Positions 1-64,000 of a DNA stretch of 64,000 nucleotides are shown piece by piece. The notes below the pieces were generated by a model, which had not been told where the DNA came from, did no database searches, and saw only the letters and a list, made by a program, of their open reading frames with translations. Source of the stretch: a virus; IMG/VR virus record IMGVR_UViG_3300044825_002891, positions 1 through 64,000 of that record. One strand, given 5' to 3'. Numbering within the stretch: the stretch's first letter is position 1; each line of letters begins with the position of its first letter. The position numbers and the translations under genes are program-made.

Positions 1-81
1 ATCGGGGACCGCGAGACCGCGTATCAGATCGTCAAGCGATTGAATCAATGGGAGGAGCAGGAACGTGAGCGCACAGACTAA
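1..81 (+). CDS. 3' end of hypothetical protein (partial)
   Basis: Frame 1 open from the window start (IGDRETAYQIVKRLNQWEEQERERTD) to TAA 79-81. Confidence 0.4.
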   Translation: MGDRETAYQIVKRLNQWEEQERERTD

Positions 82-283
82 GAGCTTGGATAGCGTCTAC
101 CCGGAGACGTGCCCTCATTGCAATGCCAGCATGCAGGGATCCGGTATTCCCGAGGAGATGCAGCACCTCTACGGGGGCGCGACGCACTTCTCCCGGGTCA
201 TCGGCATCTACAGCATGGATGAGGACCGCACGATCGCCTGGCGGTGTCCCGATTGCGGCCAGGAATGGCCCAGGGACAACTGA
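65..283 (+). CDS. small Zn-ribbon protein
   Basis: CPHC...CPDC pairs; GTG start. Confidence 0.65.
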   Translation: MSAQTKSLDSVYPETCPHCNASMQGSGIPEEMQHLYGGATHFSRVIGIYSMDEDRTIAWRCPDCGQEWPRDN

Positions 284-288
284 GACCT

Positions 289-360
289 GCCGACCTAGCT
301 CAATGGTAGAGCACCGCTCTTGTAAAGCGGGGGTTTTCGGTTCAAATCCGAAGGTCGGCT
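289..360 (+). tRNA. tRNA-Thr (UGU)
   Basis: Acceptor GCCGACC/GGTCGGC; anticodon arm CCGCT-CT TGT AA-AGCGG; T-loop TTCAAAT; no encoded CCA. Confidence 0.95.
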
Positions 361-364
361 CTGG

Positions 365-436
365 GGCCCGCTCGTCTAGCGGCCAGGACACGGGATTTTC
401 ACTCCCGGAAGCGGGGTTCGATTCCCCGGCGGGCTA
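365..436 (+). tRNA. tRNA-Glu (UUC)
   Basis: Acceptor GGCCCGC/GCGGGCT; CGGGA-TT TTC AC-TCCCG; T-loop TTCGATT. Confidence 0.95.
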
Positions 437-439
437 TGG

Positions 440-511
440 GGAGATATGGCGTAATGGCAGCGCAGCGGGCTTTTAACCCGTCAGGTCTAGGTTCGAGTCC
501 TAGTGTCTCCA
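440..511 (+). tRNA. tRNA-Lys (UUU)
   Basis: Acceptor GGAGATA/TGTCTCC; GCGGG-CT TTT AA-CCCGT; T-loop TTCGAGT. Confidence 0.93.
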
Positions 512-582
512 TGGGGGATCGTCTAATGGCAGGACGCCAGGTTTTGGTCCTGGATATCGGGGTTCGAGTCCCTGTCCCCCAG
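512..582 (+). tRNA. tRNA-Gln (UUG)
   Basis: Acceptor TGGGGGA/TCCCCCA (U1-A72); CCAGG-TT TTG GT-CCTGG; T-loop TTCGAGT. Confidence 0.95.
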
Positions 583-702
583 CTTGTGCGGATATTCCGA
601 CAACGGGGCGCGTAAGAGCGAATGTCGGGATATCGACACACTGTCAACGAAAGGTTGGAAATGACGGAAAACGCACTATTGGGCGACCAGGACACTATGC
701 TG

Positions 703-708
703 TACACT
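703..708 (+). promoter_or_regulatory. -10 box of a leaderless promoter
   Basis: TACACT exactly 6 nt before ATG 715; no SD. Confidence 0.6.
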
Positions 709-714
709 CACGGC

Positions 715-1188
715 ATGGTCACTACTCTGGTCGTGACGATGGGAATCCCGGCCTCGGGCAAGAGCACGTACGTCCAGCGCTGGTCCGAGCAGCTGACCGA
801 CAACGGCCTGAACCCGCCCATCATCTGCCCAGACAGCATTCGCGAGGAGCTCACGGGCGATGCTTCCGACCAGACCCGCAACCACGAGGTCTTCGAGCTG
901 GCCCACGTGCGTCTGGCCCTCGCTTTGACCGACAAGCAGCCCGTCGTGTTCTTCGACGCGACCAACATCAAGCCGTTCGCCAGGGACAACCTGCTGACGA
1001 TGGCCCAGGATGCCGGTGCCTACACGATCCTCGCCGTGCTGTCGGCCAACATCGATGCTGCCAAGGCCAGAAACAACGCCCGCGATCGCGTGGTGCCGGA
1101 ATCGGCCATGGACCGGATGCACAAGGAGTTCATGGACCAGCTTGGCGCCATCGAGAACGAAGGCTGGAACCGCATCGTCTACGTGTAG
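715..1188 (+). CDS. P-loop kinase (AAA_33 / polynucleotide kinase-like)
   Basis: Walker A GIPASGKST, CPDSIR, FDATN, RNNARDRVVP lid; start re-assigned to ATG 715. Confidence 0.85.
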   Translation: MVTTLVVTMGIPASGKSTYVQRWSEQLTDNGLNPPIICPDSIREELTGDASDQTRNHEVFELAHVRLALALTDKQPVVFFDATNIKPFARDNLLTMAQDAGAYTILAVLSANIDAAKARNNARDRVVPESAMDRMHKEFMDQLGAIENEGWNRIVYV

Positions 1189-1193
1189 GCGTT

Positions 1194-1218
1194 CGTTGAC
1201 ATTCGGGAAATGTCAGCG
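1194..1218 (+). terminator. stem-loop after the kinase gene
   Basis: CGTTGACATT/AATGTCAGCG inverted repeat. Confidence 0.5.
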
Positions 1219-1365
1219 CTCGTTGCCGTTTTCCCGCATGTCCTATGGTGCTGAGCCGCGCAAAATACGGTGCTGGCCCGATACCTGTGCAAATCGGCTT
1301 CTCTAGTCTCCTTGGTGAAGCGCTGGCCCGGCGCACTATCCAATCAACTGGGCAGGGAGAAGACC

Positions 1366-1722
1366 ATGACTATTGCAGAGGCCGTTGCCGAGATCGACAT
1401 CGACGAGGCGAAGATCAAGGACCCCGTTGTGTCGGCTCTCCTGGATCGGATCAAGATCCTGGAGCACACGATCGAAACCTCGCACGAGATGAGCTTCGAG
1501 GAGATGTTCGCGCAGGATCTGAGGCTGACCGAGGTCGGCAAGGAGAACGGCAGAAGCCGGGAGAAGATCGCACTCGGGCACTCGAAGACCTACGACATGC
1601 TGATGGATCGCGTGGGTGATCAGATCAACATGGAGCTGCACCAGAACGGGCTCACGAAGGCCATGTTCACGGCCATCATTAGGGCCTACTACAGCAAGGA
1701 GGGTCGTGCAGCCCGCAAGTAG
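1366..1722 (+). CDS. hypothetical protein
   Basis: GGGAG SD before ATG 1366; high-GC3 coding frame. Confidence 0.7.
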   Translation: MTIAEAVAEIDIDEAKIKDPVVSALLDRIKILEHTIETSHEMSFEEMFAQDLRLTEVGKENGRSREKIALGHSKTYDMLMDRVGDQINMELHQNGLTKAMFTAIIRAYYSKEGRAARK

Positions 1723-1734
1723 TGTGGAGGAGGC

Positions 1735-1766
1735 TGCTGGCGGGCGCCCTTTAGCGCTCGTCAGCA
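1735..1766. terminator. bidirectional hairpin between convergent genes
   Basis: TGCTGGCGGGCGC/GCGCTCGTCAGCA. Confidence 0.55.
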
Positions 1767-1918
1767 ACCCCACCACAGCAGGGATCGATGTTCACCCCGC
1801 AGAGGATGCACTGGTAGTGCCCGTGGACATAAATCCGCGGAGACTTGCTTTTGCAGACAGGGCACCGCTCCAGGTCTTCAGAGGGCTCTGCGAGAGATTT
1901 GACCGCCTGGCTCTTCAC
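1751..1918 (-). CDS. small Cys-rich Zn-finger protein (55 aa, not in ORF track)
   Basis: MKSQAV...RCPVCK...VHGHYQCILCGVNIDPCCGG; extended -10 TGaTATGCT 6 nt upstream of GTG. Confidence 0.7.
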   Translation of the reverse strand: MKSQAVKSLAEPSEDLERCPVCKSKSPRIYVHGHYQCILCGVNIDPCCGGVADER

Positions 1919-1951
1919 ACACGAAGCATATCAGGATATGGCAATATCACT

Positions 1952-2290
1952 CTAGACATCGCTCTCGCCAAGAGTGAGCTTGGCAAGAAGCGATGGATCC
2001 TGCACTTCACCGGCAGCGATGCGCTTGAGGGCCCGGCTGTAGATCTGGTTGATCGCCTCCTGGTCCTTGGCGTTCTCCTCGATGTACATGATGGCCCCGG
2101 CGATGAGGTCGTTCCACGCCACCATCAGGATCTCGCGGACCACGCAGTCATCGCAGCCGCAGAAAGGGGCACAGGCGGGGGACTCGGCGTCCTCGATACC
2201 CTCTTCCTCTGCGTACATCGCCTCGACGCACTTGAACAGGTGCTCTTTGGCCTTGTGGTGAACCTGCTTGAGGAGGTCATCGAGGTCCAT
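1952..2290 (-). CDS. hypothetical protein
   Basis: ORF with APFCGCDDC motif; start moved to ATG 2290 to minimise overlap. Confidence 0.65.
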   Translation of the reverse strand: MDLDDLLKQVHHKAKEHLFKCVEAMYAEEEGIEDAESPACAPFCGCDDCVVREILMVAWNDLIAGAIMYIEENAKDQEAINQIYSRALKRIAAGEVQDPSLLAKLTLGESDV

Positions 2291-2645
2291 TGCGGATCTC
2301 GATCTCGTCCCATGAAACAGGCTGCCATCCGTGATTGGCGAAGTGTTCTCGGACTCGTTCACTTACTTTCCCCTCGTTTCCTGCGCAGTAGAAGTCAAGG
2401 TAGTTCTCGTGTAGATCTAGGAGCTCTGTTCTGATCTCGGCGCAGATAGCCCCAGACGTGCGCCACGTGCAGGAGAAGAAGGGCAGCCTGCCCTCTTTCT
2501 CCACATCCTCGTTGCGAGCCCACGTCATGTTGCACAGGGCCGCGTACAGCTCGTTCATGAACGACAGGTCTTTAGCCTGCTCTTTGGAGATCGAAGAGAA
2601 GATGATCTTCTCAAACTGGGCATCGTGCTCGTCGTAGACGCTCAT
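2277..2645 (-). CDS. phage hypothetical protein
   Basis: LYAALCN...SCTWR.SG...YLDFYC; part of the coupled leftward operon. Confidence 0.7.
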   Translation of the reverse strand: MSVYDEHDAQFEKIIFSSISKEQAKDLSFMNELYAALCNMTWARNEDVEKEGRLPFFSCTWRTSGAICAEIRTELLDLHENYLDFYCAGNEGKVSERVREHFANHGWQPVSWDEIEIRNGPR

Positions 2646-2851
2646 CAGAACTCCCAGCGAAGCTGGCCACGGCGATCAGCCATGATCGATGTGTTCTGGC
2701 CCCTCAGAGCGACATGGCCCATGACCCAGGACTGACCGCACGTGCAGCGCGTCCGCTCCATCGCGGTCGCCTCAATCTCTTCGTTGCAGTTCTTGCAGAA
2801 CACCGAAGAGCGCACAACGAACCCCGTGTCAGTTCTAGTCGTCTTCCTCAT
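2645..2851 (-). CDS. small Zn-binding protein (CxxC...CxCG)
   Basis: FCKNC...RCTCG; paralog of 3593-3835. Confidence 0.6.
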   Translation of the reverse strand: MRKTTRTDTGFVVRSSVFCKNCNEEIEATAMERTRCTCGQSWVMGHVALRGQNTSIMADRRGQLRWEF

Positions 2852-3128
2852 CCCCGACCTCCTTGTGCAGAAGGCCGATCATCGCGCGGCCCTGTAGCAC
2901 GATCTCCGTTTCACTGGAAACAGGCGCCTGAGCGATGTACTCAAGTGCCCTCCTGTACCGTGTCCGCTCAGCCAGGACGTTCTCGATGTCTTCCACGCCA
3001 GCCAGCTCAGAAACGGCGTCAAGAATCGCCTCGGCGTACCCCTCAGGGGTGGGACCTGTCTCGCCATATTGACGAGCAGCGTCATCTGCGCGAGTGATCG
3101 CGTCGATGATTGCCTGTCTGATCTTCAC
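2835..3128 (-). CDS. hypothetical protein
   Basis: Coupled ORF in the leftward operon. Confidence 0.6.
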   Translation of the reverse strand: MKIRQAIIDAITRADDAARQYGETGPTPEGYAEAILDAVSELAGVEDIENVLAERTRYRRALEYIAQAPVSSETEIVLQGRAMIGLLHKEVGDEEDD

Positions 3129-3316
3129 AGCGTTGTGCTCCTGAACTTCTGGTGGGGGAAAGAGTAGCCTAAAGAGTCGGCAGCGCGCTGCTTGACATCG
3201 CCAGGCGGAAGGGCCCGATAGACCTCAAGCAGCGCACTACGGTAGTGGTCACGCTGTTCGTAAACCTCGTCGAGAATGATCTCAAGACGATCGGCACGCT
3301 CAGCGTCCGCGCTCAT
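3125..3316 (-). CDS. hypothetical protein
   Basis: 4-nt stop/start overlaps on both sides. Confidence 0.6.
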   Translation of the reverse strand: MSADAERADRLEIILDEVYEQRDHYRSALLEVYRALPPGDVKQRAADSLGYSFPHQKFRSTTL

Positions 3317-3600
3317 TGCCCAGATCCGCCCGTAATGATGTCTGCACCACGCTCGCGAGCCGCGTGCATCTTCGCGCGACGCTCGGCCTCCATCTCGGCC
3401 GCGAACAGCGGCTTGCCGATCGGGCGCGGATGGTTGGGAATGATCTTCGGGTAGTAGCGCGGATCGATGTGCGGGACCACGATGAATCCGTCGTGGCCCG
3501 ACATGCGGATCATCTTCTCGAACTTGCGCAGGTTGAGCATTGCCAGCTCCCCCGTGTTGCGCTTGCGACCACTGTGCTTGCGTCTCTTCTTCTCAGACAT
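3313..3600 (-). CDS. basic hypothetical protein
   Basis: GGAGG SD; coupled ORF. Confidence 0.65.
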   Translation of the reverse strand: MSEKKRRKHSGRKRNTGELAMLNLRKFEKMIRMSGHDGFIVVPHIDPRYYPKIIPNHPRPIGKPLFAAEMEAERRAKMHAARERGADIITGGSGQ

Positions 3601-3835
3601 CGTTCCTCCTGCTTGTTCTGCTGGTCTCTGCCCAGAGATCCGTCTCGAAGTCCCGCACTAGCCGCTTCAGCCCGCCAGAGATAGTCAGGTTCCCACAGGT
3701 GCACCTCACCTTCTCCTTGGTGACGGAGTACAGGTGGTCAGTGCAGATCAGGCAGCGTGCAGAGTTTTCGAAGATGAACTCCTTGGGCGGTGTGTATCGA
3801 TTACGATACCAGATTTTTTGAAGCAGTTTACGCAT
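3593..3835 (-). CDS. small Zn-binding protein (CxxC...CxCG)
   Basis: ARCLIC...RCTCGNLTISGG. Confidence 0.6.
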   Translation of the reverse strand: MRKLLQKIWYRNRYTPPKEFIFENSARCLICTDHLYSVTKEKVRCTCGNLTISGGLKRLVRDFETDLWAETSRTSRRNDV

Positions 3836-4079
3836 CTTTTTTGGGCAGGTCGATGAGTTCAGAGTTCTGAAGCGCCTCCATACAGGCGCGTGCTGCATTG
3901 CGATCAGTGGTGTTCTGCGCGACCCAAAGGATGGTCTGGGAGAACAGGGCCCAGTCATTGACAAACTTCTCCCTGTTCTCCTCAGAGGCGTCGAAGTTCT
4001 TTGGGTCTGTCAGGTTTGTCGGACCACCGACAATGGCCCCGGTGCGCGGCGCAGTGGATAGTTTCTGCTTGAGATTCAC
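3828..4079 (-). CDS. hypothetical protein
   Basis: Coupled ORF with SD. Confidence 0.55.
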   Translation of the reverse strand: MNLKQKLSTAPRTGAIVGGPTNLTDPKNFDASEENREKFVNDWALFSQTILWVAQNTTDRNAARACMEALQNSELIDLPKKDA

Positions 4080-4381
4080 TACCGCTCCTCGTGGTAGCCG
4101 AGAATGTACATGGCTCTATTGAAGTTTGTTGCCGCTAGTGGGCCTAGCTTGAACAGCAGGTCCAGCTTCCCCGTGTCAAGTGCGTCAACGACAATCTTGG
4201 CCATTGTCATGCGATGTGCCTCGCGAAGCTCGGAAAGGCGCTTCGCGTAATCCTCGTTGGCCTCCCCCTCAAATCGATCCTCAATGCGGACGATGTCGTC
4301 CGGCTGGGGCCATCCAGCTCGATAGCATGAGTTGAGCGACGCCTGGATGACAGACGGCTTGTGGGAGAAGTCTTCACTCAA
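4079..4381 (-). CDS. hypothetical protein
   Basis: Coupled ORF. Confidence 0.6.
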   Translation of the reverse strand: MSEDFSHKPSVIQASLNSCYRAGWPQPDDIVRIEDRFEGEANEDYAKRLSELREAHRMTMAKIVVDALDTGKLDLLFKLGPLAATNFNRAMYILGYHEER

Positions 4382-4638
4382 GGGTTGGGGTCAGGAACGA
4401 TCTGCGGGATGATGATCTCCGGGCGGCCGATGTCAAGGGACCGCTCGCCCTTGAGCATGGAGCCAAGGTTTCTGGCGGCAGCATCGTCCAGCGGAATGCT
4501 CACCCGCATGATCGGGGGGCCGTTCTCGCCCAGAGCCGGGTTGATGTCCTCGAAGACCAGGATCTTCATCGGACTTCCGTCGTTCATAGAGCCGTCGAGC
4601 ACCCTGTACTTGACGCTTTCCAGCGAGATGGAGAACAT
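4378..4638 (-). CDS. hypothetical protein
   Basis: AAGGGAG SD before ATG 4638; first gene of the leftward operon. Confidence 0.6.
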   Translation of the reverse strand: MFSISLESVKYRVLDGSMNDGSPMKILVFEDINPALGENGPPIMRVSIPLDDAAARNLGSMLKGERSLDIGRPEIIIPQIVPDPNP

Positions 4639-4785
4639 GCCACTCCCTTGTCGTGTTTCACGCAAAGCATGACAGCAACGTCGGCTCACTTCAACTTGAC
4701 ACCACAAGACACGGTTCGATACGGTCCAAACCGACTCAAACAGTAAACGCGCTAGAAAACGCGCAAAGACCAGAGAGGAGTGACA

Positions 4786-4866
4786 GTGGGCGACTACATC
4801 GGGTACGTAGCAATCGCAGCGGTCATCTTCGGGTACATCCTGTACGGATCCAGAGGCCCGCGATGA
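4786..4866 (+). CDS. 26-aa single-TM peptide (not in ORF track)
   Basis: GAGGAG SD; MGDYIGYVAIAAVIFGYILYGSRGPR; ATGA overlap with the next gene. Confidence 0.55.
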   Translation: MGDYIGYVAIAAVIFGYILYGSRGPR

Positions 4867-5039
4867 GTGACGAGCAGCTGGAGCTGGAGATCAGCGATCA
4901 GGATGCAGAGTTCATGCTCCAAGAGGGGCTGATCGAGAAGAATGAAAAGGGTGAGCTCTGGCTTACCAAGAAGGGCGAGGAGTTCATCCGGCGCTACATG
5001 GATGAGGCCATTGCTCGGGACTCCGGTGATGCGGAGTGA
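4863..5039 (+). CDS. small winged-helix-like protein
   Basis: EGLIEK...LWLTKKGEEF. Confidence 0.6.
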   Translation: MSDEQLELEISDQDAEFMLQEGLIEKNEKGELWLTKKGEEFIRRYMDEAIARDSGDAE

Positions 5040-5206
5040 AGGACAGGCTCTGGACGGTTCAGGACTGTGCCGAGTTTCTGGGCGTCAAGCCCGACTGGGT
5101 ATACCGGGCCATCAAACAGCATGACCTTCCCCACATCAAGATTGGCCGGATCTACCGGTTCGACCAGGAGGACATTGAGCAATGGCTAGAGAAACGCAGA
5201 AGGTAA
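5036..5206 (+). CDS. excisionase-family HTH DNA-binding protein (56 aa, not in ORF track)
   Basis: LWTVQDCAEFLGVKPDWVYRAIKQHDLPHIKIGRIYRFDQEDIEQWL. Confidence 0.85.
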   Translation: MKDRLWTVQDCAEFLGVKPDWVYRAIKQHDLPHIKIGRIYRFDQEDIEQWLEKRRR

Positions 5207-5250
5207 CGTCGTATGACGTTAGTGATACTACGTCGGCGTGTCCGAAGGGT

Positions 5251-5724
5251 TTGGTACCCTTTTCTTACGTAACGAAGAGAAGTACCCGGGAAATCATCCT
5301 GGCGGTTCTTCTGATCGGGTCGTTTCTGTGGGTTCAGAGCGCTGATGCGCACAAGCCCCCTGTTCCTCATCCCCACAAGTACGGGGATCTTGTCGAGCGC
5401 ATGTATGCCTGCAATGTGAAGGGCAAGAGCTGGACGGAGAAGGAGATCAGGTGCGTGATCTGGCTTCGCTTTGGGGCGGCTGGTCAGTACGACAATGCGA
5501 TCCGCATCGCGCGTTGTGAGACTGGCGATACATGGAACCCGCGTATTGTGAGCCACACAGACGATCACGGCATTTTCCAGATCAACCGACGCTGGAACGG
5601 TGAGGGCTGGCGTCTTGGGGCCGATATCTACGATCCGGTCTGGAACACGCGCATCGCCTACTGGTTCTGGCAGACTCGTGGCTGGGGCGATTGGGTGTGC
5701 GCGCGGCTCGTTGGAGTCAGCTAG
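5251..5724 (+). CDS. secreted lysozyme-like / lytic transglycosylase
   Basis: Signal peptide (KRSTREIILAVLL...SADA), IARCETG catalytic Glu, GIFQIN, DPVWN, GWGDW; start uncertain (5182-5251). Confidence 0.8.
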   Translation: MVPFSYVTKRSTREIILAVLLIGSFLWVQSADAHKPPVPHPHKYGDLVERMYACNVKGKSWTEKEIRCVIWLRFGAAGQYDNAIRIARCETGDTWNPRIVSHTDDHGIFQINRRWNGEGWRLGADIYDPVWNTRIAYWFWQTRGWGDWVCARLVGVS

Positions 5725-5775
5725 ACTGCCTTCTGGCGCGGGCTGCTGGTTCGCTCCCGGCCTGTGCTACTGTTC

Positions 5776-5984
5776 GGTCGTCAACGACCACGCCACCAGC
5801 TCTGGAGATCAGGGTCCGTTCTCAGCGGATGTGACCTGTCGCAACTGGTGCGGTGAAACCTCGTGTGGACTTAGGGCGCGATCGGCCCTCCGCGCGTAGA
5901 GATAATCCTGGGCCTTGGATACCTGAGGCGGGCCCGGGGGCCGCTGACCAAAGCACACCGAAGGTATCGGCGCCGGTCTTCTTT
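5776..5984 (+). ncRNA. candidate structured non-coding RNA
   Basis: Intergenic; extended -10 TGcTACTGT (5765-5773); nested stems; ends in a hairpin plus TTCTTT. Confidence 0.4.
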
Positions 5985-6024
5985 GCTACCTTTGTGTTCC
6001 CAATCGGAGGGCTACACTCGATCC

Positions 6025-6396
6025 ATGGCAAAGAAGCGCAAGAAGGACAAGGAGACGATCCCGTTCATCATCTTCACGTCCGACTCTGCGCAGGAGGAAA
6101 CCACGACCGAGAAAGAGCTGCTTGCTCGGATTGAGGCTTTCGTCACTGCCGAGCCCGGCTGGAGAGCTGTGTTCGCGCCGTGTGCTACCTGCGGAACCGA
6201 CGCTTCTGATCTGCCTGTCGTTTTCTGGGCGTACGTTCGTTGGGAAAGCGGCGTTTCTGATGTGCTGGGCCTGGTTCACGGATACGACGGATTGTTTTTC
6301 TACGCGCAAACGGATCACACCTTCATCGGGTATGTTGGTCCGGGTCAGCAGCCAGAGGAACTGATCGCCAGGCTGTTTGATTCCACCGAGGAGTAG
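6025..6396 (+). CDS. hypothetical protein (leaderless)
   Basis: TACACT 6013-6018, 6 nt before ATG 6025. Confidence 0.7.
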   Translation: MAKKRKKDKETIPFIIFTSDSAQEETTTEKELLARIEAFVTAEPGWRAVFAPCATCGTDASDLPVVFWAYVRWESGVSDVLGLVHGYDGLFFYAQTDHTFIGYVGPGQQPEELIARLFDSTEE

Positions 6397-6398
6397 TC

Positions 6399-6602
6399 AT
6401 GGCGAGTTGCGGTTGTTCTAACGGGACGTGCAAGTGCGTGGAGCTTGAGAAAGAGCTCCAGGAAGCGAAAGAGCTTATCGGCACGTATCAGATTGCTCTA
6501 GAGCTCCTTGCAGAGTTCCGTGGCAAGAAGCAGGGGCTGCATTACGGCTCCGACGGGCTGGAGAAGATGCGCTCCGTCGCCCGCCAGGCTCTGCGTGCCT
6601 AA
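6399..6602 (+). CDS. hypothetical protein with Cys-rich N-terminus
   Basis: SCGCSNGTCKC followed by a coiled coil. Confidence 0.6.
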   Translation: MASCGCSNGTCKCVELEKELQEAKELIGTYQIALELLAEFRGKKQGLHYGSDGLEKMRSVARQALRA

Positions 6603-6711
6603 GACGACGTGTCCGCGCTGTAATAGCGCGCTTGCCAGGATTGACTACAAAACTGGTATCCTTACTTGTCCGAAGTGCAAGCTGCGTGTTGACAATCGGG
6701 AGCCAAAGTGA
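6595..6711 (+). CDS. small Zn-ribbon protein
   Basis: CPRC...CPKC; overlaps both neighbours. Confidence 0.55.
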   Translation: MPKTTCPRCNSALARIDYKTGILTCPKCKLRVDNREPK

Positions 6712-7232
6712 CGGTCGAAAGATTTGCTTATCAGCATCAAGTTGGTGATCGCTTCGAGGGCAAGATTCTTGAGGTTGGCATCAACAATGATCCTGGCGGC
6801 AACAAGTCCCGCTTTGGCGATCGCCTCACGACCGCCGATCGCTTCAAGGTAGACGGGGCTCTGCTCTACAAGATCGAAGCGGATTTCTACTTCGATGCTG
6901 GTAATGACAAGTGGCCGTTCAAGAAGAACGAGTTTGAGCTCGTCATGATGACCGAGGTAACCGAGCACCTTCTGCCCGACGAAGCCACCCGCGCCTACAA
7001 AGAGGCGCACAGGGTTGCCAGGAACTTTCTGATCACGGTTCCCCAAGATCCCCGGTTTATAGAGCACCCCGAGCAGAACGACCTCCCCGGCAGTCATCAC
7101 GTGACCTACTGCACCGAGGAGTACATGCGCGATCTTCTGGACCGCACAGGTTGGCAGATCGTAGAGTGGCACGAGAAATACTACGGCGACTGGGCCGAGA
7201 CCGGATTTTTCATTCTGGCCACCCGTGCCTAG
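6708..7232 (+). CDS. class I SAM-dependent methyltransferase
   Basis: ILEVG motif I, FDA...WPF..NEFE, EVTEHL, LITVP. Confidence 0.8.
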   Translation: MTVERFAYQHQVGDRFEGKILEVGINNDPGGNKSRFGDRLTTADRFKVDGALLYKIEADFYFDAGNDKWPFKKNEFELVMMTEVTEHLLPDEATRAYKEAHRVARNFLITVPQDPRFIEHPEQNDLPGSHHVTYCTEEYMRDLLDRTGWQIVEWHEKYYGDWAETGFFILATRA

Positions 7233-7278
7233 TCCGATACCTGTGTCACACTTTTCCGGTCGTACCAAAGGGGGCGCT

Positions 7279-8400
7279 TTGAAGATCGGTGTTTATCTAG
7301 AAGGTGATACGTGGGGCGAGATTGGCCCTGAGACGATCGCCAAGGGTCTTGGTGGCCGCGAGACCGCAGCCGTTCGGCTGTCGGAGAACTGGGCCAAGGC
7401 CGGGCATGAGGTTCACGTTTTCGTGCCCCGTACGTCCTCTGAGACTGTAGAGGAGGCCAGCGGCGGCAGTGCGACGTACATGACAACCGACATGGCGCTC
7501 CCCATGCTCTCGTCCTTCGAGTACGACGCCGTGCTGTCCTGGGAGTCGCCAGAGATCTTCACGCTAGAGCAGGTCTACGAGAACACCAAGGCCGCTTTGT
7601 GCGGAATGCAAGTGGCTCACTTCAATACAGATGACCCTGAGGCGATTGCCGCCCCTGACTGCTGGGTTGCGCTGTCCGAGTGGCATGCCAAGTTCATGGA
7701 CAGCCAGGCCCCTGGTCAGATGCGCAACGTGTCGGTCATGCCGAACTGCGTGAACATCGACCTCTTCGAAGAGCGCGATCCCGATGAGCTTCTGAATGCC
7801 CCGATTCAGTTCCTCTACGCCTCCTCGCCTGATCGCGGGCTCGTGCATCTGCTGCGCTCGTGGGACATCATCCGCAAGGAGTTCCCTGAGTCTTACCTGC
7901 ACATCGCCTACGGCATTGAGCGCTTTGTGTACATGAACCGGTTTGCCCACGGCGAGGTCGGTGAGATGGCCATCGACATCGAGAAGTTGATCGATCAAGA
8001 CGGCATCATCTACCACGGCAGGATTGGCCAGCAGGATCTTGCAAAGCTCCATAGAAAGTGCGACGCGCTGCTGTACCCCTGCGACCCAATGTCTCCCACT
8101 GAGACGGGCTGCATCACCGTCATCGAAGCCTGCGCTGCTGGCAACATCCCGATCATCACCGACGCCGACTGTCTCAAGAGCGAGTTTTCCAACGTTTCGG
8201 TGATGGTTCCGCTACCCTGGGATCCCGAGCTCTATGTCCGAACTGCTAGAAAAGCTCTTAACGATCGCGCTGGTGTTGCTGATCTTCGTCGGCGCGGACG
8301 TGCTTTCGCTGAGACACGCAACTGGGAGCTCGTGGCCATGGACTGGCTGGAGCTTTTCCAGGAGGTCGCGCAGGCCCGGGGCAAGGTCCTAGTTGCATGA
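7279..8400 (+). CDS. GT-B family 4 glycosyltransferase
   Basis: GG.E..., GHEVHVF, YASSPDRGL, ETGCITVIEA (E-x7-E-like); start 7225 or 7279. Confidence 0.9.
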   Translation: MKIGVYLEGDTWGEIGPETIAKGLGGRETAAVRLSENWAKAGHEVHVFVPRTSSETVEEASGGSATYMTTDMALPMLSSFEYDAVLSWESPEIFTLEQVYENTKAALCGMQVAHFNTDDPEAIAAPDCWVALSEWHAKFMDSQAPGQMRNVSVMPNCVNIDLFEERDPDELLNAPIQFLYASSPDRGLVHLLRSWDIIRKEFPESYLHIAYGIERFVYMNRFAHGEVGEMAIDIEKLIDQDGIIYHGRIGQQDLAKLHRKCDALLYPCDPMSPTETGCITVIEACAAGNIPIITDADCLKSEFSNVSVMVPLPWDPELYVRTARKALNDRAGVADLRRRGRAFAETRNWELVAMDWLELFQEVAQARGKVLVA

Positions 8401-8636
8401 CCGGCCTAACCGAACGACAGCGCAAGATCCTATGCGCTCATGCGAACGGTTTCACGCTGTGCGAGATCGCCGTCCATCTTAGCTACTCCTACGTGACGAT
8501 CCGCAAGGACGTGGAGAAGACCAAGAAGAAGCTAGGAGCTTTCAACCTGGCCCAGGCGGTTGTCCTTGCTGTCGCCGCGGGAGAGATTGTCATCGCGCAG
8601 GATGGCAATACTAGCCCAAGCGCCGCTCTCGATTAG
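8397..8636 (+). CDS. LuxR/GerE-type HTH regulator
   Basis: LTERQRKIL...ANG.T..EIA..L..SY.TI....KKLG. Confidence 0.85.
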   Translation: MTGLTERQRKILCAHANGFTLCEIAVHLSYSYVTIRKDVEKTKKKLGAFNLAQAVVLAVAAGEIVIAQDGNTSPSAALD

Positions 8637-9347
8637 CGCCCAGTCGTGTTGATTGGTGCTTTCAACGATAATCGGAAGCTCGTTGAAGTAATCGACTAGA
8701 CGCTGAAAGTCGTCCGGGCCCCACTTGCAGTCTTCAAGGCTCGTTACAACCGTCTTGCCGCAGCCGAGCTCCATCTCGTTGCTGGGCAGAGAGATCTGCA
8801 CAGAACGGATGTGGCTCTTGTCAAGGGAGCAGATGTCGTCCAGCGTGTAGCCGTAGGCAAACGCTCTGGCCACGTTGAGGTGAATCCCGAAGCGGTCGTC
8901 ATCGGCAAGATCAATCGCTCGGCGGATAGATGAGATTGAGCCCGTGTTGCGGTTCGAGCCGTTCTCAATCAGCAGGTCGGAGCCGCTCATTGAGCGACGA
9001 CCGAGCGAGCGCAGCGAGGAGACCAGCCTGCGCTCCTTGTCTGTGTTGGGCACAGGGCAATAGCCAGCGGAGACGACAATACCGGCCGCCCCGACATTGT
9101 CGGCCCAGTCAAGCAGTCTCGTGGCGTAAGTGCGGCTTGCCATAAGCACTTGCCTATTCGGTGACATGAGATTGCAGTCAAGGTGACCCCTCATCGCCAG
9201 CCAGCCCTTCTCGGTGAAGCTGGTGATGATGTGCAAGTTGCCGGTAGACCGCGCCTCGACAATGGCGGCCGTTGCGGCCATGCCAGAGGCTGTAAAGCAA
9301 AGTTCAGAAACGGACAGGTGTTTGGATGTGAGCGTGGTGCCAATCAT
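8532..9347 (-). CDS. endonuclease IV (AP endonuclease family 2 TIM barrel)-like protein with degenerate active site
   Basis: NLMSP...S, LLIENG, RFGIHLNVARAFAYGY, LPIIVES align by eye to Nfo motifs. Confidence 0.6.
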   Translation of the reverse strand: MIGTTLTSKHLSVSELCFTASGMAATAAIVEARSTGNLHIITSFTEKGWLAMRGHLDCNLMSPNRQVLMASRTYATRLLDWADNVGAAGIVVSAGYCPVPNTDKERRLVSSLRSLGRRSMSGSDLLIENGSNRNTGSISSIRRAIDLADDDRFGIHLNVARAFAYGYTLDDICSLDKSHIRSVQISLPSNEMELGCGKTVVTSLEDCKWGPDDFQRLVDYFNELPIIVESTNQHDWALIESGAWASIAILRDDNLSRGDSKDNRLGQVESS

Positions 9348-9437
9348 CAAGTACAAGATTGCAGAAAGCCGGAGAGATTTGATGTCTCGTCCGATACACA
9401 GTCTTGAATAACATCGAAGGAGGCACCAAAATCCATA

Positions 9438-9674
9438 GTGGTGGAGCAGCACCCTTCTGGCATTGCGCGAGTCAAAAAGCAGCGGCCCATTATCGAGGGT
9501 CGTTGCATGCGCTGCCCGCGTTGCAAGAAGCTCCACGACATCCTTGCCTACGTTCCTCTTGGTCAGATTGAGGAGTTCCTGGCGGAAACAAGCCCCGTCT
9601 ACAAGTGCCCCAACTGTAGATGGCTTTTTGCCCCTGCACCGCACGCGCTGAAGGACATCGTTGGAGATGGCTGA
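9438..9674 (+). CDS. Zn-ribbon protein
   Basis: CPRC...YKCPNCRWLF. Confidence 0.6.
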   Translation: MVEQHPSGIARVKKQRPIIEGRCMRCPRCKKLHDILAYVPLGQIEEFLAETSPVYKCPNCRWLFAPAPHALKDIVGDG

Positions 9675-10788
9675 GAAGATCAATCTAGTTCCCCCCATGG
9701 GTGTCCGCAACGCTGCCAAGCGCGGCATTCAGCTTGTTGCCGATGGAAAGGCCGGTGACGGGTTCGAGCCTGCTACGCTCGCCCGTGCTCGGAAGATTGC
9801 TGCTGGACAGGAGCTCACGCCTGCTCACGTGAAGCGCATGTACAGCTTCTTCCGTCGCCATTCCGTCGATCGCAAGCCCAACTGGGGCGCTTCCGGCAAA
9901 GAGACACCCGGTTACGTGGCGTGGATGGCCTGGGGCGGAGATCCCGGTGCCTCCTGGAGCGCCATGAAGGTCGCCCAGATGAAGCGCCTGAACATGTCCG
10001 AGGACATGTGGAACGATGGCGAGCTGTCTGACGATGCTGTCAAGAGCATTCAGGGCATGCTGCCCGAGAATCCCCGCGAGTGGGACTACATGGTGGACAT
10101 GGAGACGCTCAAGGAGGTGTACTGGCGCGGCTGGGAAGATTATCCCATGAAGTCCGAAACGGACCTGAGCCGCAACCAGTGGGCGCTTTCCCGCGTTGCT
10201 GCATTCCTGCACATGCTTGAGTACGGCAAGCCGGACAATCCGGAGTACGACGATGACAACGATCTGCTCCCGGAGAGCCATCCATATTACGGCCGTGAGG
10301 CTGACGAGGAGATGGAGATGAGCGAGCTTTCGGAGGCGCAGAAGCGTCGCCAGCAAATCCTTGACGATCGCATCGAAGAGGCTATTGACCTGATTCTTGC
10401 CGACCCCTGGGGTGGCAAGCCGGGCACGAACTGGAAGCAGGTCGGGCCGGATGCTCGGCGGAGGCTGCGTGGTCTGCTCAACTACTACGCCAAGAAGCCG
10501 CATCCCTTCCGCGCCTGTGTGCGCGACAATCGTAAGCGCTTTGGCCCCGGTGCCGAGCGTGTCTGTGCGGTGCTCAAGGACATGATCCGCGGCACCACCA
10601 AATGGCGCGGAAGGAGTGACATGTCGGAAGAGGACATGTTCTCCGTAATCGCTGCCTCGGAGGATGTTGAGGCGACTCTAGTCGATGAGGCCCCGGTCAT
10701 CGACGAAGAGCTCGCCTCCATCCTCCTCGAAATGGATGACGCCACCATGGCGCAGATTGAGAGCCTGATCTGGGACGAGGTCGAGTAG
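9667..10788 (+). CDS. multi-domain putative virion (head-associated) protein
   Basis: Domains RMYSFFRRH...AWMAWGGD, LKEVYWRG...QWALSRV and KKPHPFRACV, recalled from phage head-region genes. Confidence 0.65.
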   Translation: MAEKINLVPPMGVRNAAKRGIQLVADGKAGDGFEPATLARARKIAAGQELTPAHVKRMYSFFRRHSVDRKPNWGASGKETPGYVAWMAWGGDPGASWSAMKVAQMKRLNMSEDMWNDGELSDDAVKSIQGMLPENPREWDYMVDMETLKEVYWRGWEDYPMKSETDLSRNQWALSRVAAFLHMLEYGKPDNPEYDDDNDLLPESHPYYGREADEEMEMSELSEAQKRRQQILDDRIEEAIDLILADPWGGKPGTNWKQVGPDARRRLRGLLNYYAKKPHPFRACVRDNRKRFGPGAERVCAVLKDMIRGTTKWRGRSDMSEEDMFSVIAASEDVEATLVDEAPVIDEELASILLEMDDATMAQIESLIWDEVE

Positions 10789-11136
10789 GTGCCCGCCGGG
10801 TCGTACAACATTGTCTGCGACCAGGGCGCCACGTTTGGCCTGAACCTGACGTACGAGGACGCCAACGGCACGGCTGTGAATCTGACTGGCTACACAGCCC
10901 GAATGCAGGTGCGCTCCAAGGCTGACGCTGCTACCACGATTCTCAGCCTGACTTCGGGCAGCGGCATCACGCTTGGCGGCTCTGCCGGGACGATCGTAAT
11001 CAGCATCAGCGCGGCAACAACAGCCGGATTGACTGCTGGTGATTATGTTTACGATCTTGAGCTTGTCGCTCCCACCACCGCGGTAACTCGTCTTCTTCAG
11101 GGTCGCTTCAGAGTTTCCGCGGAGGTGACCCGGTGA
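10789..11136 (+). CDS. BppU-like Ig-fold structural/adaptor protein
   Basis: YNIVCDQGATF...NLTGYTARMQVR...YVYDLEL...RLLQG...EVT. Confidence 0.75.
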   Translation: MPAGSYNIVCDQGATFGLNLTYEDANGTAVNLTGYTARMQVRSKADAATTILSLTSGSGITLGGSAGTIVISISAATTAGLTAGDYVYDLELVAPTTAVTRLLQGRFRVSAEVTR

Positions 11137-11690
11137 CAAGAGTTGTAGTTACCGAAGACAAGAAATACGTTGTCGTTGACAAGCAGACGACAAACGTCCG
11201 CGTCGATGTTATCGAGCCAAGCGTCAAGGTCCAGGCCCCCGGGGTCGTCGGCCCTCCCGGCTCTCAGATTCTCTCTTCAAACGGCGCCCCAGACTCTGCT
11301 CTCGGTGTTATTGGGGACTTCTACCTCAACAAGACAACAAACGAGCTGTACGGCCCCAAGACTCAGGAAACTGGCTGGGGCACTCCTATCAATCTCGGCT
11401 CTGCGGAGTTCGAGAATCAGTTTGACCTTGACTCGCCCGAGGATGGTCAGGTCATCGAATATGACGCCGATCAGGACCTGTGGGTCCCGAAGCATATTCG
11501 ATATACGCATGTTCAGTCGGCCGCGACGAGCACATGGACAGTCAATCACAACCTTGGTATTCGCCCCGGCGGAGTCACGGTAGTGGACAGCGGCGAAAAC
11601 GTCGTATTTGGCGATGTGCTGTACGCGAATGACAACAGCCTGACAATCACCTTCTCTTCCGCTTTCGGCGGGAAGGTCTACCTTTCGTGA
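11133..11690 (+). CDS. virion fibre-associated protein
   Basis: GAP...G..GDFYL...LYGPK, and C-terminal YTHVQ...WTVNHNLG domain. Confidence 0.7.
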   Translation: MTRVVVTEDKKYVVVDKQTTNVRVDVIEPSVKVQAPGVVGPPGSQILSSNGAPDSALGVIGDFYLNKTTNELYGPKTQETGWGTPINLGSAEFENQFDLDSPEDGQVIEYDADQDLWVPKHIRYTHVQSAATSTWTVNHNLGIRPGGVTVVDSGENVVFGDVLYANDNSLTITFSSAFGGKVYLS

Positions 11691-11697
11691 GGATTCG

Positions 11698-12927
11698 ATG
11701 AGTAAGTTTCTCAACAACATCGACCTACAGAAGAACGAGATCCGGAACGCGAAGGTCCACGCCCTCGCTACCGATCCCTCGACTCCTGTACAGGGTCAGA
11801 TCTACTTCAACACGGCTGATGGCCGTCTGAAGGTCTACGACGGGTCTGCGTGGCGCTATGCCTCGGGCCTGTTCGATAACGCTGATATCTCGGCAAGCGC
11901 TGCGATTGCGCTCTCCAAGCTGGCGACCGACCCGCTGGCTCGCGCCAACCACACTGGCACGCAGACAGCCTCGACGATCTCCGACTTTGATACCCAGGTC
12001 CGCACCAGCCGTCTTGACCAGATGGCTCTTGCCGCGACCAATGTCAACCTGAACAGCCAGCGCATCACCGGCCTTGCTGATCCGGTCAACGCTCAGGATG
12101 CCGCCACCAAGAGCTACGTCGATGCGTTTGCCGTCGGCCTCGACCCCAAGCAGTCTGTGCGCGCGGCCACAACTGGCCCGATCACGCTCTCCGGCACCCA
12201 GACCATCGACGATGTCGTTCTGGTTGTTGGCAACCGCGTCCTGGTCAAGGATCAAGGCACAGGCTCTGAGAACGGCATTTACGTCGTTGCCTCTGGCGCG
12301 TGGTCGCGTTCGACCGATGCCGACACCGACGCCGAGGTTACGGCCGGTCTCTTCACGTTCGTTGAAGAAGGCACGGCGCACGCCAACTCCGGCTGGGTGC
12401 TTGCCACCGATAACCCGATCACGGTCGGCACCACGCCGCTGAGCTTCGTTCAGTTCTCCGGTGCCGGTCAGATCGATGCTGGCGATGGTCTTACCAAGAC
12501 AGGGAACCGCCTGGATGTCGTCGGCACCGCTGACCGCATCAGCGTTTCCGCCAACGCGGTTGACATCGCTACCAATTACGTCGGCCAGACGACTATCACC
12601 ACGCTTGGCACCGTCACCACGGGCACGTGGAACGGCACGCCGATCGGTGTCAGCTACGGCGGCACGGGTGCTACTGATGCCGCTGGCGCGAAGACGAACC
12701 TCGGGTTCATCACGCGCTACGCTGCCGATATCGGTGACAGCACAACCACCGACATCGTCATCACGCACAACCTGAACACTCGTGATGCGACCGTGCAGGT
12801 GCGCGAGGCTGGCTCGCCGTACGAGCAGGTCAACGTCGATGTCGAGTACACGACCACGAACACCGTGACGCTGCGCTTCGCCGTGGCCCCCGCGGTGAAC
12901 GCCTATCGCGCTATTGTGATGGGGTAA
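11698..12927 (+). CDS. virion fibre / structural protein
   Basis: GQIYFNT, RANHTGTQ, DAATKSYVD, KQSVRAATT...RVLVKDQ...NGIY, ITHNLNT. Confidence 0.8.
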   Translation: MSKFLNNIDLQKNEIRNAKVHALATDPSTPVQGQIYFNTADGRLKVYDGSAWRYASGLFDNADISASAAIALSKLATDPLARANHTGTQTASTISDFDTQVRTSRLDQMALAATNVNLNSQRITGLADPVNAQDAATKSYVDAFAVGLDPKQSVRAATTGPITLSGTQTIDDVVLVVGNRVLVKDQGTGSENGIYVVASGAWSRSTDADTDAEVTAGLFTFVEEGTAHANSGWVLATDNPITVGTTPLSFVQFSGAGQIDAGDGLTKTGNRLDVVGTADRISVSANAVDIATNYVGQTTITTLGTVTTGTWNGTPIGVSYGGTGATDAAGAKTNLGFITRYAADIGDSTTTDIVITHNLNTRDATVQVREAGSPYEQVNVDVEYTTTNTVTLRFAVAPAVNAYRAIVMG

Positions 12928-12936
12928 AGCAAGACT

Positions 12937-13341
12937 ATGGGCCGCACTAACGAAAAACTCTGGAAGCGCATCGTTGCTGACGTGAAAGCGGGCAGCAAGG
13001 GCGGCGACGCCGGAGAGTGGAGTGCGCGCAAGGCCCAGCTTGCTACTGCTAGATACAAGAAGGCCGGTGGTGGGTATTCCGGCCCCAAGACAGAAGCTCA
13101 GAAGTCACTGACCAAGTGGACCAAGGAAAAGTGGCGCACGAGCGACGGAAAGCCTTCTTCCAGGCCCGGCGGAAAGACTCGATATCTTCCCGACGCGGCC
13201 TGGAAGAAGCTTTCTCCGCAGGAGAAGGCCGCTACGAACAGGGCCAAGAAGACCGGAGACAAAGCTGGCAAGCAGTTTGTTTCCAACACAAAGGCGGCAA
13301 AGTCCGCAAGTAGATCTGTTAGGGGATCTAAGAAAAAGTAG
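12937..13341 (+). CDS. DUF5872-like basic protein
   Basis: GSKGG..GEWSARKAQL...YKKAGGGY, WTKEKW, RYLP..AW. Confidence 0.7.
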   Translation: MGRTNEKLWKRIVADVKAGSKGGDAGEWSARKAQLATARYKKAGGGYSGPKTEAQKSLTKWTKEKWRTSDGKPSSRPGGKTRYLPDAAWKKLSPQEKAATNRAKKTGDKAGKQFVSNTKAAKSASRSVRGSKKK

Positions 13342-13382
13342 CATAGCCCCGAGGGGCCACCAGAAAGGCAAAGACCGAGGTC

Positions 13383-15713
13383 ATGCCAAAAGTTCTATCT
13401 GCAGTACGAGCGCTACTCTTCGGCTCTGCCGGTTCGCAGGCAGTGGCCGTTGGCGTTTCCGGGGATACAAATCCCCGCCTGCGGATTGATGCTGGTGGAC
13501 GCCTCACATGGGGCACTGGCGCCGCGGCCGGGGATATCTACGCTGAGCGCAATGGCGCAAACTCGCTGCTTGTCTCTGGCGAGCTACTTGCTGACTCGTA
13601 TCAGGTTGATGTTGCCGCTACGCCAACAGGCGCCGTCGGCAAGCTGATCTGGAATGACACCGAGGGTACGCTCGATCTGGGTCTAAAGGGCGGGAATGTC
13701 ACGTTGCCCGTTGGCCAGACTCTTACGCAGCGCGTGACCAACACGACCGGTAACACCCTCGCCCGCGGCAAGGCCGTGCGCCTCGCGGGCGCCCAGGGCA
13801 ACCGCACCACGGTGGCCCTGGCCCAGGGGGACACCGACGCGAACTCCTCGAAGACCTTCGGACTCACGGCCGAGGCGATCAGCGATAGCCACTCCGGCTT
13901 CGTCATCACCGAGGGGCTCCTCACCGGGCTCGACACGAGCACCCTGACCGAGGGCGGCATCGTGTGGCTCTCGGCCACCACGGCCGGCGCCCTCACGAGC
14001 ACGATGCCCGACGCGCCGAATCACGGCGTGATGATGGGGCTGTGCGTGAAGTCGCACGCCTCGACCGGCATCATCCTCGTCAAGGTGCAGAACGGCTACG
14101 AGCTCGGCGAGCTCCACGACGTCAAGATCACCTCGCCCACCAACGGCCAGGTCCTGTCCTACGACGCGGCTCTCGGCTACTGGAAGAACGCCGCGGGCGG
14201 CGGGGGCGGCGGGGGCGCCAGCGTCAGCGTGGGCGACTCGGCCCCGGCCGGTCCCTCCGCGGGTGACCTCTGGTTCAACTCGGCCAACCTCAAGACCTAC
14301 ATCTACTACGACTCCTACTGGGTCGAGGTCGGGGGCGGCGCGGGTGGCGGCGGGGGCTCCTCGGTTACCACATCTGATACCGCCCCTACGAGCCCCAACC
14401 CCGGCGACGTGTGGTACGACTCGACCACGGGCCGGACCTACCTCTACTACGACTCGTTTTGGGTGGAGATGCGCTCCACGAGCGACCTCACCGTGGCGGG
14501 GCACACCGCGGAGCACGTGCGGGGCGGCAACGACGTGCTCGACGGCGACCGCCTTCAGGTGGACTACGTGCCGACCGCCTACACCCGCGACACGGCCTCC
14601 GCGGGCGGGGGCGCGGTCACCGACCTCACGGCCCACCTCGGCGGCATCGACGACCAGCTGATCGTGCTTGCCTCGGGACGCAACCGCATCGTGAACGGCG
14701 GCATACTGGTGAATCAGAGATATGGTGTCAACACCCAGACGGCGAGGACGGGGAGCAGGTTCCCCATCGCAGATCGCTTCTTCGGGTACGCAAACGGTGG
14801 CGGCTCGATCAACACCGTCACCACAGGCACAGTCACGCCGCCACCCCACGGGGGAAACTACTACCTTCAGGCGACGGTAAACGCCACCGACTCGTCTCTC
14901 GCCGCCTCGGACCTCTACAGCATCCATACCGAGGTGGAGGGCTTCTATCTCAACGGGCTCGGGTTTGGCTACAGCGCGCCGCCCTCCGTGACCCTGTCGT
15001 TCTACGTCTACAGCAGCGTCACCGGCACGTTTAGCCTCACGATGAGCAACGGCGTGCCCGTTGGTGACCGGTATTACACCACGTCATACACCATCAACGC
15101 CGCCAACACGTGGGAGCGCAAGGCGATCACCTTCGTCTCACCCACGACTGGGGTGTGGGACACCACGAGCTTGGTCCTCTCCATCCACTGGCCGCTGGCG
15201 GCTGGCTCCAACTTCATAAACCCGTACCCCACCAACTGGCAAAGTACGCCCGGCCCGTACATGATTACGGCCGCTCAGACCAACTTCATGGCCAACGCCG
15301 GAGCGGTCTTCCGCCTGACCGGCGTTCAGCTGGAGATCGGCTCTGACCCCACGCCCTTTGAGAACACCCGCTACGCTGAGGAGCTCCTGCGGTGCCAACG
15401 GTACTACCAGGTAACCGACTACTTTCAGGGCACCGCCGCAACCAGCTCCACCATTGTGGTGGTGGCCCCGGCACTGGTGCCGATGCGCGGCACTATCGTA
15501 CCCTCCATCGCGGGCACCACGTGGGCTCTGAGCGACAACTACGCGGGCGATGCCAACGCGTCCTCGCCCACGATGCCGAACATCTACGAATGTAGCTCGC
15601 GCGGCGCTCGCGTGGTCCTCGGCGGCTTTACGGGCCTCACAACCGGCCGCTACTACAACTCGCGGCCTAGCACCACCAGCCTCATCGGGCTGAGCGCCGA
15701 GGCCCTGTCCTAA
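13383..15713 (+). CDS. long modular fibre protein
   Basis: Cement-like beta domain, two GDxW...YYDSxWVE repeats, shared DGDRLQVDYVP module, C-terminal CBM-like domain (GVQLE...CQRYY). Confidence 0.8.
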   Translation: MPKVLSAVRALLFGSAGSQAVAVGVSGDTNPRLRIDAGGRLTWGTGAAAGDIYAERNGANSLLVSGELLADSYQVDVAATPTGAVGKLIWNDTEGTLDLGLKGGNVTLPVGQTLTQRVTNTTGNTLARGKAVRLAGAQGNRTTVALAQGDTDANSSKTFGLTAEAISDSHSGFVITEGLLTGLDTSTLTEGGIVWLSATTAGALTSTMPDAPNHGVMMGLCVKSHASTGIILVKVQNGYELGELHDVKITSPTNGQVLSYDAALGYWKNAAGGGGGGGASVSVGDSAPAGPSAGDLWFNSANLKTYIYYDSYWVEVGGGAGGGGGSSVTTSDTAPTSPNPGDVWYDSTTGRTYLYYDSFWVEMRSTSDLTVAGHTAEHVRGGNDVLDGDRLQVDYVPTAYTRDTASAGGGAVTDLTAHLGGIDDQLIVLASGRNRIVNGGILVNQRYGVNTQTARTGSRFPIADRFFGYANGGGSINTVTTGTVTPPPHGGNYYLQATVNATDSSLAASDLYSIHTEVEGFYLNGLGFGYSAPPSVTLSFYVYSSVTGTFSLTMSNGVPVGDRYYTTSYTINAANTWERKAITFVSPTTGVWDTTSLVLSIHWPLAAGSNFINPYPTNWQSTPGPYMITAAQTNFMANAGAVFRLTGVQLEIGSDPTPFENTRYAEELLRCQRYYQVTDYFQGTAATSSTIVVVAPALVPMRGTIVPSIAGTTWALSDNYAGDANASSPTMPNIYECSSRGARVVLGGFTGLTTGRYYNSRPSTTSLIGLSAEALS
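14502..14652 (+). repeat. shared ~150-bp fibre module, copy 1 of 4 (others ~16328-16477, ~18746-18895, ~20577-20726)
   Basis: HxxxHxxxGxDxxDGDRxxVDYVPxxYTR...TDLTAHLxG conserved at protein and DNA level. Confidence 0.85.
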
Positions 15714-16876
15714 TGGCCATCGACTTCCCCAACAGCCCCACCAACGGCCAGGAGTTCACCTCCGGCGGCACCACCTGGGTCTATGACGGCACCAAGTGGA
15801 ACGCCAAGACGGTCGCCGCGTACTCCAACGACGCCGCGCCCGTGGGGACGATCGTCAACTTCGCGGGCACCGTGGGCTCCATCCCCGCGGGCTGGCTCGC
15901 GTGCGACGGGGCGGCCATCTCCCGCACGACCTACGCCACGCTGTTCAGCACGATCGGTACCACCTACGGCGCGGGCAACGGCTCCACCACCTTCAACACG
16001 CCCGACATCGAGAGCACCTCGGGGGTGTTCATCATCCGCTGGACCACCACGCTCGGGGTGACGGCTACGGACTCGCTCTACGCCACCCCCGTGGGCGTGA
16101 TGATGACCTGGCCCACCACGTCGAGCTACCCCACGGGCTGGCTGCGGGCGGACGGCTCGGCGGTCTCCCGCACGAGCTACGCGGACCTCTTCGCGCTGAT
16201 CGGCACGACCTACGGGACGGGCAACGGCTCCACGACGTTCAACCTCCCCAACCTCGTCGAGACGGGCGGCCCGGTGACGCTGATCAAGGCCGTGCTCTCG
16301 GGCGGCCAGGAGCCCTCCACGATCGCCCACGCCGCGCGTCACATCCGCGGCGGCGCGGACATCATCGACGGGGACCGCGTGCAGGTGGACTACGTGCCCG
16401 CCAACTACACGCGCAACAGCGCGGCGTCTGGCGCCGGGGCCAACACCGATCTCACGGCGCACCTCGGCGGGATTGATCAGCTGTTCGGGCCATGGAGTTC
16501 CTGGACGACGTACACCATCGGCGGCTTCACGACGGGCAACGCCACCAAGGAGGGCAAGTACCTCCAGATGGGGAAGGTGGTGGCGTTCTGGACCAGGACC
16601 ACGCTGGGAAGCACCAGTGCCGTGACCGGCCAACTCACCATCTCGGTGCCCGTCGCGGCATCGACCTCGCACAATGGCGTGTTCAAGGGACACTTCTTTG
16701 ATAGTGGCACCGGTTTCCCACTCATGCAGCCATGGTTTGACGGCGCTGTGGTCAACCTCTACGCGGTCGGCTCCGCGGCGGCCTACGCGTCTGCCGCCGC
16801 CACCAGCTCAGCCGTTCCCATGACCTGGGCTACCGGCGACGCCTTCTACTGCTCTGGAATCTACGAGGCCGCCTAA
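15713..16876 (+). CDS. fibre protein with two tail-collar domains
   Basis: MAIDFPNSP start; two P.GWL..DG.A.SRT.YA.LF..IGTTYG.GNGSTTFN; YEAA tip. Confidence 0.85.
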   Translation: MAIDFPNSPTNGQEFTSGGTTWVYDGTKWNAKTVAAYSNDAAPVGTIVNFAGTVGSIPAGWLACDGAAISRTTYATLFSTIGTTYGAGNGSTTFNTPDIESTSGVFIIRWTTTLGVTATDSLYATPVGVMMTWPTTSSYPTGWLRADGSAVSRTSYADLFALIGTTYGTGNGSTTFNLPNLVETGGPVTLIKAVLSGGQEPSTIAHAARHIRGGADIIDGDRVQVDYVPANYTRNSAASGAGANTDLTAHLGGIDQLFGPWSSWTTYTIGGFTTGNATKEGKYLQMGKVVAFWTRTTLGSTSAVTGQLTISVPVAASTSHNGVFKGHFFDSGTGFPLMQPWFDGAVVNLYAVGSAAAYASAAATSSAVPMTWATGDAFYCSGIYEAA

Positions 16877-17919
16877 TGCCAGTCTTCGGCTTCGGACACG
16901 AGACCTGCACGAGCACCACCCGCCCGGCCACGCCGAGCCTCGGTCAGCTCGTCTACCAGACGGACACGGACGAGTACGTCAAGTACGTCACCGACGTGGA
17001 CGGCACGAACCGGTGGATGCAGGCCATCTACAAGCCCCACCGCCGCATCAACCTCAACGGCGACTTCCGCATCTGGCAGCGCGGCACGAGCCGCGGCTCA
17101 GGCGGTGGTGGCGCGACCACGTTCGCGGCCGACCGGTACTGCTTCGGCAACAACGGCGCCGCGGAGTTCGTGGCCACCCAGCAGGCCACGGGTCCCCGCG
17201 GCGACCTCCTCTACGCCATGCGCGTCGCCGCCAACGCCACCGTGACCAACGGGCTCAACGGCGTCCAGCACCTCATCGAGACCGCCGACACGATCCCCCT
17301 GCGCGGCCAGCGCCTGACCCTGAGCTTCTGGGTGCGAGGCAGCAAGAACGACTTCGCGGGGAATGCCTACGGCTTCGAGTCCGGCACCGCGGAGGCCAAC
17401 CCGGGCGTGGGCAACGGGCTCACCGGTGCCGCCTCGCTGGCCACGGGCACCGTCGCGGTGACGACCTCGTGGCAGAAGGTGGTCCTGACCTCGACCGGCA
17501 CGGTCGCGAACAACGCCGCGCTCATCCGGATCTCGCTCCCCCGTCCCACCAACTTCGTCAACGGTGACTGGATCGAGTACGCGGGCGTGCAGCTTGAGGT
17601 GGGCACCGCGCCGAGTGACTACGAGGTGCGCCTCCTCAGCGATGAGCTCGCGCGATGCCAGCGCTACTACGAGCAGGTGGCCCACGCCGGCCGCTACTAC
17701 TCCAACGACGGTTACTGGGGCATGAACTTCTCGTTCAAGGTGACCAAGCGCACCGCGAGTTACTCCATGGCGGTCGTGAGCACCGGCAACAGCTCCACGT
17801 TCTCGACGGTTACGGCCGTCCAGAACACCACCCAAGCGGCCAACTATCAGGCGAGCGGCCTCGCGGCAGGGATGTACTACACCTATGGTTACACGGTCGG
17901 CATCGACGCGGAGATCTAA
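16876..17919 (+). CDS. fibre/receptor-binding protein, CBM-like tip
   Basis: TSTTRPATPSLGQLVYQTDT N-module; NGDFRIWQRG...GVQLE...CQRYY. Confidence 0.8.
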   Translation: MPVFGFGHETCTSTTRPATPSLGQLVYQTDTDEYVKYVTDVDGTNRWMQAIYKPHRRINLNGDFRIWQRGTSRGSGGGGATTFAADRYCFGNNGAAEFVATQQATGPRGDLLYAMRVAANATVTNGLNGVQHLIETADTIPLRGQRLTLSFWVRGSKNDFAGNAYGFESGTAEANPGVGNGLTGAASLATGTVAVTTSWQKVVLTSTGTVANNAALIRISLPRPTNFVNGDWIEYAGVQLEVGTAPSDYEVRLLSDELARCQRYYEQVAHAGRYYSNDGYWGMNFSFKVTKRTASYSMAVVSTGNSSTFSTVTAVQNTTQAANYQASGLAAGMYYTYGYTVGIDAEI

Positions 17920-18491
17920 TGCCTAGATCCTTCTCCACCACCGGCACCACGATCGTGGACACCGCCGCAGACATCCCCACGGCCTCGGCGGCCTACGAGG
18001 GCGTCATGGTGTTCCAGAAGGACACCAACGAACTCAAGATCTGCGACGGGTCGAGCTGGATCAGCATGCTCAACACCGGCAACAACCCAATGGCTGCGTG
18101 GACGAGCTACAACCCGACTATCTCTCAGGGCTCTGCCACCAACATCTCCAAGACCATGGCCTACGCCGGATACATTACGCTCGGCAAGCTCGTGATCTGT
18201 AGCGCCAACATCAGCCTCACAGGGACAGGTCAAGCCAACAACGCGATTAAGGCTACGCTCCCGGTCCCTAAGACGATCGGTGTGTATCACGAGATCGGGT
18301 ACGGTAGTTACTTCGCAGCCGCTGGCGCGAAGTACGAACTACTAGTGTCCGACGACGCCTCAACCTCAGTGGTGCGGTTTCAGTATGCGCACAGGACCGA
18401 CGACCTCAATCTAGGTGGCGGCGGCAACTTTACGAGCGCCGTTGCAAACGGGCATGTTCTAAGCTTTACAGCAATCTACGAGGCCGCGTAA
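17919..18491 (+). CDS. short fibre/receptor-binding protein
   Basis: TAATG overlap; GVMVFQKDT N-module; WTSYNPT...YEAA tip. Confidence 0.75.
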   Translation: MPRSFSTTGTTIVDTAADIPTASAAYEGVMVFQKDTNELKICDGSSWISMLNTGNNPMAAWTSYNPTISQGSATNISKTMAYAGYITLGKLVICSANISLTGTGQANNAIKATLPVPKTIGVYHEIGYGSYFAAAGAKYELLVSDDASTSVVRFQYAHRTDDLNLGGGGNFTSAVANGHVLSFTAIYEAA

Positions 18492-19516
18492 TGGCAGTTG
18501 ACTTCCCCAACTCCCCCTCCGTCAACGACACGTTCACCTCGAACGGCAAGACGTTCGTGTGGACGGGCACGCGCTGGGATCTCCAGTCGTACACCGCCTC
18601 CAAGGGCTCCTTCTACACGGGCGACAGCGCCCCGGGAAGCCCCCTCACGGGCGATATCTGGTACGACACCTCCGTGGGCAAGACCTACATGCGCTACGAC
18701 TCGTACTGGGTCGAGGTCGGCAACTCCGGGGCCGTGCAGTCCACCCACGCGGCGCTGCACCGCAACGGCGGCACCGATCAGCTCGACGGCGATCGCCTGC
18801 ACGTGGACTACGTCCCTACGACCTACACGCGCAACGCCGCCGCCTCGGGGGCCACGGCGAGCACCGACCTGACGGCGCACCTCGACGGGATCAACACCCA
18901 CTTCCTGCGCTACCAGATCTCCGGGTCGGCCCCGTCGAGCCCCGTGACCGGCGCCCTGTGGCTCGACACCACGACCGGCCAGCTCAAGACCTTCTACGGC
19001 TCCACGTGGGTGTCCACGGGCTACCCCTCCGGCTCGGTCATCCAGACGGTGTGGAAGCGCAGCGACGTGCGCACCACCTACGCCTCGAACAACTCGGGCA
19101 ACGGCACGACGATCACCGAGCTCAACCTGACCATCACGCCGCGGTTCTCGAACTCCACGATCTTCTGCCAGTGGATGATCAACGGCGAGCTGCATCAGGA
19201 CAACGTGTTCCTGATCCACAAGGACGGCGCGGTGCAGACCAACCCCGCGGGCTACAACAACACGGTCGGCGGCAGGCACGTCGGCTACGCCTCCGGCTTC
19301 TACGACCAGAACGAGGACTCGACGCCGAGCAACTGGAAGCTCATGTACCTCGACAACGTCCTCGGCTCCACCGCCTCACGCACCTACGCGCCCGCGGTGC
19401 GCAGCTCGTCGGGCAGCAACTACACACTCTCGCTCAACCGCACCCTGAACGCCGCCTCGCAGGACGCCTACGAGAGCATGGTGTCGGTCGGCGTGGCCAT
19501 GGAGATCGCGGCATGA
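18491..19516 (+). CDS. fibre protein
   Basis: MAVDFPNSP start, shared module, GSVIQTV...ITP...MEIAA tip. Confidence 0.8.
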   Translation: MAVDFPNSPSVNDTFTSNGKTFVWTGTRWDLQSYTASKGSFYTGDSAPGSPLTGDIWYDTSVGKTYMRYDSYWVEVGNSGAVQSTHAALHRNGGTDQLDGDRLHVDYVPTTYTRNAAASGATASTDLTAHLDGINTHFLRYQISGSAPSSPVTGALWLDTTTGQLKTFYGSTWVSTGYPSGSVIQTVWKRSDVRTTYASNNSGNGTTITELNLTITPRFSNSTIFCQWMINGELHQDNVFLIHKDGAVQTNPAGYNNTVGGRHVGYASGFYDQNEDSTPSNWKLMYLDNVLGSTASRTYAPAVRSSSGSNYTLSLNRTLNAASQDAYESMVSVGVAMEIAA

Positions 19517-19950
19517 TCGAGAACACCCAGCTCGACTTCCCCTGCGTGGAGAACGCCCTGCACCGGCTCTGCCCCGGCGCGAGGTGGGCCGTCCGCTACG
19601 GCAGGACCGACGACGAGTACGAGATCGAGTGGATGGAGGAGGACGCGGAGCGGCCCTCCGACGAGGAGATCGCCGCCGCCATCGCGACCCTGGCCGAGAA
19701 CTGGGAGCTCCGCGACTACATCACCAAGCGCCGGGCCGCCTACCCGCCCCTCGCGGAGTTTGCCGACGCCTTCTTCTGGCTGGAGCAGGGCGACGACAGC
19801 AAGATGAGGCTGTACCTGGAGCGGATTGAGTTGGTCAAGCAGCGCTATCCTAAGCCTGAGACGGACGCGGTCGTCGTCGAGGTGACGCCGACGCCCGAGT
19901 ACGTGCACCGCGACCTGCCGCCCCAAGAGGGCGAGGAGCCCATCGCCTGA
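19513..19950 (+). CDS. XkdW-like / fibre assembly chaperone
   Basis: ATGA overlap; L.PGA.W...IEW...PS.EEI, RR.AYP....D...VK..YPK. Confidence 0.7.
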   Translation: MIENTQLDFPCVENALHRLCPGARWAVRYGRTDDEYEIEWMEEDAERPSDEEIAAAIATLAENWELRDYITKRRAAYPPLAEFADAFFWLEQGDDSKMRLYLERIELVKQRYPKPETDAVVVEVTPTPEYVHRDLPPQEGEEPIA

Positions 19951-21185
19951 TGGCCATCGACTTCCCGAACAGCCCCACCGACGGCCAGTCCTTCACCGCC
20001 GGGAACACGAAGTGGATCTACAGCGCGGCCGCCGGGAAGTGGAACATCGCGGCCCCCGAGACGCCCTCCACGACGGCGTTCGCCCCGATCGGGACGGTCA
20101 TCAACTACATGGGCGCGAGCCCGCCGAACGGCTGGATCCTCTGCAACGGGGCGAGCCTGAGCCGCTCCACCTACGCCAACCTATTCGCCGTCCTCGGCAC
20201 GGTGTTCGGGCAGGGGAGCAACCCGGGTAGCACGTTCGCGCTCCCGAACTTCATCGGCACCACCGGCATCTACATCATCCGGGCGACCGACGACAACGTG
20301 ACGGTGTCGAGCGCGGCCAACCTCCTGGCCATGCCGGTCGGCACCATGAGCCTCTTCGCGATGACCACGGTGCCCGCCGGGTGGGTGCGCTGCGACGGCC
20401 AGGCCCTGTCGCGCACGGGCTACGCCGACCTCTTCTCCGCGATCAGCACGACGTACGGGACCGGGGACGGCTCCACGACGTTCAACGTGCCGAACGTGGC
20501 GGGGTCGGGCACGGGCTCGCCCCTGTACTACATCAAGGCGATCCTCAGCGGCGACGCGCAGCCCGCGACCGTGGCCCACGCCACCTCGCACATCCGCACG
20601 GGCACCGACATCATCGACGGCGACCGGCTCCAGGTGGACTACGTTCCGTCGCGCTACACCCGCGACTCGTCGGCATCTGAGGCGGGCGCCACCACCGACC
20701 TGACCGCGCACCTCAAGGGGCTCGACAACCACTTTGAGCGCGTCCGGATCGACGCGAGCGGTAGGATCACGCTGCCCTACCAGCCCGCATTTCACGCCTA
20801 CCTCAACACCTCCGGCAACCCGGCGTCGGCCTCCCCGGTCGTCTATACCCAAACGCGCTTCAACATCGGCAGCCACTACTCAACGGCAACGGGTAGATTC
20901 ACGGCTCCCGTCGCGGGAGTTTACTTCTTCGCCGCGTCTGTCAACATGTACGGCAGCAATAGCACCGGCAGCTGCAACGTTAATATCTATAATGCGGCGG
21001 GCGTGGCTCAAGGAAGGATTGCGGGCGGTCGCACGCTAGCCGGTATAACAGGCGACGCCAACTGGACCGTCGCTGGCCTCTGGTACATGGCGGCTACGGA
21101 CTACGCTAGGGTCGAGATCACCGCATACGGCACTCACAGCGGTGGTCCGGACTACAATCAGTTCCAAGGCGCCCTGTTTAGCTAA
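19950..21185 (+). CDS. fibre protein, two collar domains and C1q-like tip
   Basis: MAIDFPNSP; collar repeats; QPAF...NIGSHYST.TGRFTAPVAGVYFF. Confidence 0.85.
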   Translation: MAIDFPNSPTDGQSFTAGNTKWIYSAAAGKWNIAAPETPSTTAFAPIGTVINYMGASPPNGWILCNGASLSRSTYANLFAVLGTVFGQGSNPGSTFALPNFIGTTGIYIIRATDDNVTVSSAANLLAMPVGTMSLFAMTTVPAGWVRCDGQALSRTGYADLFSAISTTYGTGDGSTTFNVPNVAGSGTGSPLYYIKAILSGDAQPATVAHATSHIRTGTDIIDGDRLQVDYVPSRYTRDSSASEAGATTDLTAHLKGLDNHFERVRIDASGRITLPYQPAFHAYLNTSGNPASASPVVYTQTRFNIGSHYSTATGRFTAPVAGVYFFAASVNMYGSNSTGSCNVNIYNAAGVAQGRIAGGRTLAGITGDANWTVAGLWYMAATDYARVEITAYGTHSGGPDYNQFQGALFS

Positions 21186-21898
21186 TGACCCGCTTCAAGA
21201 ACGGTCCCGGCAACACCCCTGCCTCTAGCCTTCCCGGCAATCCCTCCGCGGGCGAGGCGGTCTTCGACCCCAACGCCGCGAGCTTTCGCTACTACACGGG
21301 GAGCAGGTGGGAGGGGATCCCGCCGATCGGCATCGTGGAGCCCTACGCCGGGGCTAGCGCGCCGACGGGGTGGCTCCTCTGCGACGGCAGCGCCGTGAGT
21401 CGCTCCACCTACGCCGATCTCTTCGCCGTCATCGAGACCATCTACGGCGTGGGCAACAACTCGACGACCTTTAACCTGCCCGACCTCCGGGGGCGCGCGA
21501 TCCACGGCCAGGACGTGATGCACGGGACCCCGGCCAACCGGCTCACGACCCTGAACGCCGCGATCGGAACGGCGGGCGGCAGCCAGTACCTGCAGGTGCA
21601 CACGCACAACTACTCGAAGAGCGGCACCTCGGGCAACGACTTCCCGGACCACGCGCACCAGTGGACCCTCGCCTCCGCGGGCAACGCCCAGGGCACGGGT
21701 GACCTCCCGTTCCGCGGCCACAACTACTGGGACGGGGGCTTCCGCTCCGGGGGTACGTCCTGGCCCGGCTACGGCGGCGGGGTGGGCGTGCGCCACACCC
21801 ACACCTTTAGCTTCTATGGCAATACCGACAACGTCGGCTCGGGCGGCGCCCACAACGTGCCCCCCACCCGTGTCTTCAACTTCATCATCAAGCACTAG
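21185..21898 (+). CDS. short fibre with collar and HxH needle
   Basis: Collar domain, NLPDLRGR, HTH/HAH/HTH, ends FIIKH. Confidence 0.85.
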   Translation: MTRFKNGPGNTPASSLPGNPSAGEAVFDPNAASFRYYTGSRWEGIPPIGIVEPYAGASAPTGWLLCDGSAVSRSTYADLFAVIETIYGVGNNSTTFNLPDLRGRAIHGQDVMHGTPANRLTTLNAAIGTAGGSQYLQVHTHNYSKSGTSGNDFPDHAHQWTLASAGNAQGTGDLPFRGHNYWDGGFRSGGTSWPGYGGGVGVRHTHTFSFYGNTDNVGSGGAHNVPPTRVFNFIIKH

Positions 21899-21900
21899 CC

Positions 21901-22644
21901 ATGGCTGTCTTCGGCATCGGATACGAGGTGGTGACCAGCACCACGCGCCCCGCGAGCCCCTCGAACGGGCAGGTCATCTACGAGACCGACACGCAGACCC
22001 ACAAGTACTACGACTCGGTGGCGGGCTCCTGGCAGCCGCTGGTGCCGACGGGCATGGTCAAGGCGTTTGCGGGCCGCATCGCCCCCACGGGCTGGCTGCT
22101 CTGCGCGGGCACGGCGGGCACGGCGGTGACGCAGGCCGCCTACCCTGACCTCTGGCGCACGCTCACGTCCAACGGCACCTCCTACCCGTACGGGGGCTCC
22201 GGCACGACCACCTACACGCCCGACCTGCGCGGGCGGGCCGTTCACGGGCTTGAGTCCATGGGCGGCGGCGGGGCCCTGGGCATCGTGGACAGCGTGGGCA
22301 CGACGCTGGGTGGCACCGGTGGGACGGAGTTGCCGCCAGCCCACGCTCACGGCATGGCCAACAACGTCAACAGCTCCAACGAGAACACCTACACCGGTCA
22401 CGTGTGGGTGCTGGGGGGTAACGGCGGTGCGCTGGGCGCTGGCGATCTCCCCCACCGTGGCTTCTACGGCTGGGACGGCAACTTTGCCACGTGGGGCGCT
22501 ACGAGCTTCGGCTACAACGCTGGTGCGCAGCGTCACACGCACACCTTCTCGTTCAGCGGCACCTCGACCGGCCACAACCTCAACGGCGGGGACCAGCAGA
22601 ACCTCGCCCCCTGCGTCGTCATGAACTACATTGTGAAGTACTGA
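21901..22644 (+). CDS. short fibre with collar and HxH needle
   Basis: TSTTRPASP.NGQVIYETDT, PDLRGR, HAH/HTH, ends NYIVKY. Confidence 0.85.
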   Translation: MAVFGIGYEVVTSTTRPASPSNGQVIYETDTQTHKYYDSVAGSWQPLVPTGMVKAFAGRIAPTGWLLCAGTAGTAVTQAAYPDLWRTLTSNGTSYPYGGSGTTTYTPDLRGRAVHGLESMGGGGALGIVDSVGTTLGGTGGTELPPAHAHGMANNVNSSNENTYTGHVWVLGGNGGALGAGDLPHRGFYGWDGNFATWGATSFGYNAGAQRHTHTFSFSGTSTGHNLNGGDQQNLAPCVVMNYIVKY

Positions 22645-23393
22645 TGCCGACCGACGCCGTATTTGGACAGGGTCACGAGACCATGACGAGGGCCGAGGCG
22701 CGAGCCATCGCCTCGCCCGTCACGGGCCAGCTCGTGTTCGAGACAGACACCCGTACCTTTACGTGGTACACCGGCTCGGGCTGGACCGGCCTGATCCCGC
22801 CGGGCACCATCTCGGCGCACACCCACACCGACGAGCCCCTCGGCGGTTGGCTCCTGTGTCGCGGCCAGACGGTCTCGCGCTCCACCTACGCCGACCTCTT
22901 TACCGCGATCGGCACGCAGTACAACACCGGGGGCGAGGCTGGCACGGACTTTCGGCTTCCCGACCTGCGCGGCAGGCGCCCGGCGGGTGTTGACAACCTC
23001 GGCGGCTCGGCCGCTAGCCGCCTCAACTTCACCGGCGCCACGAACCCCGGCACCGCCCTCGGCAGCAAGGACATGCCGCAGCACCTCCACTCCTACGGCG
23101 CGTACGGGACGACCGGCAACGACTCCCCCGACCACGCCCACCAGTGGCCGCTCTGCTACACCCAGGGCGGGCGCGACGGCAACGACAGCCCCGCCCGCTC
23201 CATGTACGGGTGGGACGGCAACTTCCGCACCGGCTGGAACGCCAACGCCCAGTACGGTGGCGCCACGTCGCGCCCACACCAGCAGAACATCGCCTGGACC
23301 GGGACGAACGACAACGCCCTCGGGGGCACCGGCGGCATGACCAACGCCAACATGCCACCGTTTATGATGCTGACCTACATGATAAAGTACTAG
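22644..23393 (+). CDS. short fibre with collar and HxH needle
   Basis: TGATG overlap; GQLVFETDT, FRLPDLRGR, ends YMIKY. Confidence 0.85.
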   Translation: MPTDAVFGQGHETMTRAEARAIASPVTGQLVFETDTRTFTWYTGSGWTGLIPPGTISAHTHTDEPLGGWLLCRGQTVSRSTYADLFTAIGTQYNTGGEAGTDFRLPDLRGRRPAGVDNLGGSAASRLNFTGATNPGTALGSKDMPQHLHSYGAYGTTGNDSPDHAHQWPLCYTQGGRDGNDSPARSMYGWDGNFRTGWNANAQYGGATSRPHQQNIAWTGTNDNALGGTGGMTNANMPPFMMLTYMIKY

Positions 23394-23403
23394 GGAGGAT
23401 TTG

Positions 23404-23748
23404 ATGTCCACCACCACCGCCAAGATCACGTGCCACAACCCCGTCACGGGCGAGGTCGTGGAGAACGTCACGTTCCAGATGTTCTACAACATGCAGTTCG
23501 TAGACGGCCGCAAGATCATCTACGTGAACGGCACCGCTACGTTTGAGCTGGATGACGCTAATCAGGTCATCGGCGTTGACATGCTGCCGTTTCGGCCTCA
23601 GACCGAGAGCCCCATCGAGCACGGCCCGATCGACCCCATGACGGGCATCGCCCTCAACGACGTGGTGCCTGGGGACGAGGGGTACCCCACGGAGCCCGGC
23701 CCCGACGCCGTGTACCCGCCCGGGGCCGTACCGGCCGACGAGGTGTAA
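23404..23748 (+). CDS. hypothetical protein (possible fibre chaperone)
   Basis: GGAGG SD; lies inside the fibre array. Confidence 0.6.
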   Translation: MSTTTAKITCHNPVTGEVVENVTFQMFYNMQFVDGRKIIYVNGTATFELDDANQVIGVDMLPFRPQTESPIEHGPIDPMTGIALNDVVPGDEGYPTEPGPDAVYPPGAVPADEV

Positions 23749-23751
23749 GCA

Positions 23752-24405
23752 ATGCCTAGGGCATATGCGGGCCTCGGCATGACGACCGGGCTCGCGGCCG
23801 ATCGCGCTGCCCTGTCGAGTCCCGTCGCGGGCCAGCAGTTCTATGAGACGGACACTGGCATCATGTACTGCTATACGGGCTCGGCATGGCGCGCGGTGTC
23901 GGCAACGACCGCAGCCACCGGGGGTGTGCTGCGAGTTGTACAGGCCGTCAAGACCGATACCTTTGCCAGCACCCCTGGCGCTCTATGGACCAACGTGGTT
24001 GGCCTCTCGGTGAGCATCACACCCTACAGCAGCTCCAGCAAGTTCCTGGTGACCGTGGACCTTAAGGGGTCTGGCGCAGAGAGCGCCACGACGATTCGCT
24101 CACGTCTGGTGCGCGATGGCAACCCGATCTACGTGGGTGATGCGGCTAGCAGCCGCCCCCGCTCGCTCTCCATGAGCTACGGCGGCAACACGTCTAGTGA
24201 CGGGGCCAAGTTTTCGGTGCATCAGATGGGTGGCACCTTTCTCGACTCGCCCAATACGGCAGCGCAGATCACGTATGCCGTGCAAATCGGCGGTGACACC
24301 AACAACCTCAACATTTTCGTAAATCGGACTGTAAACGACAGGGACAACGCCTACTACGACGGCCGCTGTGCGTCCTCCCTCACGGTCATGGAGCTAGCCG
24401 CATAG
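23752..24405 (+). CDS. short fibre/receptor-binding protein
   Basis: GQQFYETDT N-module; VLRVVQA...GLSVSITP.SSSSK...MELAA tip. Confidence 0.8.
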   Translation: MPRAYAGLGMTTGLAADRAALSSPVAGQQFYETDTGIMYCYTGSAWRAVSATTAATGGVLRVVQAVKTDTFASTPGALWTNVVGLSVSITPYSSSSKFLVTVDLKGSGAESATTIRSRLVRDGNPIYVGDAASSRPRSLSMSYGGNTSSDGAKFSVHQMGGTFLDSPNTAAQITYAVQIGGDTNNLNIFVNRTVNDRDNAYYDGRCASSLTVMELAA

Positions 24406-24440
24406 GCAGGCGTCCGTCACGCAGGCTATAACTTCCCGTC

Positions 24441-25217
24441 ATGGGAAGGGGCATCACGATCTACTGGTCGCAGGGCGAGGACGAGGAGGGTCTGCCGTTC
24501 AACCGGCAGCTGCTCTACCTCCCGCCCACCAACCTCTACAAGGACCTCCTCCGGCGCCAGAACCCGGCGGTCGCTAGCCGCCCCAAGGCCCAGAGCGGCC
24601 CGCTACTCGGGTCGTCCTTCTACATGTGCCCCGCGGTGCGGGGCAAGATGTCGCGCATCTACTTCATCCCCAACCCGGTGGAGACCCGGGTGCAGATCCG
24701 GGACTTCGAGCTGCGACCGGAGACCGGGTCCGGCGTGCCCCTGACGAGCATGCGCGTCAACTCGATGGTGGACACGCTGCACGTGCGCTCCGACCTCACG
24801 TGGTACTTCTTCGCGGACGAGCCCCTGGAGGTCTCGTTCACCTCGCCCTACTTCCACGCCCTCGACTACCTGCGCCTCATGCACCTGCCCCCCGCCACCT
24901 TCGACATCGGGCAGTGGCTCCGCACCTTCAACGTCGAGTACATCTTTCAGCACCGGGACGCCGACCTCGTGATCCACGAGGGCGACCCGCTCGTGTACCT
25001 GGAGACGCACACCGAGCGCCCGGTGCGCTTCGTGCGCTTTGAGTACACGCCGGAGATCGGCGCCCTCGCCCACGCTTGCGCGGCGGCCCCCGGCGTGCTC
25101 GGACGCTGGCGACCGCTCGCTGACCGCTACGCGCGGTTCCGCAGGACGCAGATGCGGGAGACGGTCCTGCGCCACATCTCGGCCAACGTGATCGGGGAGA
25201 GCGATGCGACGGCGTAA
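24441..25217 (+). CDS. DUF6065-like protein (leaderless)
   Basis: MCPAV...P, SPYFH, FDIGQW.R..N, I.EGDPL; TAACTT 6 nt before ATG. Confidence 0.6.
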   Translation: MGRGITIYWSQGEDEEGLPFNRQLLYLPPTNLYKDLLRRQNPAVASRPKAQSGPLLGSSFYMCPAVRGKMSRIYFIPNPVETRVQIRDFELRPETGSGVPLTSMRVNSMVDTLHVRSDLTWYFFADEPLEVSFTSPYFHALDYLRLMHLPPATFDIGQWLRTFNVEYIFQHRDADLVIHEGDPLVYLETHTERPVRFVRFEYTPEIGALAHACAAAPGVLGRWRPLADRYARFRRTQMRETVLRHISANVIGESDATA

Positions 25218-25926
25218 GATCACCTTCCGCGCGAGCGACCCCATCGTGGCCGAGGCGTTTCCCGTCCCTGGCCCCGCCGAGGTCAAGATTCCCTCGTGGT
25301 ATCGGCGCCAAGAGAAATATACCGACGGTAAGCGCAGAATGATGTCGGTTGGGCCCGGCGCTCGTATCAACCAGACTGTTAGGGCCTGCCCCGTGGTTCA
25401 CGACACGATGATTGCTGGATATCTTATGTATCTGCCCAGTGATCTAATGGTCAGCCATGCCCCTAGCGGTGACGTGGTATTTGACGGAGCCTGCGGTTCG
25501 TTCTTCAACGTCACTGCACACCATGCCTCCCAGCTGGATCAGTACCAGTACGATCGCAACGTCTACCGAGAGCACGTGTTCAAGTTTCAGATGGAGTGGG
25601 CGATCGACACTCCCAAGGGATACTCCATCCTGCTTACGCACCCGATGTATCGAGACGACACACCGTTTCGTACATTGCCAGGCCTGATTGATACCGACGG
25701 CTACAGCGGTGCAATGAACGTCTTGTTTCTACTGCGCAGGGACTTCTCAGGAATCATTGCGCGAGAAACGCCGATTGCTCAGATTATCCCATTTCGCCGC
25801 GAAGACTGGGAGCATGAAGTGGCAGTCAGCGACAAAACTCAATGGTACGCCGACTATTACAAGTACGAGAGCAAGTTTCGGGGCGCTTATCGGCGCTGGG
25901 GATTTAGCAAGAAATACTGGGGATAA
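25204..25926 (+). CDS. DUF6065-like protein
   Basis: P.WY, TVRACP...D....GY, TPKGYS.L..HP, PGLIDTD, TPIAQIIPF.RE.W. Confidence 0.7.
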   Translation: MRRRKITFRASDPIVAEAFPVPGPAEVKIPSWYRRQEKYTDGKRRMMSVGPGARINQTVRACPVVHDTMIAGYLMYLPSDLMVSHAPSGDVVFDGACGSFFNVTAHHASQLDQYQYDRNVYREHVFKFQMEWAIDTPKGYSILLTHPMYRDDTPFRTLPGLIDTDGYSGAMNVLFLLRRDFSGIIARETPIAQIIPFRREDWEHEVAVSDKTQWYADYYKYESKFRGAYRRWGFSKKYWG

Positions 25927-25938
25927 CGGCATACCTCA

Positions 25939-26002
25939 TACGATGCTGTTAGTAGCGTGAACCTATTGAGGAGGGGTATTCTCAATAGGAAGGCGCTCCT
26001 TC
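25939..26002 (+). promoter_or_regulatory. putative head-operon promoter and structured leader
   Basis: TACGAT 25939-25944; hairpin CCTATTGAGGA/TTCTCAATAGG; GAAGG/CCTTC hairpin over the SD. Confidence 0.45.
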
Positions 26003-26518
26003 ATGCTTGAAAATATCGACGACGGCATCCTAGAACAGCCCCCGGAAGACGCGGGCTTTCGCACGTCTGAGGACTCTAAGAAGTCCTGCCGTTCTTGCCT
26101 GCACTACGAAGGTCGTTATTGCGACCTGTGGAACGCCAAGACAAAGCCCGCGATGGTGTGTGATGCGTGGGATGACTTCTCGGACTTCAAGCTAGCCATG
26201 TCGGATATGGAAACAGAAATCGACATGGAGTCAATGGAGTCCGAAGAGAACGACACAGATGGTCTCAACGATCGACAAGAGGCCATGTACGAGGTGTACG
26301 AGAAGATCGCGTACGTCTTCGGCAAGTGGAACCAAAGCACCGGGGCCGACGGTGCTCACTACGTTGAGAAGTCCCCCTTCGAGGGGATGAACTGCGCCAA
26401 CTGCGTTTTCTTCCGCGGTGGCCGCAAGTGCGAGATTGTTGACGGCGATATCGACCCAGGGGCTGTCTGCAAGCTCTGGATCGTTCCCGAAAAGCTTCTC
26501 CCCAACGAGAGTGAATGA
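26003..26518 (+). CDS. protein with two HiPIP-like four-Cys domains
   Basis: CRSCLHY...CDLW...VCDAW and CANCVFF...CEIVDGDIDPGAVCKLW. Confidence 0.7.
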   Translation: MLENIDDGILEQPPEDAGFRTSEDSKKSCRSCLHYEGRYCDLWNAKTKPAMVCDAWDDFSDFKLAMSDMETEIDMESMESEENDTDGLNDRQEAMYEVYEKIAYVFGKWNQSTGADGAHYVEKSPFEGMNCANCVFFRGGRKCEIVDGDIDPGAVCKLWIVPEKLLPNESE

Positions 26519-28500
26519 CCAAGCCGCTTCCCAATGCGATTATCCCCGGCAGCAAGTCTCAACTTCGTGGCGTTGGTGGCCGCTTTGCGAACATGCCCGG
26601 CCGGGGAGACGATGCGATGCGGGCTGCAAGAGGAACCCTTCGCAAAAGAATCGGCAGCTCGCCAGATGGCAAGCCCCAAACCGGCTTTGACACATCCAAT
26701 CTTCCCAACATTGCAGGAGCAAAGATTCTCCGCACGCCCAATCCGAACTGGTATCTCATGTCTGTTCGGATGGCAGCGCGAGCTAGCAGCCCCCAGCGGG
26801 GCCGCCGCAATGTTTTTTCTGGCAATCCTCAAGGAACTGCCAATGTGGCCTTCTACATTTCCAGGAAGGTCGTCGGCACCGAGGTCGTTGCGAACATTCT
26901 GCGTCAGCTTGATGCGGGCGACGCCATTCGCTCCATCGGTTACGTCGGGGTTCGCAAGTTTGCTCGTGCCGAGTTCTACAACCCATATCGCCAGATTTCG
27001 AGAATCATTCGAAGTCAGGCCCGATCCCTTTTTCCGCTTTTGACGGAGCAAGACGAGGAGGTGAAGCAGGTGGAGCTAGGAGAACTTTTCTGTTCGGACA
27101 CAAGTGTCTCGGAGTCTGATGGCCTGATTTGGAAGGTGGCCCTTCCGGTCGGGGAGCTGAAGCTGTCTCCGGGCTGGGACGGCAAGCCTGTCCATCGTCC
27201 GCTTCGTGTTGTCGATGGCACTTCGGAAGACCCGAAGGCGGCCATCGGCCTTCAGGACATTGTCGATGCGTTCGAGGAGGGGGCCGTGCAGCACGTTACG
27301 GTTCCGCTTTCCCACGCCGACAAGGTTCACGAGAACACCGGTTTTGTCCGCAAGCTCAAGGTTGTTGAGCTCCCGGACGGGCGCAGGGCCCTTTCCTGCG
27401 GCATCGAGTTCACAGAGCCCGAGATCCGCGAGAAGGTTAGGCGCGGCTCGATCGCCAATGTTTCGGTTGGCGTTCAGTTCGACTATCACAAGAAGGACAC
27501 GGGCAAGCGCTACAAGGCCGCGCTTCAGCACGTGGCCCTCACCAATCACCCGTGGGTTCCGGGCATGCCGCCGTTCGGCGCGCAGATGTCCGAGCAGACA
27601 GTGATCGTTCCGCTTGAACTGGCTGACGAGGTTGCTGAAGAGCACACCGATGAGCAGCCCGTGAGCTGGGATGAGACCCAGGGGATCTGGCATCGCCGCG
27701 ATCTTCTGTGCGACGCCCTGGAAGAGGCCAGCGACTCGCTTGAGCTCGTTGACTTTGACCACTCTGTCGCCATCGTTCTCGGTGAGAACGGCGAGCAGAT
27801 GCAGGTCCCGTACGTTGTCGAGGAGGGTAAAGCCCTCCTGGCCCTCAGTAACGCCACCCCCATTGAGGCTGAGACTGAGGATCCTGTTGTCGTCGAGGCC
27901 GAGGGGGAAACGGCCGGGGAGGAGGAGCAGCTCAATGAAGTCGTCGAAACAGAAGCTTCTACCCTTACCGACGAGAACCTTGCGGGTGTAACCGCAAGTG
28001 AGCCCAGTGAGCTTGAGACCGCGCAATCGGCGCGAGCTCAGCTCGTCACCGCCAACAAGAAGGAGGGAGGTGATCACATGAGCGACGAGATGATCGAGAT
28101 GAGCGAGGATGTCAAGGCCAAGCTAGCCCGCCTAGAGGAGCTGGAGGCCAAGGTCCGCGAGTCGGAGGTCGAGGCCCGCGTTACGGAGCTGTCGGAGGCT
28201 GGTCTTGGCCAGTACCCCGGTTTCCTGAAGGCGGTTCGCGAGCTGATGCTTGCTGACGATGGCGGCCCGGCTGCGGTTCTCCTTTCGGAGGACAGCGGCG
28301 AGCGCACCGGCATCACCGTCACGGAGATCGTGGAGCGGCTGGTTGACGGCCTGCCCCGCGATGAGGAGGGCAGCTTCAAGCTGTCCGAGCAGCACATCGA
28401 TGTCGGCGCAGTTGCGCCCGAGGTCGAGGATTCGTCCACGTCCGAGGAGTCGGAGGCCGATGCGGCCGCCGCTGCTCGCGACTTCCTGTTCCAGCGTTAG
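26515..28500 (+). CDS. capsid maturation protease (Mu gpI-like) fused to scaffold
   Basis: VPLSH...GFV...IEFT...VS...L.HVALTNHPW..GM; acidic C-terminal region; position before decoration/MCP. Confidence 0.85.
   Translation: MTKPLPNAIIPGSKSQLRGVGGRFANMPGRGDDAMRAARGTLRKRIGSSPDGKPQTGFDTSNLPNIAGAKILRTPNPNWYLMSVRMAARASSPQRGRRNVFSGNPQGTANVAFYISRKVVGTEVVANILRQLDAGDAIRSIGYVGVRKFARAEFYNPYRQISRIIRSQARSLFPLLTEQDEEVKQVELGELFCSDTSVSESDGLIWKVALPVGELKLSPGWDGKPVHRPLRVVDGTSEDPKAAIGLQDIVDAFEEGAVQHVTVPLSHADKVHENTGFVRKLKVVELPDGRRALSCGIEFTEPEIREKVRRGSIANVSVGVQFDYHKKDTGKRYKAALQHVALTNHPWVPGMPPFGAQMSEQTVIVPLELADEVAEEHTDEQPVSWDETQGIWHRRDLLCDALEEASDSLELVDFDHSVAIVLGENGEQMQVPYVVEEGKALLALSNATPIEAETEDPVVVEAEGETAGEEEQLNEVVETEASTLTDENLAGVTASEPSELETAQSARAQLVTANKKEGGDHMSDEMIEMSEDVKAKLARLEELEAKVRESEVEARVTELSEAGLGQYPGFLKAVRELMLADDGGPAAVLLSEDSGERTGITVTEIVERLVDGLPRDEEGSFKLSEQHIDVGAVAPEVEDSSTSEESEADAAAAARDFLFQR
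28078..28500 (+). CDS. nested in-frame scaffolding protein
   Basis: AGGAGGGAGGTGA SD before in-frame ATG 28078; coiled coil follows. Confidence 0.7.
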   Translation: MSDEMIEMSEDVKAKLARLEELEAKVRESEVEARVTELSEAGLGQYPGFLKAVRELMLADDGGPAAVLLSEDSGERTGITVTEIVERLVDGLPRDEEGSFKLSEQHIDVGAVAPEVEDSSTSEESEADAAAAARDFLFQR

Positions 28501-28525
28501 GCCAAAAGAAAGGAGGTAGCCCCTC

Positions 28526-28912
28526 ATGGCCTGGAATTTCGGTGTTTCGCACAGCTTCTACGACATCGAGGTCCTCAAGTACCCCCAGACGGGTCTTGTG
28601 ACCAAGAGCGTCGTCATTGATGCGAATCAGATCACACTCAACGCGGATCGCAACCAGCGGACAGTCGTCCCGGCTGGCACGATCATGCGTGTTTCGTCCG
28701 GCAACGCCAAGCAGGTGATGCCGTACAACGGCACCGGCACAATCGTCGGTGTTCTCTCGCGTTCGGTCGATATCATGACCAACGCCACAAATGGCGTCGA
28801 GCCCGGCGCGGTGTTCTTCCACGAGGCGATTTTCGCCACGAACGCCATCGTCGGCTTCACAGCCTACTCCGGCGCGCTTGCGTCGGCTCTACCCACCTGT
28901 AAGTTCGAGTAG
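28526..28912 (+). CDS. head decoration protein
   Basis: V.AGT...PY...GVL; AAGGAGGT SD; immediately upstream of MCP. Confidence 0.75.
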   Translation: MAWNFGVSHSFYDIEVLKYPQTGLVTKSVVIDANQITLNADRNQRTVVPAGTIMRVSSGNAKQVMPYNGTGTIVGVLSRSVDIMTNATNGVEPGAVFFHEAIFATNAIVGFTAYSGALASALPTCKFE

Positions 28913-28933
28913 CTAGAAAGGAGGTGTCACACC

Positions 28934-29986
28934 ATGGCTACTTTTGATCTCATGGATCAAGCGGTCCTCACGGACCTCATCAATCGTCCTCTAACCACAC
29001 AGTTCGAGGACAACCCCCGTCTGGGCGACCTGATCGCCCCGACACGCAGCCTCGCTGGCCGTTCGGCCAAGCTCCGCGTGCGCCAGGCCCTAGCCTTCGG
29101 CAAGGGTCAGTTCCGCGCCCCGGACGGCACTCCGGCCCTCTACAAGGGGAACCAGACGTTCCGCGAGGAGATCATCGAGCTGGCTCTGCTGGAGGAAATG
29201 GAGCGCATTTCCGAAGAGCAGTACCTCTCGCTGAACTCCCCGGACGAGATGGTTCGCCGCGCGGCTGGTCTGGATATGGTCGAGCGCGGCCGCATCCTCC
29301 AGCTCCGCAACGAGCGCCTCACGGAGTGGATGCGGTTCCAGGCGTTCTCGGGTGCTCTCACGATCACGTACCCGAGCGGCCAGGAGCTGTTCATCGACTA
29401 CGGCCTTCAGGCCGTTCAGAAGCCGACTGCCTCCACCCCGTGGAGCACGGTCGCTTCGGCCGATCCGATCGCTGACATGCGCGCTTGGGCTTCCAAGCTC
29501 GCGGAGCTGTCGGGCTACTACGGTGTCCGCTTCCACATGTCGTCGGACACGTACGACCTGCTGGTTCGCAACACCACCGTCCGCAACCTGCTGACGGCGA
29601 CGAACCGCTCGATGCTGATCCCGACCAAGCAGGACGTGCTCACGCTCCTGCGCGACGGGACCGACATCGTGATCTACGACAACGGCTTCCGCGATTCGGG
29701 CGTTGGTTCCGACCGCGGCGTGCCGAACAGCCTCACGCGCTTCCTGCCCTACGGCAAGGTGCTCGTTACAACCGAGTACTCCATCGAGGGTCAGAACATC
29801 GCTGAGACGCTGGACGGCCAGGTCGTCGTCAACGACGGCGCCAACGGCCTGCGCATCGTGCAGGGCGCTGCCACCGAGACCATCACCGAGCCGATCAGCC
29901 ACAACATGTTCATGCGTGTGGCCTCGGCCCGCATCCCTCGCCTCGTGTACCCGGAGTGCTTCCTCTGGGCGACGGTCGCGTCGTAG
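28934..29986 (+). CDS. major capsid protein (lambda gpE-like)
   Basis: R.EWMR.QA..G, IDYG, W....ADPIAD, C-terminal IP.L..P; strong SD; optimal codons. Confidence 0.9.
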   Translation: MATFDLMDQAVLTDLINRPLTTQFEDNPRLGDLIAPTRSLAGRSAKLRVRQALAFGKGQFRAPDGTPALYKGNQTFREEIIELALLEEMERISEEQYLSLNSPDEMVRRAAGLDMVERGRILQLRNERLTEWMRFQAFSGALTITYPSGQELFIDYGLQAVQKPTASTPWSTVASADPIADMRAWASKLAELSGYYGVRFHMSSDTYDLLVRNTTVRNLLTATNRSMLIPTKQDVLTLLRDGTDIVIYDNGFRDSGVGSDRGVPNSLTRFLPYGKVLVTTEYSIEGQNIAETLDGQVVVNDGANGLRIVQGAATETITEPISHNMFMRVASARIPRLVYPECFLWATVAS

Positions 29987-30003
29987 GGAAGAGAGAAAGA
30001 CTG

Positions 30004-30195
30004 ATGGCCCAGTCCAAGAAGACCACAAAAAAGCCCCCGCTTGGGTCCGGCGAGCGCTTCAAGGCTCTTGAAAAGAGCCTGAAGGGCAAAGTCCGCGATC
30101 CCAAGGCCGTGGCGGCCTCGATCGGGCGCAAGAAGTACGGCGCTACGAAGATGGCCAAGATGGCGGCTGCTGGTCGGAAGAAGAAGGCCAAGTGA
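30004..30195 (+). CDS. small basic protein
   Basis: LGSGERFKAL...DP.AVAASIGRKKYG; K-rich. Confidence 0.7.
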   Translation: MAQSKKTTKKPPLGSGERFKALEKSLKGKVRDPKAVAASIGRKKYGATKMAKMAAAGRKKKAK

Positions 30196-30226
30196 AAACC
30201 ACGACTATCGGGAGGACATCCAAGCG

Positions 30227-30592
30227 ATGCCTTATGAAGTGATTTGCCCGGAAGGCACTTCGGTGACCATTCTCAAGGCGCTAAATGAGGTCAAGGATCT
30301 TGATGGAAGAGTGATTGGTTACGACCATCGCGCCGACTATCACGAGTCCGGTGATGTCCTCGACGATAACGAGGTCTCTCCGGTGCTTCTCGACCTCCTC
30401 GAAGCTGGCGATCCGCATGTCAACTCCATCCTCCGCAAGGTGGGTGCGAAGAAGGCCGCTGCGAAGCCGGTTGTCGAGGAGGTCGTGGAGCCGGAAGACG
30501 ATGCTGACGAAGAGTCCCCGCTGCGTCTCCAGGTCGAGGGCAACCTCGAAGGGAAGACGGATCGGGCGACTCGTCGAACCGCGAAGAAGTAG
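30227..30592 (+). CDS. hypothetical head-region protein
   Basis: GGGAGG SD; position. Confidence 0.65.
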   Translation: MPYEVICPEGTSVTILKALNEVKDLDGRVIGYDHRADYHESGDVLDDNEVSPVLLDLLEAGDPHVNSILRKVGAKKAAAKPVVEEVVEPEDDADEESPLRLQVEGNLEGKTDRATRRTAKK

Positions 30593-30596
30593 GTAG

Positions 30597-31136
30597 ATGG
30601 CAACACCGACTGGACCCATTGCTTGGAGAGCGCGTTCTGAGATCCCCGCTACGTGGGATGCTCTCGTGCTGGCCTCGCAGTATGGAGATGTATCGATCAA
30701 TCAGAGGCTTGATTACATCAAGTACTCGCTGTTCGGTACCTCTGTTGACCAGTCGCTAGAGGCCTCTCTCTACAACCCGGTCCAGCTCCTGCTGGCAGGA
30801 AAGATGCTCGCTATGGAGGTCATTCCTGCTGGTGCGGATTACTGGGCCGATCAGGCCATTGGATTCTCCGCCTCTGCGCGGTCTTCCAGTGAGAATGTCA
30901 CGTACCCGGATAGAATCGCTTCTCTCTGGCGCGTGCACGCTCGTCTACTCGTGGAGTCGGAAAAGCTCAAGGCACAACTTGGGACATCCGGCACCGCGGG
31001 TATTCGGCCCACTCGGCGCATGATCGCCCCGAAGATCAACACCGAGACTCCGTTCCGCACAGCAGAGCCAATGACATTCCCGCGTCAGTACACTGACTGG
31101 GATGGCATTCCTAGCACGTCTAGGTTCATCGGATGA
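30597..31136 (+). CDS. putative head-tail adaptor
   Basis: Synteny between capsid and tail genes. Confidence 0.55.
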   Translation: MATPTGPIAWRARSEIPATWDALVLASQYGDVSINQRLDYIKYSLFGTSVDQSLEASLYNPVQLLLAGKMLAMEVIPAGADYWADQAIGFSASARSSSENVTYPDRIASLWRVHARLLVESEKLKAQLGTSGTAGIRPTRRMIAPKINTETPFRTAEPMTFPRQYTDWDGIPSTSRFIG

Positions 31137-31750
31137 ACGTCCTAACTGATAGCAGCACTGGTCTAGAGCGTCTTGGGCGTGAGGTTGTTCTCATCCTCCA
31201 CGCCAATCTCAATGACGAGCTAGAGACAGTTGAGGCTGAGTGGGGCCCGTACGATGAAGAGTACTCGTCTGTTGTGCACAAGCTCTACAACCCGACGACG
31301 CTGGAAAGAATCGAAGACGGTCGCTTCTATCTGGGCCACGTGCCCTCTCTGATTGAGGCCCCGATCGACGCCTTTCCGAACGTTTCGGTTATGGGCTACC
31401 AGGCGCAGAATGCGCCTGCAACAGGCATTGACCTGTATTACGGAGTCGCGGTCAGCATCTTCATTGAGATTATGTGCAAGTCTGGTCCTTATCCTGACAT
31501 CAACGTCGCCGTCAATGACGCTGGCGAGGAGACGGTCAATCGGCGCATCACGCGCACCACAGACGCTGTGATTTCGGTTATCAACCGCAATCCCACTCTG
31601 AACGGGCTCGTGCAGCCGATCCAGACTCCGCCGAGTGTAACCATCTTCGATGTGTTCAAACGGCATCAGAATCGAGACCGCGGACCTCTGTTCTACTGGC
31701 AAGGCTCTCGTCTTGAGTACAGAGTCACACGCCTAATGAAGGGGTACTAA
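31133..31750 (+). CDS. putative tail terminator/neck protein
   Basis: FPNVSV...NPTLNGLV pattern; synteny. Confidence 0.55.
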   Translation: MNVLTDSSTGLERLGREVVLILHANLNDELETVEAEWGPYDEEYSSVVHKLYNPTTLERIEDGRFYLGHVPSLIEAPIDAFPNVSVMGYQAQNAPATGIDLYYGVAVSIFIEIMCKSGPYPDINVAVNDAGEETVNRRITRTTDAVISVINRNPTLNGLVQPIQTPPSVTIFDVFKRHQNRDRGPLFYWQGSRLEYRVTRLMKGY

Positions 31751-32007
31751 TGGCGACCTATCGCTATGTTAGAAACGTAAAGCCGCAATGGGACCAGACC
31801 AAGAGCTTCTCTTGCGAGGATTCCAGCGGCAAGAAGGTCCTAGTCAATATGGGTGAGACGGTCGAACTCGATCCCAAGGCTGCAAAGGACCTCTCTGGGT
31901 ACTTCGTTCTTGAGAAAATCAAGGAAGAGAGTGCCCCTGCTGTCGTAAACCTGAAGGCGCCCAACATCAAGGCGACCTTCAACGAATCACTGGAAGGTGG
32001 TGAGTAA
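31750..32007 (+). CDS. hypothetical protein
   Basis: TAATG-coupled ORF. Confidence 0.6.
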   Translation: MATYRYVRNVKPQWDQTKSFSCEDSSGKKVLVNMGETVELDPKAAKDLSGYFVLEKIKEESAPAVVNLKAPNIKATFNESLEGGE

Positions 32008-32609
32008 TGGCCGCGAATAACTTCTACCCCACGTTCCTCGAAGACGAGGGTTTCATTCGTGGTCCGGCGCGTCTTATGTACTGCGCCGTGACACAGTCGT
32101 TCCCGACTGGCATCTCGCAGGTCGTCAACCTCTCGACGTACTCCGCGATGACGGGCTGGAACGACCTTGGCGCTACAAAGGGTGGCGTCCAGATCTCGAT
32201 CAACAACACCGAAGAGTCGTTCGACGTGGACCAGGTCTACGGCGACATCGACTCGCTCCCCACAGCGTGGGAGTGCTCGGTGTCCACGCAGCTCGCTGAG
32301 ATGACGCTTGATCGTCTCACGTTCTGCTGGGAGGGCGGCCCGGTCACGACCTCGGGCGGCGAGAAGTCCATGGGCTACGGCACTCCTACGTCGTACACCC
32401 GCCGCCGCATTGCGGTGCTGTTCCAGCGCCCCAACGGCAAGATCCGCGCGTTCGTGTTCCGCAAGGTCCAGCGGTCCCCGCAGGAGTCCACGATCACGTT
32501 CAACAAGACCGGCGAGCAGCAGTCGGTGGCGGTGCGTTTCCGCGCCATCGCTGACCTCTCGGTCGCTGATGTCTACAGCCGGTTCTTCACGGCTTACGAC
32601 CAGGTCTAA
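32007..32609 (+). CDS. major tail tube protein
   Basis: GPA...W.DLGATKGGV...VDQ...T.LAE.T; optimal codons. Confidence 0.8.
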   Translation: MAANNFYPTFLEDEGFIRGPARLMYCAVTQSFPTGISQVVNLSTYSAMTGWNDLGATKGGVQISINNTEESFDVDQVYGDIDSLPTAWECSVSTQLAEMTLDRLTFCWEGGPVTTSGGEKSMGYGTPTSYTRRRIAVLFQRPNGKIRAFVFRKVQRSPQESTITFNKTGEQQSVAVRFRAIADLSVADVYSRFFTAYDQV

Positions 32610-32621
32610 GGGGGATAGCTG

Positions 32622-32921
32622 ATGGCTCGCCCGAAGGCATACAACAACGGTCAGACGATCGCGTCGCTGCGCGATGAGGCCGCCGCCAACCCGCCCTCCC
32701 GCGGGAACGCTGCGGCTGGCTTCGGCGGCGCTCCGACGATGTCGTCCAACCCGATCGACTCCGGCGAGCGGTCTGTTGCTGCGGTCACTGGTGAGGTCTT
32801 CCCGACGCCTTACGGCGGCGGCGAGGCCATCACCAAGCGCCCGACCCCTCGTCGTACGCGTGGCCAGTCCGGCTCCGGCGCTGCTGGTGCCGTCAACGGC
32901 TCCACAGCCCTGCCGAACTAG
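32622..32921 (+). CDS. low-complexity hypothetical protein
   Basis: ORF with highly expressed-type codon usage after the tail tube gene. Confidence 0.55.
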   Translation: MARPKAYNNGQTIASLRDEAAANPPSRGNAAAGFGGAPTMSSNPIDSGERSVAAVTGEVFPTPYGGGEAITKRPTPRRTRGQSGSGAAGAVNGSTALPN

Positions 32922-33022
32922 GCATGGCATACGAGCGGGACGCAAAGCGACCGCTTGCGACAATTGAATCAGCCGAACAAGGCGGTTCCTGTTGCTAGAT
33001 CAAAATCACAAGCGAGAAAGCG

Positions 33023-33054
33023 AGGCGATCGGCTCCTAAGGGGGCCGGTCGCCT
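33023..33054 (+). terminator. GC-rich hairpin
   Basis: AGGCGATCGGCTCC-TAAG-GGGGCCGGTCGCCT. Confidence 0.6.
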
Positions 33055-33066
33055 TCGCATACTGTC

Positions 33067-33690
33067 ATGGCAGCTGTCTACGGTTTCAACCTCAATACCT
33101 ACGCTTCCGGCATCATAGATAGATTTGCCCTGAAGCTGTTTGAATACGGCATTGAGCAAACTCAGATTTCATCTGCCGTTCAGCGGGCAAAGGCCGAGTC
33201 CAGAAAAGAGTTTCTTGATTGGACCCGCAGACAAGCTGAGCTTCTTAAAGAGAACATTTCGGACGCCGCACCGAAAAGAAGTGGCAACCTGTCTGAATCG
33301 CTTTATCTCGACCCAGACGGAGACAGCTGGGATGTCAAGATTGACGAGAGGCGCGCACCTTACGCTAATATCGTTCTTGAGGGCCGCGGCGGGATTACGC
33401 CCAAGAATGCCCAGTATCTAGTTTTTCGCGACACGCGCCTTAACAACTGGCGCCCAATGCGCAATCTTGCGCGTGTAAGCGGGGCCAACGCGGCAAAGTA
33501 CCCCCACACCGGTAATCTCAGGACAACGCACACAATCCCGCGTGTTGGCGGGGCTCCGGCGATTGACTTTCCCGGAGAGGGCTTTGACAGCTGGCAATCG
33601 TTCTATCTTCCCAGCGAAGTTCAGCAGCTTCGCGAGGAGATTGTTTCGATTGTCATCAAGAATGGCGGCCGGGTAACCGGCCTGTCCTAG
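33067..33690 (+). CDS. HK97 gp10-like tail-completion protein
   Basis: APKRSGNL..S, APYA..V.EG, I.PKNA..LVF. Confidence 0.7.
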   Translation: MAAVYGFNLNTYASGIIDRFALKLFEYGIEQTQISSAVQRAKAESRKEFLDWTRRQAELLKENISDAAPKRSGNLSESLYLDPDGDSWDVKIDERRAPYANIVLEGRGGITPKNAQYLVFRDTRLNNWRPMRNLARVSGANAAKYPHTGNLRTTHTIPRVGGAPAIDFPGEGFDSWQSFYLPSEVQQLREEIVSIVIKNGGRVTGLS

Positions 33691-33723
33691 TAGAAAACGA
33701 AACGACCTTAGAAGGAGGGCGTT

Positions 33724-34380
33724 GTGAGCGACCAGGTTATTGAGAACGAGGAAGTCGAAGAGACTGAGCTCGAAGAGGACACCGAGGTGAGAGATTTCCT
33801 CGATGAGATTCAGCCGCGCGGTGCCATTCGCGAGTGGATCGTGCGCGACATTTCGGACGGGGCTCCGATTTACGAGCGCATGTACGTTCAGCGGCCTCTT
33901 TCGTACTTCGGCAAGATCGAGGTGTTTGGTCTGCTTGGGGCAACAGTTGACAAGGCCATGAGAGACGGTGTCAGCGTTGACTCCGTCGTTCAGATCGGGG
34001 ATGTTTTCGCCGGTCAGTCGAGCAGCATTGATTCTTTCATCGGCGGCATTGCCCGTCTCGCCATGTACGCGCCTGATCTTCTCATGGAGCTGTACTGCAT
34101 TGCCCTTGCTGTCCCCCGTGGCGAGCGCGAGTGGGTTAAGTCGGTGTGGGAGCGCCCCACCACAGAAGGCGGTCTCAGCGATGAAGACGGCCTTGAGATT
34201 CTTCAGGTCTTCGTGGAGCAGAACGGGGAGGCGCTGCGGGATTTTTTCACCCAGAAGCTGCCCGGGGTGGCAAAGGATCTGATGGAGATGTTCGTGGATC
34301 AGCCGAAGAGCGCCCCCGCCGCCGCGTCACGGTCGTCGAAGCGCTCGAAGCCTACTCAGCGACGCACCCGGAGTCGATAG
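33724..34380 (+). CDS. tail assembly chaperone (G)
   Basis: AAGGAGG SD; upstream of the tape measure; slippery T TTT TTC at 34242-34248. Confidence 0.75.
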   Translation: MSDQVIENEEVEETELEEDTEVRDFLDEIQPRGAIREWIVRDISDGAPIYERMYVQRPLSYFGKIEVFGLLGATVDKAMRDGVSVDSVVQIGDVFAGQSSSIDSFIGGIARLAMYAPDLLMELYCIALAVPRGEREWVKSVWERPTTEGGLSDEDGLEILQVFVEQNGEALRDFFTQKLPGVAKDLMEMFVDQPKSAPAAASRSSKRSKPTQRRTRSR

Positions 34381-34694
34381 AAGAGTTGCTCAGCTGGCCC
34401 TGGAAGAGATTTGAGAAGTTCTACGAGGCGTTTGCCAAGCGGCAAATCGCTGAAGAACTGACGCAGCGCAAGTTGCTGCTTATCTCTGCTTTCTATTCCA
34501 ATAGCAACTACGACGCAGAGGAAGTAAACAGAGAGGACATGGTCAGAAAGCTTGAGTCTGACTTTTCTGATCTGATTGCCAACATCTACGCGCCGGTCAT
34601 TGATGTTGGCAGGGGCAGCAACGAGCCTGATCTCGAAGATACGCCGTTCTTCAAGGCCATGAACGTCGATGGCGAGCATTTGATGGAGGCATAG
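34245..34694 (+). CDS. tail assembly chaperone GT extension (-1 frame)
   Basis: -1 frame open from the slippery site to TAG 34694. Confidence 0.7.
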   Translation, partial: FHPEAARGGKGSDGDVRGSAEERPRRRVTVVEALEAYSATHPESIEELLSWPWKRFEKFYEAFAKRQIAEELTQRKLLLISAFYSNSNYDAEEVNREDMVRKLESDFSDLIANIYAPVIDVGRGSNEPDLEDTPFFKAMNVDGEHLMEA

Positions 34695-37600
34695 TGGATA
34701 TTGCTCGCATCAACGTAAACGGGGACTTTGAAGGCGACGACGATCGCAACATTGATGACATCATTCGCGACGGCGAAAAGCTGAAGAAGCAGGGTCTTGA
34801 TGCCAAGCGTCTAGCTAAAGACATGAAGGACCTGGAGGGTCAGGCGTTTGCAGACGCCATGGCTCACAACGCTGAGACGATCAAGTCCAACGAGAAGGTC
34901 AAGAAATCTAATCAAGACCTTGCCAATCAGCGCGCCAAAGAAATCGCCGCAAAAGAGCGCCTGACGCAGCTTGAGAAGGAATACGGCAAAGTCCAGGACG
35001 AGCGCGGCAAGAAAAGCTCTATTCGCAGCAAGAGAGACGCCGAGTTTGTTAAGCAGGAGATTGCCCTGCTTCGCGAGATTCGCGACATTCAAGAGCAGCT
35101 GGGAATCGTTGATGCTCGCAAGGCGCGCAGGCTTGAAGTTCTTGAGGCCAGCTTCGAGAAGTTTATTCAGCGGGCAAAAGAGGCTTACAAGACAGAAGAA
35201 GCCGGTGCCGCTGCGGTCGAGAAGGCTGAAAAGGCCATCAGGAAGAAAGCCAAGGCGACCGAGGATGCGACAAAGCAAACTGAGGATCTCTCGGACGCAG
35301 TTGATCAGCTCACCCTGAATCTTGAAGCTCAGGCGGAAGCAACAGACAAGCTAAACAGCGCGAGAGAAAAGCTTAGTAACGACGACGACGCCAGGGCAGC
35401 GAAGAGCCGCAACCGGGGTGGCGGCGGTGGTGGGACTATCCCACCAACAGCTCGGGGCGGCGCTGGCGGCGGTGCCGGTGGCGGGGGTCGCCCTCCCGGC
35501 GGGTTGCCCGACGAAGAAGACTTCAACTTTGACTTCGAAGCGTACCTAAAGAAGATCCAGGAGCGCATCAATCAGACGATTGTCGAGCTCAGCACAGCAG
35601 AGGGCAGAAAGCTTCGTTTCTATCAGGACGAGCTTCGAATCCTTGCGGATCGAGAGAAGTTCGCTCGCCGGGCCATTGATCTTGAAGGAGCGCGAGCCCA
35701 GGCCCTCGGACAGGTTGAAGAGCTACGCCTCCGCATTCGAGAAGAGGGCCTAGACGCCTCCGCTATTCGCAGGCTGAAAAATGAGATTGATTCTCTTACG
35801 AGAAAAATCAACGAGGCCGACGAGGCTCTAAAGAACCAGCGCGGCAATGCTGATGGTCTTCGCGACGGTCTTCGTAGGGCCACATTCCAATCTCAGCAGC
35901 TTGTCGATAGAACTCGTGAGGATCTGGAGCTTCGCAGGGCCGCGATCGTCCAGCAACGAGAGCTGATCGATCAGACGATTGCCTATGCCAACGAGCGGGC
36001 TCAGGCCCTCCGGGCAAGCCAGGCGGAGTACAACAGCACGGTCGCGCGACTTGAGGTTGAAAGAGAGATTCGCCGCATTGGCGAAAGCACAAGAGCTCTG
36101 GGCATTCAGCGCGCACGAGAGGCTGTTCTAACTCAGCGTGAGCTTGAGCGCGTTTCGCAGCTGTCTGAAGACCTCCAGATCAGAAGCGAAGAAGTTCTCC
36201 AGCGCTCTTTTGCTATCGAGGCCACCTATGCGCTCAGCAGAAAGGACGCGCTAGACGACCTCACTGTTCGCCTACAAGCCCTGAAAGAGGCGCGGGACAT
36301 TGTTTCGGATCCGGCAGCGATCAAAACGCTTTCGACCGAGATTGCTCGGGTCGAGGATCAGCTTGATGAGGTTAACAGAAGATACGCTAGTGGTCGCGCC
36401 AATATCGAGGCAATCAACGAGGCAGTTCAAAGAACGATTGCCAGATCGTCTCGTGTCCTGTCGGTCGTTCGAGAGCAAAACACTGCGTACGAAGAGCAGC
36501 GCCAGCTGGCGGAGGCCACCACGCGCGGCTTGCGTCAGGACATTAGATCTCAGCGCCTAAGGCTAGATAACCTTCTTGCTGAGACGGCCAGCCTTGAAGC
36601 GCAACGTCAGATTCGCAAGGCTATTGCCGACCTTGATGATGCTGAAAGGCGCAGACAGCGCGATGTGCGCCGCGGCGACTTTTCAGAGGCGCAGGCAAAC
36701 AGGCTTCTAGAAGAAGCTGGCGAGGCGATTCTTAATGCAACCAGGGCTCGCGAGCAGGCCGTAAAGACAGAGCGCGAATACAACCTTGAGATTTCGCGCC
36801 AGAAAGTTCTGATCGTTGAGATCCAGCGCCTTCTGTCTGACCGCGATCCTCTTTTCAAAGGCGGCTTTTCCACAACTGAGATCGATAAGTTCGAGGTTGC
36901 TCTTGAGAAGCTGCGCAGAGAGCTGGAGGACACGGCAGATGCTGGCGGCTCCCTTGACGGCGTAAACCGCAGGCTGCGGCGCTTCCGCGATGACCTTGAG
37001 CAGTCCAGGGTCCCGCTAAATCGCTTCGAGCTAGCTCTTACGCGACTGCGCGATCGCCTCGGATTCCTTGGCCGCGCGTTTAGTGCCCTTGACTCCCAGA
37101 GTCGTGGCTTCAGCCTCTTCACATCTCTTGCGACGGTCATCATTGAGCCGCTGGCCGCAGTTGTTGTTCAGCTTGCTGGTGGTCTGCTTGCCGTTGCATC
37201 TAGTGCCGTGGCGGCAGGAGGTGCGCTGGGTGGCGCTCTTGTTGCGGGCGTTGCACAGGCAATCCCAGCGATTACGCTGCTCGCGGCTGGATTCAAGAGC
37301 CTCATCGATGTTGTCCAGATTTCCAACCGGCAGCGCCAGGACGAGGCGAGCAACCTTGCTCGCGAGGCGCGTGGTGTAGGCGGCGCGGCGGATGGGGTTA
37401 ATCGCCTCAAGGATGCAAACGACAATCTTGTCGAAGCGCAGCGCAGACTTAGTGATGCTCGACGGCAAGCAATCAGGGATCTTGAAGATCTTGCTGACAA
37501 AGAGAGACAAGCCGAGCTTGCCTCTAGGTCCGCATCCATTTCGGTTATTGAAGCTCAGATCGCTCTCGACCAGGCTCGCTCCACTGGCAGTGCGCTTGAT

Positions 37601-40600
37601 ATTCGTCGCGCTGAAATCGAACTTGCCGGAGCAAGAATCAGTGAGCGCCAGGCAGAGCGAGACGTAGGCCGCACCCGCTTTGACGCCGCAACTCAGCGCC
37701 GCGAAGGCGTCGAGAACAACGATCAGGTTATTGCAGCTAAGCGCGCCCTTGCATCTGCCGAAAGGCAACTTGCCGATGCCCGCGTAGGCGGAGCCTCTGC
37801 TGCCAGTGCGCTGTCTCAAGCAACCGCTCGTCTTGATGAGCAAATCAAAATGCTCTCTCCTGGTCAGAGGGAGCTCCTTGACGGCATCAACGAGCTGCGC
37901 AAAGTCTTCCGTTCCGGCCCGTTCGTAGAAATCCGCGACATCATCTTGCAGCCGTTTATTGCGGCGACAGACGCGCTGATCGGCCTTGGCCAAGACAGCG
38001 CCCTGGTTGGAAGCTTTAAGGCTCTTGCAACCTCGATCTCGGAAACTCTCGGCGGTGCGATTAACAGCCTGTTTAGCCCGCGCGCTAGAGACTTTATCTT
38101 CTTCATCAACGGCCAGGCCAGCGGCAACGTGCGCATCCTTGGAGAGGGCTTTGCTTCTCTCGGGTCGATTATCGAGAAGATCTCCGTAGCCGCGGCCCCT
38201 GTCCTTAGAGACCTACTAATCGGAATCGTAGACACCTTTGACAGGATTGACGACAGCCTTACGGAATCCGGCCTCAAGGGATTCTTTGACACCTCCCAAG
38301 ACGCGCTCAATGCATTTGGTCAAGTGGTTGAGGAGACATTCCTTCTTCTCAAGAATCTCTTTGAGCTTTCTGCTCCGACCGGCAACACGCTTGTTTCTAC
38401 GTTTGCAACATTCCTGCGCGGAATCAATCAGCAGCTTTCCGACCCGTCTCGCAGAAGAGAGATTCGTCGCTGGTTTGAGGAGGTTGGTCGTGGAACAGCT
38501 GCTTTCGCATCCGCACTCAAGGACCTCACCGTCGCCATTTTCGGCGGCCTCAATCCCGACAGACTCAGACAGTTCTCTGTCGTTATCTCGGATATCCTGG
38601 CGCCTGCAATCAGGACGCTGATTGATTTCAGTGGAAAGCTGGTTTCGGTCTTTGCCCTACTTGAAAGAGTCCCCCTTGCGTCAGAGCTAACCGCCCTCGC
38701 GATCGCCACAGTTGTTCTTGGAAAGACATTCACAACCATTCTTGGGATTGTCGGTCTTCTGCAAACAGCAGTGTTCGGACTCGCTAGCGCACTTGGCACA
38801 CTGAGCACCGTTTCCCGCGGAACTGCTGCTGCCAACGCCATGGGCGGGCTGAGCGCTGTTCTCGTGGGCGCTAATGGTCAGATGACACAAACAACAAGCG
38901 GTGCCCTAAAGGCCCAGGGCGCGCTTGGCGGGCTTGGGCGGGCGGCGGGTCCCATGAGGGTTCTTGGGCAGGCCGTAAGCCGCCTCGGCCCCTATGGCCT
39001 CGCTGCTGGTATTGGGCTCACTCTGTTTGGCGATGCTCTTTTCCAGCTTATCCCCGGGCTTGAAACTGTTGAGGACAAGGCAAACAGAGCCCGCGAAGCG
39101 CTGCTCGCGCTAGATGAGGCAGCAAGTCAAAACGCAGACGCCGCGCTCGACCTGCAAGAGGCGGAAGCGTCTCGCAGAAGGGCTGATAACACCCTTGACG
39201 AAGCCCGCGCGGCAAGGCAGCAAGCGGCACTGCGCCTCAGAAACGCGGAAAATAAGCAGGAAAGAGAGGCCGCGAGGCGCGATCTTGAGTCCGCCAGGAT
39301 TTCCGTTATTGAAGCTCGCAACGGGGTTGACAGAGCTGATAAGCGTCTAAGAGATGCTCAAAACCGTGCCCGCCAGGTTCAGAGCGAATCTGATAGAGCT
39401 GCTGCGGCCGCGGCCAAAACTCTCAGGGAGGCTTTTGACGCCGGGCCCAATGTCCAGCTCCAGGGTAGAAACGAAGAGACGGGTCTACCGATTAGGCAGA
39501 TTCTGACTCCGGATCAACGCCTTAAGAATCTCAAGCAGCTTGTGGGTGATGATGAGGACTTCAAAGCTCTTGATGAGTACACCCAAGCTAAGTACATCGC
39601 GATTCTTGAAAACATTCTTGATCAGAAGGGCAAGATTCCTGAAGAAAGGCTAGAGCTTGTCTTCAAGGCTGTTGCCGACAACAAGAGCATTTCTGACATC
39701 CTTGCTCTTCTCGACATCAAAATCCCCAAGGGCCTCAATGTAGATGTCCTGTTTGACCAGGAAAGAATCGCAGCAGAGGCCACGGCGGCTGGCAAGAGCA
39801 TCGAAGAGCTGTTCCTCATGAAGATCGATCGCATCAACGCTGTCGTTGCTGCGGTAGAACTTAACGAGGCTTCCCCCGGCAGGCCCGCCCCGGCCAGGGC
39901 GTTTGCCGACGGCGGAATCGTCAGGGCATCGCCGGGTGGCGTTGTTATCAAGGCCGCCGAGGATGGTTACGACGAGTTCGTAATCACAACAGACCCCACG
40001 AAAAAAGAGAAGTCCAAGAATCTCCTGCGTAGGGCCGCAAGAGCAGTCCTGGCTGGCAACAATGAAAACGACCAGTACGGGATTTCTGAGGGTGATCCCC
40101 CTAGCCTCCGGGGCAGAGGAAGAAGGGGTGGCGGATCTGCCGGGCCCGCCGCGCGCAACCCGCTTGCCGCGTTCTTCACCATGTTCAACACGGCAGAGAG
40201 GCTGGACGCAGCTGACATTCCGTATTCGTGGGGCGGCGGTCACACCACACCCGCTCGGCCGACGCCGGGGATTAAGTCTGACGGCAAAGACGGTTCGAAT
40301 ATCGTCGGCCTTGACTGCTCGTCTAGTGTTTCCGCTGTTCTTCAGTCCGCTATCCCGAGCTTCCCGACCATTACATCGGGCGAGTTCCCGGGCCAGTCTG
40401 CTCTTTCTCCCGGCCGCGGCCTAGTCACAATCTGGTCCAACAACAAGCACGTCTTCATGACGTTTGGCGCAGAGGACTGGGGCACCAATAGTGGGGAGCC
40501 CGGCAATGGTCCTGGCTTCCACGATCACTCTAAGGGTGGGTACACACCAAGCCACCCCGACTTCCTCGGTCCCGGAACAAGAGACCAGTCCCTCTTTGGC

Positions 40601-42508
40601 CGCGTGTACAAGTCCCTGCGCGGGGCGGACTATTCGGCAATCAACAACGTGCAGGGCGAGTTTGAGTCCCTCGGTCGCACCGCAAGAAACTTTAACCAGG
40701 AGTTTGGCGCTGTTGCTGGCGATGGTGGTGGCTTCTTCAACTCGGCCGCCCGAAGCATTCTCTCCAACGCTTTCAAAAACTTCCAGCAGTTCCAGTACGG
40801 AGGAGAGGTTCAAGGCCGACGTGGCCAGGCTGTTCCTGTTATCGCTCACGCGGGCGAATACGTTCTTACTGAAGAGGAGACAAGAAGGGCAAGAAGCGGT
40901 CAGCAGTCTCGCACGCTAGTTGACTCGTTTGTCAAGACGATTGAAAAGGCGTTCGAAGACGCAAAGCCGATCGTGGCAACGGCGTTCAAAAGACTCTTTC
41001 AGTCTGTCGGCATTGGACTTGAACGCGACGGGCGCCAGACCGGGGTAAGAAGCCTTATCCCCAACCTGGACCTGCGTCCCGGCAAGCCCGGCGGCGGAGT
41101 AAACATCCTTACTGCGGTGAGCCAGTTCATTCAGGGCGGCTACGACGCAGAAACGGACAAGCAGGCTAGTCTTGTTCTGAACACCTCTCCCAAGAAGTTT
41201 GGCGAGGCGCTCAAGAAGGTTTCTGACAAGGTCGCTGGATACCTTGAGAGTATTCTAAGCGCCGCTCAAAACCGCATTGCTGAAGCGCAGCGGAGCAATC
41301 AGGGTCTTGCTGACAGGCTACAAACTGACCAGCTGAGCAACTCGGGCTCGTTTGACCAGGGGTCGGGACTCTTCAGGTTTGTCGGCGGGTTTGCCCAGCA
41401 GCAGGGGGATTCAGCCGCCGATATCGCCCTGGAGCGCGAGTCCCTTATTGGGCAGCGCAGCAATCTAATCGCCGCAAGAAACGCGATTCAAGGTCTGATC
41501 AGCCAAACCGCCACAACAATCGCTGGCCTAGAGGGCAAGCTGAACTCTCTTAGGGCTGCGAGGGCTCGCCTTGTCACAGAAAAAAATCAAGTAAAGGGTC
41601 AATCCCCAGCTAAGAAAAGAGAGCGCGCCCGCATTCAGCGCCTGATCGACGCAGTCGATGCCGAAATCAAGTCCGTTGAGGATCAGATTCAGGCGGCAAA
41701 GGCCACTCAGCAGCAACTTGAGTCTGACCTTACCGGCACAAATGCTCAAATCACCCAAACAGAAAGCCAGATTGCCGACACCCAGGGTCGTCAGATTGAC
41801 GCCCTTATTGCGCAGGCGACAAGCGGTAGATACTCCGCCGAAACAGCAAAGGGATTCTTTGACCAGGCCGAGCAACTAGCGATCGCGTCTAACGATCAGC
41901 AGCGCCTGGCCGCGATTAGAGCCGCAAGATTTAACTTTGGTCAGTCGCAGTTCGGCGGTCTTATTGGCGAGCAGCAGGCAAGGGTCCGACTTGCCGAGGC
42001 TACCGGGAATGAGGCTGAGAGAAGGGCCGGACTTCAAGAGATCGGCAGACTTCTAGCCGAGCAAGCAGAAGCTGTGAGGGGCGAGATCGCGCGCCTCGAA
42101 GCAGAGGGTGTTGACCTCAACAGCCCCGAGCTGATTAATCTGAGAACAACACTCACCAACCTGAATCTTGCAATCAAGGACAACACAGACGCACTTAACG
42201 GCACCACCACCCAGAACTTCAGCTCTACAGCTTGGCAGCTATTCCGCCGCGCCATCTTCGGGGGTGAAAATCAACTTCTCCAGGGCTTCTCAGGCGTCGG
42301 CGGGATTGACAATGCTACGCGATCGATTACAACACCAGCAGTCTCGCCTGATATGGTTTACATCATGCCTGCTGGTGGACCCGGCTCTTCTACCAATAGC
42401 AACACCAGCACGACTAACATCACCGTCAACGTCAGCGAGGCTGAGCCCGGGATGGATCCGACCTATCTTGCTGGCGCCCTGGCCTTCGCACTGGATGGTA
42501 AGCCGTAA
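34694..42508 (+). CDS. tape measure protein with NlpC/P60 domain
   Basis: 2604 aa helical/coiled-coil with hydrophobic segments; YSWGGGH...DCSSSVS...HVFM near 40200-40560. Confidence 0.92.
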   Translation: MDIARINVNGDFEGDDDRNIDDIIRDGEKLKKQGLDAKRLAKDMKDLEGQAFADAMAHNAETIKSNEKVKKSNQDLANQRAKEIAAKERLTQLEKEYGKVQDERGKKSSIRSKRDAEFVKQEIALLREIRDIQEQLGIVDARKARRLEVLEASFEKFIQRAKEAYKTEEAGAAAVEKAEKAIRKKAKATEDATKQTEDLSDAVDQLTLNLEAQAEATDKLNSAREKLSNDDDARAAKSRNRGGGGGGTIPPTARGGAGGGAGGGGRPPGGLPDEEDFNFDFEAYLKKIQERINQTIVELSTAEGRKLRFYQDELRILADREKFARRAIDLEGARAQALGQVEELRLRIREEGLDASAIRRLKNEIDSLTRKINEADEALKNQRGNADGLRDGLRRATFQSQQLVDRTREDLELRRAAIVQQRELIDQTIAYANERAQALRASQAEYNSTVARLEVEREIRRIGESTRALGIQRAREAVLTQRELERVSQLSEDLQIRSEEVLQRSFAIEATYALSRKDALDDLTVRLQALKEARDIVSDPAAIKTLSTEIARVEDQLDEVNRRYASGRANIEAINEAVQRTIARSSRVLSVVREQNTAYEEQRQLAEATTRGLRQDIRSQRLRLDNLLAETASLEAQRQIRKAIADLDDAERRRQRDVRRGDFSEAQANRLLEEAGEAILNATRAREQAVKTEREYNLEISRQKVLIVEIQRLLSDRDPLFKGGFSTTEIDKFEVALEKLRRELEDTADAGGSLDGVNRRLRRFRDDLEQSRVPLNRFELALTRLRDRLGFLGRAFSALDSQSRGFSLFTSLATVIIEPLAAVVVQLAGGLLAVASSAVAAGGALGGALVAGVAQAIPAITLLAAGFKSLIDVVQISNRQRQDEASNLAREARGVGGAADGVNRLKDANDNLVEAQRRLSDARRQAIRDLEDLADKERQAELASRSASISVIEAQIALDQARSTGSALDIRRAEIELAGARISERQAERDVGRTRFDAATQRREGVENNDQVIAAKRALASAERQLADARVGGASAASALSQATARLDEQIKMLSPGQRELLDGINELRKVFRSGPFVEIRDIILQPFIAATDALIGLGQDSALVGSFKALATSISETLGGAINSLFSPRARDFIFFINGQASGNVRILGEGFASLGSIIEKISVAAAPVLRDLLIGIVDTFDRIDDSLTESGLKGFFDTSQDALNAFGQVVEETFLLLKNLFELSAPTGNTLVSTFATFLRGINQQLSDPSRRREIRRWFEEVGRGTAAFASALKDLTVAIFGGLNPDRLRQFSVVISDILAPAIRTLIDFSGKLVSVFALLERVPLASELTALAIATVVLGKTFTTILGIVGLLQTAVFGLASALGTLSTVSRGTAAANAMGGLSAVLVGANGQMTQTTSGALKAQGALGGLGRAAGPMRVLGQAVSRLGPYGLAAGIGLTLFGDALFQLIPGLETVEDKANRAREALLALDEAASQNADAALDLQEAEASRRRADNTLDEARAARQQAALRLRNAENKQEREAARRDLESARISVIEARNGVDRADKRLRDAQNRARQVQSESDRAAAAAAKTLREAFDAGPNVQLQGRNEETGLPIRQILTPDQRLKNLKQLVGDDEDFKALDEYTQAKYIAILENILDQKGKIPEERLELVFKAVADNKSISDILALLDIKIPKGLNVDVLFDQERIAAEATAAGKSIEELFLMKIDRINAVVAAVELNEASPGRPAPARAFADGGIVRASPGGVVIKAAEDGYDEFVITTDPTKKEKSKNLLRRAARAVLAGNNENDQYGISEGDPPSLRGRGRRGGGSAGPAARNPLAAFFTMFNTAERLDAADIPYSWGGGHTTPARPTPGIKSDGKDGSNIVGLDCSSSVSAVLQSAIPSFPTITSGEFPGQSALSPGRGLVTIWSNNKHVFMTFGAEDWGTNSGEPGNGPGFHDHSKGGYTPSHPDFLGPGTRDQSLFGRVYKSLRGADYSAINNVQGEFESLGRTARNFNQEFGAVAGDGGGFFNSAARSILSNAFKNFQQFQYGGEVQGRRGQAVPVIAHAGEYVLTEEETRRARSGQQSRTLVDSFVKTIEKAFEDAKPIVATAFKRLFQSVGIGLERDGRQTGVRSLIPNLDLRPGKPGGGVNILTAVSQFIQGGYDAETDKQASLVLNTSPKKFGEALKKVSDKVAGYLESILSAAQNRIAEAQRSNQGLADRLQTDQLSNSGSFDQGSGLFRFVGGFAQQQGDSAADIALERESLIGQRSNLIAARNAIQGLISQTATTIAGLEGKLNSLRAARARLVTEKNQVKGQSPAKKRERARIQRLIDAVDAEIKSVEDQIQAAKATQQQLESDLTGTNAQITQTESQIADTQGRQIDALIAQATSGRYSAETAKGFFDQAEQLAIASNDQQRLAAIRAARFNFGQSQFGGLIGEQQARVRLAEATGNEAERRAGLQEIGRLLAEQAEAVRGEIARLEAEGVDLNSPELINLRTTLTNLNLAIKDNTDALNGTTTQNFSSTAWQLFRRAIFGGENQLLQGFSGVGGIDNATRSITTPAVSPDMVYIMPAGGPGSSTNSNTSTTNITVNVSEAEPGMDPTYLAGALAFALDGKP

Positions 42509-43359
42509 TGGACTTTTACGGAACCCTTGGCCTCGAAGCAGAAATCGTTTTCAACAACCTTCTGCTGAATCGGCGCATGGTCGATGTGGGGACTGGCCCA
42601 CGCTACAGAATCACCGACATTGGTGGTCTTGACGACGCGGATGTTAGGGACGCCCGTGAAGTCAACCCCATGCGAGATGGGGAAATGGCACTTCCCGCCT
42701 ACTACGGCGGACGAACTATTACCATGACCGGGCGCATCCTCGCAAGAAATGTTGCCGAGATGCGAACGATGCAGACACAGCTCAAGAGGGCATTTTCGGT
42801 TCTGGAAGAATCGCGACTCAGGTTTTACAACAGTTCTGGCTCAACTGATTACATCTACATCAATGTCCGCAAGTCGGCCCCGATTCAAATGCGGGAGGCG
42901 CAGGTCAATGCTCAGCCCTACAGAGACTTTCTAATCACCCTCAGAGCTTCTGATCCGCGCTTCTACAGTAGCGCTACCAACACGTTTGCCGCCTCTGGCT
43001 CCGGCCTCGCTACAACCTTCACGTCGATTAATCCAGGTGAAGCAAATAGCGACCCGATCATTCGCATGACCGGACCTCTTTACCCAACCACCTTTGGCAC
43101 CACCGCCCAGGCCGCGATTGCCAATCTTGACTCGGGTCAGTCGTTAAACCTCTCTTTCCCATCGACCGCCCTAATGGCGTCAACTGCGTATGCAGAGATC
43201 AACTGCGGCACGCGCAAAGTAAACGGCAGCATCAACTACTCGAATGTTCTTGGCGGCTCCGTGTTTCCGCAGGTGATCTCTGGCACAAATACGTTTTACG
43301 TTGCTGGATTCACCGGCACGGGAAGCGTTAGCGTTTTCTACAAGAGCTCCTGGATGTAG
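42508..43359 (+). CDS. distal tail protein (Dit)
   Basis: DG....Y.GGRTIT.TG, L.ASDPRFYS, N.G...SDP.I...GP. Confidence 0.8.
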   Translation: MDFYGTLGLEAEIVFNNLLLNRRMVDVGTGPRYRITDIGGLDDADVRDAREVNPMRDGEMALPAYYGGRTITMTGRILARNVAEMRTMQTQLKRAFSVLEESRLRFYNSSGSTDYIYINVRKSAPIQMREAQVNAQPYRDFLITLRASDPRFYSSATNTFAASGSGLATTFTSINPGEANSDPIIRMTGPLYPTTFGTTAQAAIANLDSGQSLNLSFPSTALMASTAYAEINCGTRKVNGSINYSNVLGGSVFPQVISGTNTFYVAGFTGTGSVSVFYKSSWM

Positions 43360-43362
43360 ACC

Positions 43363-44643
43363 GTGGCGCTTCCGTACTGGAAAGTGCTGCTGCTCAACAG
43401 AGCAACGATGCAGAAGATCGGTGAGTTCACCCAGTTTTCCTCTGCCTCCTATAGCAAGCGGCTGAACTCCGCTGGAAGCGCCTCTATTTCCTGCTCCCTG
43501 GAGGATCCGGTATCGCAGGCAATCGTACCGCTAGCGACTGTTCTTGCGTTTGAGAGAAACGGTCACATTGTGTGGTCTGGGCCGATTATCAACCGCGATG
43601 ATTCCCTTCCAAATAGGTCGGTTTCAGCCCAGGCTGTAGGCTTTTTCGACGTGCTGATGAAGCGCGTATTCCGGCAGAACAGAACTGCGTTTACAAATGT
43701 AGACGCCGGACAGATCGCTCAGGCCATCATTTCTGAGGCAAACGCCCAAAGCCCAACTGGGATCACGATCACGTCTATTGACACTACCGTTCCACGGACA
43801 CGAACTTATTCTAGATTCTCTTCGATGGGTCAGGCGATCGTGGAGCTTTCTCAGGTCGAGAACGGTTTTGACTTTGAAGTTGTTGGAACCGAGTTCAGGG
43901 TTTACGCCAACCAAGGCGTGGACAGAAGCGCCTCGGCGGCAGCTGGTGTAGACCAGGTGGTTCTCGGTGTGCAGGCGGCGACCCAGAACGTCGCTACCTT
44001 TAGTCGAAAGATCGACACCAGCTCTTTCACAAATCGCGTGGCAGCGATTACAACGGGAAGCATTGAAGTTGTAGAAGACACCGATAGCGTGACTCAGTAC
44101 GGTCTTTACGAGGTGTCCCAAAGCCTGGGCCCCGTCTCTTCTGACGTTGGCCGAGCCTATGCCGCCGCAGAGGTGGCAGTGCGCGGACTGCCGATTGAAA
44201 CAATCACAGTATCCCTTCTGCCGACCGACGAAGACGAACGGGTGCCACGCTTTGATGGCAACGGCAACGACGACGATAGCTACTTTGGCCTGGGCGACAA
44301 GCTCCGCGTGGTCGTGCAGGACCCTGACCTGCCTCTAATCGACCAGGCTTTCCGGGTTTTCGGGGCTACTGTAAGCCTCGATGCAAATGGCGTAGAGAGA
44401 CTTTCGGATCTACAACTAGCGGCGCCCCTCAGAACGAACATCTCTACCACCGGTATGGTTTTCAGAGATACCGGCGGCCTCTATACGGCCACCAATGCCG
44501 GTAACCCGGATACAACCATCACTGTTGCTGGCGACGGCTACACGGTTCTGAGCATTCCCTATGTGAATGTTTCGACAACCTCTTCGTGGATCGTCGGGGA
44601 CGCCGTCTATTCTATTCTCGGTCTAACAACGGTGCTTGATTGA
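43363..44643 (+). CDS. minor tail / hub protein
   Basis: LN.AGS, VWSGPI, NGFDFEV, S..QYG..E, GLGD..RV. Confidence 0.75.
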   Translation: MALPYWKVLLLNRATMQKIGEFTQFSSASYSKRLNSAGSASISCSLEDPVSQAIVPLATVLAFERNGHIVWSGPIINRDDSLPNRSVSAQAVGFFDVLMKRVFRQNRTAFTNVDAGQIAQAIISEANAQSPTGITITSIDTTVPRTRTYSRFSSMGQAIVELSQVENGFDFEVVGTEFRVYANQGVDRSASAAAGVDQVVLGVQAATQNVATFSRKIDTSSFTNRVAAITTGSIEVVEDTDSVTQYGLYEVSQSLGPVSSDVGRAYAAAEVAVRGLPIETITVSLLPTDEDERVPRFDGNGNDDDSYFGLGDKLRVVVQDPDLPLIDQAFRVFGATVSLDANGVERLSDLQLAAPLRTNISTTGMVFRDTGGLYTATNAGNPDTTITVAGDGYTVLSIPYVNVSTTSSWIVGDAVYSILGLTTVLD

Positions 44644-44644
44644 C

Positions 44645-45367
44645 ATGAGAAGAGCTGGCTACACAAACCCGATGGTTACGCCCATTACGTGGACAGACAA
44701 CACCGTTGTTGGGCACAGCGACCTGAACTACTACCTTCGTGACAACATTTTTGCGATCGAAAATCGCGCGACCCCGATTACCCAGGATATTATCCACTAC
44801 ACTCATCCCGCAACCGTTACGGTGACAAACGGGAGGGCACTTCTTCACGGCCCGATGAGCGCGGTCAACCTTCTTGGCCTGTCAGACTTTTCGCCCAACA
44901 TCGCCCTTTCCGTAGACGCAAGTGTTTCTTTTGACAACGTCACGGCCAGCGCTGTCTCCGTTGAAGCCATCTTGAAGTTCAATGACATTGAACTTACATC
45001 CGACGCCGGGTTCAGCTATTACAAGTACAAGATGTTCCGGATCCCCGAGGCAGCCCTGCTCAACCTTGCTAAGGAGCCGACGATCGGATACACCAACTAC
45101 GTAAGTGGTGTGCATCTCGGCAACACCGACTACGCGTTCTGGAGCGGTTACGTTAGAAATGACGTTTTGGGGAACAACCCATTTGTTCTTACAAAGCCTA
45201 TGTATAGCGCGAGGCCAATGCTTTTGATTTCGGCCACAAACGGCTCTGTAGACCTGAAGTACTCGTCGTGGGCTCTGCGGTTCAGGGCTAATGTTGCCGT
45301 AACTGTTCAAAACCCCGCAACCAACTACGATCCTGGTGTCGGCATTTACGGCGGGTCTGCTGTCTGA
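44645..45367 (+). CDS. minor tail protein
   Basis: P.TW...DLN..LRDN N-terminal motif. Confidence 0.6.
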   Translation: MRRAGYTNPMVTPITWTDNTVVGHSDLNYYLRDNIFAIENRATPITQDIIHYTHPATVTVTNGRALLHGPMSAVNLLGLSDFSPNIALSVDASVSFDNVTASAVSVEAILKFNDIELTSDAGFSYYKYKMFRIPEAALLNLAKEPTIGYTNYVSGVHLGNTDYAFWSGYVRNDVLGNNPFVLTKPMYSARPMLLISATNGSVDLKYSSWALRFRANVAVTVQNPATNYDPGVGIYGGSAV

Positions 45368-45933
45368 TGTATACCAACCCTCACTTCTACGAATCTGGCC
45401 AGACGGTTAACGCAAGCCGCCTCAACTCTGATGCGCGCGATAACGTCAATGCTATCTATAGCCTGGCTACCAACACTGAAAGTCTGCTGAACCCCCTTGT
45501 TAGTGGAATCATCAGCTATTCCTCCGATCTGGCCCTGGACACCATCGGCACCTACACAACTGGCCAGTTTGTCGGCTGCGTGGGTTTGGAAAAAACTGCC
45601 GATCGCACATTTAATGTCCGAAGAGAGTGGCGCGTTTCGATTGCCTACACTATGGCTACAAACTCTGTGAATGGCACAACGGTAGGGCTCCACGCCAGAA
45701 GAATCGGATGGATGGGGCGTCCGTACTCCACAGACAGCAACCCGTATTCAACCCAGATTTACTCTGGACCCACAGTTACATCGATGGGAAAGAAGTTCCA
45801 CGTATCCTCTTGGCAGAGCATGGCCTATATGGACGATGAGGTTTGGGAGATATATGTATCCGGGGTTTCGGATGACTACCCATTTGCAACATTCTCCAAC
45901 CTTCACGTTTGTTTTCAGGTCAAGGATTACTAA
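45367..45933 (+). CDS. minor tail protein
   Basis: GQTVNASRLNSD.RDN motif. Confidence 0.6.
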   Translation: MYTNPHFYESGQTVNASRLNSDARDNVNAIYSLATNTESLLNPLVSGIISYSSDLALDTIGTYTTGQFVGCVGLEKTADRTFNVRREWRVSIAYTMATNSVNGTTVGLHARRIGWMGRPYSTDSNPYSTQIYSGPTVTSMGKKFHVSSWQSMAYMDDEVWEIYVSGVSDDYPFATFSNLHVCFQVKDY

Positions 45934-46676
45934 TGTTCATTGCGCCAAGAACATGGAAGGCGGCTGAATCCGCCATTCGTCACGAGTCTTTTAACTCGGG
46001 CTTGCCTGGAAACCTTGAAGCCTTTAGACCGCTAATGACCAGGCGCGTAGGGATTGCAACAAAAAGTAGCGAGGTTGTTTACCTCCAGCGTGGCTCGAAC
46101 ACAACGACTGTTAGCTCCACAAACTACTTTGACGGCGGCGTATACGGTGAGGACAACCCCACAGAGCAGCTTCTCGGCAGCGGGATGGTTACAACGGCAT
46201 ATAGTCCGGTAAATCCGCCCTGCGTGCTGTGGGTGCCCTTCAAAGCTCTAAATGCCGCAAAGAAGTCTTCCGAGAGCATCTACATTCAGGTTCGACTAAA
46301 CGCCCAATATGCTCCGATCGATCCGTATAACAATATCTATCCGATTACGGGGTCGCTAATCGAGTACGAGTACCTTGGTTCCGAAGCGGATTCCTCCCCG
46401 GCATCAAATATATTTTCAAGTCTCGGCTGGAGCTCTTCGCTTTCTTCAAACACTCGATCAAGCGCGTCAAGAATCTACTTGGCAACAGGAGAATCGCTTC
46501 TCGATACATCTGCAATGTCAACAACAGACGTTTCTCTAGCAGCGTTCAGATTCAGACTGAAGCAGTATGTAATCCCATTGACGCCGCCGCCCTCCGTTGG
46601 GCCAAGGATCTTCTATTTCCCGGGCCCGGATATTCTCACCGACTTCCTCATTCGTGTTGACGTGGTGGTGAGGTAA
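45933..46676 (+). CDS. minor tail protein
   Basis: APRTW start; TAATG coupling. Confidence 0.55.
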   Translation: MFIAPRTWKAAESAIRHESFNSGLPGNLEAFRPLMTRRVGIATKSSEVVYLQRGSNTTTVSSTNYFDGGVYGEDNPTEQLLGSGMVTTAYSPVNPPCVLWVPFKALNAAKKSSESIYIQVRLNAQYAPIDPYNNIYPITGSLIEYEYLGSEADSSPASNIFSSLGWSSSLSSNTRSSASRIYLATGESLLDTSAMSTTDVSLAAFRFRLKQYVIPLTPPPSVGPRIFYFPGPDILTDFLIRVDVVVR

Positions 46677-47197
46677 TGACAAGAAACATTCAGAGATCTG
46701 ATTTTCTTGACATCTTTAAAAGCACAAACACCGTCGTAGACGATGTCACTCGTCGCAATCCCAATGTGCTCGTATCAAACCCCACCCGAAACACGACAAC
46801 GGGTGCCGTTGAGAATCGCGCCATTACGATCACCACACTAGCGCCAGCTTGGTACGAGGTTGTTGTGCTCAACCAGACTATGGCTGTCTTTGGTGGGCCA
46901 ATCGAGATTCGTTCCAGGGTCAAGGTCACTGCGATCGCCAGCAATACATACCTAAACCTGTCTTTTGGCGTTGACGGAGCGGAGGTCACGGGCAACCGAT
47001 ACGGCCTCGCAAGAATCGACTCGCTCGACTTCAACCCGGTTCTTGAGTACAGCCACATCGTGACCGGCATTCCGGCAGGGACACACAAGTTCTCTATTTT
47101 CGCCAGCGTAGAGTCTAGGTCTGGCAGTGGCTCGGGGTTTTCCGCAACCCTGACTCAAGGCATTGCTGAGCGCATCATCGTCAAAGAGGTCAAGTAA
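46676..47197 (+). CDS. minor tail protein
   Basis: Beta-rich; TGIPAGTH. Confidence 0.55.
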   Translation: MTRNIQRSDFLDIFKSTNTVVDDVTRRNPNVLVSNPTRNTTTGAVENRAITITTLAPAWYEVVVLNQTMAVFGGPIEIRSRVKVTAIASNTYLNLSFGVDGAEVTGNRYGLARIDSLDFNPVLEYSHIVTGIPAGTHKFSIFASVESRSGSGSGFSATLTQGIAERIIVKEVK

Positions 47198-47742
47198 TGG
47201 GCTGGACAACACCCGCAACGTGGGCTAGCGGTGACTGGAATCTCCAGATCCGCGACAACCTCCAGTACCTATACCAGGACCTGATTCCGGCAGGCACAAT
47301 CATGGCCTACTGCTCGTCTTCTCCGCCGACGGGTTTCCTCTTGTGCAACGCAACGGCGGTAACCAACGTCGCCCCGTACACCAACCTATATGCTGTGCTA
47401 CCAGGTAGCGGCACGAAGTACACGCCGGACCTTCGCGATCGTTTCATTGTCGGCGCGGGAAGCTCTTACGCGAACACCAATACTGGCGGCGCCGCTTCCC
47501 AAACACACAGCCACACCGAGGGAAACCTTACAGCCCGATATTTGATGGGCAGCAATGGCGTCAACTATTACCAGGATCGCGGCACAAGCGGCTGGTATAC
47601 AACAGCTGTGTCCGGCAACAACTACAGCGGCTCTGTTCAGGGTCCGCTTGGAAGCGGCGCTGCTGTGGCTGGCTCTACTGGCGACGTGACACTAGACAAC
47701 CGTCCGCCCTACTACGCACTAACGTACATCATCAAGTATTGA
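47197..47742 (+). CDS. tail fibre with collar domain
   Basis: MGWTTPATW, P.GTI...P.GFLLCN, TPDLRDRFIVGAG, NRPPYYAL.YIIK. Confidence 0.85.
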   Translation: MGWTTPATWASGDWNLQIRDNLQYLYQDLIPAGTIMAYCSSSPPTGFLLCNATAVTNVAPYTNLYAVLPGSGTKYTPDLRDRFIVGAGSSYANTNTGGAASQTHSHTEGNLTARYLMGSNGVNYYQDRGTSGWYTTAVSGNNYSGSVQGPLGSGAAVAGSTGDVTLDNRPPYYALTYIIKY

Positions 47743-49174
47743 TCTTGAGACCGTCTGCGGCGTAGACCTCAAGACTGCGTTTCATCCACTGCTTGTATAG
47801 CGGTTCGACGTTCCTGTCTACAAAGTCGTAGACGATCGCGTCTTTCTTACGGGGATCGGATCGCTCAACCCGGCCAACTTGCTGGCGAATCACAGCAGAG
47901 TTCTTGGTGGGCCACACGAGGTACAGCCTGTCCAGAATCGGAATGTCAAGCGCCTCGTCAGCGATCGTAGAGAAGATCACGCACTGGCCCGACTCAGCTT
48001 CCCTGGCAACTCGCATCCGCTCCTCTGTGCTCTCTTTGCCGGTCAGCATGAACAGGCGCGTGGGGTCAAACACCTCAAACCTCATCACTTCGTTGCGCAA
48101 CGCATGCAGGTGATCTAAGCGCTTGGAAAGCACGAGGTTCGAAGAGTCATAGTTGCCCTTGATCCTGCGCGCGATCAGCGCATTTCTGTCCTCGTCCTGG
48201 ATTAGAGCGGCAAGCATCTGCTGGTAGTTGTTCTGATGCCTATGCTTGCCGCTCTTTTCGCACCCAGGAATCTCACAGGAGTCGTCTGCGTAGTGCGTTG
48301 ACCAGTAGCCGAACGAAAAGTCGGTCTGCACCCTCACTACGCTGGGCTTCATAAGGAGTCCGCTCTCGACAAGATCCTTCTTGTCGGTCTTGTGGATGAT
48401 CGGACCAAGAACGCTGTATGCCATCTCAAGAAGGCCATTGTCTCTGTCGGGAGTTGCCGACACGCCAATGCGCCACATTGCTGGAAATGCGTTCATTACA
48501 GAGAAGAACGTGCTTGCCGTAACGTGATGGCACTCGTCAAGACAGACGAAACCCCACTGAGCAAACCACTCGTCGGGCATTTCGCCAATCTTGTTGGCGA
48601 GGGTTTGGTTGAGGGCGATCGTGATTGGCTGAGACTCATCCCACTGACCATCGCCAATAACTCCTGGCCTGAACCCAAGGAATCTCTCACACCTGTCTGC
48701 CCACTGAGAGGCGATGTTGGTGGTGTTGACAATCACCAGCGCCTTTTGCTGGGTCTTGGATATGGCAGCTAGTGTCGTGACGGTCTTACCGGACCCAGGA
48801 GGAGCCTCGTAAATGCCCGCACCAAAGTCGAGAATTTTCTGTACCGCTTCCTCCTGGTGCGGTCTCAGATCTGATAAGAGCTGCGGTACAGAGACTTCAT
48901 TGAAAGCGGTGCAATCTTCTAGCTTCACTTCAATGTCGCAGTACTCAAGGTAGCTGAGCAGGTGCGGCAGAACGCCTCTGGGCACAAGTAAGGCGTCATC
49001 TTCTTCGAAGTAGATGTAGATCTTCTTCGGGATGTTGAACCAACCCGGGATCTTCTGCTTCTTAGCATTCTCTCTTTCCGGATTGTCAATGGAAAGAGTG
49101 TCTTCAATCTGGCTCTTGATATGCCAGGGAAGACCAGTTATCGAAACTATGTTGTCAACTTTGCAGGTTACCAT
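47732..49174 (-). CDS. SF2 DEAD/DEAH-box helicase (UvsW/XPB-like)
   Basis: LRPHQ, APPGSGKT, DECHH, SATP, QQVGRVER. Confidence 0.92.
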   Translation of the reverse strand: MVTCKVDNIVSITGLPWHIKSQIEDTLSIDNPERENAKKQKIPGWFNIPKKIYIYFEEDDALLVPRGVLPHLLSYLEYCDIEVKLEDCTAFNEVSVPQLLSDLRPHQEEAVQKILDFGAGIYEAPPGSGKTVTTLAAISKTQQKALVIVNTTNIASQWADRCERFLGFRPGVIGDGQWDESQPITIALNQTLANKIGEMPDEWFAQWGFVCLDECHHVTASTFFSVMNAFPAMWRIGVSATPDRDNGLLEMAYSVLGPIIHKTDKKDLVESGLLMKPSVVRVQTDFSFGYWSTHYADDSCEIPGCEKSGKHRHQNNYQQMLAALIQDEDRNALIARRIKGNYDSSNLVLSKRLDHLHALRNEVMRFEVFDPTRLFMLTGKESTEERMRVAREAESGQCVIFSTIADEALDIPILDRLYLVWPTKNSAVIRQQVGRVERSDPRKKDAIVYDFVDRNVEPLYKQWMKRSLEVYAADGLKINT

Positions 49175-49347
49175 CAGAGAAAGTCTCTTGTACTTCCACT
49201 GATGTTTCCTTTGACAAGTCTTTCGACGATTGAAGAACTGTTAGCACCTTTCTTTTGAGGTGCTACTTGGAAGTCTGGATAGATCGTCTTTTTCCAGACT
49301 CTTCCATCAGAGTCAATCCAGTCGAATGTTGTGGGATTTTCGAGCAT
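49174..49347 (-). CDS. hypothetical protein (57 aa, not in ORF track)
   Basis: MLENPTTFDWIDSDGRVW...; TGATG overlap with the helicase. Confidence 0.45.
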   Translation of the reverse strand: MLENPTTFDWIDSDGRVWKKTIYPDFQVAPQKKGANSSSIVERLVKGNISGSTRDFL

Positions 49348-49571
49348 GTCTAACCAATAAAGGGAACGCGAGCTGCGTCCGTCGTTTTGGCTCTAGCGCT
49401 ACACCCAGTGAAAGGCCCGGGCTGCCGTCCTAGCTCCTCTACGACTTCTTGGGCGGCAGTATGGCACACATCGCGGACATGTCCAACGACTTGCGTCCGG
49501 GGTGCCATCGTGTATGATGCCTCGGCAACGTGCCAAGCGAACGTGCGAGGCACAGACAGACCGGAGGAACG

Positions 49572-49814
49572 ATGAAGGAAGACACCATCCCCACGGGGAC
49601 CGACGGACGCCCTCTCGCCAAGGTGACGATGGGCGCGGAAGAAAAGATCGGTCTCCCCAACTACAGCAACGTCACCCTAAACGGTTGGGTCACGCGCTAC
49701 GTGGAGGATACGCCCGAGGCGATCGATGCCGGGCTTCGCGAGTGCGTTGCTGCCGTGGAGGCTGTGATCGCAGAGGAGCGCCAGGCAGTTCTGGCGATGG
49801 TCCAGGGCAAGTAG
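49572..49814 (+). CDS. hypothetical protein
   Basis: GGAGG SD; EEKIGLPNYSNV; first gene of the replication operon. Confidence 0.7.
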   Translation: MKEDTIPTGTDGRPLAKVTMGAEEKIGLPNYSNVTLNGWVTRYVEDTPEAIDAGLRECVAAVEAVIAEERQAVLAMVQGK

Positions 49815-49818
49815 CCTA

Positions 49819-51108
49819 GTGGCCGACTTCGACCAGCTGCTGATCAACAAGCTGGCACAGACGCAGTCTCTAGAGCAGGCCATCGCAGTCGGCGTAACGC
49901 CGTCGATGTTCTCCTCAGACGACTGTCGCAATCTGTGGCTGGCGATGGTTGATCACTTCACCAAGTACAAGACATCGCCCTCGATGGTTGCCCTCAATGA
50001 GATGGCACCATCTGCGGCCCCGAACTTCCACCCTGAGCTTGTCCAAGAGCCGCTGGAGTACGTCCTCGACGGCTTCATGAAGCAGGCTCGCCGCAGAGCA
50101 GCAATGCTGCATGTCCGCAATCTTGCCGAGGCTGTGGACACCCCGGAGAGAGCGGCCTCGATCGAAGAAGAGTTCATGGCTGCTGCCAGAGACATGGGGC
50201 AGATGTTCATCTCCAGTCGTGTGGCTAAGTTCAGCGACGTTCGAGAGCGCATTAGGACATACCACGAACAGGCATGGTCTCGTACGACAAACGGGATCCT
50301 GTACGGGATTCCCTCGATCGACGAGGTTACCAACGGCATCCAGTCCCACGAGTACGTCACCGTCTCAGGCTGGAGCGGGACGGGCAAGTCCACGCTCACG
50401 ATGTTCATTCTGTTCAACGCCTGGAAGCAGGGCAAGACGCCGCTTCTTTTCTCGCTTGAGATGGAGAGCGACGCGATCATGCGCAAGTTCGATACGCTCA
50501 AGACCAACTTCAGCTACAACAACCTCAAGCGCTTTGATCTCTCCGAAGAGGAGCGGGAAAAGTGGGAGGCTGCTGCGGACGAGATTGAGCAGGCGAAGTC
50601 CGACATTATCGTGATCGATGACGTTGGTCGCTGCACTGTCGAGCGCGTCTACAGCGAGATGCAGCGATACCAGCCCGATATCGTGGCGATCGACTACATC
50701 ACGCTGATGGAGACGACGCGCAAGACCAACGCCCACTGGGAGGCGGTCACGCAGATCACGCGCGACTTGAAGCTCACAGCTAGGGACCTGAACATCCCCA
50801 TCATCGGGGTCGCTCAGACAAATGCTGTATCCGATGGCGACTACAAGGGTTCTAACATCGCCTACTCCAAGAGCATTGTCCGCGACTCAGACGTGATGTT
50901 CGATCTGTTCTGCGATGACGAGATGCGCGCTGCCAAGAAGATGCAGCTTCGTCTTGTCAAGAACAGGGACGGCCGCGCGCTCAACACAGATCTTCTGTGG
51001 GATGTTGAACACATGCGCTTCGAGCCGTGGCTGGAGTCCATGGCATTCACCCAGACGGAGCAGTTCAAGGCTCTGGTTGGAGGGGGTGATGATGGACTTC
51101 AGGGTTGA
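49819..51108 (+). CDS. dnaB: DnaB-like replicative helicase
   Basis: SGTGKS, SLEM, IDYITLM, LKLTARDLNIPII..AQ, KNRDG. Confidence 0.92.
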   Translation: MADFDQLLINKLAQTQSLEQAIAVGVTPSMFSSDDCRNLWLAMVDHFTKYKTSPSMVALNEMAPSAAPNFHPELVQEPLEYVLDGFMKQARRRAAMLHVRNLAEAVDTPERAASIEEEFMAAARDMGQMFISSRVAKFSDVRERIRTYHEQAWSRTTNGILYGIPSIDEVTNGIQSHEYVTVSGWSGTGKSTLTMFILFNAWKQGKTPLLFSLEMESDAIMRKFDTLKTNFSYNNLKRFDLSEEEREKWEAAADEIEQAKSDIIVIDDVGRCTVERVYSEMQRYQPDIVAIDYITLMETTRKTNAHWEAVTQITRDLKLTARDLNIPIIGVAQTNAVSDGDYKGSNIAYSKSIVRDSDVMFDLFCDDEMRAAKKMQLRLVKNRDGRALNTDLLWDVEHMRFEPWLESMAFTQTEQFKALVGGGDDGLQG

Positions 51109-52135
51109 TGTGATCGAGTTTCTGGAGATCAACAACGTCAAGAACATCAGCGTTCGGGGCGACGAAGTCATGTTCTCCTGCCCTTTTCCCGGCCACAAGC
51201 ATGGGGATAAGAGCCCAAGCGCCTCCATGAACGCCAGCAATACGGCCTGGCTCTGCTTCGGCTGTGGTCGCAGGGGCAATGCCGCGACGTTTCTTGCGGA
51301 GATCGAAGAGTGTTCTGTCTTCTCCGCTCGAAAGTGGCTGCGCGAGTACTTCGGCAACGGCTTCAGAGAGCCCCTGAGCACGCTTGCTGCCGAGATCGAC
51401 GACATGTTCACCGAACAGAGTGACGAGGTGGAAGAGGTCAATCAGCCCATTCCCGAAGAGCTGATGCACGACTACCTCATGAACTGGAAGCTCGTTGCGT
51501 CGGATCCCGATGCTCGCGACAAGGTCCCCGGGATCACCTACCTGCTTGACCGTGGGTTTTCACCAACCACCTTGATGAACTACGACGTTGGTTACGACAC
51601 GCGCGATGAGCGAATCGTGCTAAGTGTCCGGAACCTCGAAGGCGAGCTGATCGGCATCAAGGGACGCGCGGTTCGGGCCGAGCAACAGCCGCGCTACCGC
51701 GTGTACGGGCGGCCCAGGATTGATTACAAGCCCTACAGCACCGGAGAGGTCGTGTATCTCGGTAATGTCGCGCAGGGTCGCGGCGACATCATCGTATGCG
51801 AGGGAGAACTGAACGCTCTCAAGATGCACGAGTTCGGCCACCTGAACGCGGTCGGTATCTCCGGCGCATCGTTCACCAAGGGTCACGCCGACATCATCGC
51901 CAAGATCGCAGACAGGGCGATCCTGTACTTCGATTCCGACCATGCAGGGCTCGCGGGAGCTCTCACGGCGGCCGACCTGCTAGTTTCCCGCATACCCGTA
52001 CTCATTGTCCCGCCGCACGAGCGAGACGCGGCAGACAGCACCAAGGAAGAGGTAGATGACCTGATAAACAGAGCCAAGACCATTCTCGACCCAGCGAACG
52101 ACTACCTTACACCCCTTACCAAGGAGCAAGCATGA
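51092..52135 (+). CDS. dnaG: DNA primase (CHC2 Zn finger + Toprim)
   Basis: CPFPGH...PS...CFGCG, CEGE, FDSDHAG. Confidence 0.92.
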   Translation: MDFRVDVIEFLEINNVKNISVRGDEVMFSCPFPGHKHGDKSPSASMNASNTAWLCFGCGRRGNAATFLAEIEECSVFSARKWLREYFGNGFREPLSTLAAEIDDMFTEQSDEVEEVNQPIPEELMHDYLMNWKLVASDPDARDKVPGITYLLDRGFSPTTLMNYDVGYDTRDERIVLSVRNLEGELIGIKGRAVRAEQQPRYRVYGRPRIDYKPYSTGEVVYLGNVAQGRGDIIVCEGELNALKMHEFGHLNAVGISGASFTKGHADIIAKIADRAILYFDSDHAGLAGALTAADLLVSRIPVLIVPPHERDAADSTKEEVDDLINRAKTILDPANDYLTPLTKEQA

Positions 52136-52857
52136 GCTTCGACTTCACCAAAGTGCACGACGCCAGCAAGGCGATCGCGGATCGCGCCCAGGGTTTCTCC
52201 GGGCCCCGCAACTTCATCTACTTCCGCCTGCCGAACGACGGCGATGCGGCGAACGTGCGGTTCATCTCCGCCGAGGCGGCCTTCTGCCACTCGGTCACGA
52301 TGCCGAACAAGAAGTACCCGGACTGGATCCCCTCGCTGGACCAGAGCCAGCCGTACGTGGACGTGACCAGCGAGTGCCCGATGGCCCAGGCCGGGCTGCG
52401 GCGTGCCCTGCGCGGCTGGATCAGCCTGGTCTGGCGCGACGCGCCGCTGTACAAGCGCGACGATGACGGGCGGATGATGAAGGACCAGTTCGGCAACCTC
52501 ATCCAGGTCGGTGAGCAGGACCAGATCGCCGTCTGGACGGTCGGCATCCAGGTCATGGAGAACATGGCTGAGATCAACGCCCAGTACAAGGGCCTGTCCT
52601 CGCGCGACTTCAAGGTCAAGCGCAAGGGTCAGGGCCTCAAGACCAGCTGGACGATCGTGCCCGCTGATGTGGACGCCGGTCCCCAGGCCCTCTCGAAGGA
52701 GGACGAGGCGCTCATCGAGAACGCCCCGGACCTCAAGGAGTTCAGCACCCCGCCGGAGCGCGAGAAGCTGCTGGCCATGATCTCCGGTGCGCCCGATCAG
52801 GGCGGCGCCAACATGGAGGCCGCCATGGCCACCAACCCGTTCATGCGGAAGCGCTGA
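52132..52857 (+). CDS. single-stranded DNA-binding protein (phage gp32-like)
   Basis: F.L..DGD...RF, VW, L.SRDFKVKRKG.GL.TSW; between primase and polymerase. Confidence 0.7.
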   Translation: MSFDFTKVHDASKAIADRAQGFSGPRNFIYFRLPNDGDAANVRFISAEAAFCHSVTMPNKKYPDWIPSLDQSQPYVDVTSECPMAQAGLRRALRGWISLVWRDAPLYKRDDDGRMMKDQFGNLIQVGEQDQIAVWTVGIQVMENMAEINAQYKGLSSRDFKVKRKGQGLKTSWTIVPADVDAGPQALSKEDEALIENAPDLKEFSTPPEREKLLAMISGAPDQGGANMEAAMATNPFMRKR

Positions 52858-52864
52858 TCGGACT

Positions 52865-52947
52865 GCCCGGGTGGCGGAATCGGTAGACGCGCCAGGTTTA
52901 GGTCCTGGTACCCATCGGGTGTGGAGGTTCAAGTCCTCTCCCGGGCA
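52865..52947 (+). tRNA. tRNA-Leu (UAG)
   Basis: Acceptor GCCCGGG/CCCGGGC; CCAGG-TT TAG GT-CCTGG; long variable arm; T-loop TTCAAGT. Confidence 0.95.
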
Positions 52948-52951
52948 TTAG

Positions 52952-55900
52952 ATGTTTACTCACCTACACAGACACAGCGAGTTCTCCGTGCTGGATGGCA
53001 TGGGCACAGCAGACGACTACGCCGAGCGGGCAGCCGCTATTGGCCAGCATGCCCTTGCGCTAACCGACCACGGAACCATGGGCGGCGCCCTGCACCACAT
53101 TCAGGCTTGCGCTAGAAACGACATCTTTCCGATCGTGGGCGTCGAGGCGTACTACAAGCCCAATCGAGCCCCACACGATCAGACAAACAGGGACTACTAC
53201 CACACTGTTCTTCTTGCTAAGAACATGACCGGGTGGCGCAATCTGCTGGCGCTCACCAGTGCGTCGTACAGAGACGACGCCTTCTACTACAAGCCCATCA
53301 TTGACGATGAGATGCTGAAAGCGCACAGCGAGGGCATCGTGGCGTCCTCCGCCTGCATGGCCGGATTCCTTGCCAAGTCCATCTTCGCCGGAGACAGCAC
53401 TGGTGCCGCGTCGTATATCAAGAAGATGCAGTCGATCTTCAAGGACGATTTCTACTTTGAGATCATGCCGAACACTGTGCCCGATCAGAGGCAGCTGAAC
53501 GCTGAGATCGTATCGCTTGGCTGGCAGCACGGCATTCCGGTCGTAGCCACCACCGACGCACACTATGCCTGTGCTGACTGGGCCGCTACACACAAGATCC
53601 TTGTCGAGCACATCTATCAGCACGAGGATGGAACATTGTTCCTCATGAGCGAAGATGAGGTGCGGCAGGCGTTTGCAACCAATCATCCTGACCTACCCTC
53701 TGAGGTCATTGACCAGGCAATCAAGAACTCTGGCGAGATTGTGTCTCGCTGCAACATCTACACGATCAGCAAGCGCCCCAAGTACCCCCGCACCGCTACG
53801 CCAGAGATGGCGCGTAAGAAGTTGCAGGACTGGTGCGACGAGGGTATGGATAGACTCCTTAGTCAGTCTCGTGTAACGGCTGGGAAGGCTGACTCGTACC
53901 GTGAGCGTGTGCAGTACGAGCTTGATGTGTTTGAGAACAACGGCGTTCTCGACTACTTCGTCATTGTTGGTGACCTCGTTCGCTGGGCTAAGGAAAACGG
54001 CATCCAGGTTGGTGTCGGACGCGGCTCAGCGGCAGGCTGTCTTGTCTCCTACCTGATTGGAATCACAGGCATTGATCCGATATCGCACGGTCTACTGTTC
54101 GAACGATTCCTCAATCCTGAGCGCAAAGGCATGCCTGACATCGACATTGATTTCGACTCAGAGGGCCGTGAAAGAGTCAAGCAATATCTTCGGGACAGGT
54201 GGGGAGAAGATCATGTTGCTGACATCATCACCTACCAGACGTATGGCGCCCGTAGTGCAATCAAGAAAGTTTCCGCTTCGCTGAAGCTGCCTTTTGAGGC
54301 AACCAATCGCCTTACCGAAACCATCGGTGACGAGGGCAGTCTCCTGGATCTGCGCGAGGTGAACGAGCACCTTGACAGGTGGGCCAATGACCACCCAGAT
54401 GCGTGGCAGCACGCGCTCAGGCTTGAGGGTCAGACCAGCGCCGAGAGCAAGCACGCTGCTGGTGTGATTGTCACCGACAAGCCGATCGAGGAATACATGC
54501 CCACCATGCGGGCCCGGGACGGCTCCAAGACGACCGCATGGAGCGATCGTGCCGAGTTCCCGATCATCAGCGCCTACGGTTTTCTGAAGATCGATCTCCT
54601 CGGCCTGGCGGCTCTTTCGCGATGGTCCATGTGCTGTGATCTGATCCGGCAGAACCATGGCGTCGAGGTTGATCTGAACCATCGTCCGGAGCCCGTGTGC
54701 TGGGACCCCTCTGCTGGCGACCCGGACATCCTCCAGCGGTTCCAGTACGACACGATCGGCGTCTTCCAGGCAGAGACATTTGGGATTTCAAGTGTTCTGC
54801 GACAGATGAAGTGCGACCACTTCAACGACATTGCAGCAGCGATTTCGCTGTTCCGGCCGGGCCCGATGGATAATATCCCTGCCTACTGTGCCCGCAAGCT
54901 TGGCAGGGAGCCCGTCAGCTACCTTCATGACGACCTTGAGCCGATCCTAGGAGAGACCTTCGGGCTCTATGTCTACCAGGAGCAGGCCATGCAGATCGCT
55001 CAGGTCATGGCTGGCTGGACTCTTGGCGAGGCCGACACGTTGCGCAAGGCTATCGGCAAGAAGGACGCCAAGCTGATGGCCTCTTTGAAGGGTAAGTTCA
55101 TCGAAGGTTGCCTTGGCCGTGGCCATAGTAAGGGTTTGGCCGAATCCCTATGGAAGGAGAACGAGGCGTCCCAGCGCTATGCCTTCAATAAGAGCCACGC
55201 TGTCAGCTATGCCGCCGCCGCCTACACTGATATGTGGCTGAAGCATCACTACCCCGCTGAGTTCTACACGGCGCTGATCTCAACTGTTCCGAAAGCCAAG
55301 CGCAACGAGAAGGTGCCGAAGATTCTTCGGGCAGTGCAGGCTAGCGGCATCAAGCTGCTTGCGCCCGACATCAACAAGAGTGAGGCAGACTTCTCCACCG
55401 ACGGTACTGCCATCCGCTTTGGTCTCTTGTCAATCAAGGGCTTTGGTGAGGGGGCCGCAAACGAAATACTCGAAAAGCGCCCGTTCTCCAGCGCCGAGGA
55501 TCTTGAGCAGAGAGTTGCGCCTAGGAAGTGCAACTCGGCCAACAGGAAGGCAATGCTTGAGTGCGGGGCGCTTGATGACTTTGGTGCTCGCGACGATTGG
55601 TCTCAGCAGGATCGCATTCGTACTGAGATTGAGAAGTTGGGATTTTCGATCAGCCGTGACGTGACAGAGCTCATCGATACAGTGAGGCAGCTGTGTCACT
55701 CCCCGCTTGAGATCGAGGATATGGCTGACGAGGAAGAGTGTGTGATCGGCGGCGAGATTGTCGAGGTCAAGCAGATCAACACCAAGCGTGGCGAGATGAT
55801 GGCTTTTGTGACGTTTGCGGTCGGCCAGGATTCTTATCGGGCTACGTTCTTCCCGCCTTCATTTTCAAAGTACGCGTCGCTGCTTGAGCAGGGCCAGTGG

Positions 55901-56020
55901 GTCATGGTCAACGGTCGAAAGGACGATCGCGGCGGCGTCAAGGCACAGGTGGCGTGCTTTGTGGACGAGTTAGTCAAAGAAGTAAAGAAACATGAACTGG
56001 AGGAAGTAGGTGCCCGTTGA
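52952..56020 (+). CDS. dnaE: DNA polymerase III alpha subunit
   Basis: PHP HLHRHSEFS.LDG/TDHG, GRGSAAG, PDIDIDF, YAFNKSHA, OB fold. Confidence 0.97.
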   Translation: MFTHLHRHSEFSVLDGMGTADDYAERAAAIGQHALALTDHGTMGGALHHIQACARNDIFPIVGVEAYYKPNRAPHDQTNRDYYHTVLLAKNMTGWRNLLALTSASYRDDAFYYKPIIDDEMLKAHSEGIVASSACMAGFLAKSIFAGDSTGAASYIKKMQSIFKDDFYFEIMPNTVPDQRQLNAEIVSLGWQHGIPVVATTDAHYACADWAATHKILVEHIYQHEDGTLFLMSEDEVRQAFATNHPDLPSEVIDQAIKNSGEIVSRCNIYTISKRPKYPRTATPEMARKKLQDWCDEGMDRLLSQSRVTAGKADSYRERVQYELDVFENNGVLDYFVIVGDLVRWAKENGIQVGVGRGSAAGCLVSYLIGITGIDPISHGLLFERFLNPERKGMPDIDIDFDSEGRERVKQYLRDRWGEDHVADIITYQTYGARSAIKKVSASLKLPFEATNRLTETIGDEGSLLDLREVNEHLDRWANDHPDAWQHALRLEGQTSAESKHAAGVIVTDKPIEEYMPTMRARDGSKTTAWSDRAEFPIISAYGFLKIDLLGLAALSRWSMCCDLIRQNHGVEVDLNHRPEPVCWDPSAGDPDILQRFQYDTIGVFQAETFGISSVLRQMKCDHFNDIAAAISLFRPGPMDNIPAYCARKLGREPVSYLHDDLEPILGETFGLYVYQEQAMQIAQVMAGWTLGEADTLRKAIGKKDAKLMASLKGKFIEGCLGRGHSKGLAESLWKENEASQRYAFNKSHAVSYAAAAYTDMWLKHHYPAEFYTALISTVPKAKRNEKVPKILRAVQASGIKLLAPDINKSEADFSTDGTAIRFGLLSIKGFGEGAANEILEKRPFSSAEDLEQRVAPRKCNSANRKAMLECGALDDFGARDDWSQQDRIRTEIEKLGFSISRDVTELIDTVRQLCHSPLEIEDMADEEECVIGGEIVEVKQINTKRGEMMAFVTFAVGQDSYRATFFPPSFSKYASLLEQGQWVMVNGRKDDRGGVKAQVACFVDELVKEVKKHELEEVGAR

Positions 56021-57032
56021 TCCCGCTAAATATGAGGAAGCCGCAGCGGCGATTCGCAAGCGGTATGGACAGAGCGCATTGTCCGCCGCTAGTGACGCCC
56101 CGAGTGTTGCCAGGATTCCCACCGGCTCGATCGAGCTTGACTATGCGACTGGAGGCGGAGTGCCCATCGGCCGCTTTTCTCGCTTCTACGGTGGCTATTC
56201 GTCTGGCAAGAGCCTCGCGTGCTGGAACGTAATCAAGAACGCGCAGCAGCAAGGTCTGCTCTGCGCGTACTACGACGCCGAGAAGCAGTTTGATCCTAAC
56301 TTCGTGGGTCGGCTGGGCGTTGACATCGACAAGCTGATCATTGTCGAGGGCTCCATCATCGAGGATATCTGCCTGAAGATGGAGGCACTGATGGGCTCGG
56401 TTCACCTGCACGTCATCGACTCAGCGTCTCAATGCATCTCCATTCATGAGATGGAGGCGGACCTCGAAAAGGAGCGCATGGGCGGCTCGGCCCGCTTCTG
56501 GTCTGCCGGTCTCAAGCGGGTAAGTGAGATGATGGAGGCCAGTCCCGAAGGCAACACAGTCATTCTTGTCGATCAGGTGCGCGACGTGTTTGGCATGCCG
56601 GGCGCTAATCCCAAGCCCCCTGGCGGAAGGTTCATCGAACACCTGTCCAGCATGAGTCTGTTTTTCCGCCGCGGCTCGTGGCTGTATCGCGACCCCGATG
56701 GCGTGCTTACCGACGACTCGCAGAAGAAGGCAACCCTATCGGGTCTTGCTGAAGCTGACGGCATTGAGACGCAGATTCGCGTAGAGAAAAGCCGTGTCTG
56801 TAGGCCGTTCCGATCGGCCCGCGTAAGGATTGACTTTGCCGACATGGCATACGACCTGGGTTTCGAGCTTTCCAAGGCAGCTGTGTTCTTCGGTGTAGTT
56901 GAGCGCAACGGCGCTTGGTTCACCATCCCTGGTGGCGAGAAGTTTCAGGGCGAGAAGAAGCTTCGTCAGGCAATCCTTGAGGACAAGAAGCTCCAGAAGG
57001 TGATTCGAGAGGCGGTCGCAAATGCTGATTGA
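56010..57032 (+). CDS. recA: RecA-like recombinase
   Basis: IPTGS..LD...GGG.P.GR, SSGKS, DAE, VIDS, GAWF. Confidence 0.93.
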   Translation: MPVDPAKYEEAAAAIRKRYGQSALSAASDAPSVARIPTGSIELDYATGGGVPIGRFSRFYGGYSSGKSLACWNVIKNAQQQGLLCAYYDAEKQFDPNFVGRLGVDIDKLIIVEGSIIEDICLKMEALMGSVHLHVIDSASQCISIHEMEADLEKERMGGSARFWSAGLKRVSEMMEASPEGNTVILVDQVRDVFGMPGANPKPPGGRFIEHLSSMSLFFRRGSWLYRDPDGVLTDDSQKKATLSGLAEADGIETQIRVEKSRVCRPFRSARVRIDFADMAYDLGFELSKAAVFFGVVERNGAWFTIPGGEKFQGEKKLRQAILEDKKLQKVIREAVANAD

Positions 57033-57327
57033 GGACAAGGCCAACGAGCTGCGTAATGTCGAGGACCTTTGGCCCGACATTAAAGAGCACATTGCAAGCG
57101 CTGCGGTTGATGCAATGATGTCCTTGCGATCGTTCTCTGGCTCCGTTGAGCACGCTGACGTGCTTGCTGATCTTGAGCGCAAGTACCGCAAGGGAGACGA
57201 GGAGTACAACAGAGAATGGCTGAACATGAGCCTGGCAGACCTGGAGCAGGAGGTCTACCAAGAACTTCTCGATCTCGTCGTCTATCACGCGTTGATTCGC
57301 GCGAGGTTCAAGCTTGTCCAGCAGTAA
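57022..57327 (+). CDS. putative all-alpha NTP pyrophosphohydrolase-like protein
   Basis: KG.EEY...E..QELLDLVVY acidic motif. Confidence 0.45.
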   Translation: MLIEDKANELRNVEDLWPDIKEHIASAAVDAMMSLRSFSGSVEHADVLADLERKYRKGDEEYNREWLNMSLADLEQEVYQELLDLVVYHALIRARFKLVQQ

Positions 57328-57711
57328 AGAAATCGGTGACGAGTGGAGGCGGAACTCGCCAGAAAGATTGGCGGGAGGAAAGTCGCTGCCTCTGGCGCGA
57401 AGTGGCATTCTAAGCTTGACGTACGCGGCCGAAGAACTATCTGGTCAGCAAAGGCGACAGAGGCAGCAAGTTTTAGAGTTGACGCTGACATGCTTAGAGA
57501 GATGCGTGGCAGCGTTGCGACTCCGGGCGCGCTAGGTCTTGACGTAACCCCGATTCTTGCCGTGCGGACGGGCACCGGAGACGAGGTGGTGGTGATTCAG
57601 ATTGACGACTTCCTTGCTCTGATGTCGTCCGAGGAAAGTTATGGCGGGCCTCAGATCAAACCCAAGAGCAGAGATCGATCCCCACAGCTATTCAGAGAAA
57701 GCGACGACTAA
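57314..57711 (+). CDS. Hjc-like Holliday junction resolvase, apparently frameshifted near 57346
   Basis: N-terminal SKEIGDEW in one frame, EAELARKIGGRKVAASGA..KLDV..SAK in the -1 frame. Confidence 0.65.
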
Positions 57712-58677
57712 GTGGCAGTGAGTAGATTTGAAATGTTCGCTGAGCTTGGTCTCATCAAGGTTGTTGAGCCAACTACTCAGGCTGCATACGAAACTGTTGC
57801 CGAAAACGAATGGCGCTCAGAGTTCACAGAGGCGCCGCATGGACAGCCATGGCACACCTCGTTTCACGCCTCGCAGTTTCCCGGCGGGGACGACAGGGCG
57901 TGCCCCAGAAAAGCCATGTACTCGCTAATGAACGTGCCCAGGCCAAAGCCGATCGACAGGGGCGGCAGGACCGTCATGGCCGCTGGCCGCGGGATCGAGT
58001 ACGAGCTTGTCAAGACTTTCCATGATGCTGGAGTGCTTCTTTCGGCTGACCCCGACAATCCCGTTCAGACGGGCTTCGTGGATGCCGAGCATTGGCTCAC
58101 AGGCAACACCGATGCCGTGATTCTTCCGGCGGGCTGGAGCAAGGGTCATGTGGTTGAGGTCAAGTCCAAAGACCATGATGTCGTGACTGCCATGAGAAAT
58201 GGCGAGAGGGGCCCAGACCCGGAGCACGTTCGGCAGGTCAAGACTTACATTGGTATGGCCAACGAGGCAAGCGCCGAGCTGTGGCCTGAGCTTGAGCCGG
58301 TGGACACAGGCAGCATCTTCTACCTCAGTCGCAACAGGCCATCAATCACCGCCGAGTTCTTCTTTCACATGGACGAGGAGATCCTTGCCGACGGCAAGGT
58401 CAAGCTCGCCCAATGGCAACAGTGGTTTATCGACGACCACCTTCCGCCCCGTCCAATCGACTGGATGTGGACTGAGGAGCCCTGCAAATACTGCCAGTAC
58501 AAGAATCTCAAGCTAAAAGACGGGTCTAGGGCGGGTTGCAAGGAAGACAACGTGCTCAAGATCGATCGCCTGTCCCAGTCAACCGCTATTCAGTTTGCAT
58601 CTGAGCTCAACACCGACTATGACTACGACCTGGCGAAGGCCGCTGTGCTCGCCAGATGGGAGAAGAGGGATGGATGA
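57712..58677 (+). CDS. Cas4-like PD-(D/E)xK exonuclease
   Basis: HAS...CPRK, G..D, VEVKS, QVKTY, CKYCQY...C. Confidence 0.85.
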   Translation: MAVSRFEMFAELGLIKVVEPTTQAAYETVAENEWRSEFTEAPHGQPWHTSFHASQFPGGDDRACPRKAMYSLMNVPRPKPIDRGGRTVMAAGRGIEYELVKTFHDAGVLLSADPDNPVQTGFVDAEHWLTGNTDAVILPAGWSKGHVVEVKSKDHDVVTAMRNGERGPDPEHVRQVKTYIGMANEASAELWPELEPVDTGSIFYLSRNRPSITAEFFFHMDEEILADGKVKLAQWQQWFIDDHLPPRPIDWMWTEEPCKYCQYKNLKLKDGSRAGCKEDNVLKIDRLSQSTAIQFASELNTDYDYDLAKAAVLARWEKRDG

Positions 58678-59497
58678 AGTCAGACTTTCAGTAGACCAGG
58701 CAACGGCGATCATTGCAGAAGCGAAGAACGATGGGTCGTACTCTGATCCGATGCCGGTTGATGAGCGCGAGAGAATCGCAGAGGCAACAGCGATCTATCA
58801 GCAGGCGGTGAACGCCGCCAAGAACGATGTCAAGATCGATGCTGTGTACAGGATCATCGCCATTGCGCACGACGAAGACGCCCCGTTCAGCGTTCCGGAA
58901 CCTGAAACAGAAGAGGTCGAAAACACCCCCGAGGAGCCTGTTGAGAAGCAGGAGCTGGACTTCGTGATGGAAGAGCCCGCCCAGGAAGCTCCCAAGCCCG
59001 CAAAGAAGCCGAAGAAGCCTGCGCCAAAGCAGGAGGATCAGCGCATGCAGATCGATGATTTCTTCGCCAAGGAGCGACTGCCCATTCCGGCTAGCCCAGA
59101 CTGGGAGATCACTCCGGTCCCCGCTGATCTCACGACGCTATCCGATGTTGAAATGCGGCGCATGCATGGCCAGTATCACGCCTACTACGTCCGCGCCGCC
59201 TACCTCCTGGCCCAGGAAGAGAACGATCTCAATGTGGCCGAGCACGAGCACGAGACAGCTTTTGCAATGGCGATTAGAGACATTGGTGGTGACAAGATCA
59301 CCGCTGCCAAGACTGAGGCCGCACTTGCTCCGGAAGTTCTTAAGTGGAAAAAGAAAGTGCTTGAGCACTCTGCTGCCGTAAAGCAGCTGAAGGCTCTTGC
59401 CGCTATCTACGACTCGACCTGCAACAGGCTGAGTCGCGAGTGGACCATGCGCTCTGACGAGCGCTCGACATCCGGCAATCTGTTCAGCAACAGGTAG
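58670..59497 (+). CDS. hypothetical protein with C-terminal coiled coil (possible recombination mediator)
   Basis: Helical C-terminus ending RLSRE.TMR; recombination cluster. Confidence 0.6.
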   Translation: MDEVRLSVDQATAIIAEAKNDGSYSDPMPVDERERIAEATAIYQQAVNAAKNDVKIDAVYRIIAIAHDEDAPFSVPEPETEEVENTPEEPVEKQELDFVMEEPAQEAPKPAKKPKKPAPKQEDQRMQIDDFFAKERLPIPASPDWEITPVPADLTTLSDVEMRRMHGQYHAYYVRAAYLLAQEENDLNVAEHEHETAFAMAIRDIGGDKITAAKTEAALAPEVLKWKKKVLEHSAAVKQLKALAAIYDSTCNRLSREWTMRSDERSTSGNLFSNR

Positions 59498-59506
59498 GAG
59501 AAGAGG

Positions 59507-59659
59507 ATGACCAAGCAGGAAACAAATCAAACGCTGTTGAGAATCACAGGGGTCATGGTTCTCAGCGTGTTTGCCGTGGTCTTCAGTGTGTTCTTTGGGC
59601 TGCTTGCCCGGATCACATGGGAGGGTTTCTCCTGGGGCTGGAGTCTTTTCGGCCTGTGA
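59507..59659 (+). CDS. small membrane protein (50 aa, not in ORF track)
   Basis: MTKQETNQTLLRITGVMVLSVFAVVFSVFFGLLARITW...; SD; GTGA overlap. Confidence 0.6.
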   Translation: MTKQETNQTLLRITGVMVLSVFAVVFSVFFGLLARITWEGFSWGWSLFGL

Positions 59660-60141
59660 TTGCCGGTATTGATGTCTCGACAAAGTCGATCGCGCTTGTT
59701 GTGCTGTCGTCCAAGACCGGTGACATTTCAAGGTTCGACGAGTTCTTGATTCCTGACCTGAGGAAACTAGGCGGAAACAAGGCTGAGCGCTGCCGAGTCA
59801 TTGCAGAGACTGGGTTCCCGGCCGCACTAAAGCGAGTGACGGTTGTGTATGTCGAACAGCCGATGGGGAGGCAAGTGAAGGGGGTCGCGGAGGTTGAAAG
59901 GGTGGTCGGGTCTGTTATTGCCTCGGTCCCCAAAAAGACTTCCGTAAGCCTGATCACGCCAGCAGAGTGGAAGAAAGCAGTTGGTCTCAAGGGCAATGCT
60001 CAGAAAGACGACATCAGGGCGTTTGCCGATGAGCTCTATCCAGTGCTTTCTGAGTCAAGCCAAGATCTGCACGACGCTGCGCTGATTGCGCGATCGTGCT
60101 TCGTGGAAGGAGGAAGAGTTGGCGTCCAAGAAGATTGCTGA
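59656..60141 (+). CDS. RuvC-like resolvase
   Basis: IAGIDVST, YVEQP, P.EWKKAVG..GNA.KDD, D..DA..IA. Confidence 0.88.
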   Translation: MIAGIDVSTKSIALVVLSSKTGDISRFDEFLIPDLRKLGGNKAERCRVIAETGFPAALKRVTVVYVEQPMGRQVKGVAEVERVVGSVIASVPKKTSVSLITPAEWKKAVGLKGNAQKDDIRAFADELYPVLSESSQDLHDAALIARSCFVEGGRVGVQEDC

Positions 60142-60496
60142 CATGGCTCGACAGTGTCCGCCCAACGACAAGCATCACAGAAACGACTTTGCACCAAGGT
60201 CGCATGATCACCTCTTGCCAGTTGGTCCGTTCAGGATGTGGCTCACGCATCTTATGAACGAGCAAAGCATGCAGATAACGGAGCTGGCAGAGCTTGTTCA
60301 GCTCAACGAAAGAAGCTTGAGAAGAATCCTGGGCACGCCGTCAAAAGCCAAGTCCGGCAAAATGAAAGTCCAGCAGGAAGTCTCTCTTGATGTTGTTGAC
60401 TGGGCCCTCACAAAGGCTGACGGATATACCCAGCTGTGGCATCTCTACCCGGAGCTGTACGAGACTACTGATTCCGATATAGAGATTTCTGCTTGA
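60119..60496 (+). CDS. HTH DNA-binding protein
   Basis: ITELAELVQLNERSLRRIL. Confidence 0.6.
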   Translation: MASKKIADMARQCPPNDKHHRNDFAPRSHDHLLPVGPFRMWLTHLMNEQSMQITELAELVQLNERSLRRILGTPSKAKSGKMKVQQEVSLDVVDWALTKADGYTQLWHLYPELYETTDSDIEISA

Positions 60497-60517
60497 CACC
60501 GCAACAATGCTCATGTA

Positions 60518-60967
60518 ATGCAAATCTCTGACGAGGAACGCAAGCGCCGCTCCCAGATGGCACGGGAGCTTCACGCTCAAGGCAAGTTCGGTGGCAGGCA
60601 GCCGGGTTCTGGCAGGCCAAAGAAGAAGCGCGCGTCTGAGATTGTTGCAGAGCAGGCTCGTGTCGAAGCAGAGAACATCATCGAGGTGTTCCGTGACTCG
60701 ATCCGCTCAGACAATCCTGCCAGCGTGCGCCTCAATGCGGCCCGTGAGTGGCTCAAGATCGAACAATCAGAGGCCGATTTACAGCTGCGCGAAGAGCGCC
60801 AGCTAGAGGGACTTTCTACAAACCAGCTGGTTGAGATGATCATGGGCAGACTTACCCGTGTTCAGGAGTTTGGTGGAGTGCTTCCGGAAGAACTAGCCGG
60901 TTTTCTTGAAGGTCCAGACGAAGAGACCCAGGTCGTAGAAGCTGAGTCTGTAGAGGTCGAAGAGTAG
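60518..60967 (+). CDS. terS: terminase small subunit
   Basis: GG..PGSGRPKK; directly upstream of terL. Confidence 0.7.
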   Translation: MQISDEERKRRSQMARELHAQGKFGGRQPGSGRPKKKRASEIVAEQARVEAENIIEVFRDSIRSDNPASVRLNAAREWLKIEQSEADLQLREERQLEGLSTNQLVEMIMGRLTRVQEFGGVLPEELAGFLEGPDEETQVVEAESVEVEE

Positions 60968-62760
60968 TGTCCGACCAGATGCGGGAGGCGCTGGGCCAGC
61001 TTTCCAAGCAGGAGCTGCTGGAGCTGGCCAAGATGGCGGCTGTTATTGAGCAGCGTGTGGTGTCTGGCGCCCCCATGAATGACGACGAGCTGCATACGTG
61101 GGTCAAGTCAGAGCTTGGCGTTGATATCCCCAGGGAGGCAGTGTGCGATGGACATCATGCGCCGTTCGATTTCGTCGCTGACTTCTTCTTTGAGCGTCAA
61201 AATAGTGGGATTGTTGTTGCTAATCGAGGTGGCTCGAAAACATTCGGTGTTGCGATCCTCCACTATCTCAACGGCAAGTTCAAGGCAGGGATCGAGGGGT
61301 TTACCTTCGGCGCCACCGAGGCCCAGTCCAAGCGTGCCTACGCCCACCTCAAGGATCTCATCCGCAAGAAGAATGATGACGAGATTGAATCGTCTCTGGA
61401 GTCGATGACCAAGTGGAAGAACGGCTCTAGCGTCGAAATCGTTCCCGGTACCATTCGCGCTGTCAACGGCCCACACCCTCAGGTTGTGCACGCCGATGAG
61501 GTCGAGCTCATGGACGAGGATGTGTTCTACGAGTCCCGCAACATGGCGCAGTCCAAGACGATCGACGGGCGTTTTCTTCGTGCTCAGAACATCATCACGT
61601 CTACGCGCAAGAGAGCCGCTGGTCTAATGCAGAGGCTTGTCGATGAAGTGATGGATGCGGAGCTTCAGGGAAAAGAGCCGCCATACAAGCTCTACACCTG
61701 GTGCATCTTCGAGACAGCTCAGAACGTGCCTAACTGTCAGAAGGCAAACCCGGATCTTCCTCCGGGCAAGCGTTGCCCCTGCGACACAATCAAGAGAGGC
61801 AAGCTCGACGGCGGCGTTGATCGCACGCTTGCTGATGTCTGCAATGGCAGGCTCGCCAGATCCCAGGGATGGATCGACTTCGACGATGTGATCAAGCTGT
61901 TTCTCTCTAACACTCCTGAAATGTGGGAGGCCCAGCAGGAGTGCAAGAAGCCTTCCACGTCCGGCATGGTCGTGCCCTCTTTTACCAGAGAGCGGCACTG
62001 CATCAAGAACTTCGAGGTGGACCCGGGCAACGGTCCTATTTACCAGGGTATTGACTTCGGCGGAACAAACCCGCATGCCGTCCTGTTTGTGCAAGTGCTA
62101 GAGCATGAAGTAGATGTGGAGATGTGGAGCGGCGGAACAAAGCGCTTGCGCCAGGGAACCCATGTTTACTTCGATGAGATCTACAAGGCCGAGATCAGCA
62201 ACAACAAGCTTGCTGACCTGATTTGCGATCGTGAGCTTGCGTGGCGCAAGGCAGCACCCGGATTCAAGGTCCACTCCCGTTTCTGCGACCCCCAGGGCAA
62301 GGCTGCGAGGCTTGACCTCAGAAACCACAACCCGCCACTCCCCAGTGTTTGGTACACAACCAGAGATGTACGAGAGCACATCAAGCTGGTAAACGAGCTG
62401 TACAACGACGACATGATCGTTATTGATGCCAGCAGATGCCTCATGATGGTTGAAGAAATCGAGGCATGGCATTACCCCAAAGGTCGATCGTCCTCTGTCG
62501 ATGATCCGGAGATTCCGGTCAACGACTTCGATCATGCAATGTCCGCAATGCGTTACTCCATTGCGAATATCGCACGTATGGCCGGTAGATCGACCGCGGC
62601 GCTAGCCCCGATTTCAAGTGGTAGCGGTCACACAACTGCAAGTTTCTTACGGGACGTGCAGAAAAGTATCTCTACAGGCACGTATAGAAACTCGAATTCC
62701 ACAAGGCTTCCGAGGTCTGAACGCTGGCGCGCGACCTTCGGTAGCGATAGACTGGAGTAG
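60967..62760 (+). CDS. terL: terminase large subunit
   Basis: NRGGSKT, HADEVE, STRK, GIDFG..NP, CDP, DHAMSAMRY. Confidence 0.93.
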   Translation: MSDQMREALGQLSKQELLELAKMAAVIEQRVVSGAPMNDDELHTWVKSELGVDIPREAVCDGHHAPFDFVADFFFERQNSGIVVANRGGSKTFGVAILHYLNGKFKAGIEGFTFGATEAQSKRAYAHLKDLIRKKNDDEIESSLESMTKWKNGSSVEIVPGTIRAVNGPHPQVVHADEVELMDEDVFYESRNMAQSKTIDGRFLRAQNIITSTRKRAAGLMQRLVDEVMDAELQGKEPPYKLYTWCIFETAQNVPNCQKANPDLPPGKRCPCDTIKRGKLDGGVDRTLADVCNGRLARSQGWIDFDDVIKLFLSNTPEMWEAQQECKKPSTSGMVVPSFTRERHCIKNFEVDPGNGPIYQGIDFGGTNPHAVLFVQVLEHEVDVEMWSGGTKRLRQGTHVYFDEIYKAEISNNKLADLICDRELAWRKAAPGFKVHSRFCDPQGKAARLDLRNHNPPLPSVWYTTRDVREHIKLVNELYNDDMIVIDASRCLMMVEEIEAWHYPKGRSSSVDDPEIPVNDFDHAMSAMRYSIANIARMAGRSTAALAPISSGSGHTTASFLRDVQKSISTGTYRNSNSTRLPRSERWRATFGSDRLE

Positions 62761-62762
62761 TA

Positions 62763-64000
62763 ATGGCAGTTGACCCACTGGACCGCGTGCGCCAAATGTC
62801 TGAGGCGAAGCGCAGGCAGCTCACAACCGATCGCGGTCCCACTTCGCGTCAGCGCTCTGTCGATTATACGACATTTTACAGGCTTGGTACAAGCACGCTG
62901 GAAGAGTGGAACTGGACAAGCATTCCGCTTTCCAAGATTTACCAGATGCGCTGTGACCCGATGCTGGCTTTCGGACTTCAGTTCATCAAGGTGCCGCTGG
63001 TTCGCGCCCCCTGGTACATCGAGTGCGAGGACGCCAAGATCGCCGCGTTCGTTGACGGTGCCCTGCGCGAGATCTGGAACAGCTTTGTCTTCCAGTACAC
63101 CAACTGCTACGACTTCGGCTACTCCCCTATCATCAAGAACTTTGCTTTCGCCAAGCCCAACTGGATGTATGTGGACCCCACGGACATGCGGGAGCCGGAG
63201 AAGAAAGCTTGGGACAACGGCAACATTGACGCCATTGTTTGGAAGCCGTTCACGGGTGTCGCCCCGGAGCACGCGATGCCGAAGTGGAACTCAAGCGGTG
63301 AGTTTGACGGTTTCCTGTGGAGTAACCCCGGTGTGATCGCCGGTACGTTCAGCGAGGATGATTCCTACAAGGTCCCGGTTGATCGCGCTTTGTGGGCCAC
63401 AAACCAGAAAGAGAAAGTCTTCGGGTCGCTGTATGGCGAGTCCATGCTGACTCCCGCCTACCGCTACTGGTGGTCGTACTGGTTCCGAATGGCCCTGGCC
63501 GACCGCGCGTTCGAGCGGCACGTTGACCCGGCAATGGTCGTCTACTTCCCGCCCGACCCCGTTATCGATGACGAGACTGGCGAAGAGCTCAATGTCCGGG
63601 CTTCTGCGATCAGTGTGTTTGAGCAGGCTCGTTCGGGTTCTACCATTGCTCTCCCCAACAGCAGACTCACGGATCCAGAGGGCAAGCCCGGCGATCGTGA
63701 GTGGGCTTGGGAGCAGCTGCGTTCTGATACGAACTTCCAGGCGCTTGCCGAGTCGCTTGATTATCTCGATGTGATGAAGCTGCGCTCCCTCGCTGTTCCA
63801 GAGCAGGCCCTCATCGAGGGCTCTGGCGGCACGTCGAGCCGTAATGTTGCGGCCCAGATGGGCGACAAGCTCTTTGAGAGCCAGTACGTCCGCATGCTGG
63901 AGATTGACGAGCACTGCAATCGCTACCTGATTCCGCAGCTGGTTGCGCTCAACTTCCCCGAGTACACTGGCACAGTGCGCAAGGTGACGAGAGGCTTCGC
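62763..64000 (+). CDS. portal protein (Mu gp29/DUF935-like), truncated by window end
   Basis: Open frame from ATG 62763; DP.LA..L..IK.P, FGYS, YGES.L..AYRYW. Confidence 0.85.
   Translation, partial: MAVDPLDRVRQMSEAKRRQLTTDRGPTSRQRSVDYTTFYRLGTSTLEEWNWTSIPLSKIYQMRCDPMLAFGLQFIKVPLVRAPWYIECEDAKIAAFVDGALREIWNSFVFQYTNCYDFGYSPIIKNFAFAKPNWMYVDPTDMREPEKKAWDNGNIDAIVWKPFTGVAPEHAMPKWNSSGEFDGFLWSNPGVIAGTFSEDDSYKVPVDRALWATNQKEKVFGSLYGESMLTPAYRYWWSYWFRMALADRAFERHVDPAMVVYFPPDPVIDDETGEELNVRASAISVFEQARSGSTIALPNSRLTDPEGKPGDREWAWEQLRSDTNFQALAESLDYLDVMKLRSLAVPEQALIEGSGGTSSRNVAAQMGDKLFESQYVRMLEIDEHCNRYLIPQLVALNFPEYTGTVRKVTRGF

Follow-up and report, generated by a model that had tools for sequence, protein, structure and literature searches.

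A modular fibre-gene array with conserved N-terminal modules and interchangeable tips in a freshwater siphovirus-type phage

Sequence comparisons within a 64,000-nt stretch of viral DNA (the window) support a modular adhesin set that appears to combine conserved N-terminal modules with interchangeable tips. The window belongs to a complete 89-kb freshwater genome of a siphovirus-type phage with a probably actinobacterial host. With a probability of about 0.6, we read positions 10789–24405 as one translationally coupled late operon for a host-adhesion arsenal, in which the N-modules would fix fibres with exchangeable tips. Its products would be twelve presumably trimeric proteins of fibre type, a p132-like Ig collar protein, two small tip partners and an unrelated basic protein.

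Composition of the fibre locus

An earlier note on this DNA had described nine fibre genes and two small ORFs in 13383–24405. All its ORFs, including the small ones (g19513 and g23401), were confirmed at their positions on the + strand, but the fibre ORFs number ten, and three further genes of the locus lie upstream. The locus starts at 10789 with a p132-like collar gene, followed by two additional fibres (g11133 and g11698). Stop and start codons overlap eight times, seven times by 1 nt (TAATG/TGATG) and once as ATGA, and in the fibre operon neither promoter nor terminator signals rose above those of shuffled sequence.

The first gene, g10789 (10789–11136, +), encodes a 115-aa Ig-like protein related to T5 p132. 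It matched phrog_1084 (1.4e-31) and phrog_3304, 'L-shaped tail fiber protein assembly' (2.2e-15), and its family profile A5 matched the PDB chains 26dk_M ('Structural protein', 8.3e-11), 8hqz_Q (7.9e-5) and 7qg9_R (T5 p132, 3e-4). The 185-aa short fibre g11133 (11133–11690, +; phrog_34633, phrog_21918 and phrog_16122 at aa 121–184) combines a short collagen-like stretch and a hairpin-like motif with an Ig-like 'HNLG' domain at its C-terminus, which it shares with the 409-aa fibre g11698 (11698–12927, +; phrog_2647, 7.7e-81). In the latter, this Ig-like domain comes after a hairpin motif at the N-terminus and a central domain; the protein has homologues in actinophages and cyanophage P-SS2, and g11133 homologues adjoin g11698-like genes in 13 loci. 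The intervening g12937 (12937–13341, +; phrog_14910, phrog_17747) encodes a lysine-rich, not fibre-like 134-aa protein with a 78% identical homologue in a contig (L009) otherwise unrelated to the window.

Short fibres of the array start with a ~45-aa N-module, NtA (MAxDFPNSP...) or NtB (...TSTTRPASP..GQxIYETDT...). Their shafts may contain a collar domain of the T4 gp12 type and an H repeat of ~60 aa rich in His and Asp. Each fibre ends in a single tip, of which there are at least five kinds: CQRYY, YEAA, MExAA (LME-1 type), C1q-like, and a collar with a His needle. The tips would bind differing cell-surface glycans or proteins. The array is headed by the 776-aa 'anchor' fibre g13383 (13383–15713, +; phrog_9729, phrog_4492), with an N-domain (aa 1–285) that is conserved as array head in other loci, two hairpin motifs, an H repeat and a CQRYY tip (aa 430–776). 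Then follow, all on the + strand, g15713 (15713–16876; NtA, two Collar domains, H repeat, YEAA tip; Pfam Collar 1e-39), g16876 (16876–17919; NtB, CQRYY tip; phrog_4492, 3.7e-37), g17919 (17919–18491; NtB of the MP/MAKSF subtype, YEAA tip), g18491 (18491–19516; NtA, hairpin, H repeat, hairpin, MExAA tip; phrog_6942, 5.4e-19) and the 145-aa g19513 (19513–19950; phrog_9114, 5.2e-12). Next come g19950 (19950–21185; NtA, two Collar domains, H repeat, C1q-like tip; Pfam Collar 1.7e-39) and three genes for a Collar and a His-rich needle, of which g21185 (21185–21898; Collar 7.7e-24) has a divergent N-terminus and g21901 (21901–22644; Collar 1.5e-9) and g22644 (22644–23393; Collar 3.6e-17) carry NtB; g21185 and g22644 matched each other in BLASTP (3.5e-50). 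The 115-aa g23401 (23401–23748), with no PHROG match, and g23752 (23752–24405; NtB, MExAA tip; phrog_6942, 4e-14) complete the array.

N-terminal modules, shafts and tips

The true N-terminal classes of the fibres are NtA and NtB, as judged by HMMs built solely from non-window sequences, with the noise set by the best of 880 shuffled proteins (9.0 bits). NtA scored 62.6, 56.3 and 42.3 bits in the window fibres, and the MAxDFPNSP start was indeed present in three proteins, g15713, g18491 and g19950. The proposed second class holds for g21901 (61.4 bits), g16876 (54.9), g22644 (36.5), g23752 (32.6) and g17919 (29.4), but not for g21185, which at 6.2 bits lies inside the shuffle noise and whose NtB membership is unsupported. 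NtB-type modules are encoded in 279 IMG/VR stretches. The idea of two docking chemistries was not supported: NtA and NtB align with each other (hhalign E 2.6e-5, probability 75%) and, by sequence, are two variants of one motif, probably organised round a beta-hairpin. The same hairpin core occurs inside the shafts of g13383 (aa 284–314 and 323–363) and g18491 (aa 146–175), as an NtB-type hairpin in g11698 (aa 24–53; aa 24–51 at 13.9 bits with the HMM without window sequences), and in five tandem copies in the anchors of two other loci (L099 and L091). Being also an internal tandem shaft repeat, it may be a folding unit, not a plug.

In our preferred reading, all fibres would be held through their N-modules at one shared site of the virion. 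This site could be a T5-like collar of g10789 subunits or could be provided by the larger fibres, g11698 and g13383. It is unlikely, in our estimate, that the modules are instead nuclei for folding and trimerisation, shaped as a beta-prism like that of the Mtd N-domain, with which any fibre of this type begins. In that case the fibres, if attached at all, would use other surfaces, or the large fibres alone would be attached and the small proteins would have another function. Such a role would fit the recurrent hairpin core, matches to Mtd_N (PF18454) that were weak and below cut-off (E 0.002 and 0.008), and the lack of a consistently co-occurring socket gene. In 28 loci of unique architecture that extend 6 kb or more 5' of their first N-module gene, p132-like genes occurred in 6, g11133-like in 8, g11698-like in 10, the anchor N-domain in 9 and Collar-Collar-H fibres in 8, and no constant socket gene travelled with the N-modules, which also counts against attachment to a common site. 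In contrast, the ~20 residues before the hairpin (e.g. of the type MTIFGSGH.VVTSTTRPASP) are found at N-termini only and are conserved as much as the hairpin, and N-modules are 82–87% identical even beside unrelated tips, as expected from a shared binding partner. N-terminal peptides of this kind have precedents in T5 pb1 (PMC10038345) and Klebsiella KP32-type dual RBPs (PMC13352976), according to the accessible parts of these reports.

The H..H..DGDRLQVDYVP module, previously listed as an N-terminal class, does occur in the four fibres named (25 invariant columns, 69% mean column identity), but internally: at aa 366–431 of g13383 (nt 14478–14675), aa 199–262 of g15713 (nt 16307–16498), aa 78–143 of g18491 (nt 18722–18919) and aa 202–268 of g19950 (nt 20553–20753). 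It is a generic tandem fibre-shaft repeat of about 60–65 aa, not a docking class; it is widespread, with 1126 representative clusters and as many as 16 copies in one protein, and had no sequence match in Pfam or the PDB.

The three tip types said to be paired across classes are homologous within each pair. Smith-Waterman scores reached z=10.1 for CQRYY (g13383/g16876), 5.5 for YEAA (g15713/g17919) and 5.4 for MExAA (g18491/g23752), each with 0/300 shuffles as high, whereas six cross-type controls gave z of -0.6 to 1.1 (300 shuffles). Calling the CQRYY tip CBM-like found no backing, as neither protein had a Pfam match at E<=0.1 and the tip profile had no sequence match in the PDB; 'carbohydrate binding' for such tips is a depositor label in cyanophage records only. 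The C1q-like tip of g19950 was borne out (Pfam C1q 3e-10, at 40.8 bits and above the cut-off of 23.7; adiponectin and C1q in the PDB), as was the collar, once each, in g21185, g21901 and g22644, where it is followed by HxH motifs. PHROG tail-fibre families together with Pfam Collar and C1q speak for fibre identity. Profile A2 of the g23752 family matched residues 479–658 of the LME-1 tail fibre (orf22; cryo-EM structure PDB 9efk; E 1.2e-40). Directly 3' of MExAA-tip ORFs, g19513-like ORFs were found in 21 of 29 unique cases, suggesting that g19513 is a partner of this tip and perhaps its chaperone. g23401 may tentatively be regarded as a partner or chaperone, with one homologue lying 3' of a collar gene in L008/L049.

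Position of the locus in the genome

The array lies among head-associated genes, 5' of a 661-aa ORF at 26515, for which no PHROG or Pfam match was found and whose role as scaffold or protease is a guess, and of the downstream MCP gene at 28934; Dit/Tal (42508–44643) is 18 kb away. Seven Pfam Collar domains fall in the array and the eighth of the genome in g47197 (47197–47742, +; Collar 4.2e-7), a 181-aa protein encoded last in the tail-tip block, which is related to the array although outside it, has no NtA or NtB module and shows tail-gene-like codon usage (GC3 0.66).

This position would suit fibres sitting on the capsid or neck, as head fibres or decoration, instead of being receptor-binding proteins of the tail; there they would be general adhesins that hold the virion close to cells or particles, and not infection triggers. 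The closest solved relative of g11698 is PDB 9nx3, a 'Capsid decoration protein' matched over two domains (2.5e-15), its PHROG is labelled 'head decoration' and the P-SS2 homologue 'capsid decoration protein'; the tail block owns a separate collar protein, and the homologous array in L099 follows the portal gene. The g11698 match and the distance from Dit/Tal weigh against our preferred reading. However, the 'head decoration' names are depositor or PHROG labels, with no publication found for 9nx3, and module position differs among contigs, being 3' of the portal gene in L099 and of an exonuclease gene in L091, and 5' of TerL in L103. Moreover, g10789 belongs to the family of a tail collar protein, LME-1 has the MExAA tip as the distal part of a genuine tail fibre and the collar-needle proteins resemble T4 gp12, and we consider a capsid or neck location improbable.

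Tip exchange and known relatives of the array

Tip exchange is population-wide. On 137 unique proteins with an N-module, taken from the window and from environmental loci, there are 45 tip clusters; the main NtB subtype carries 23 and the main NtA subtype 19, and ten are shared by both classes. The combination of conserved N-modules with interchangeable tips proposed earlier is thereby supported. In a search with g17919, 13 matches covered at most 30% of the query at 60–84% identity. One natural tip replacement was found in a near-identical phage population from an independent freshwater (lake) metagenome (run X6), where a 1287-nt contig (depth 10) spans 17618–18049 and 18491–18763 with 582 other letters between them: the g17919 tip is swapped, while its N-module and both adjoining genes are kept. 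The earlier note had named absence of tip exchange in relatives as a refutation; given X6, this test does not refute the modular reading.

GC3 is 0.85–0.96 in the array and 0.54–0.77 in most other genes of the phage, and codon usage is distinct over 13383–25217, which could reflect recent acquisition rather than an integrated apparatus. In the window array, two kinds of module that are found apart elsewhere also seem to have been fused, an array headed by the g10789-g11133-g11698 trio plus anchor fibre and a triplet headed by a Collar-Collar-H fibre. In four other freshwater runs, contigs are long and near-identical over the flanks (8001–13628 and 23410–27000) and fragmented within the array; 52–69% of the contigs placed continue into unlike sequence. 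Although these features and the X6 replacement would fit a recently acquired, fast-turnover island of mostly cargo cassettes, of which few are used per lineage while others enter or leave, this is unlikely given that the ten fibre ORFs are intact, tightly coupled and free of internal stops, that paralogous modules share only 62–78% DNA identity and are thus old copies, not recent duplicates, and that arrays of 9–12 fibre-module ORFs in 9 of 110 environmental loci suggest that large sets are maintained. The same count shows that the array, though large, is not unique in size, which weakens its description as unusually large. The genome contains no reverse transcriptase, so the array is not a DGR system.

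The closest precedent for attachment by N-modules is T5, where a p132 dodecamer anchors roughly 50 N-terminal residues of the L-shaped fibre, the length of NtA/NtB (Linares et al. 2023, PMC10038345, in its accessible part; PDB 7qg9, 8hqz). In both phages an Ig-like p132-family gene directly precedes the fibre gene(s), ltf in T5, which favours our preferred reading. However, the T5 collar holds three copies of a single fibre species and comes with a p140 ring of its own; three places are too few for about twelve species 3' of the collar gene, and p132-like genes accompany a minority of N-module loci (19 of 103). Branched multi-RBP systems (Klebsiella KP32/K11/KP34 dual RBPs, Ackermannviridae TSP1-4, T5-like DT57C LtfA/LtfB; accessible parts of PMC13352976, PMC11414711 and PMC4728585) likewise have several RBPs per phage with conserved N-terminal and exchangeable receptor-binding parts. 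Yet those accounts describe two to four RBPs, mostly enzymatic tailspikes, for Gram-negative hosts, whereas this uncultured freshwater siphovirus encodes between ten and twelve short fibres of lectin, TNF or needle type in a different sequence vocabulary, with two N-module classes, putative docking and a predicted place in the virion.

The fibre of the Legionella podophage LME-1 (orf22) is a trimer with six per tail, as described in the accessible part of PMC12407071. The MExAA tips of g18491 and g23752 share only its distal domain, which LME-1 carries on a T7-type fibre and which is absent from the 9efk map model according to the same part, so the fold of this tip is still unseen. The collar domains and the HxH motifs of the three needles recall T4 gp12 (PF07484, PDB 1ocy), but similarity to 1ocy is weak (g22644, E 0.041), and the needles have 237–249 aa with an NtB-type front (unsupported in g21185), as opposed to a 527-aa baseplate fibre. 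'Metaviromic islands' of marine phages (Mizuno et al. 2014, PMC3909814) hold RBP candidates with C1q, carbohydrate-binding and lectin domains, and resemble the window in hypervariable aquatic host-recognition genes with C1q-like and 'carbohydrate-binding' tips, whose N-terminal part is conserved and tip variable in metagenome recruitment; in the accessible part of that report they are single genes beside the tail fibre of pelagiphage-like podoviruses, with no 12-gene array or N-module classes. The locus would be a large mix-and-match fibre array, a so far undescribed version of the known plug-in principle of host recognition.

Modules of the fibre array

The array comprises ten fibre ORFs, starting at window positions 13383, 15713, 16876, 17919, 18491, 19950, 21185, 21901, 22644, and 23752 (genes are named by these starts, as g13383 and so on), and two small ORFs at 19513-19950 and 23401-23748. 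The ORFs are those listed in the earlier note, although its count of nine fibre genes between 13383 and 24405 has to be raised to ten. At seven ORF junctions, stop and start overlap by 1 nt (TAATG or TGATG), an eighth reads ATGA, and a promoter and terminator scan of 8000-27000 revealed no site beyond shuffled expectation, so that the array reads as one coupled operon. A GC-rich hairpin at 13343-13360, reported as terminator-like on the - strand, lies in the only sizeable intergenic gap of the fibre locus (10789-24405), 42 nt before g13383. Together with the two small ORFs and g24441, the fibre genes form a compositional island (13383-25217) with GC3 values of 0.85-0.96, g17919 and g23752 being the exceptions within the array at 0.76. 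Outside the island, most genes have GC3 values of 0.54-0.77, those of the tail-tip block 0.59-0.66, and the gene of the major capsid protein (MCP) 0.86. Foreign origin, expression bias, or recombination-linked GC bias may account for the island. Two Pfam Collar domains (PF07484) each were found in g15713 and g19950 and one each in g21185, g21901, and g22644, with scores of 38-135 bits in these five proteins (cut-off 24); the eighth and last Collar domain of the whole genome belongs to g47197, which closes the tail-tip block. None of the other array modules was found elsewhere in the genome.

Two N-terminal module classes were distinguished using HMMs built solely from sequences of other contigs. 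NtA (MAxDFPNSP..GQ.FT..G..W.Y.G.KW) starts g15713, g18491, and g19950, and NtB starts g16876, g17919, g21901, g22644, and g23752, with scores of 42-63 bits for the NtA and 29-61 bits for the NtB proteins, compared to 9.0 for the best of 880 shuffled window proteins. Of the two weak members proposed for the second class, g17919 takes its place in NtB, whereas membership of g21185 is unsupported at just 6.2 bits. Alignment of the NtA and NtB profiles with hhalign gave an E-value of 2.6e-5 and a probability of 75%, and both classes have in common a hairpin-type core motif, P.SP..G(Q).(Y/F)...T....Y.G..W. This core also occurs internally, twice in g13383 and in g18491 and the upstream fibre g11698, and five tandem copies are found in anchor fibres (large g13383-type fibres with their own N-domain) of other contigs. 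Because NtA and NtB align and their core recurs internally, they are better described as two N-terminal variants of one motif, each with a conserved leader of ~20 residues, than as the "two docking chemistries" that had been proposed. None of the open-access papers searched spells out the NtA or NtB motif sequences. In g17919, Mtd_N (PF18454) was matched below threshold (18.4 bits; cut-off 26.3), and the entry for this protein in a predicted-structure atlas (pTM 0.63) leads to the PTL_trimer (PF26696), Mtd_N, and Sipho_Gp37 clusters. Diversification of the DGR/Mtd type was considered and rejected, since Mtd_N stays below its cut-off and the 89-kb genome has no RVT_1 match.

The ~60-aa His/Asp-rich module H, initially taken as one of the N-terminal classes, is not N-terminal: its four copies in the window are internal, directly before a tip or a hairpin core, and align with 25 invariant columns. 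Searching 1.84 billion representative proteins with the H profile returned 1126 matches at E≤1e-3, 514 at E≤1e-10, and 56 at E≤1e-30. Multiple stretches per protein are common, with a maximum of 16 in one 2196-aa protein, and the retrieved examples consist of head-to-tail ~60-aa units of the type HA..H..GG.D.IDGD.LDIDW.P.NYTP...EA...D.LTAHL.GID. Tandem arrays were seen in the library proteins P0158, P0162, and P0166, with 16, 4, and 4 matched stretches, respectively. No family in the copy of Pfam-A that was searched covers H, and among PDB sequences its profile had no credible match (best E 0.15, judged chance). H is thus a generic fibre-shaft repeat and a candidate new domain family, whose invariant His and Asp residues may bind metal along the fibre axis. 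A role of H as a live recombination hinge within the genome was not supported, as the copies are only 64-72% identical at the DNA level and the sole natural replacement seen affects an N-module/tip junction without an H module.

Tip homology and tip exchange

Three tip types are each present in two genes, namely CQRYY (g13383 and g16876), YEAA (g15713 and g17919), and MExAA (g18491 and g23752). Their suspected homology was borne out by Smith-Waterman comparisons against 300 shuffles, with z=10.1 for CQRYY, 5.5 for YEAA, and 5.4 for MExAA; in each of the three pairs, 0 of 300 shuffles reached the real score, and six cross-type pairs used as controls gave z-values of -0.6 to 1.1. Both CQRYY proteins align to the C-terminal 300 positions of phrog_4492 (g13383, 5e-43; g16876, 4e-37), and both MExAA proteins to the end of phrog_6942 (g18491, 5e-19; g23752, 4e-14). 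A BLASTP stretch of the CQRYY pair spans 44 aa at only 45% identity, and paralogous array modules are 62-78% identical at the DNA level. The tip pairs are distant and represent old paralogues or separate acquisitions, not recent copies.

Concerning the nature of the tips, the label "CBM-like" for CQRYY found no confirmation, as there is no Pfam match at E≤0.1 and depositor names in cyanophage records are its sole source; a six-sequence profile of this tip had no PDB sequence match. A MExAA family profile (58 sequences) matched residues 479-658 of orf22 (PDB 9efk, E 1.2e-40), which PMC12407071 describes as the tail fibre of the Legionella podophage LME-1, present as six trimers and with the distal part not modelled. 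Neither g13383 nor g18491 gave a PDB match by sequence. The C1q-like tip of g19950 (aa 280-337) reached 40.8 bits with Pfam C1q (PF00386; cut-off 23.7), with PDB matches of the protein to adiponectin and C1q down to 5.5e-10. HxH motifs, which might mark a metal-binding needle behind the collar, are present in g21185, g21901, and g22644; similarity to T4 gp12 (PDB 1ocy) is weak (E 0.041, g22644). Two of the array's small genes follow particular fibres. ORFs resembling g19513, which stands behind the MExAA-tip gene g18491, directly follow a MExAA-tip ORF in 21 of 29 unique cases, and 21 of 71 unique MExAA-tip ORFs have such a neighbour, which fits a tip-specific assembly partner, putatively a chaperone. 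g23401, located after the needle genes, has one homologue, which likewise stands behind a collar gene, and gave no family match.

Recombination of N-modules and tips is apparent across environmental sequences. The 137 unique N-module proteins (36 NtA, 101 NtB) fell into 45 tip clusters, as defined by single linkage with approximated ORF starts. Of these, 23 are found on the main NtB subtype (76 members) and 19 on the main NtA subtype (27 members); ten are common to NtA and NtB. In addition, 13 homologues of g17919 match only its first 30% or less, at 60-84% identity, and differ in the remainder.

Exchange of a tip between near-identical populations, as the earlier note had anticipated, was observed when contigs of four independent freshwater metagenome runs (X4-X7) were compared with 8001-27000. 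One X6 contig (1287 nt, depth 10) covers 17618-18049 with 4 differences and 18491-18763 with 9 differences, and between these stretches carries 582 other letters compared to 441 in the window. In X6, g17919 thus has another tip but retains its N-module, and the adjoining sequence of g16876 (end) and g18491 (start) is unchanged in kind. One contig each from X4 and X5 also breaks off at 18025. The flanks of the locus were recovered in long contigs with 0-1 differences and the array in fragments; this fragmentation was given no evidential weight, and array parts without long contigs in X4-X7 do not indicate absence. Two contig joints (15750>17054 and 14423>18694), with sides of only 20-21 letters, and a joint entry (10344>19053) lacking side and contig figures were not used.

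Genomic setting and related loci

The source genome, whose first 64,000 bases make up the window, is 89,131 bp long, has direct terminal repeats, and is rated complete in its IMG/VR record. It encodes the MCP at 28934 (phrog_29), a 2604-aa tape measure protein at 34694-42508 (phrog_6090 and others), Dit at 42508, a Tal-like protein at 43363, DnaB at 49819, a DNA polymerase at 52952, and TerL at 60967-62760. TerL lies ~32 kb downstream of the capsid gene, and no portal gene was identified among the ORFs scanned. Because no sheath was found among the ORFs scanned, we infer a siphovirus-type phage. Its tail would be very long judging by the tape measure, provided that the two scale in the way known from other siphoviruses. 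The host is probably actinobacterial, given that g11698 homologues and Collar-domain matches are mostly from actinophages. Part of the array was detected in 20 freshwater metagenome runs from nine studies.

A gene for a GT1/GT4-type glycosyltransferase (7225-8400) precedes the fibre locus by ~2.4 kb, and a second glycosyltransferase-type gene at full-genome positions 65252-67573 (L029:1252-3570) encodes a 773-aa protein with two such matches; glycosylation of the virion or fibres by these putative enzymes is possible. The stretch 8400-9661 contains no convincing + strand ORF, its single candidate being a 398-aa ORF on the - strand. Near fibre arrays of six other loci (L068, L071, L073, L094, L095, and L097), the first ~100-186 aa of g9661 (9661-10788, phrog_2859) are found again. 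Among cultured viruses, homologues of g25204 (25204-25926, phrog_7084) come mainly from tailed viruses of haloarchaea (Halorubrum or Haloarcula by name in 46 of 56 records) and also from a few cyanophages (7 records), and a search of IMG/VR with g25204 found nothing.

In the search for close relatives carrying this array, megablast of 10789-25000 against INPHARED returned only a 106-nt match, and the MCP has remote matches only (22-30% identity). The library protein P0122, 68% identical to g17919, was found in the JGI scan only on contigs ≤2.4 kb, and its IMG/VR matches are partial or via the N-module alone; P0229, the representative-library match nearest to g18491 in length and position of the best stretch, matches IMG/VR contigs through the tip alone. 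The H profile retrieved 24 IMG/VR loci, 17 of which have a Collar-Collar-H fibre followed by one to three NtB genes, adding up to three or four fibre genes each, often with a g19513-like gene. With one NtB subtype, 279 stretches of IMG/VR were hit, from which 80 loci were kept.

When 110 environmental loci were scanned with the module HMMs of the window, one fibre-module ORF was found in 24 loci, two in 12, three in 42, four in nine, five in three, six in five, seven, eight, and nine in three each, ten in one, eleven in four, and twelve in one. The window has 13 fibre-module ORFs in the same scan. At least nine were present in 9 of 110 loci, some of them near-duplicates, so that, judged against these environmental loci, the array is not unique in size and "unusually large" is weakened. 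L091, L116, and L108, for instance, have near-identical ORF and module layouts.

Large arrays are led either by homologues (33-44% identity) of the three genes upstream of the array, g10789, g11133, and g11698 (L070, L076, L089, L090, L099, and L100), or by g11133 and g11698 homologues (L061, L091, L102, L103, L106, L108, and L116), followed by an anchor fibre with the g13383 N-domain. On the 49.6-kb contig L099, a portal gene and two ORFs precede this trio, a five-hairpin anchor, and ~twelve small NtA/NtB fibres; within L099:3091-18410, the fibres are interleaved with ~100-aa genes, several tips are glycine-rich (GGGGAGG-type), and the first gene of the trio is p132-like. As trio/anchor arrays and Collar-Collar-H sets occur separately elsewhere, the window joins two module types.

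Possible docking of the fibres and host recognition

Upstream of the array, the fibre locus includes g10789 (115 aa, Ig-like), the fibre genes g11133 and g11698, which have a common C-terminal Ig-like domain, and a lysine-rich 134-aa protein. The latter, g12937 (12937-13341), sits between fibre genes and has a 78% identical homologue at L009:3318-3725, on a contig that otherwise has only fibre modules in common. g10789 matches the p132 family (phrog_3304) at 2.2e-15, and a profile of its family (nine sequences) matched T5 p132 (7qg9_R, 3e-4), its relative 8hqz_Q (7.9e-5), and an unnamed 'Structural protein', 26dk_M (8.3e-11). Similar to T5, where p132 directly precedes ltf, g10789 directly precedes g11133, g11698, and g13383. 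According to PMC10038345, T5 p132 forms a dodecameric collar round the tail tube, and the L-shaped fibre is grafted into this collar by approximately its first 50 residues, the best precedent for a possible role of the ~45-aa N-module. A consistent linkage of the collar gene to its fibres, as expected for a T5-type system, was not found: p132-like genes are present at 19 of 103 N-module loci, and at 6 of the 43 that have at least 6 kb upstream.

Other observations also argue against a docking role of the N-modules. No candidate socket gene consistently accompanies them: of 28 loci with a unique architecture and 6 kb or more of upstream sequence, p132-like genes were found in 6, g11133-like in 8, g11698-like in 10, the anchor N-domain in 9, and Collar-Collar-H in 8, with g11698-like or Collar-Collar-H present in 18 of 28. 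Moreover, the hairpin doubles as a shaft repeat, and the capacity of a T5-type collar is three fibres. The array has a codon usage of its own and adjoins the head genes, far from Dit and Tal. Two parts of g11698 (aa 155-272 and 338-409) match PDB 9nx3_A, a 'Capsid decoration protein' (E 2.5e-15), which counts against a simple tail reading. Among the open-access papers searched, we found neither a paper describing 9nx3 nor a statement on the location of Yvonnetastic gp56 ('virion protein'). g13383 and g11698 are candidate branching primary RBPs.

The fibre species, about twelve in one coupled operon, might outnumber the docking sites for each N-module class, so that every virion would carry a random subset of tips, a reading we consider improbable (roughly one chance in seven). 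Sockets would then be contested among paralogues that have a plug in common, and a burst would be a phenotypically mixed population, hedging its bets across host surface types. In a variant of this excess of fibres, they would occupy many sites along the tail or on the capsid of a 'hairy' particle. Under either version, the H repeat would represent a fibre-shaft fold that is new and widespread and may bind metal.

In having several genes with a conserved N-terminal part and unrelated C-terminal parts, the array resembles branched multi-RBP systems; Pfam and PHROG scans of the array proteins revealed no KP32/CBA120-type anchor or branching family. In Klebsiella KP32-type dual RBPs, Ackermannviridae TSP, and DT57C LtfA/LtfB, conserved N-terminal parts fix exchangeable receptor-binding parts to the particle (PMC13352976, PMC11414711, and PMC4728585). 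By analogy, the array may work like these systems and T5 p132/pb1. It differs from them in scale, as a single coupled operon of a siphovirus-type phage encodes ten to twelve short fibres, in its two N-module classes, in the uncharacterised H repeat, and in being a movable super-module that recurs in many uncultured freshwater phages. C1q and carbohydrate-binding tips belong to the hypervariable host-recognition genes of aquatic phages, as described by Mizuno et al. 2014 (PMC3909814). Taken together, the combinatorial arrangement is real and beyond chance, and its earlier interpretation partly right: modular, tip-swapping adhesins are upheld, H as a docking class and a unique array size are not, and attachment is putative.

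In the genomes of uncultured phages, no part is harder to predict than host recognition. The locus and its relatives provide a readable grammar for many freshwater phages, with two ~45-aa front ends followed by a swappable tip. These conserved front ends can be used to annotate RBPs in metagenomes and to follow tip exchange in natural populations, one swap having been caught between lake metagenomes, and the small domains of the 190-250-aa proteins form a defined set suited to studies of binding and structure. With 1126 representative clusters, the H repeat is a fibre component of phages that is so far uncharacterised. Should there be more fibres than docking sites, the phage would be a natural case of mixed virions.
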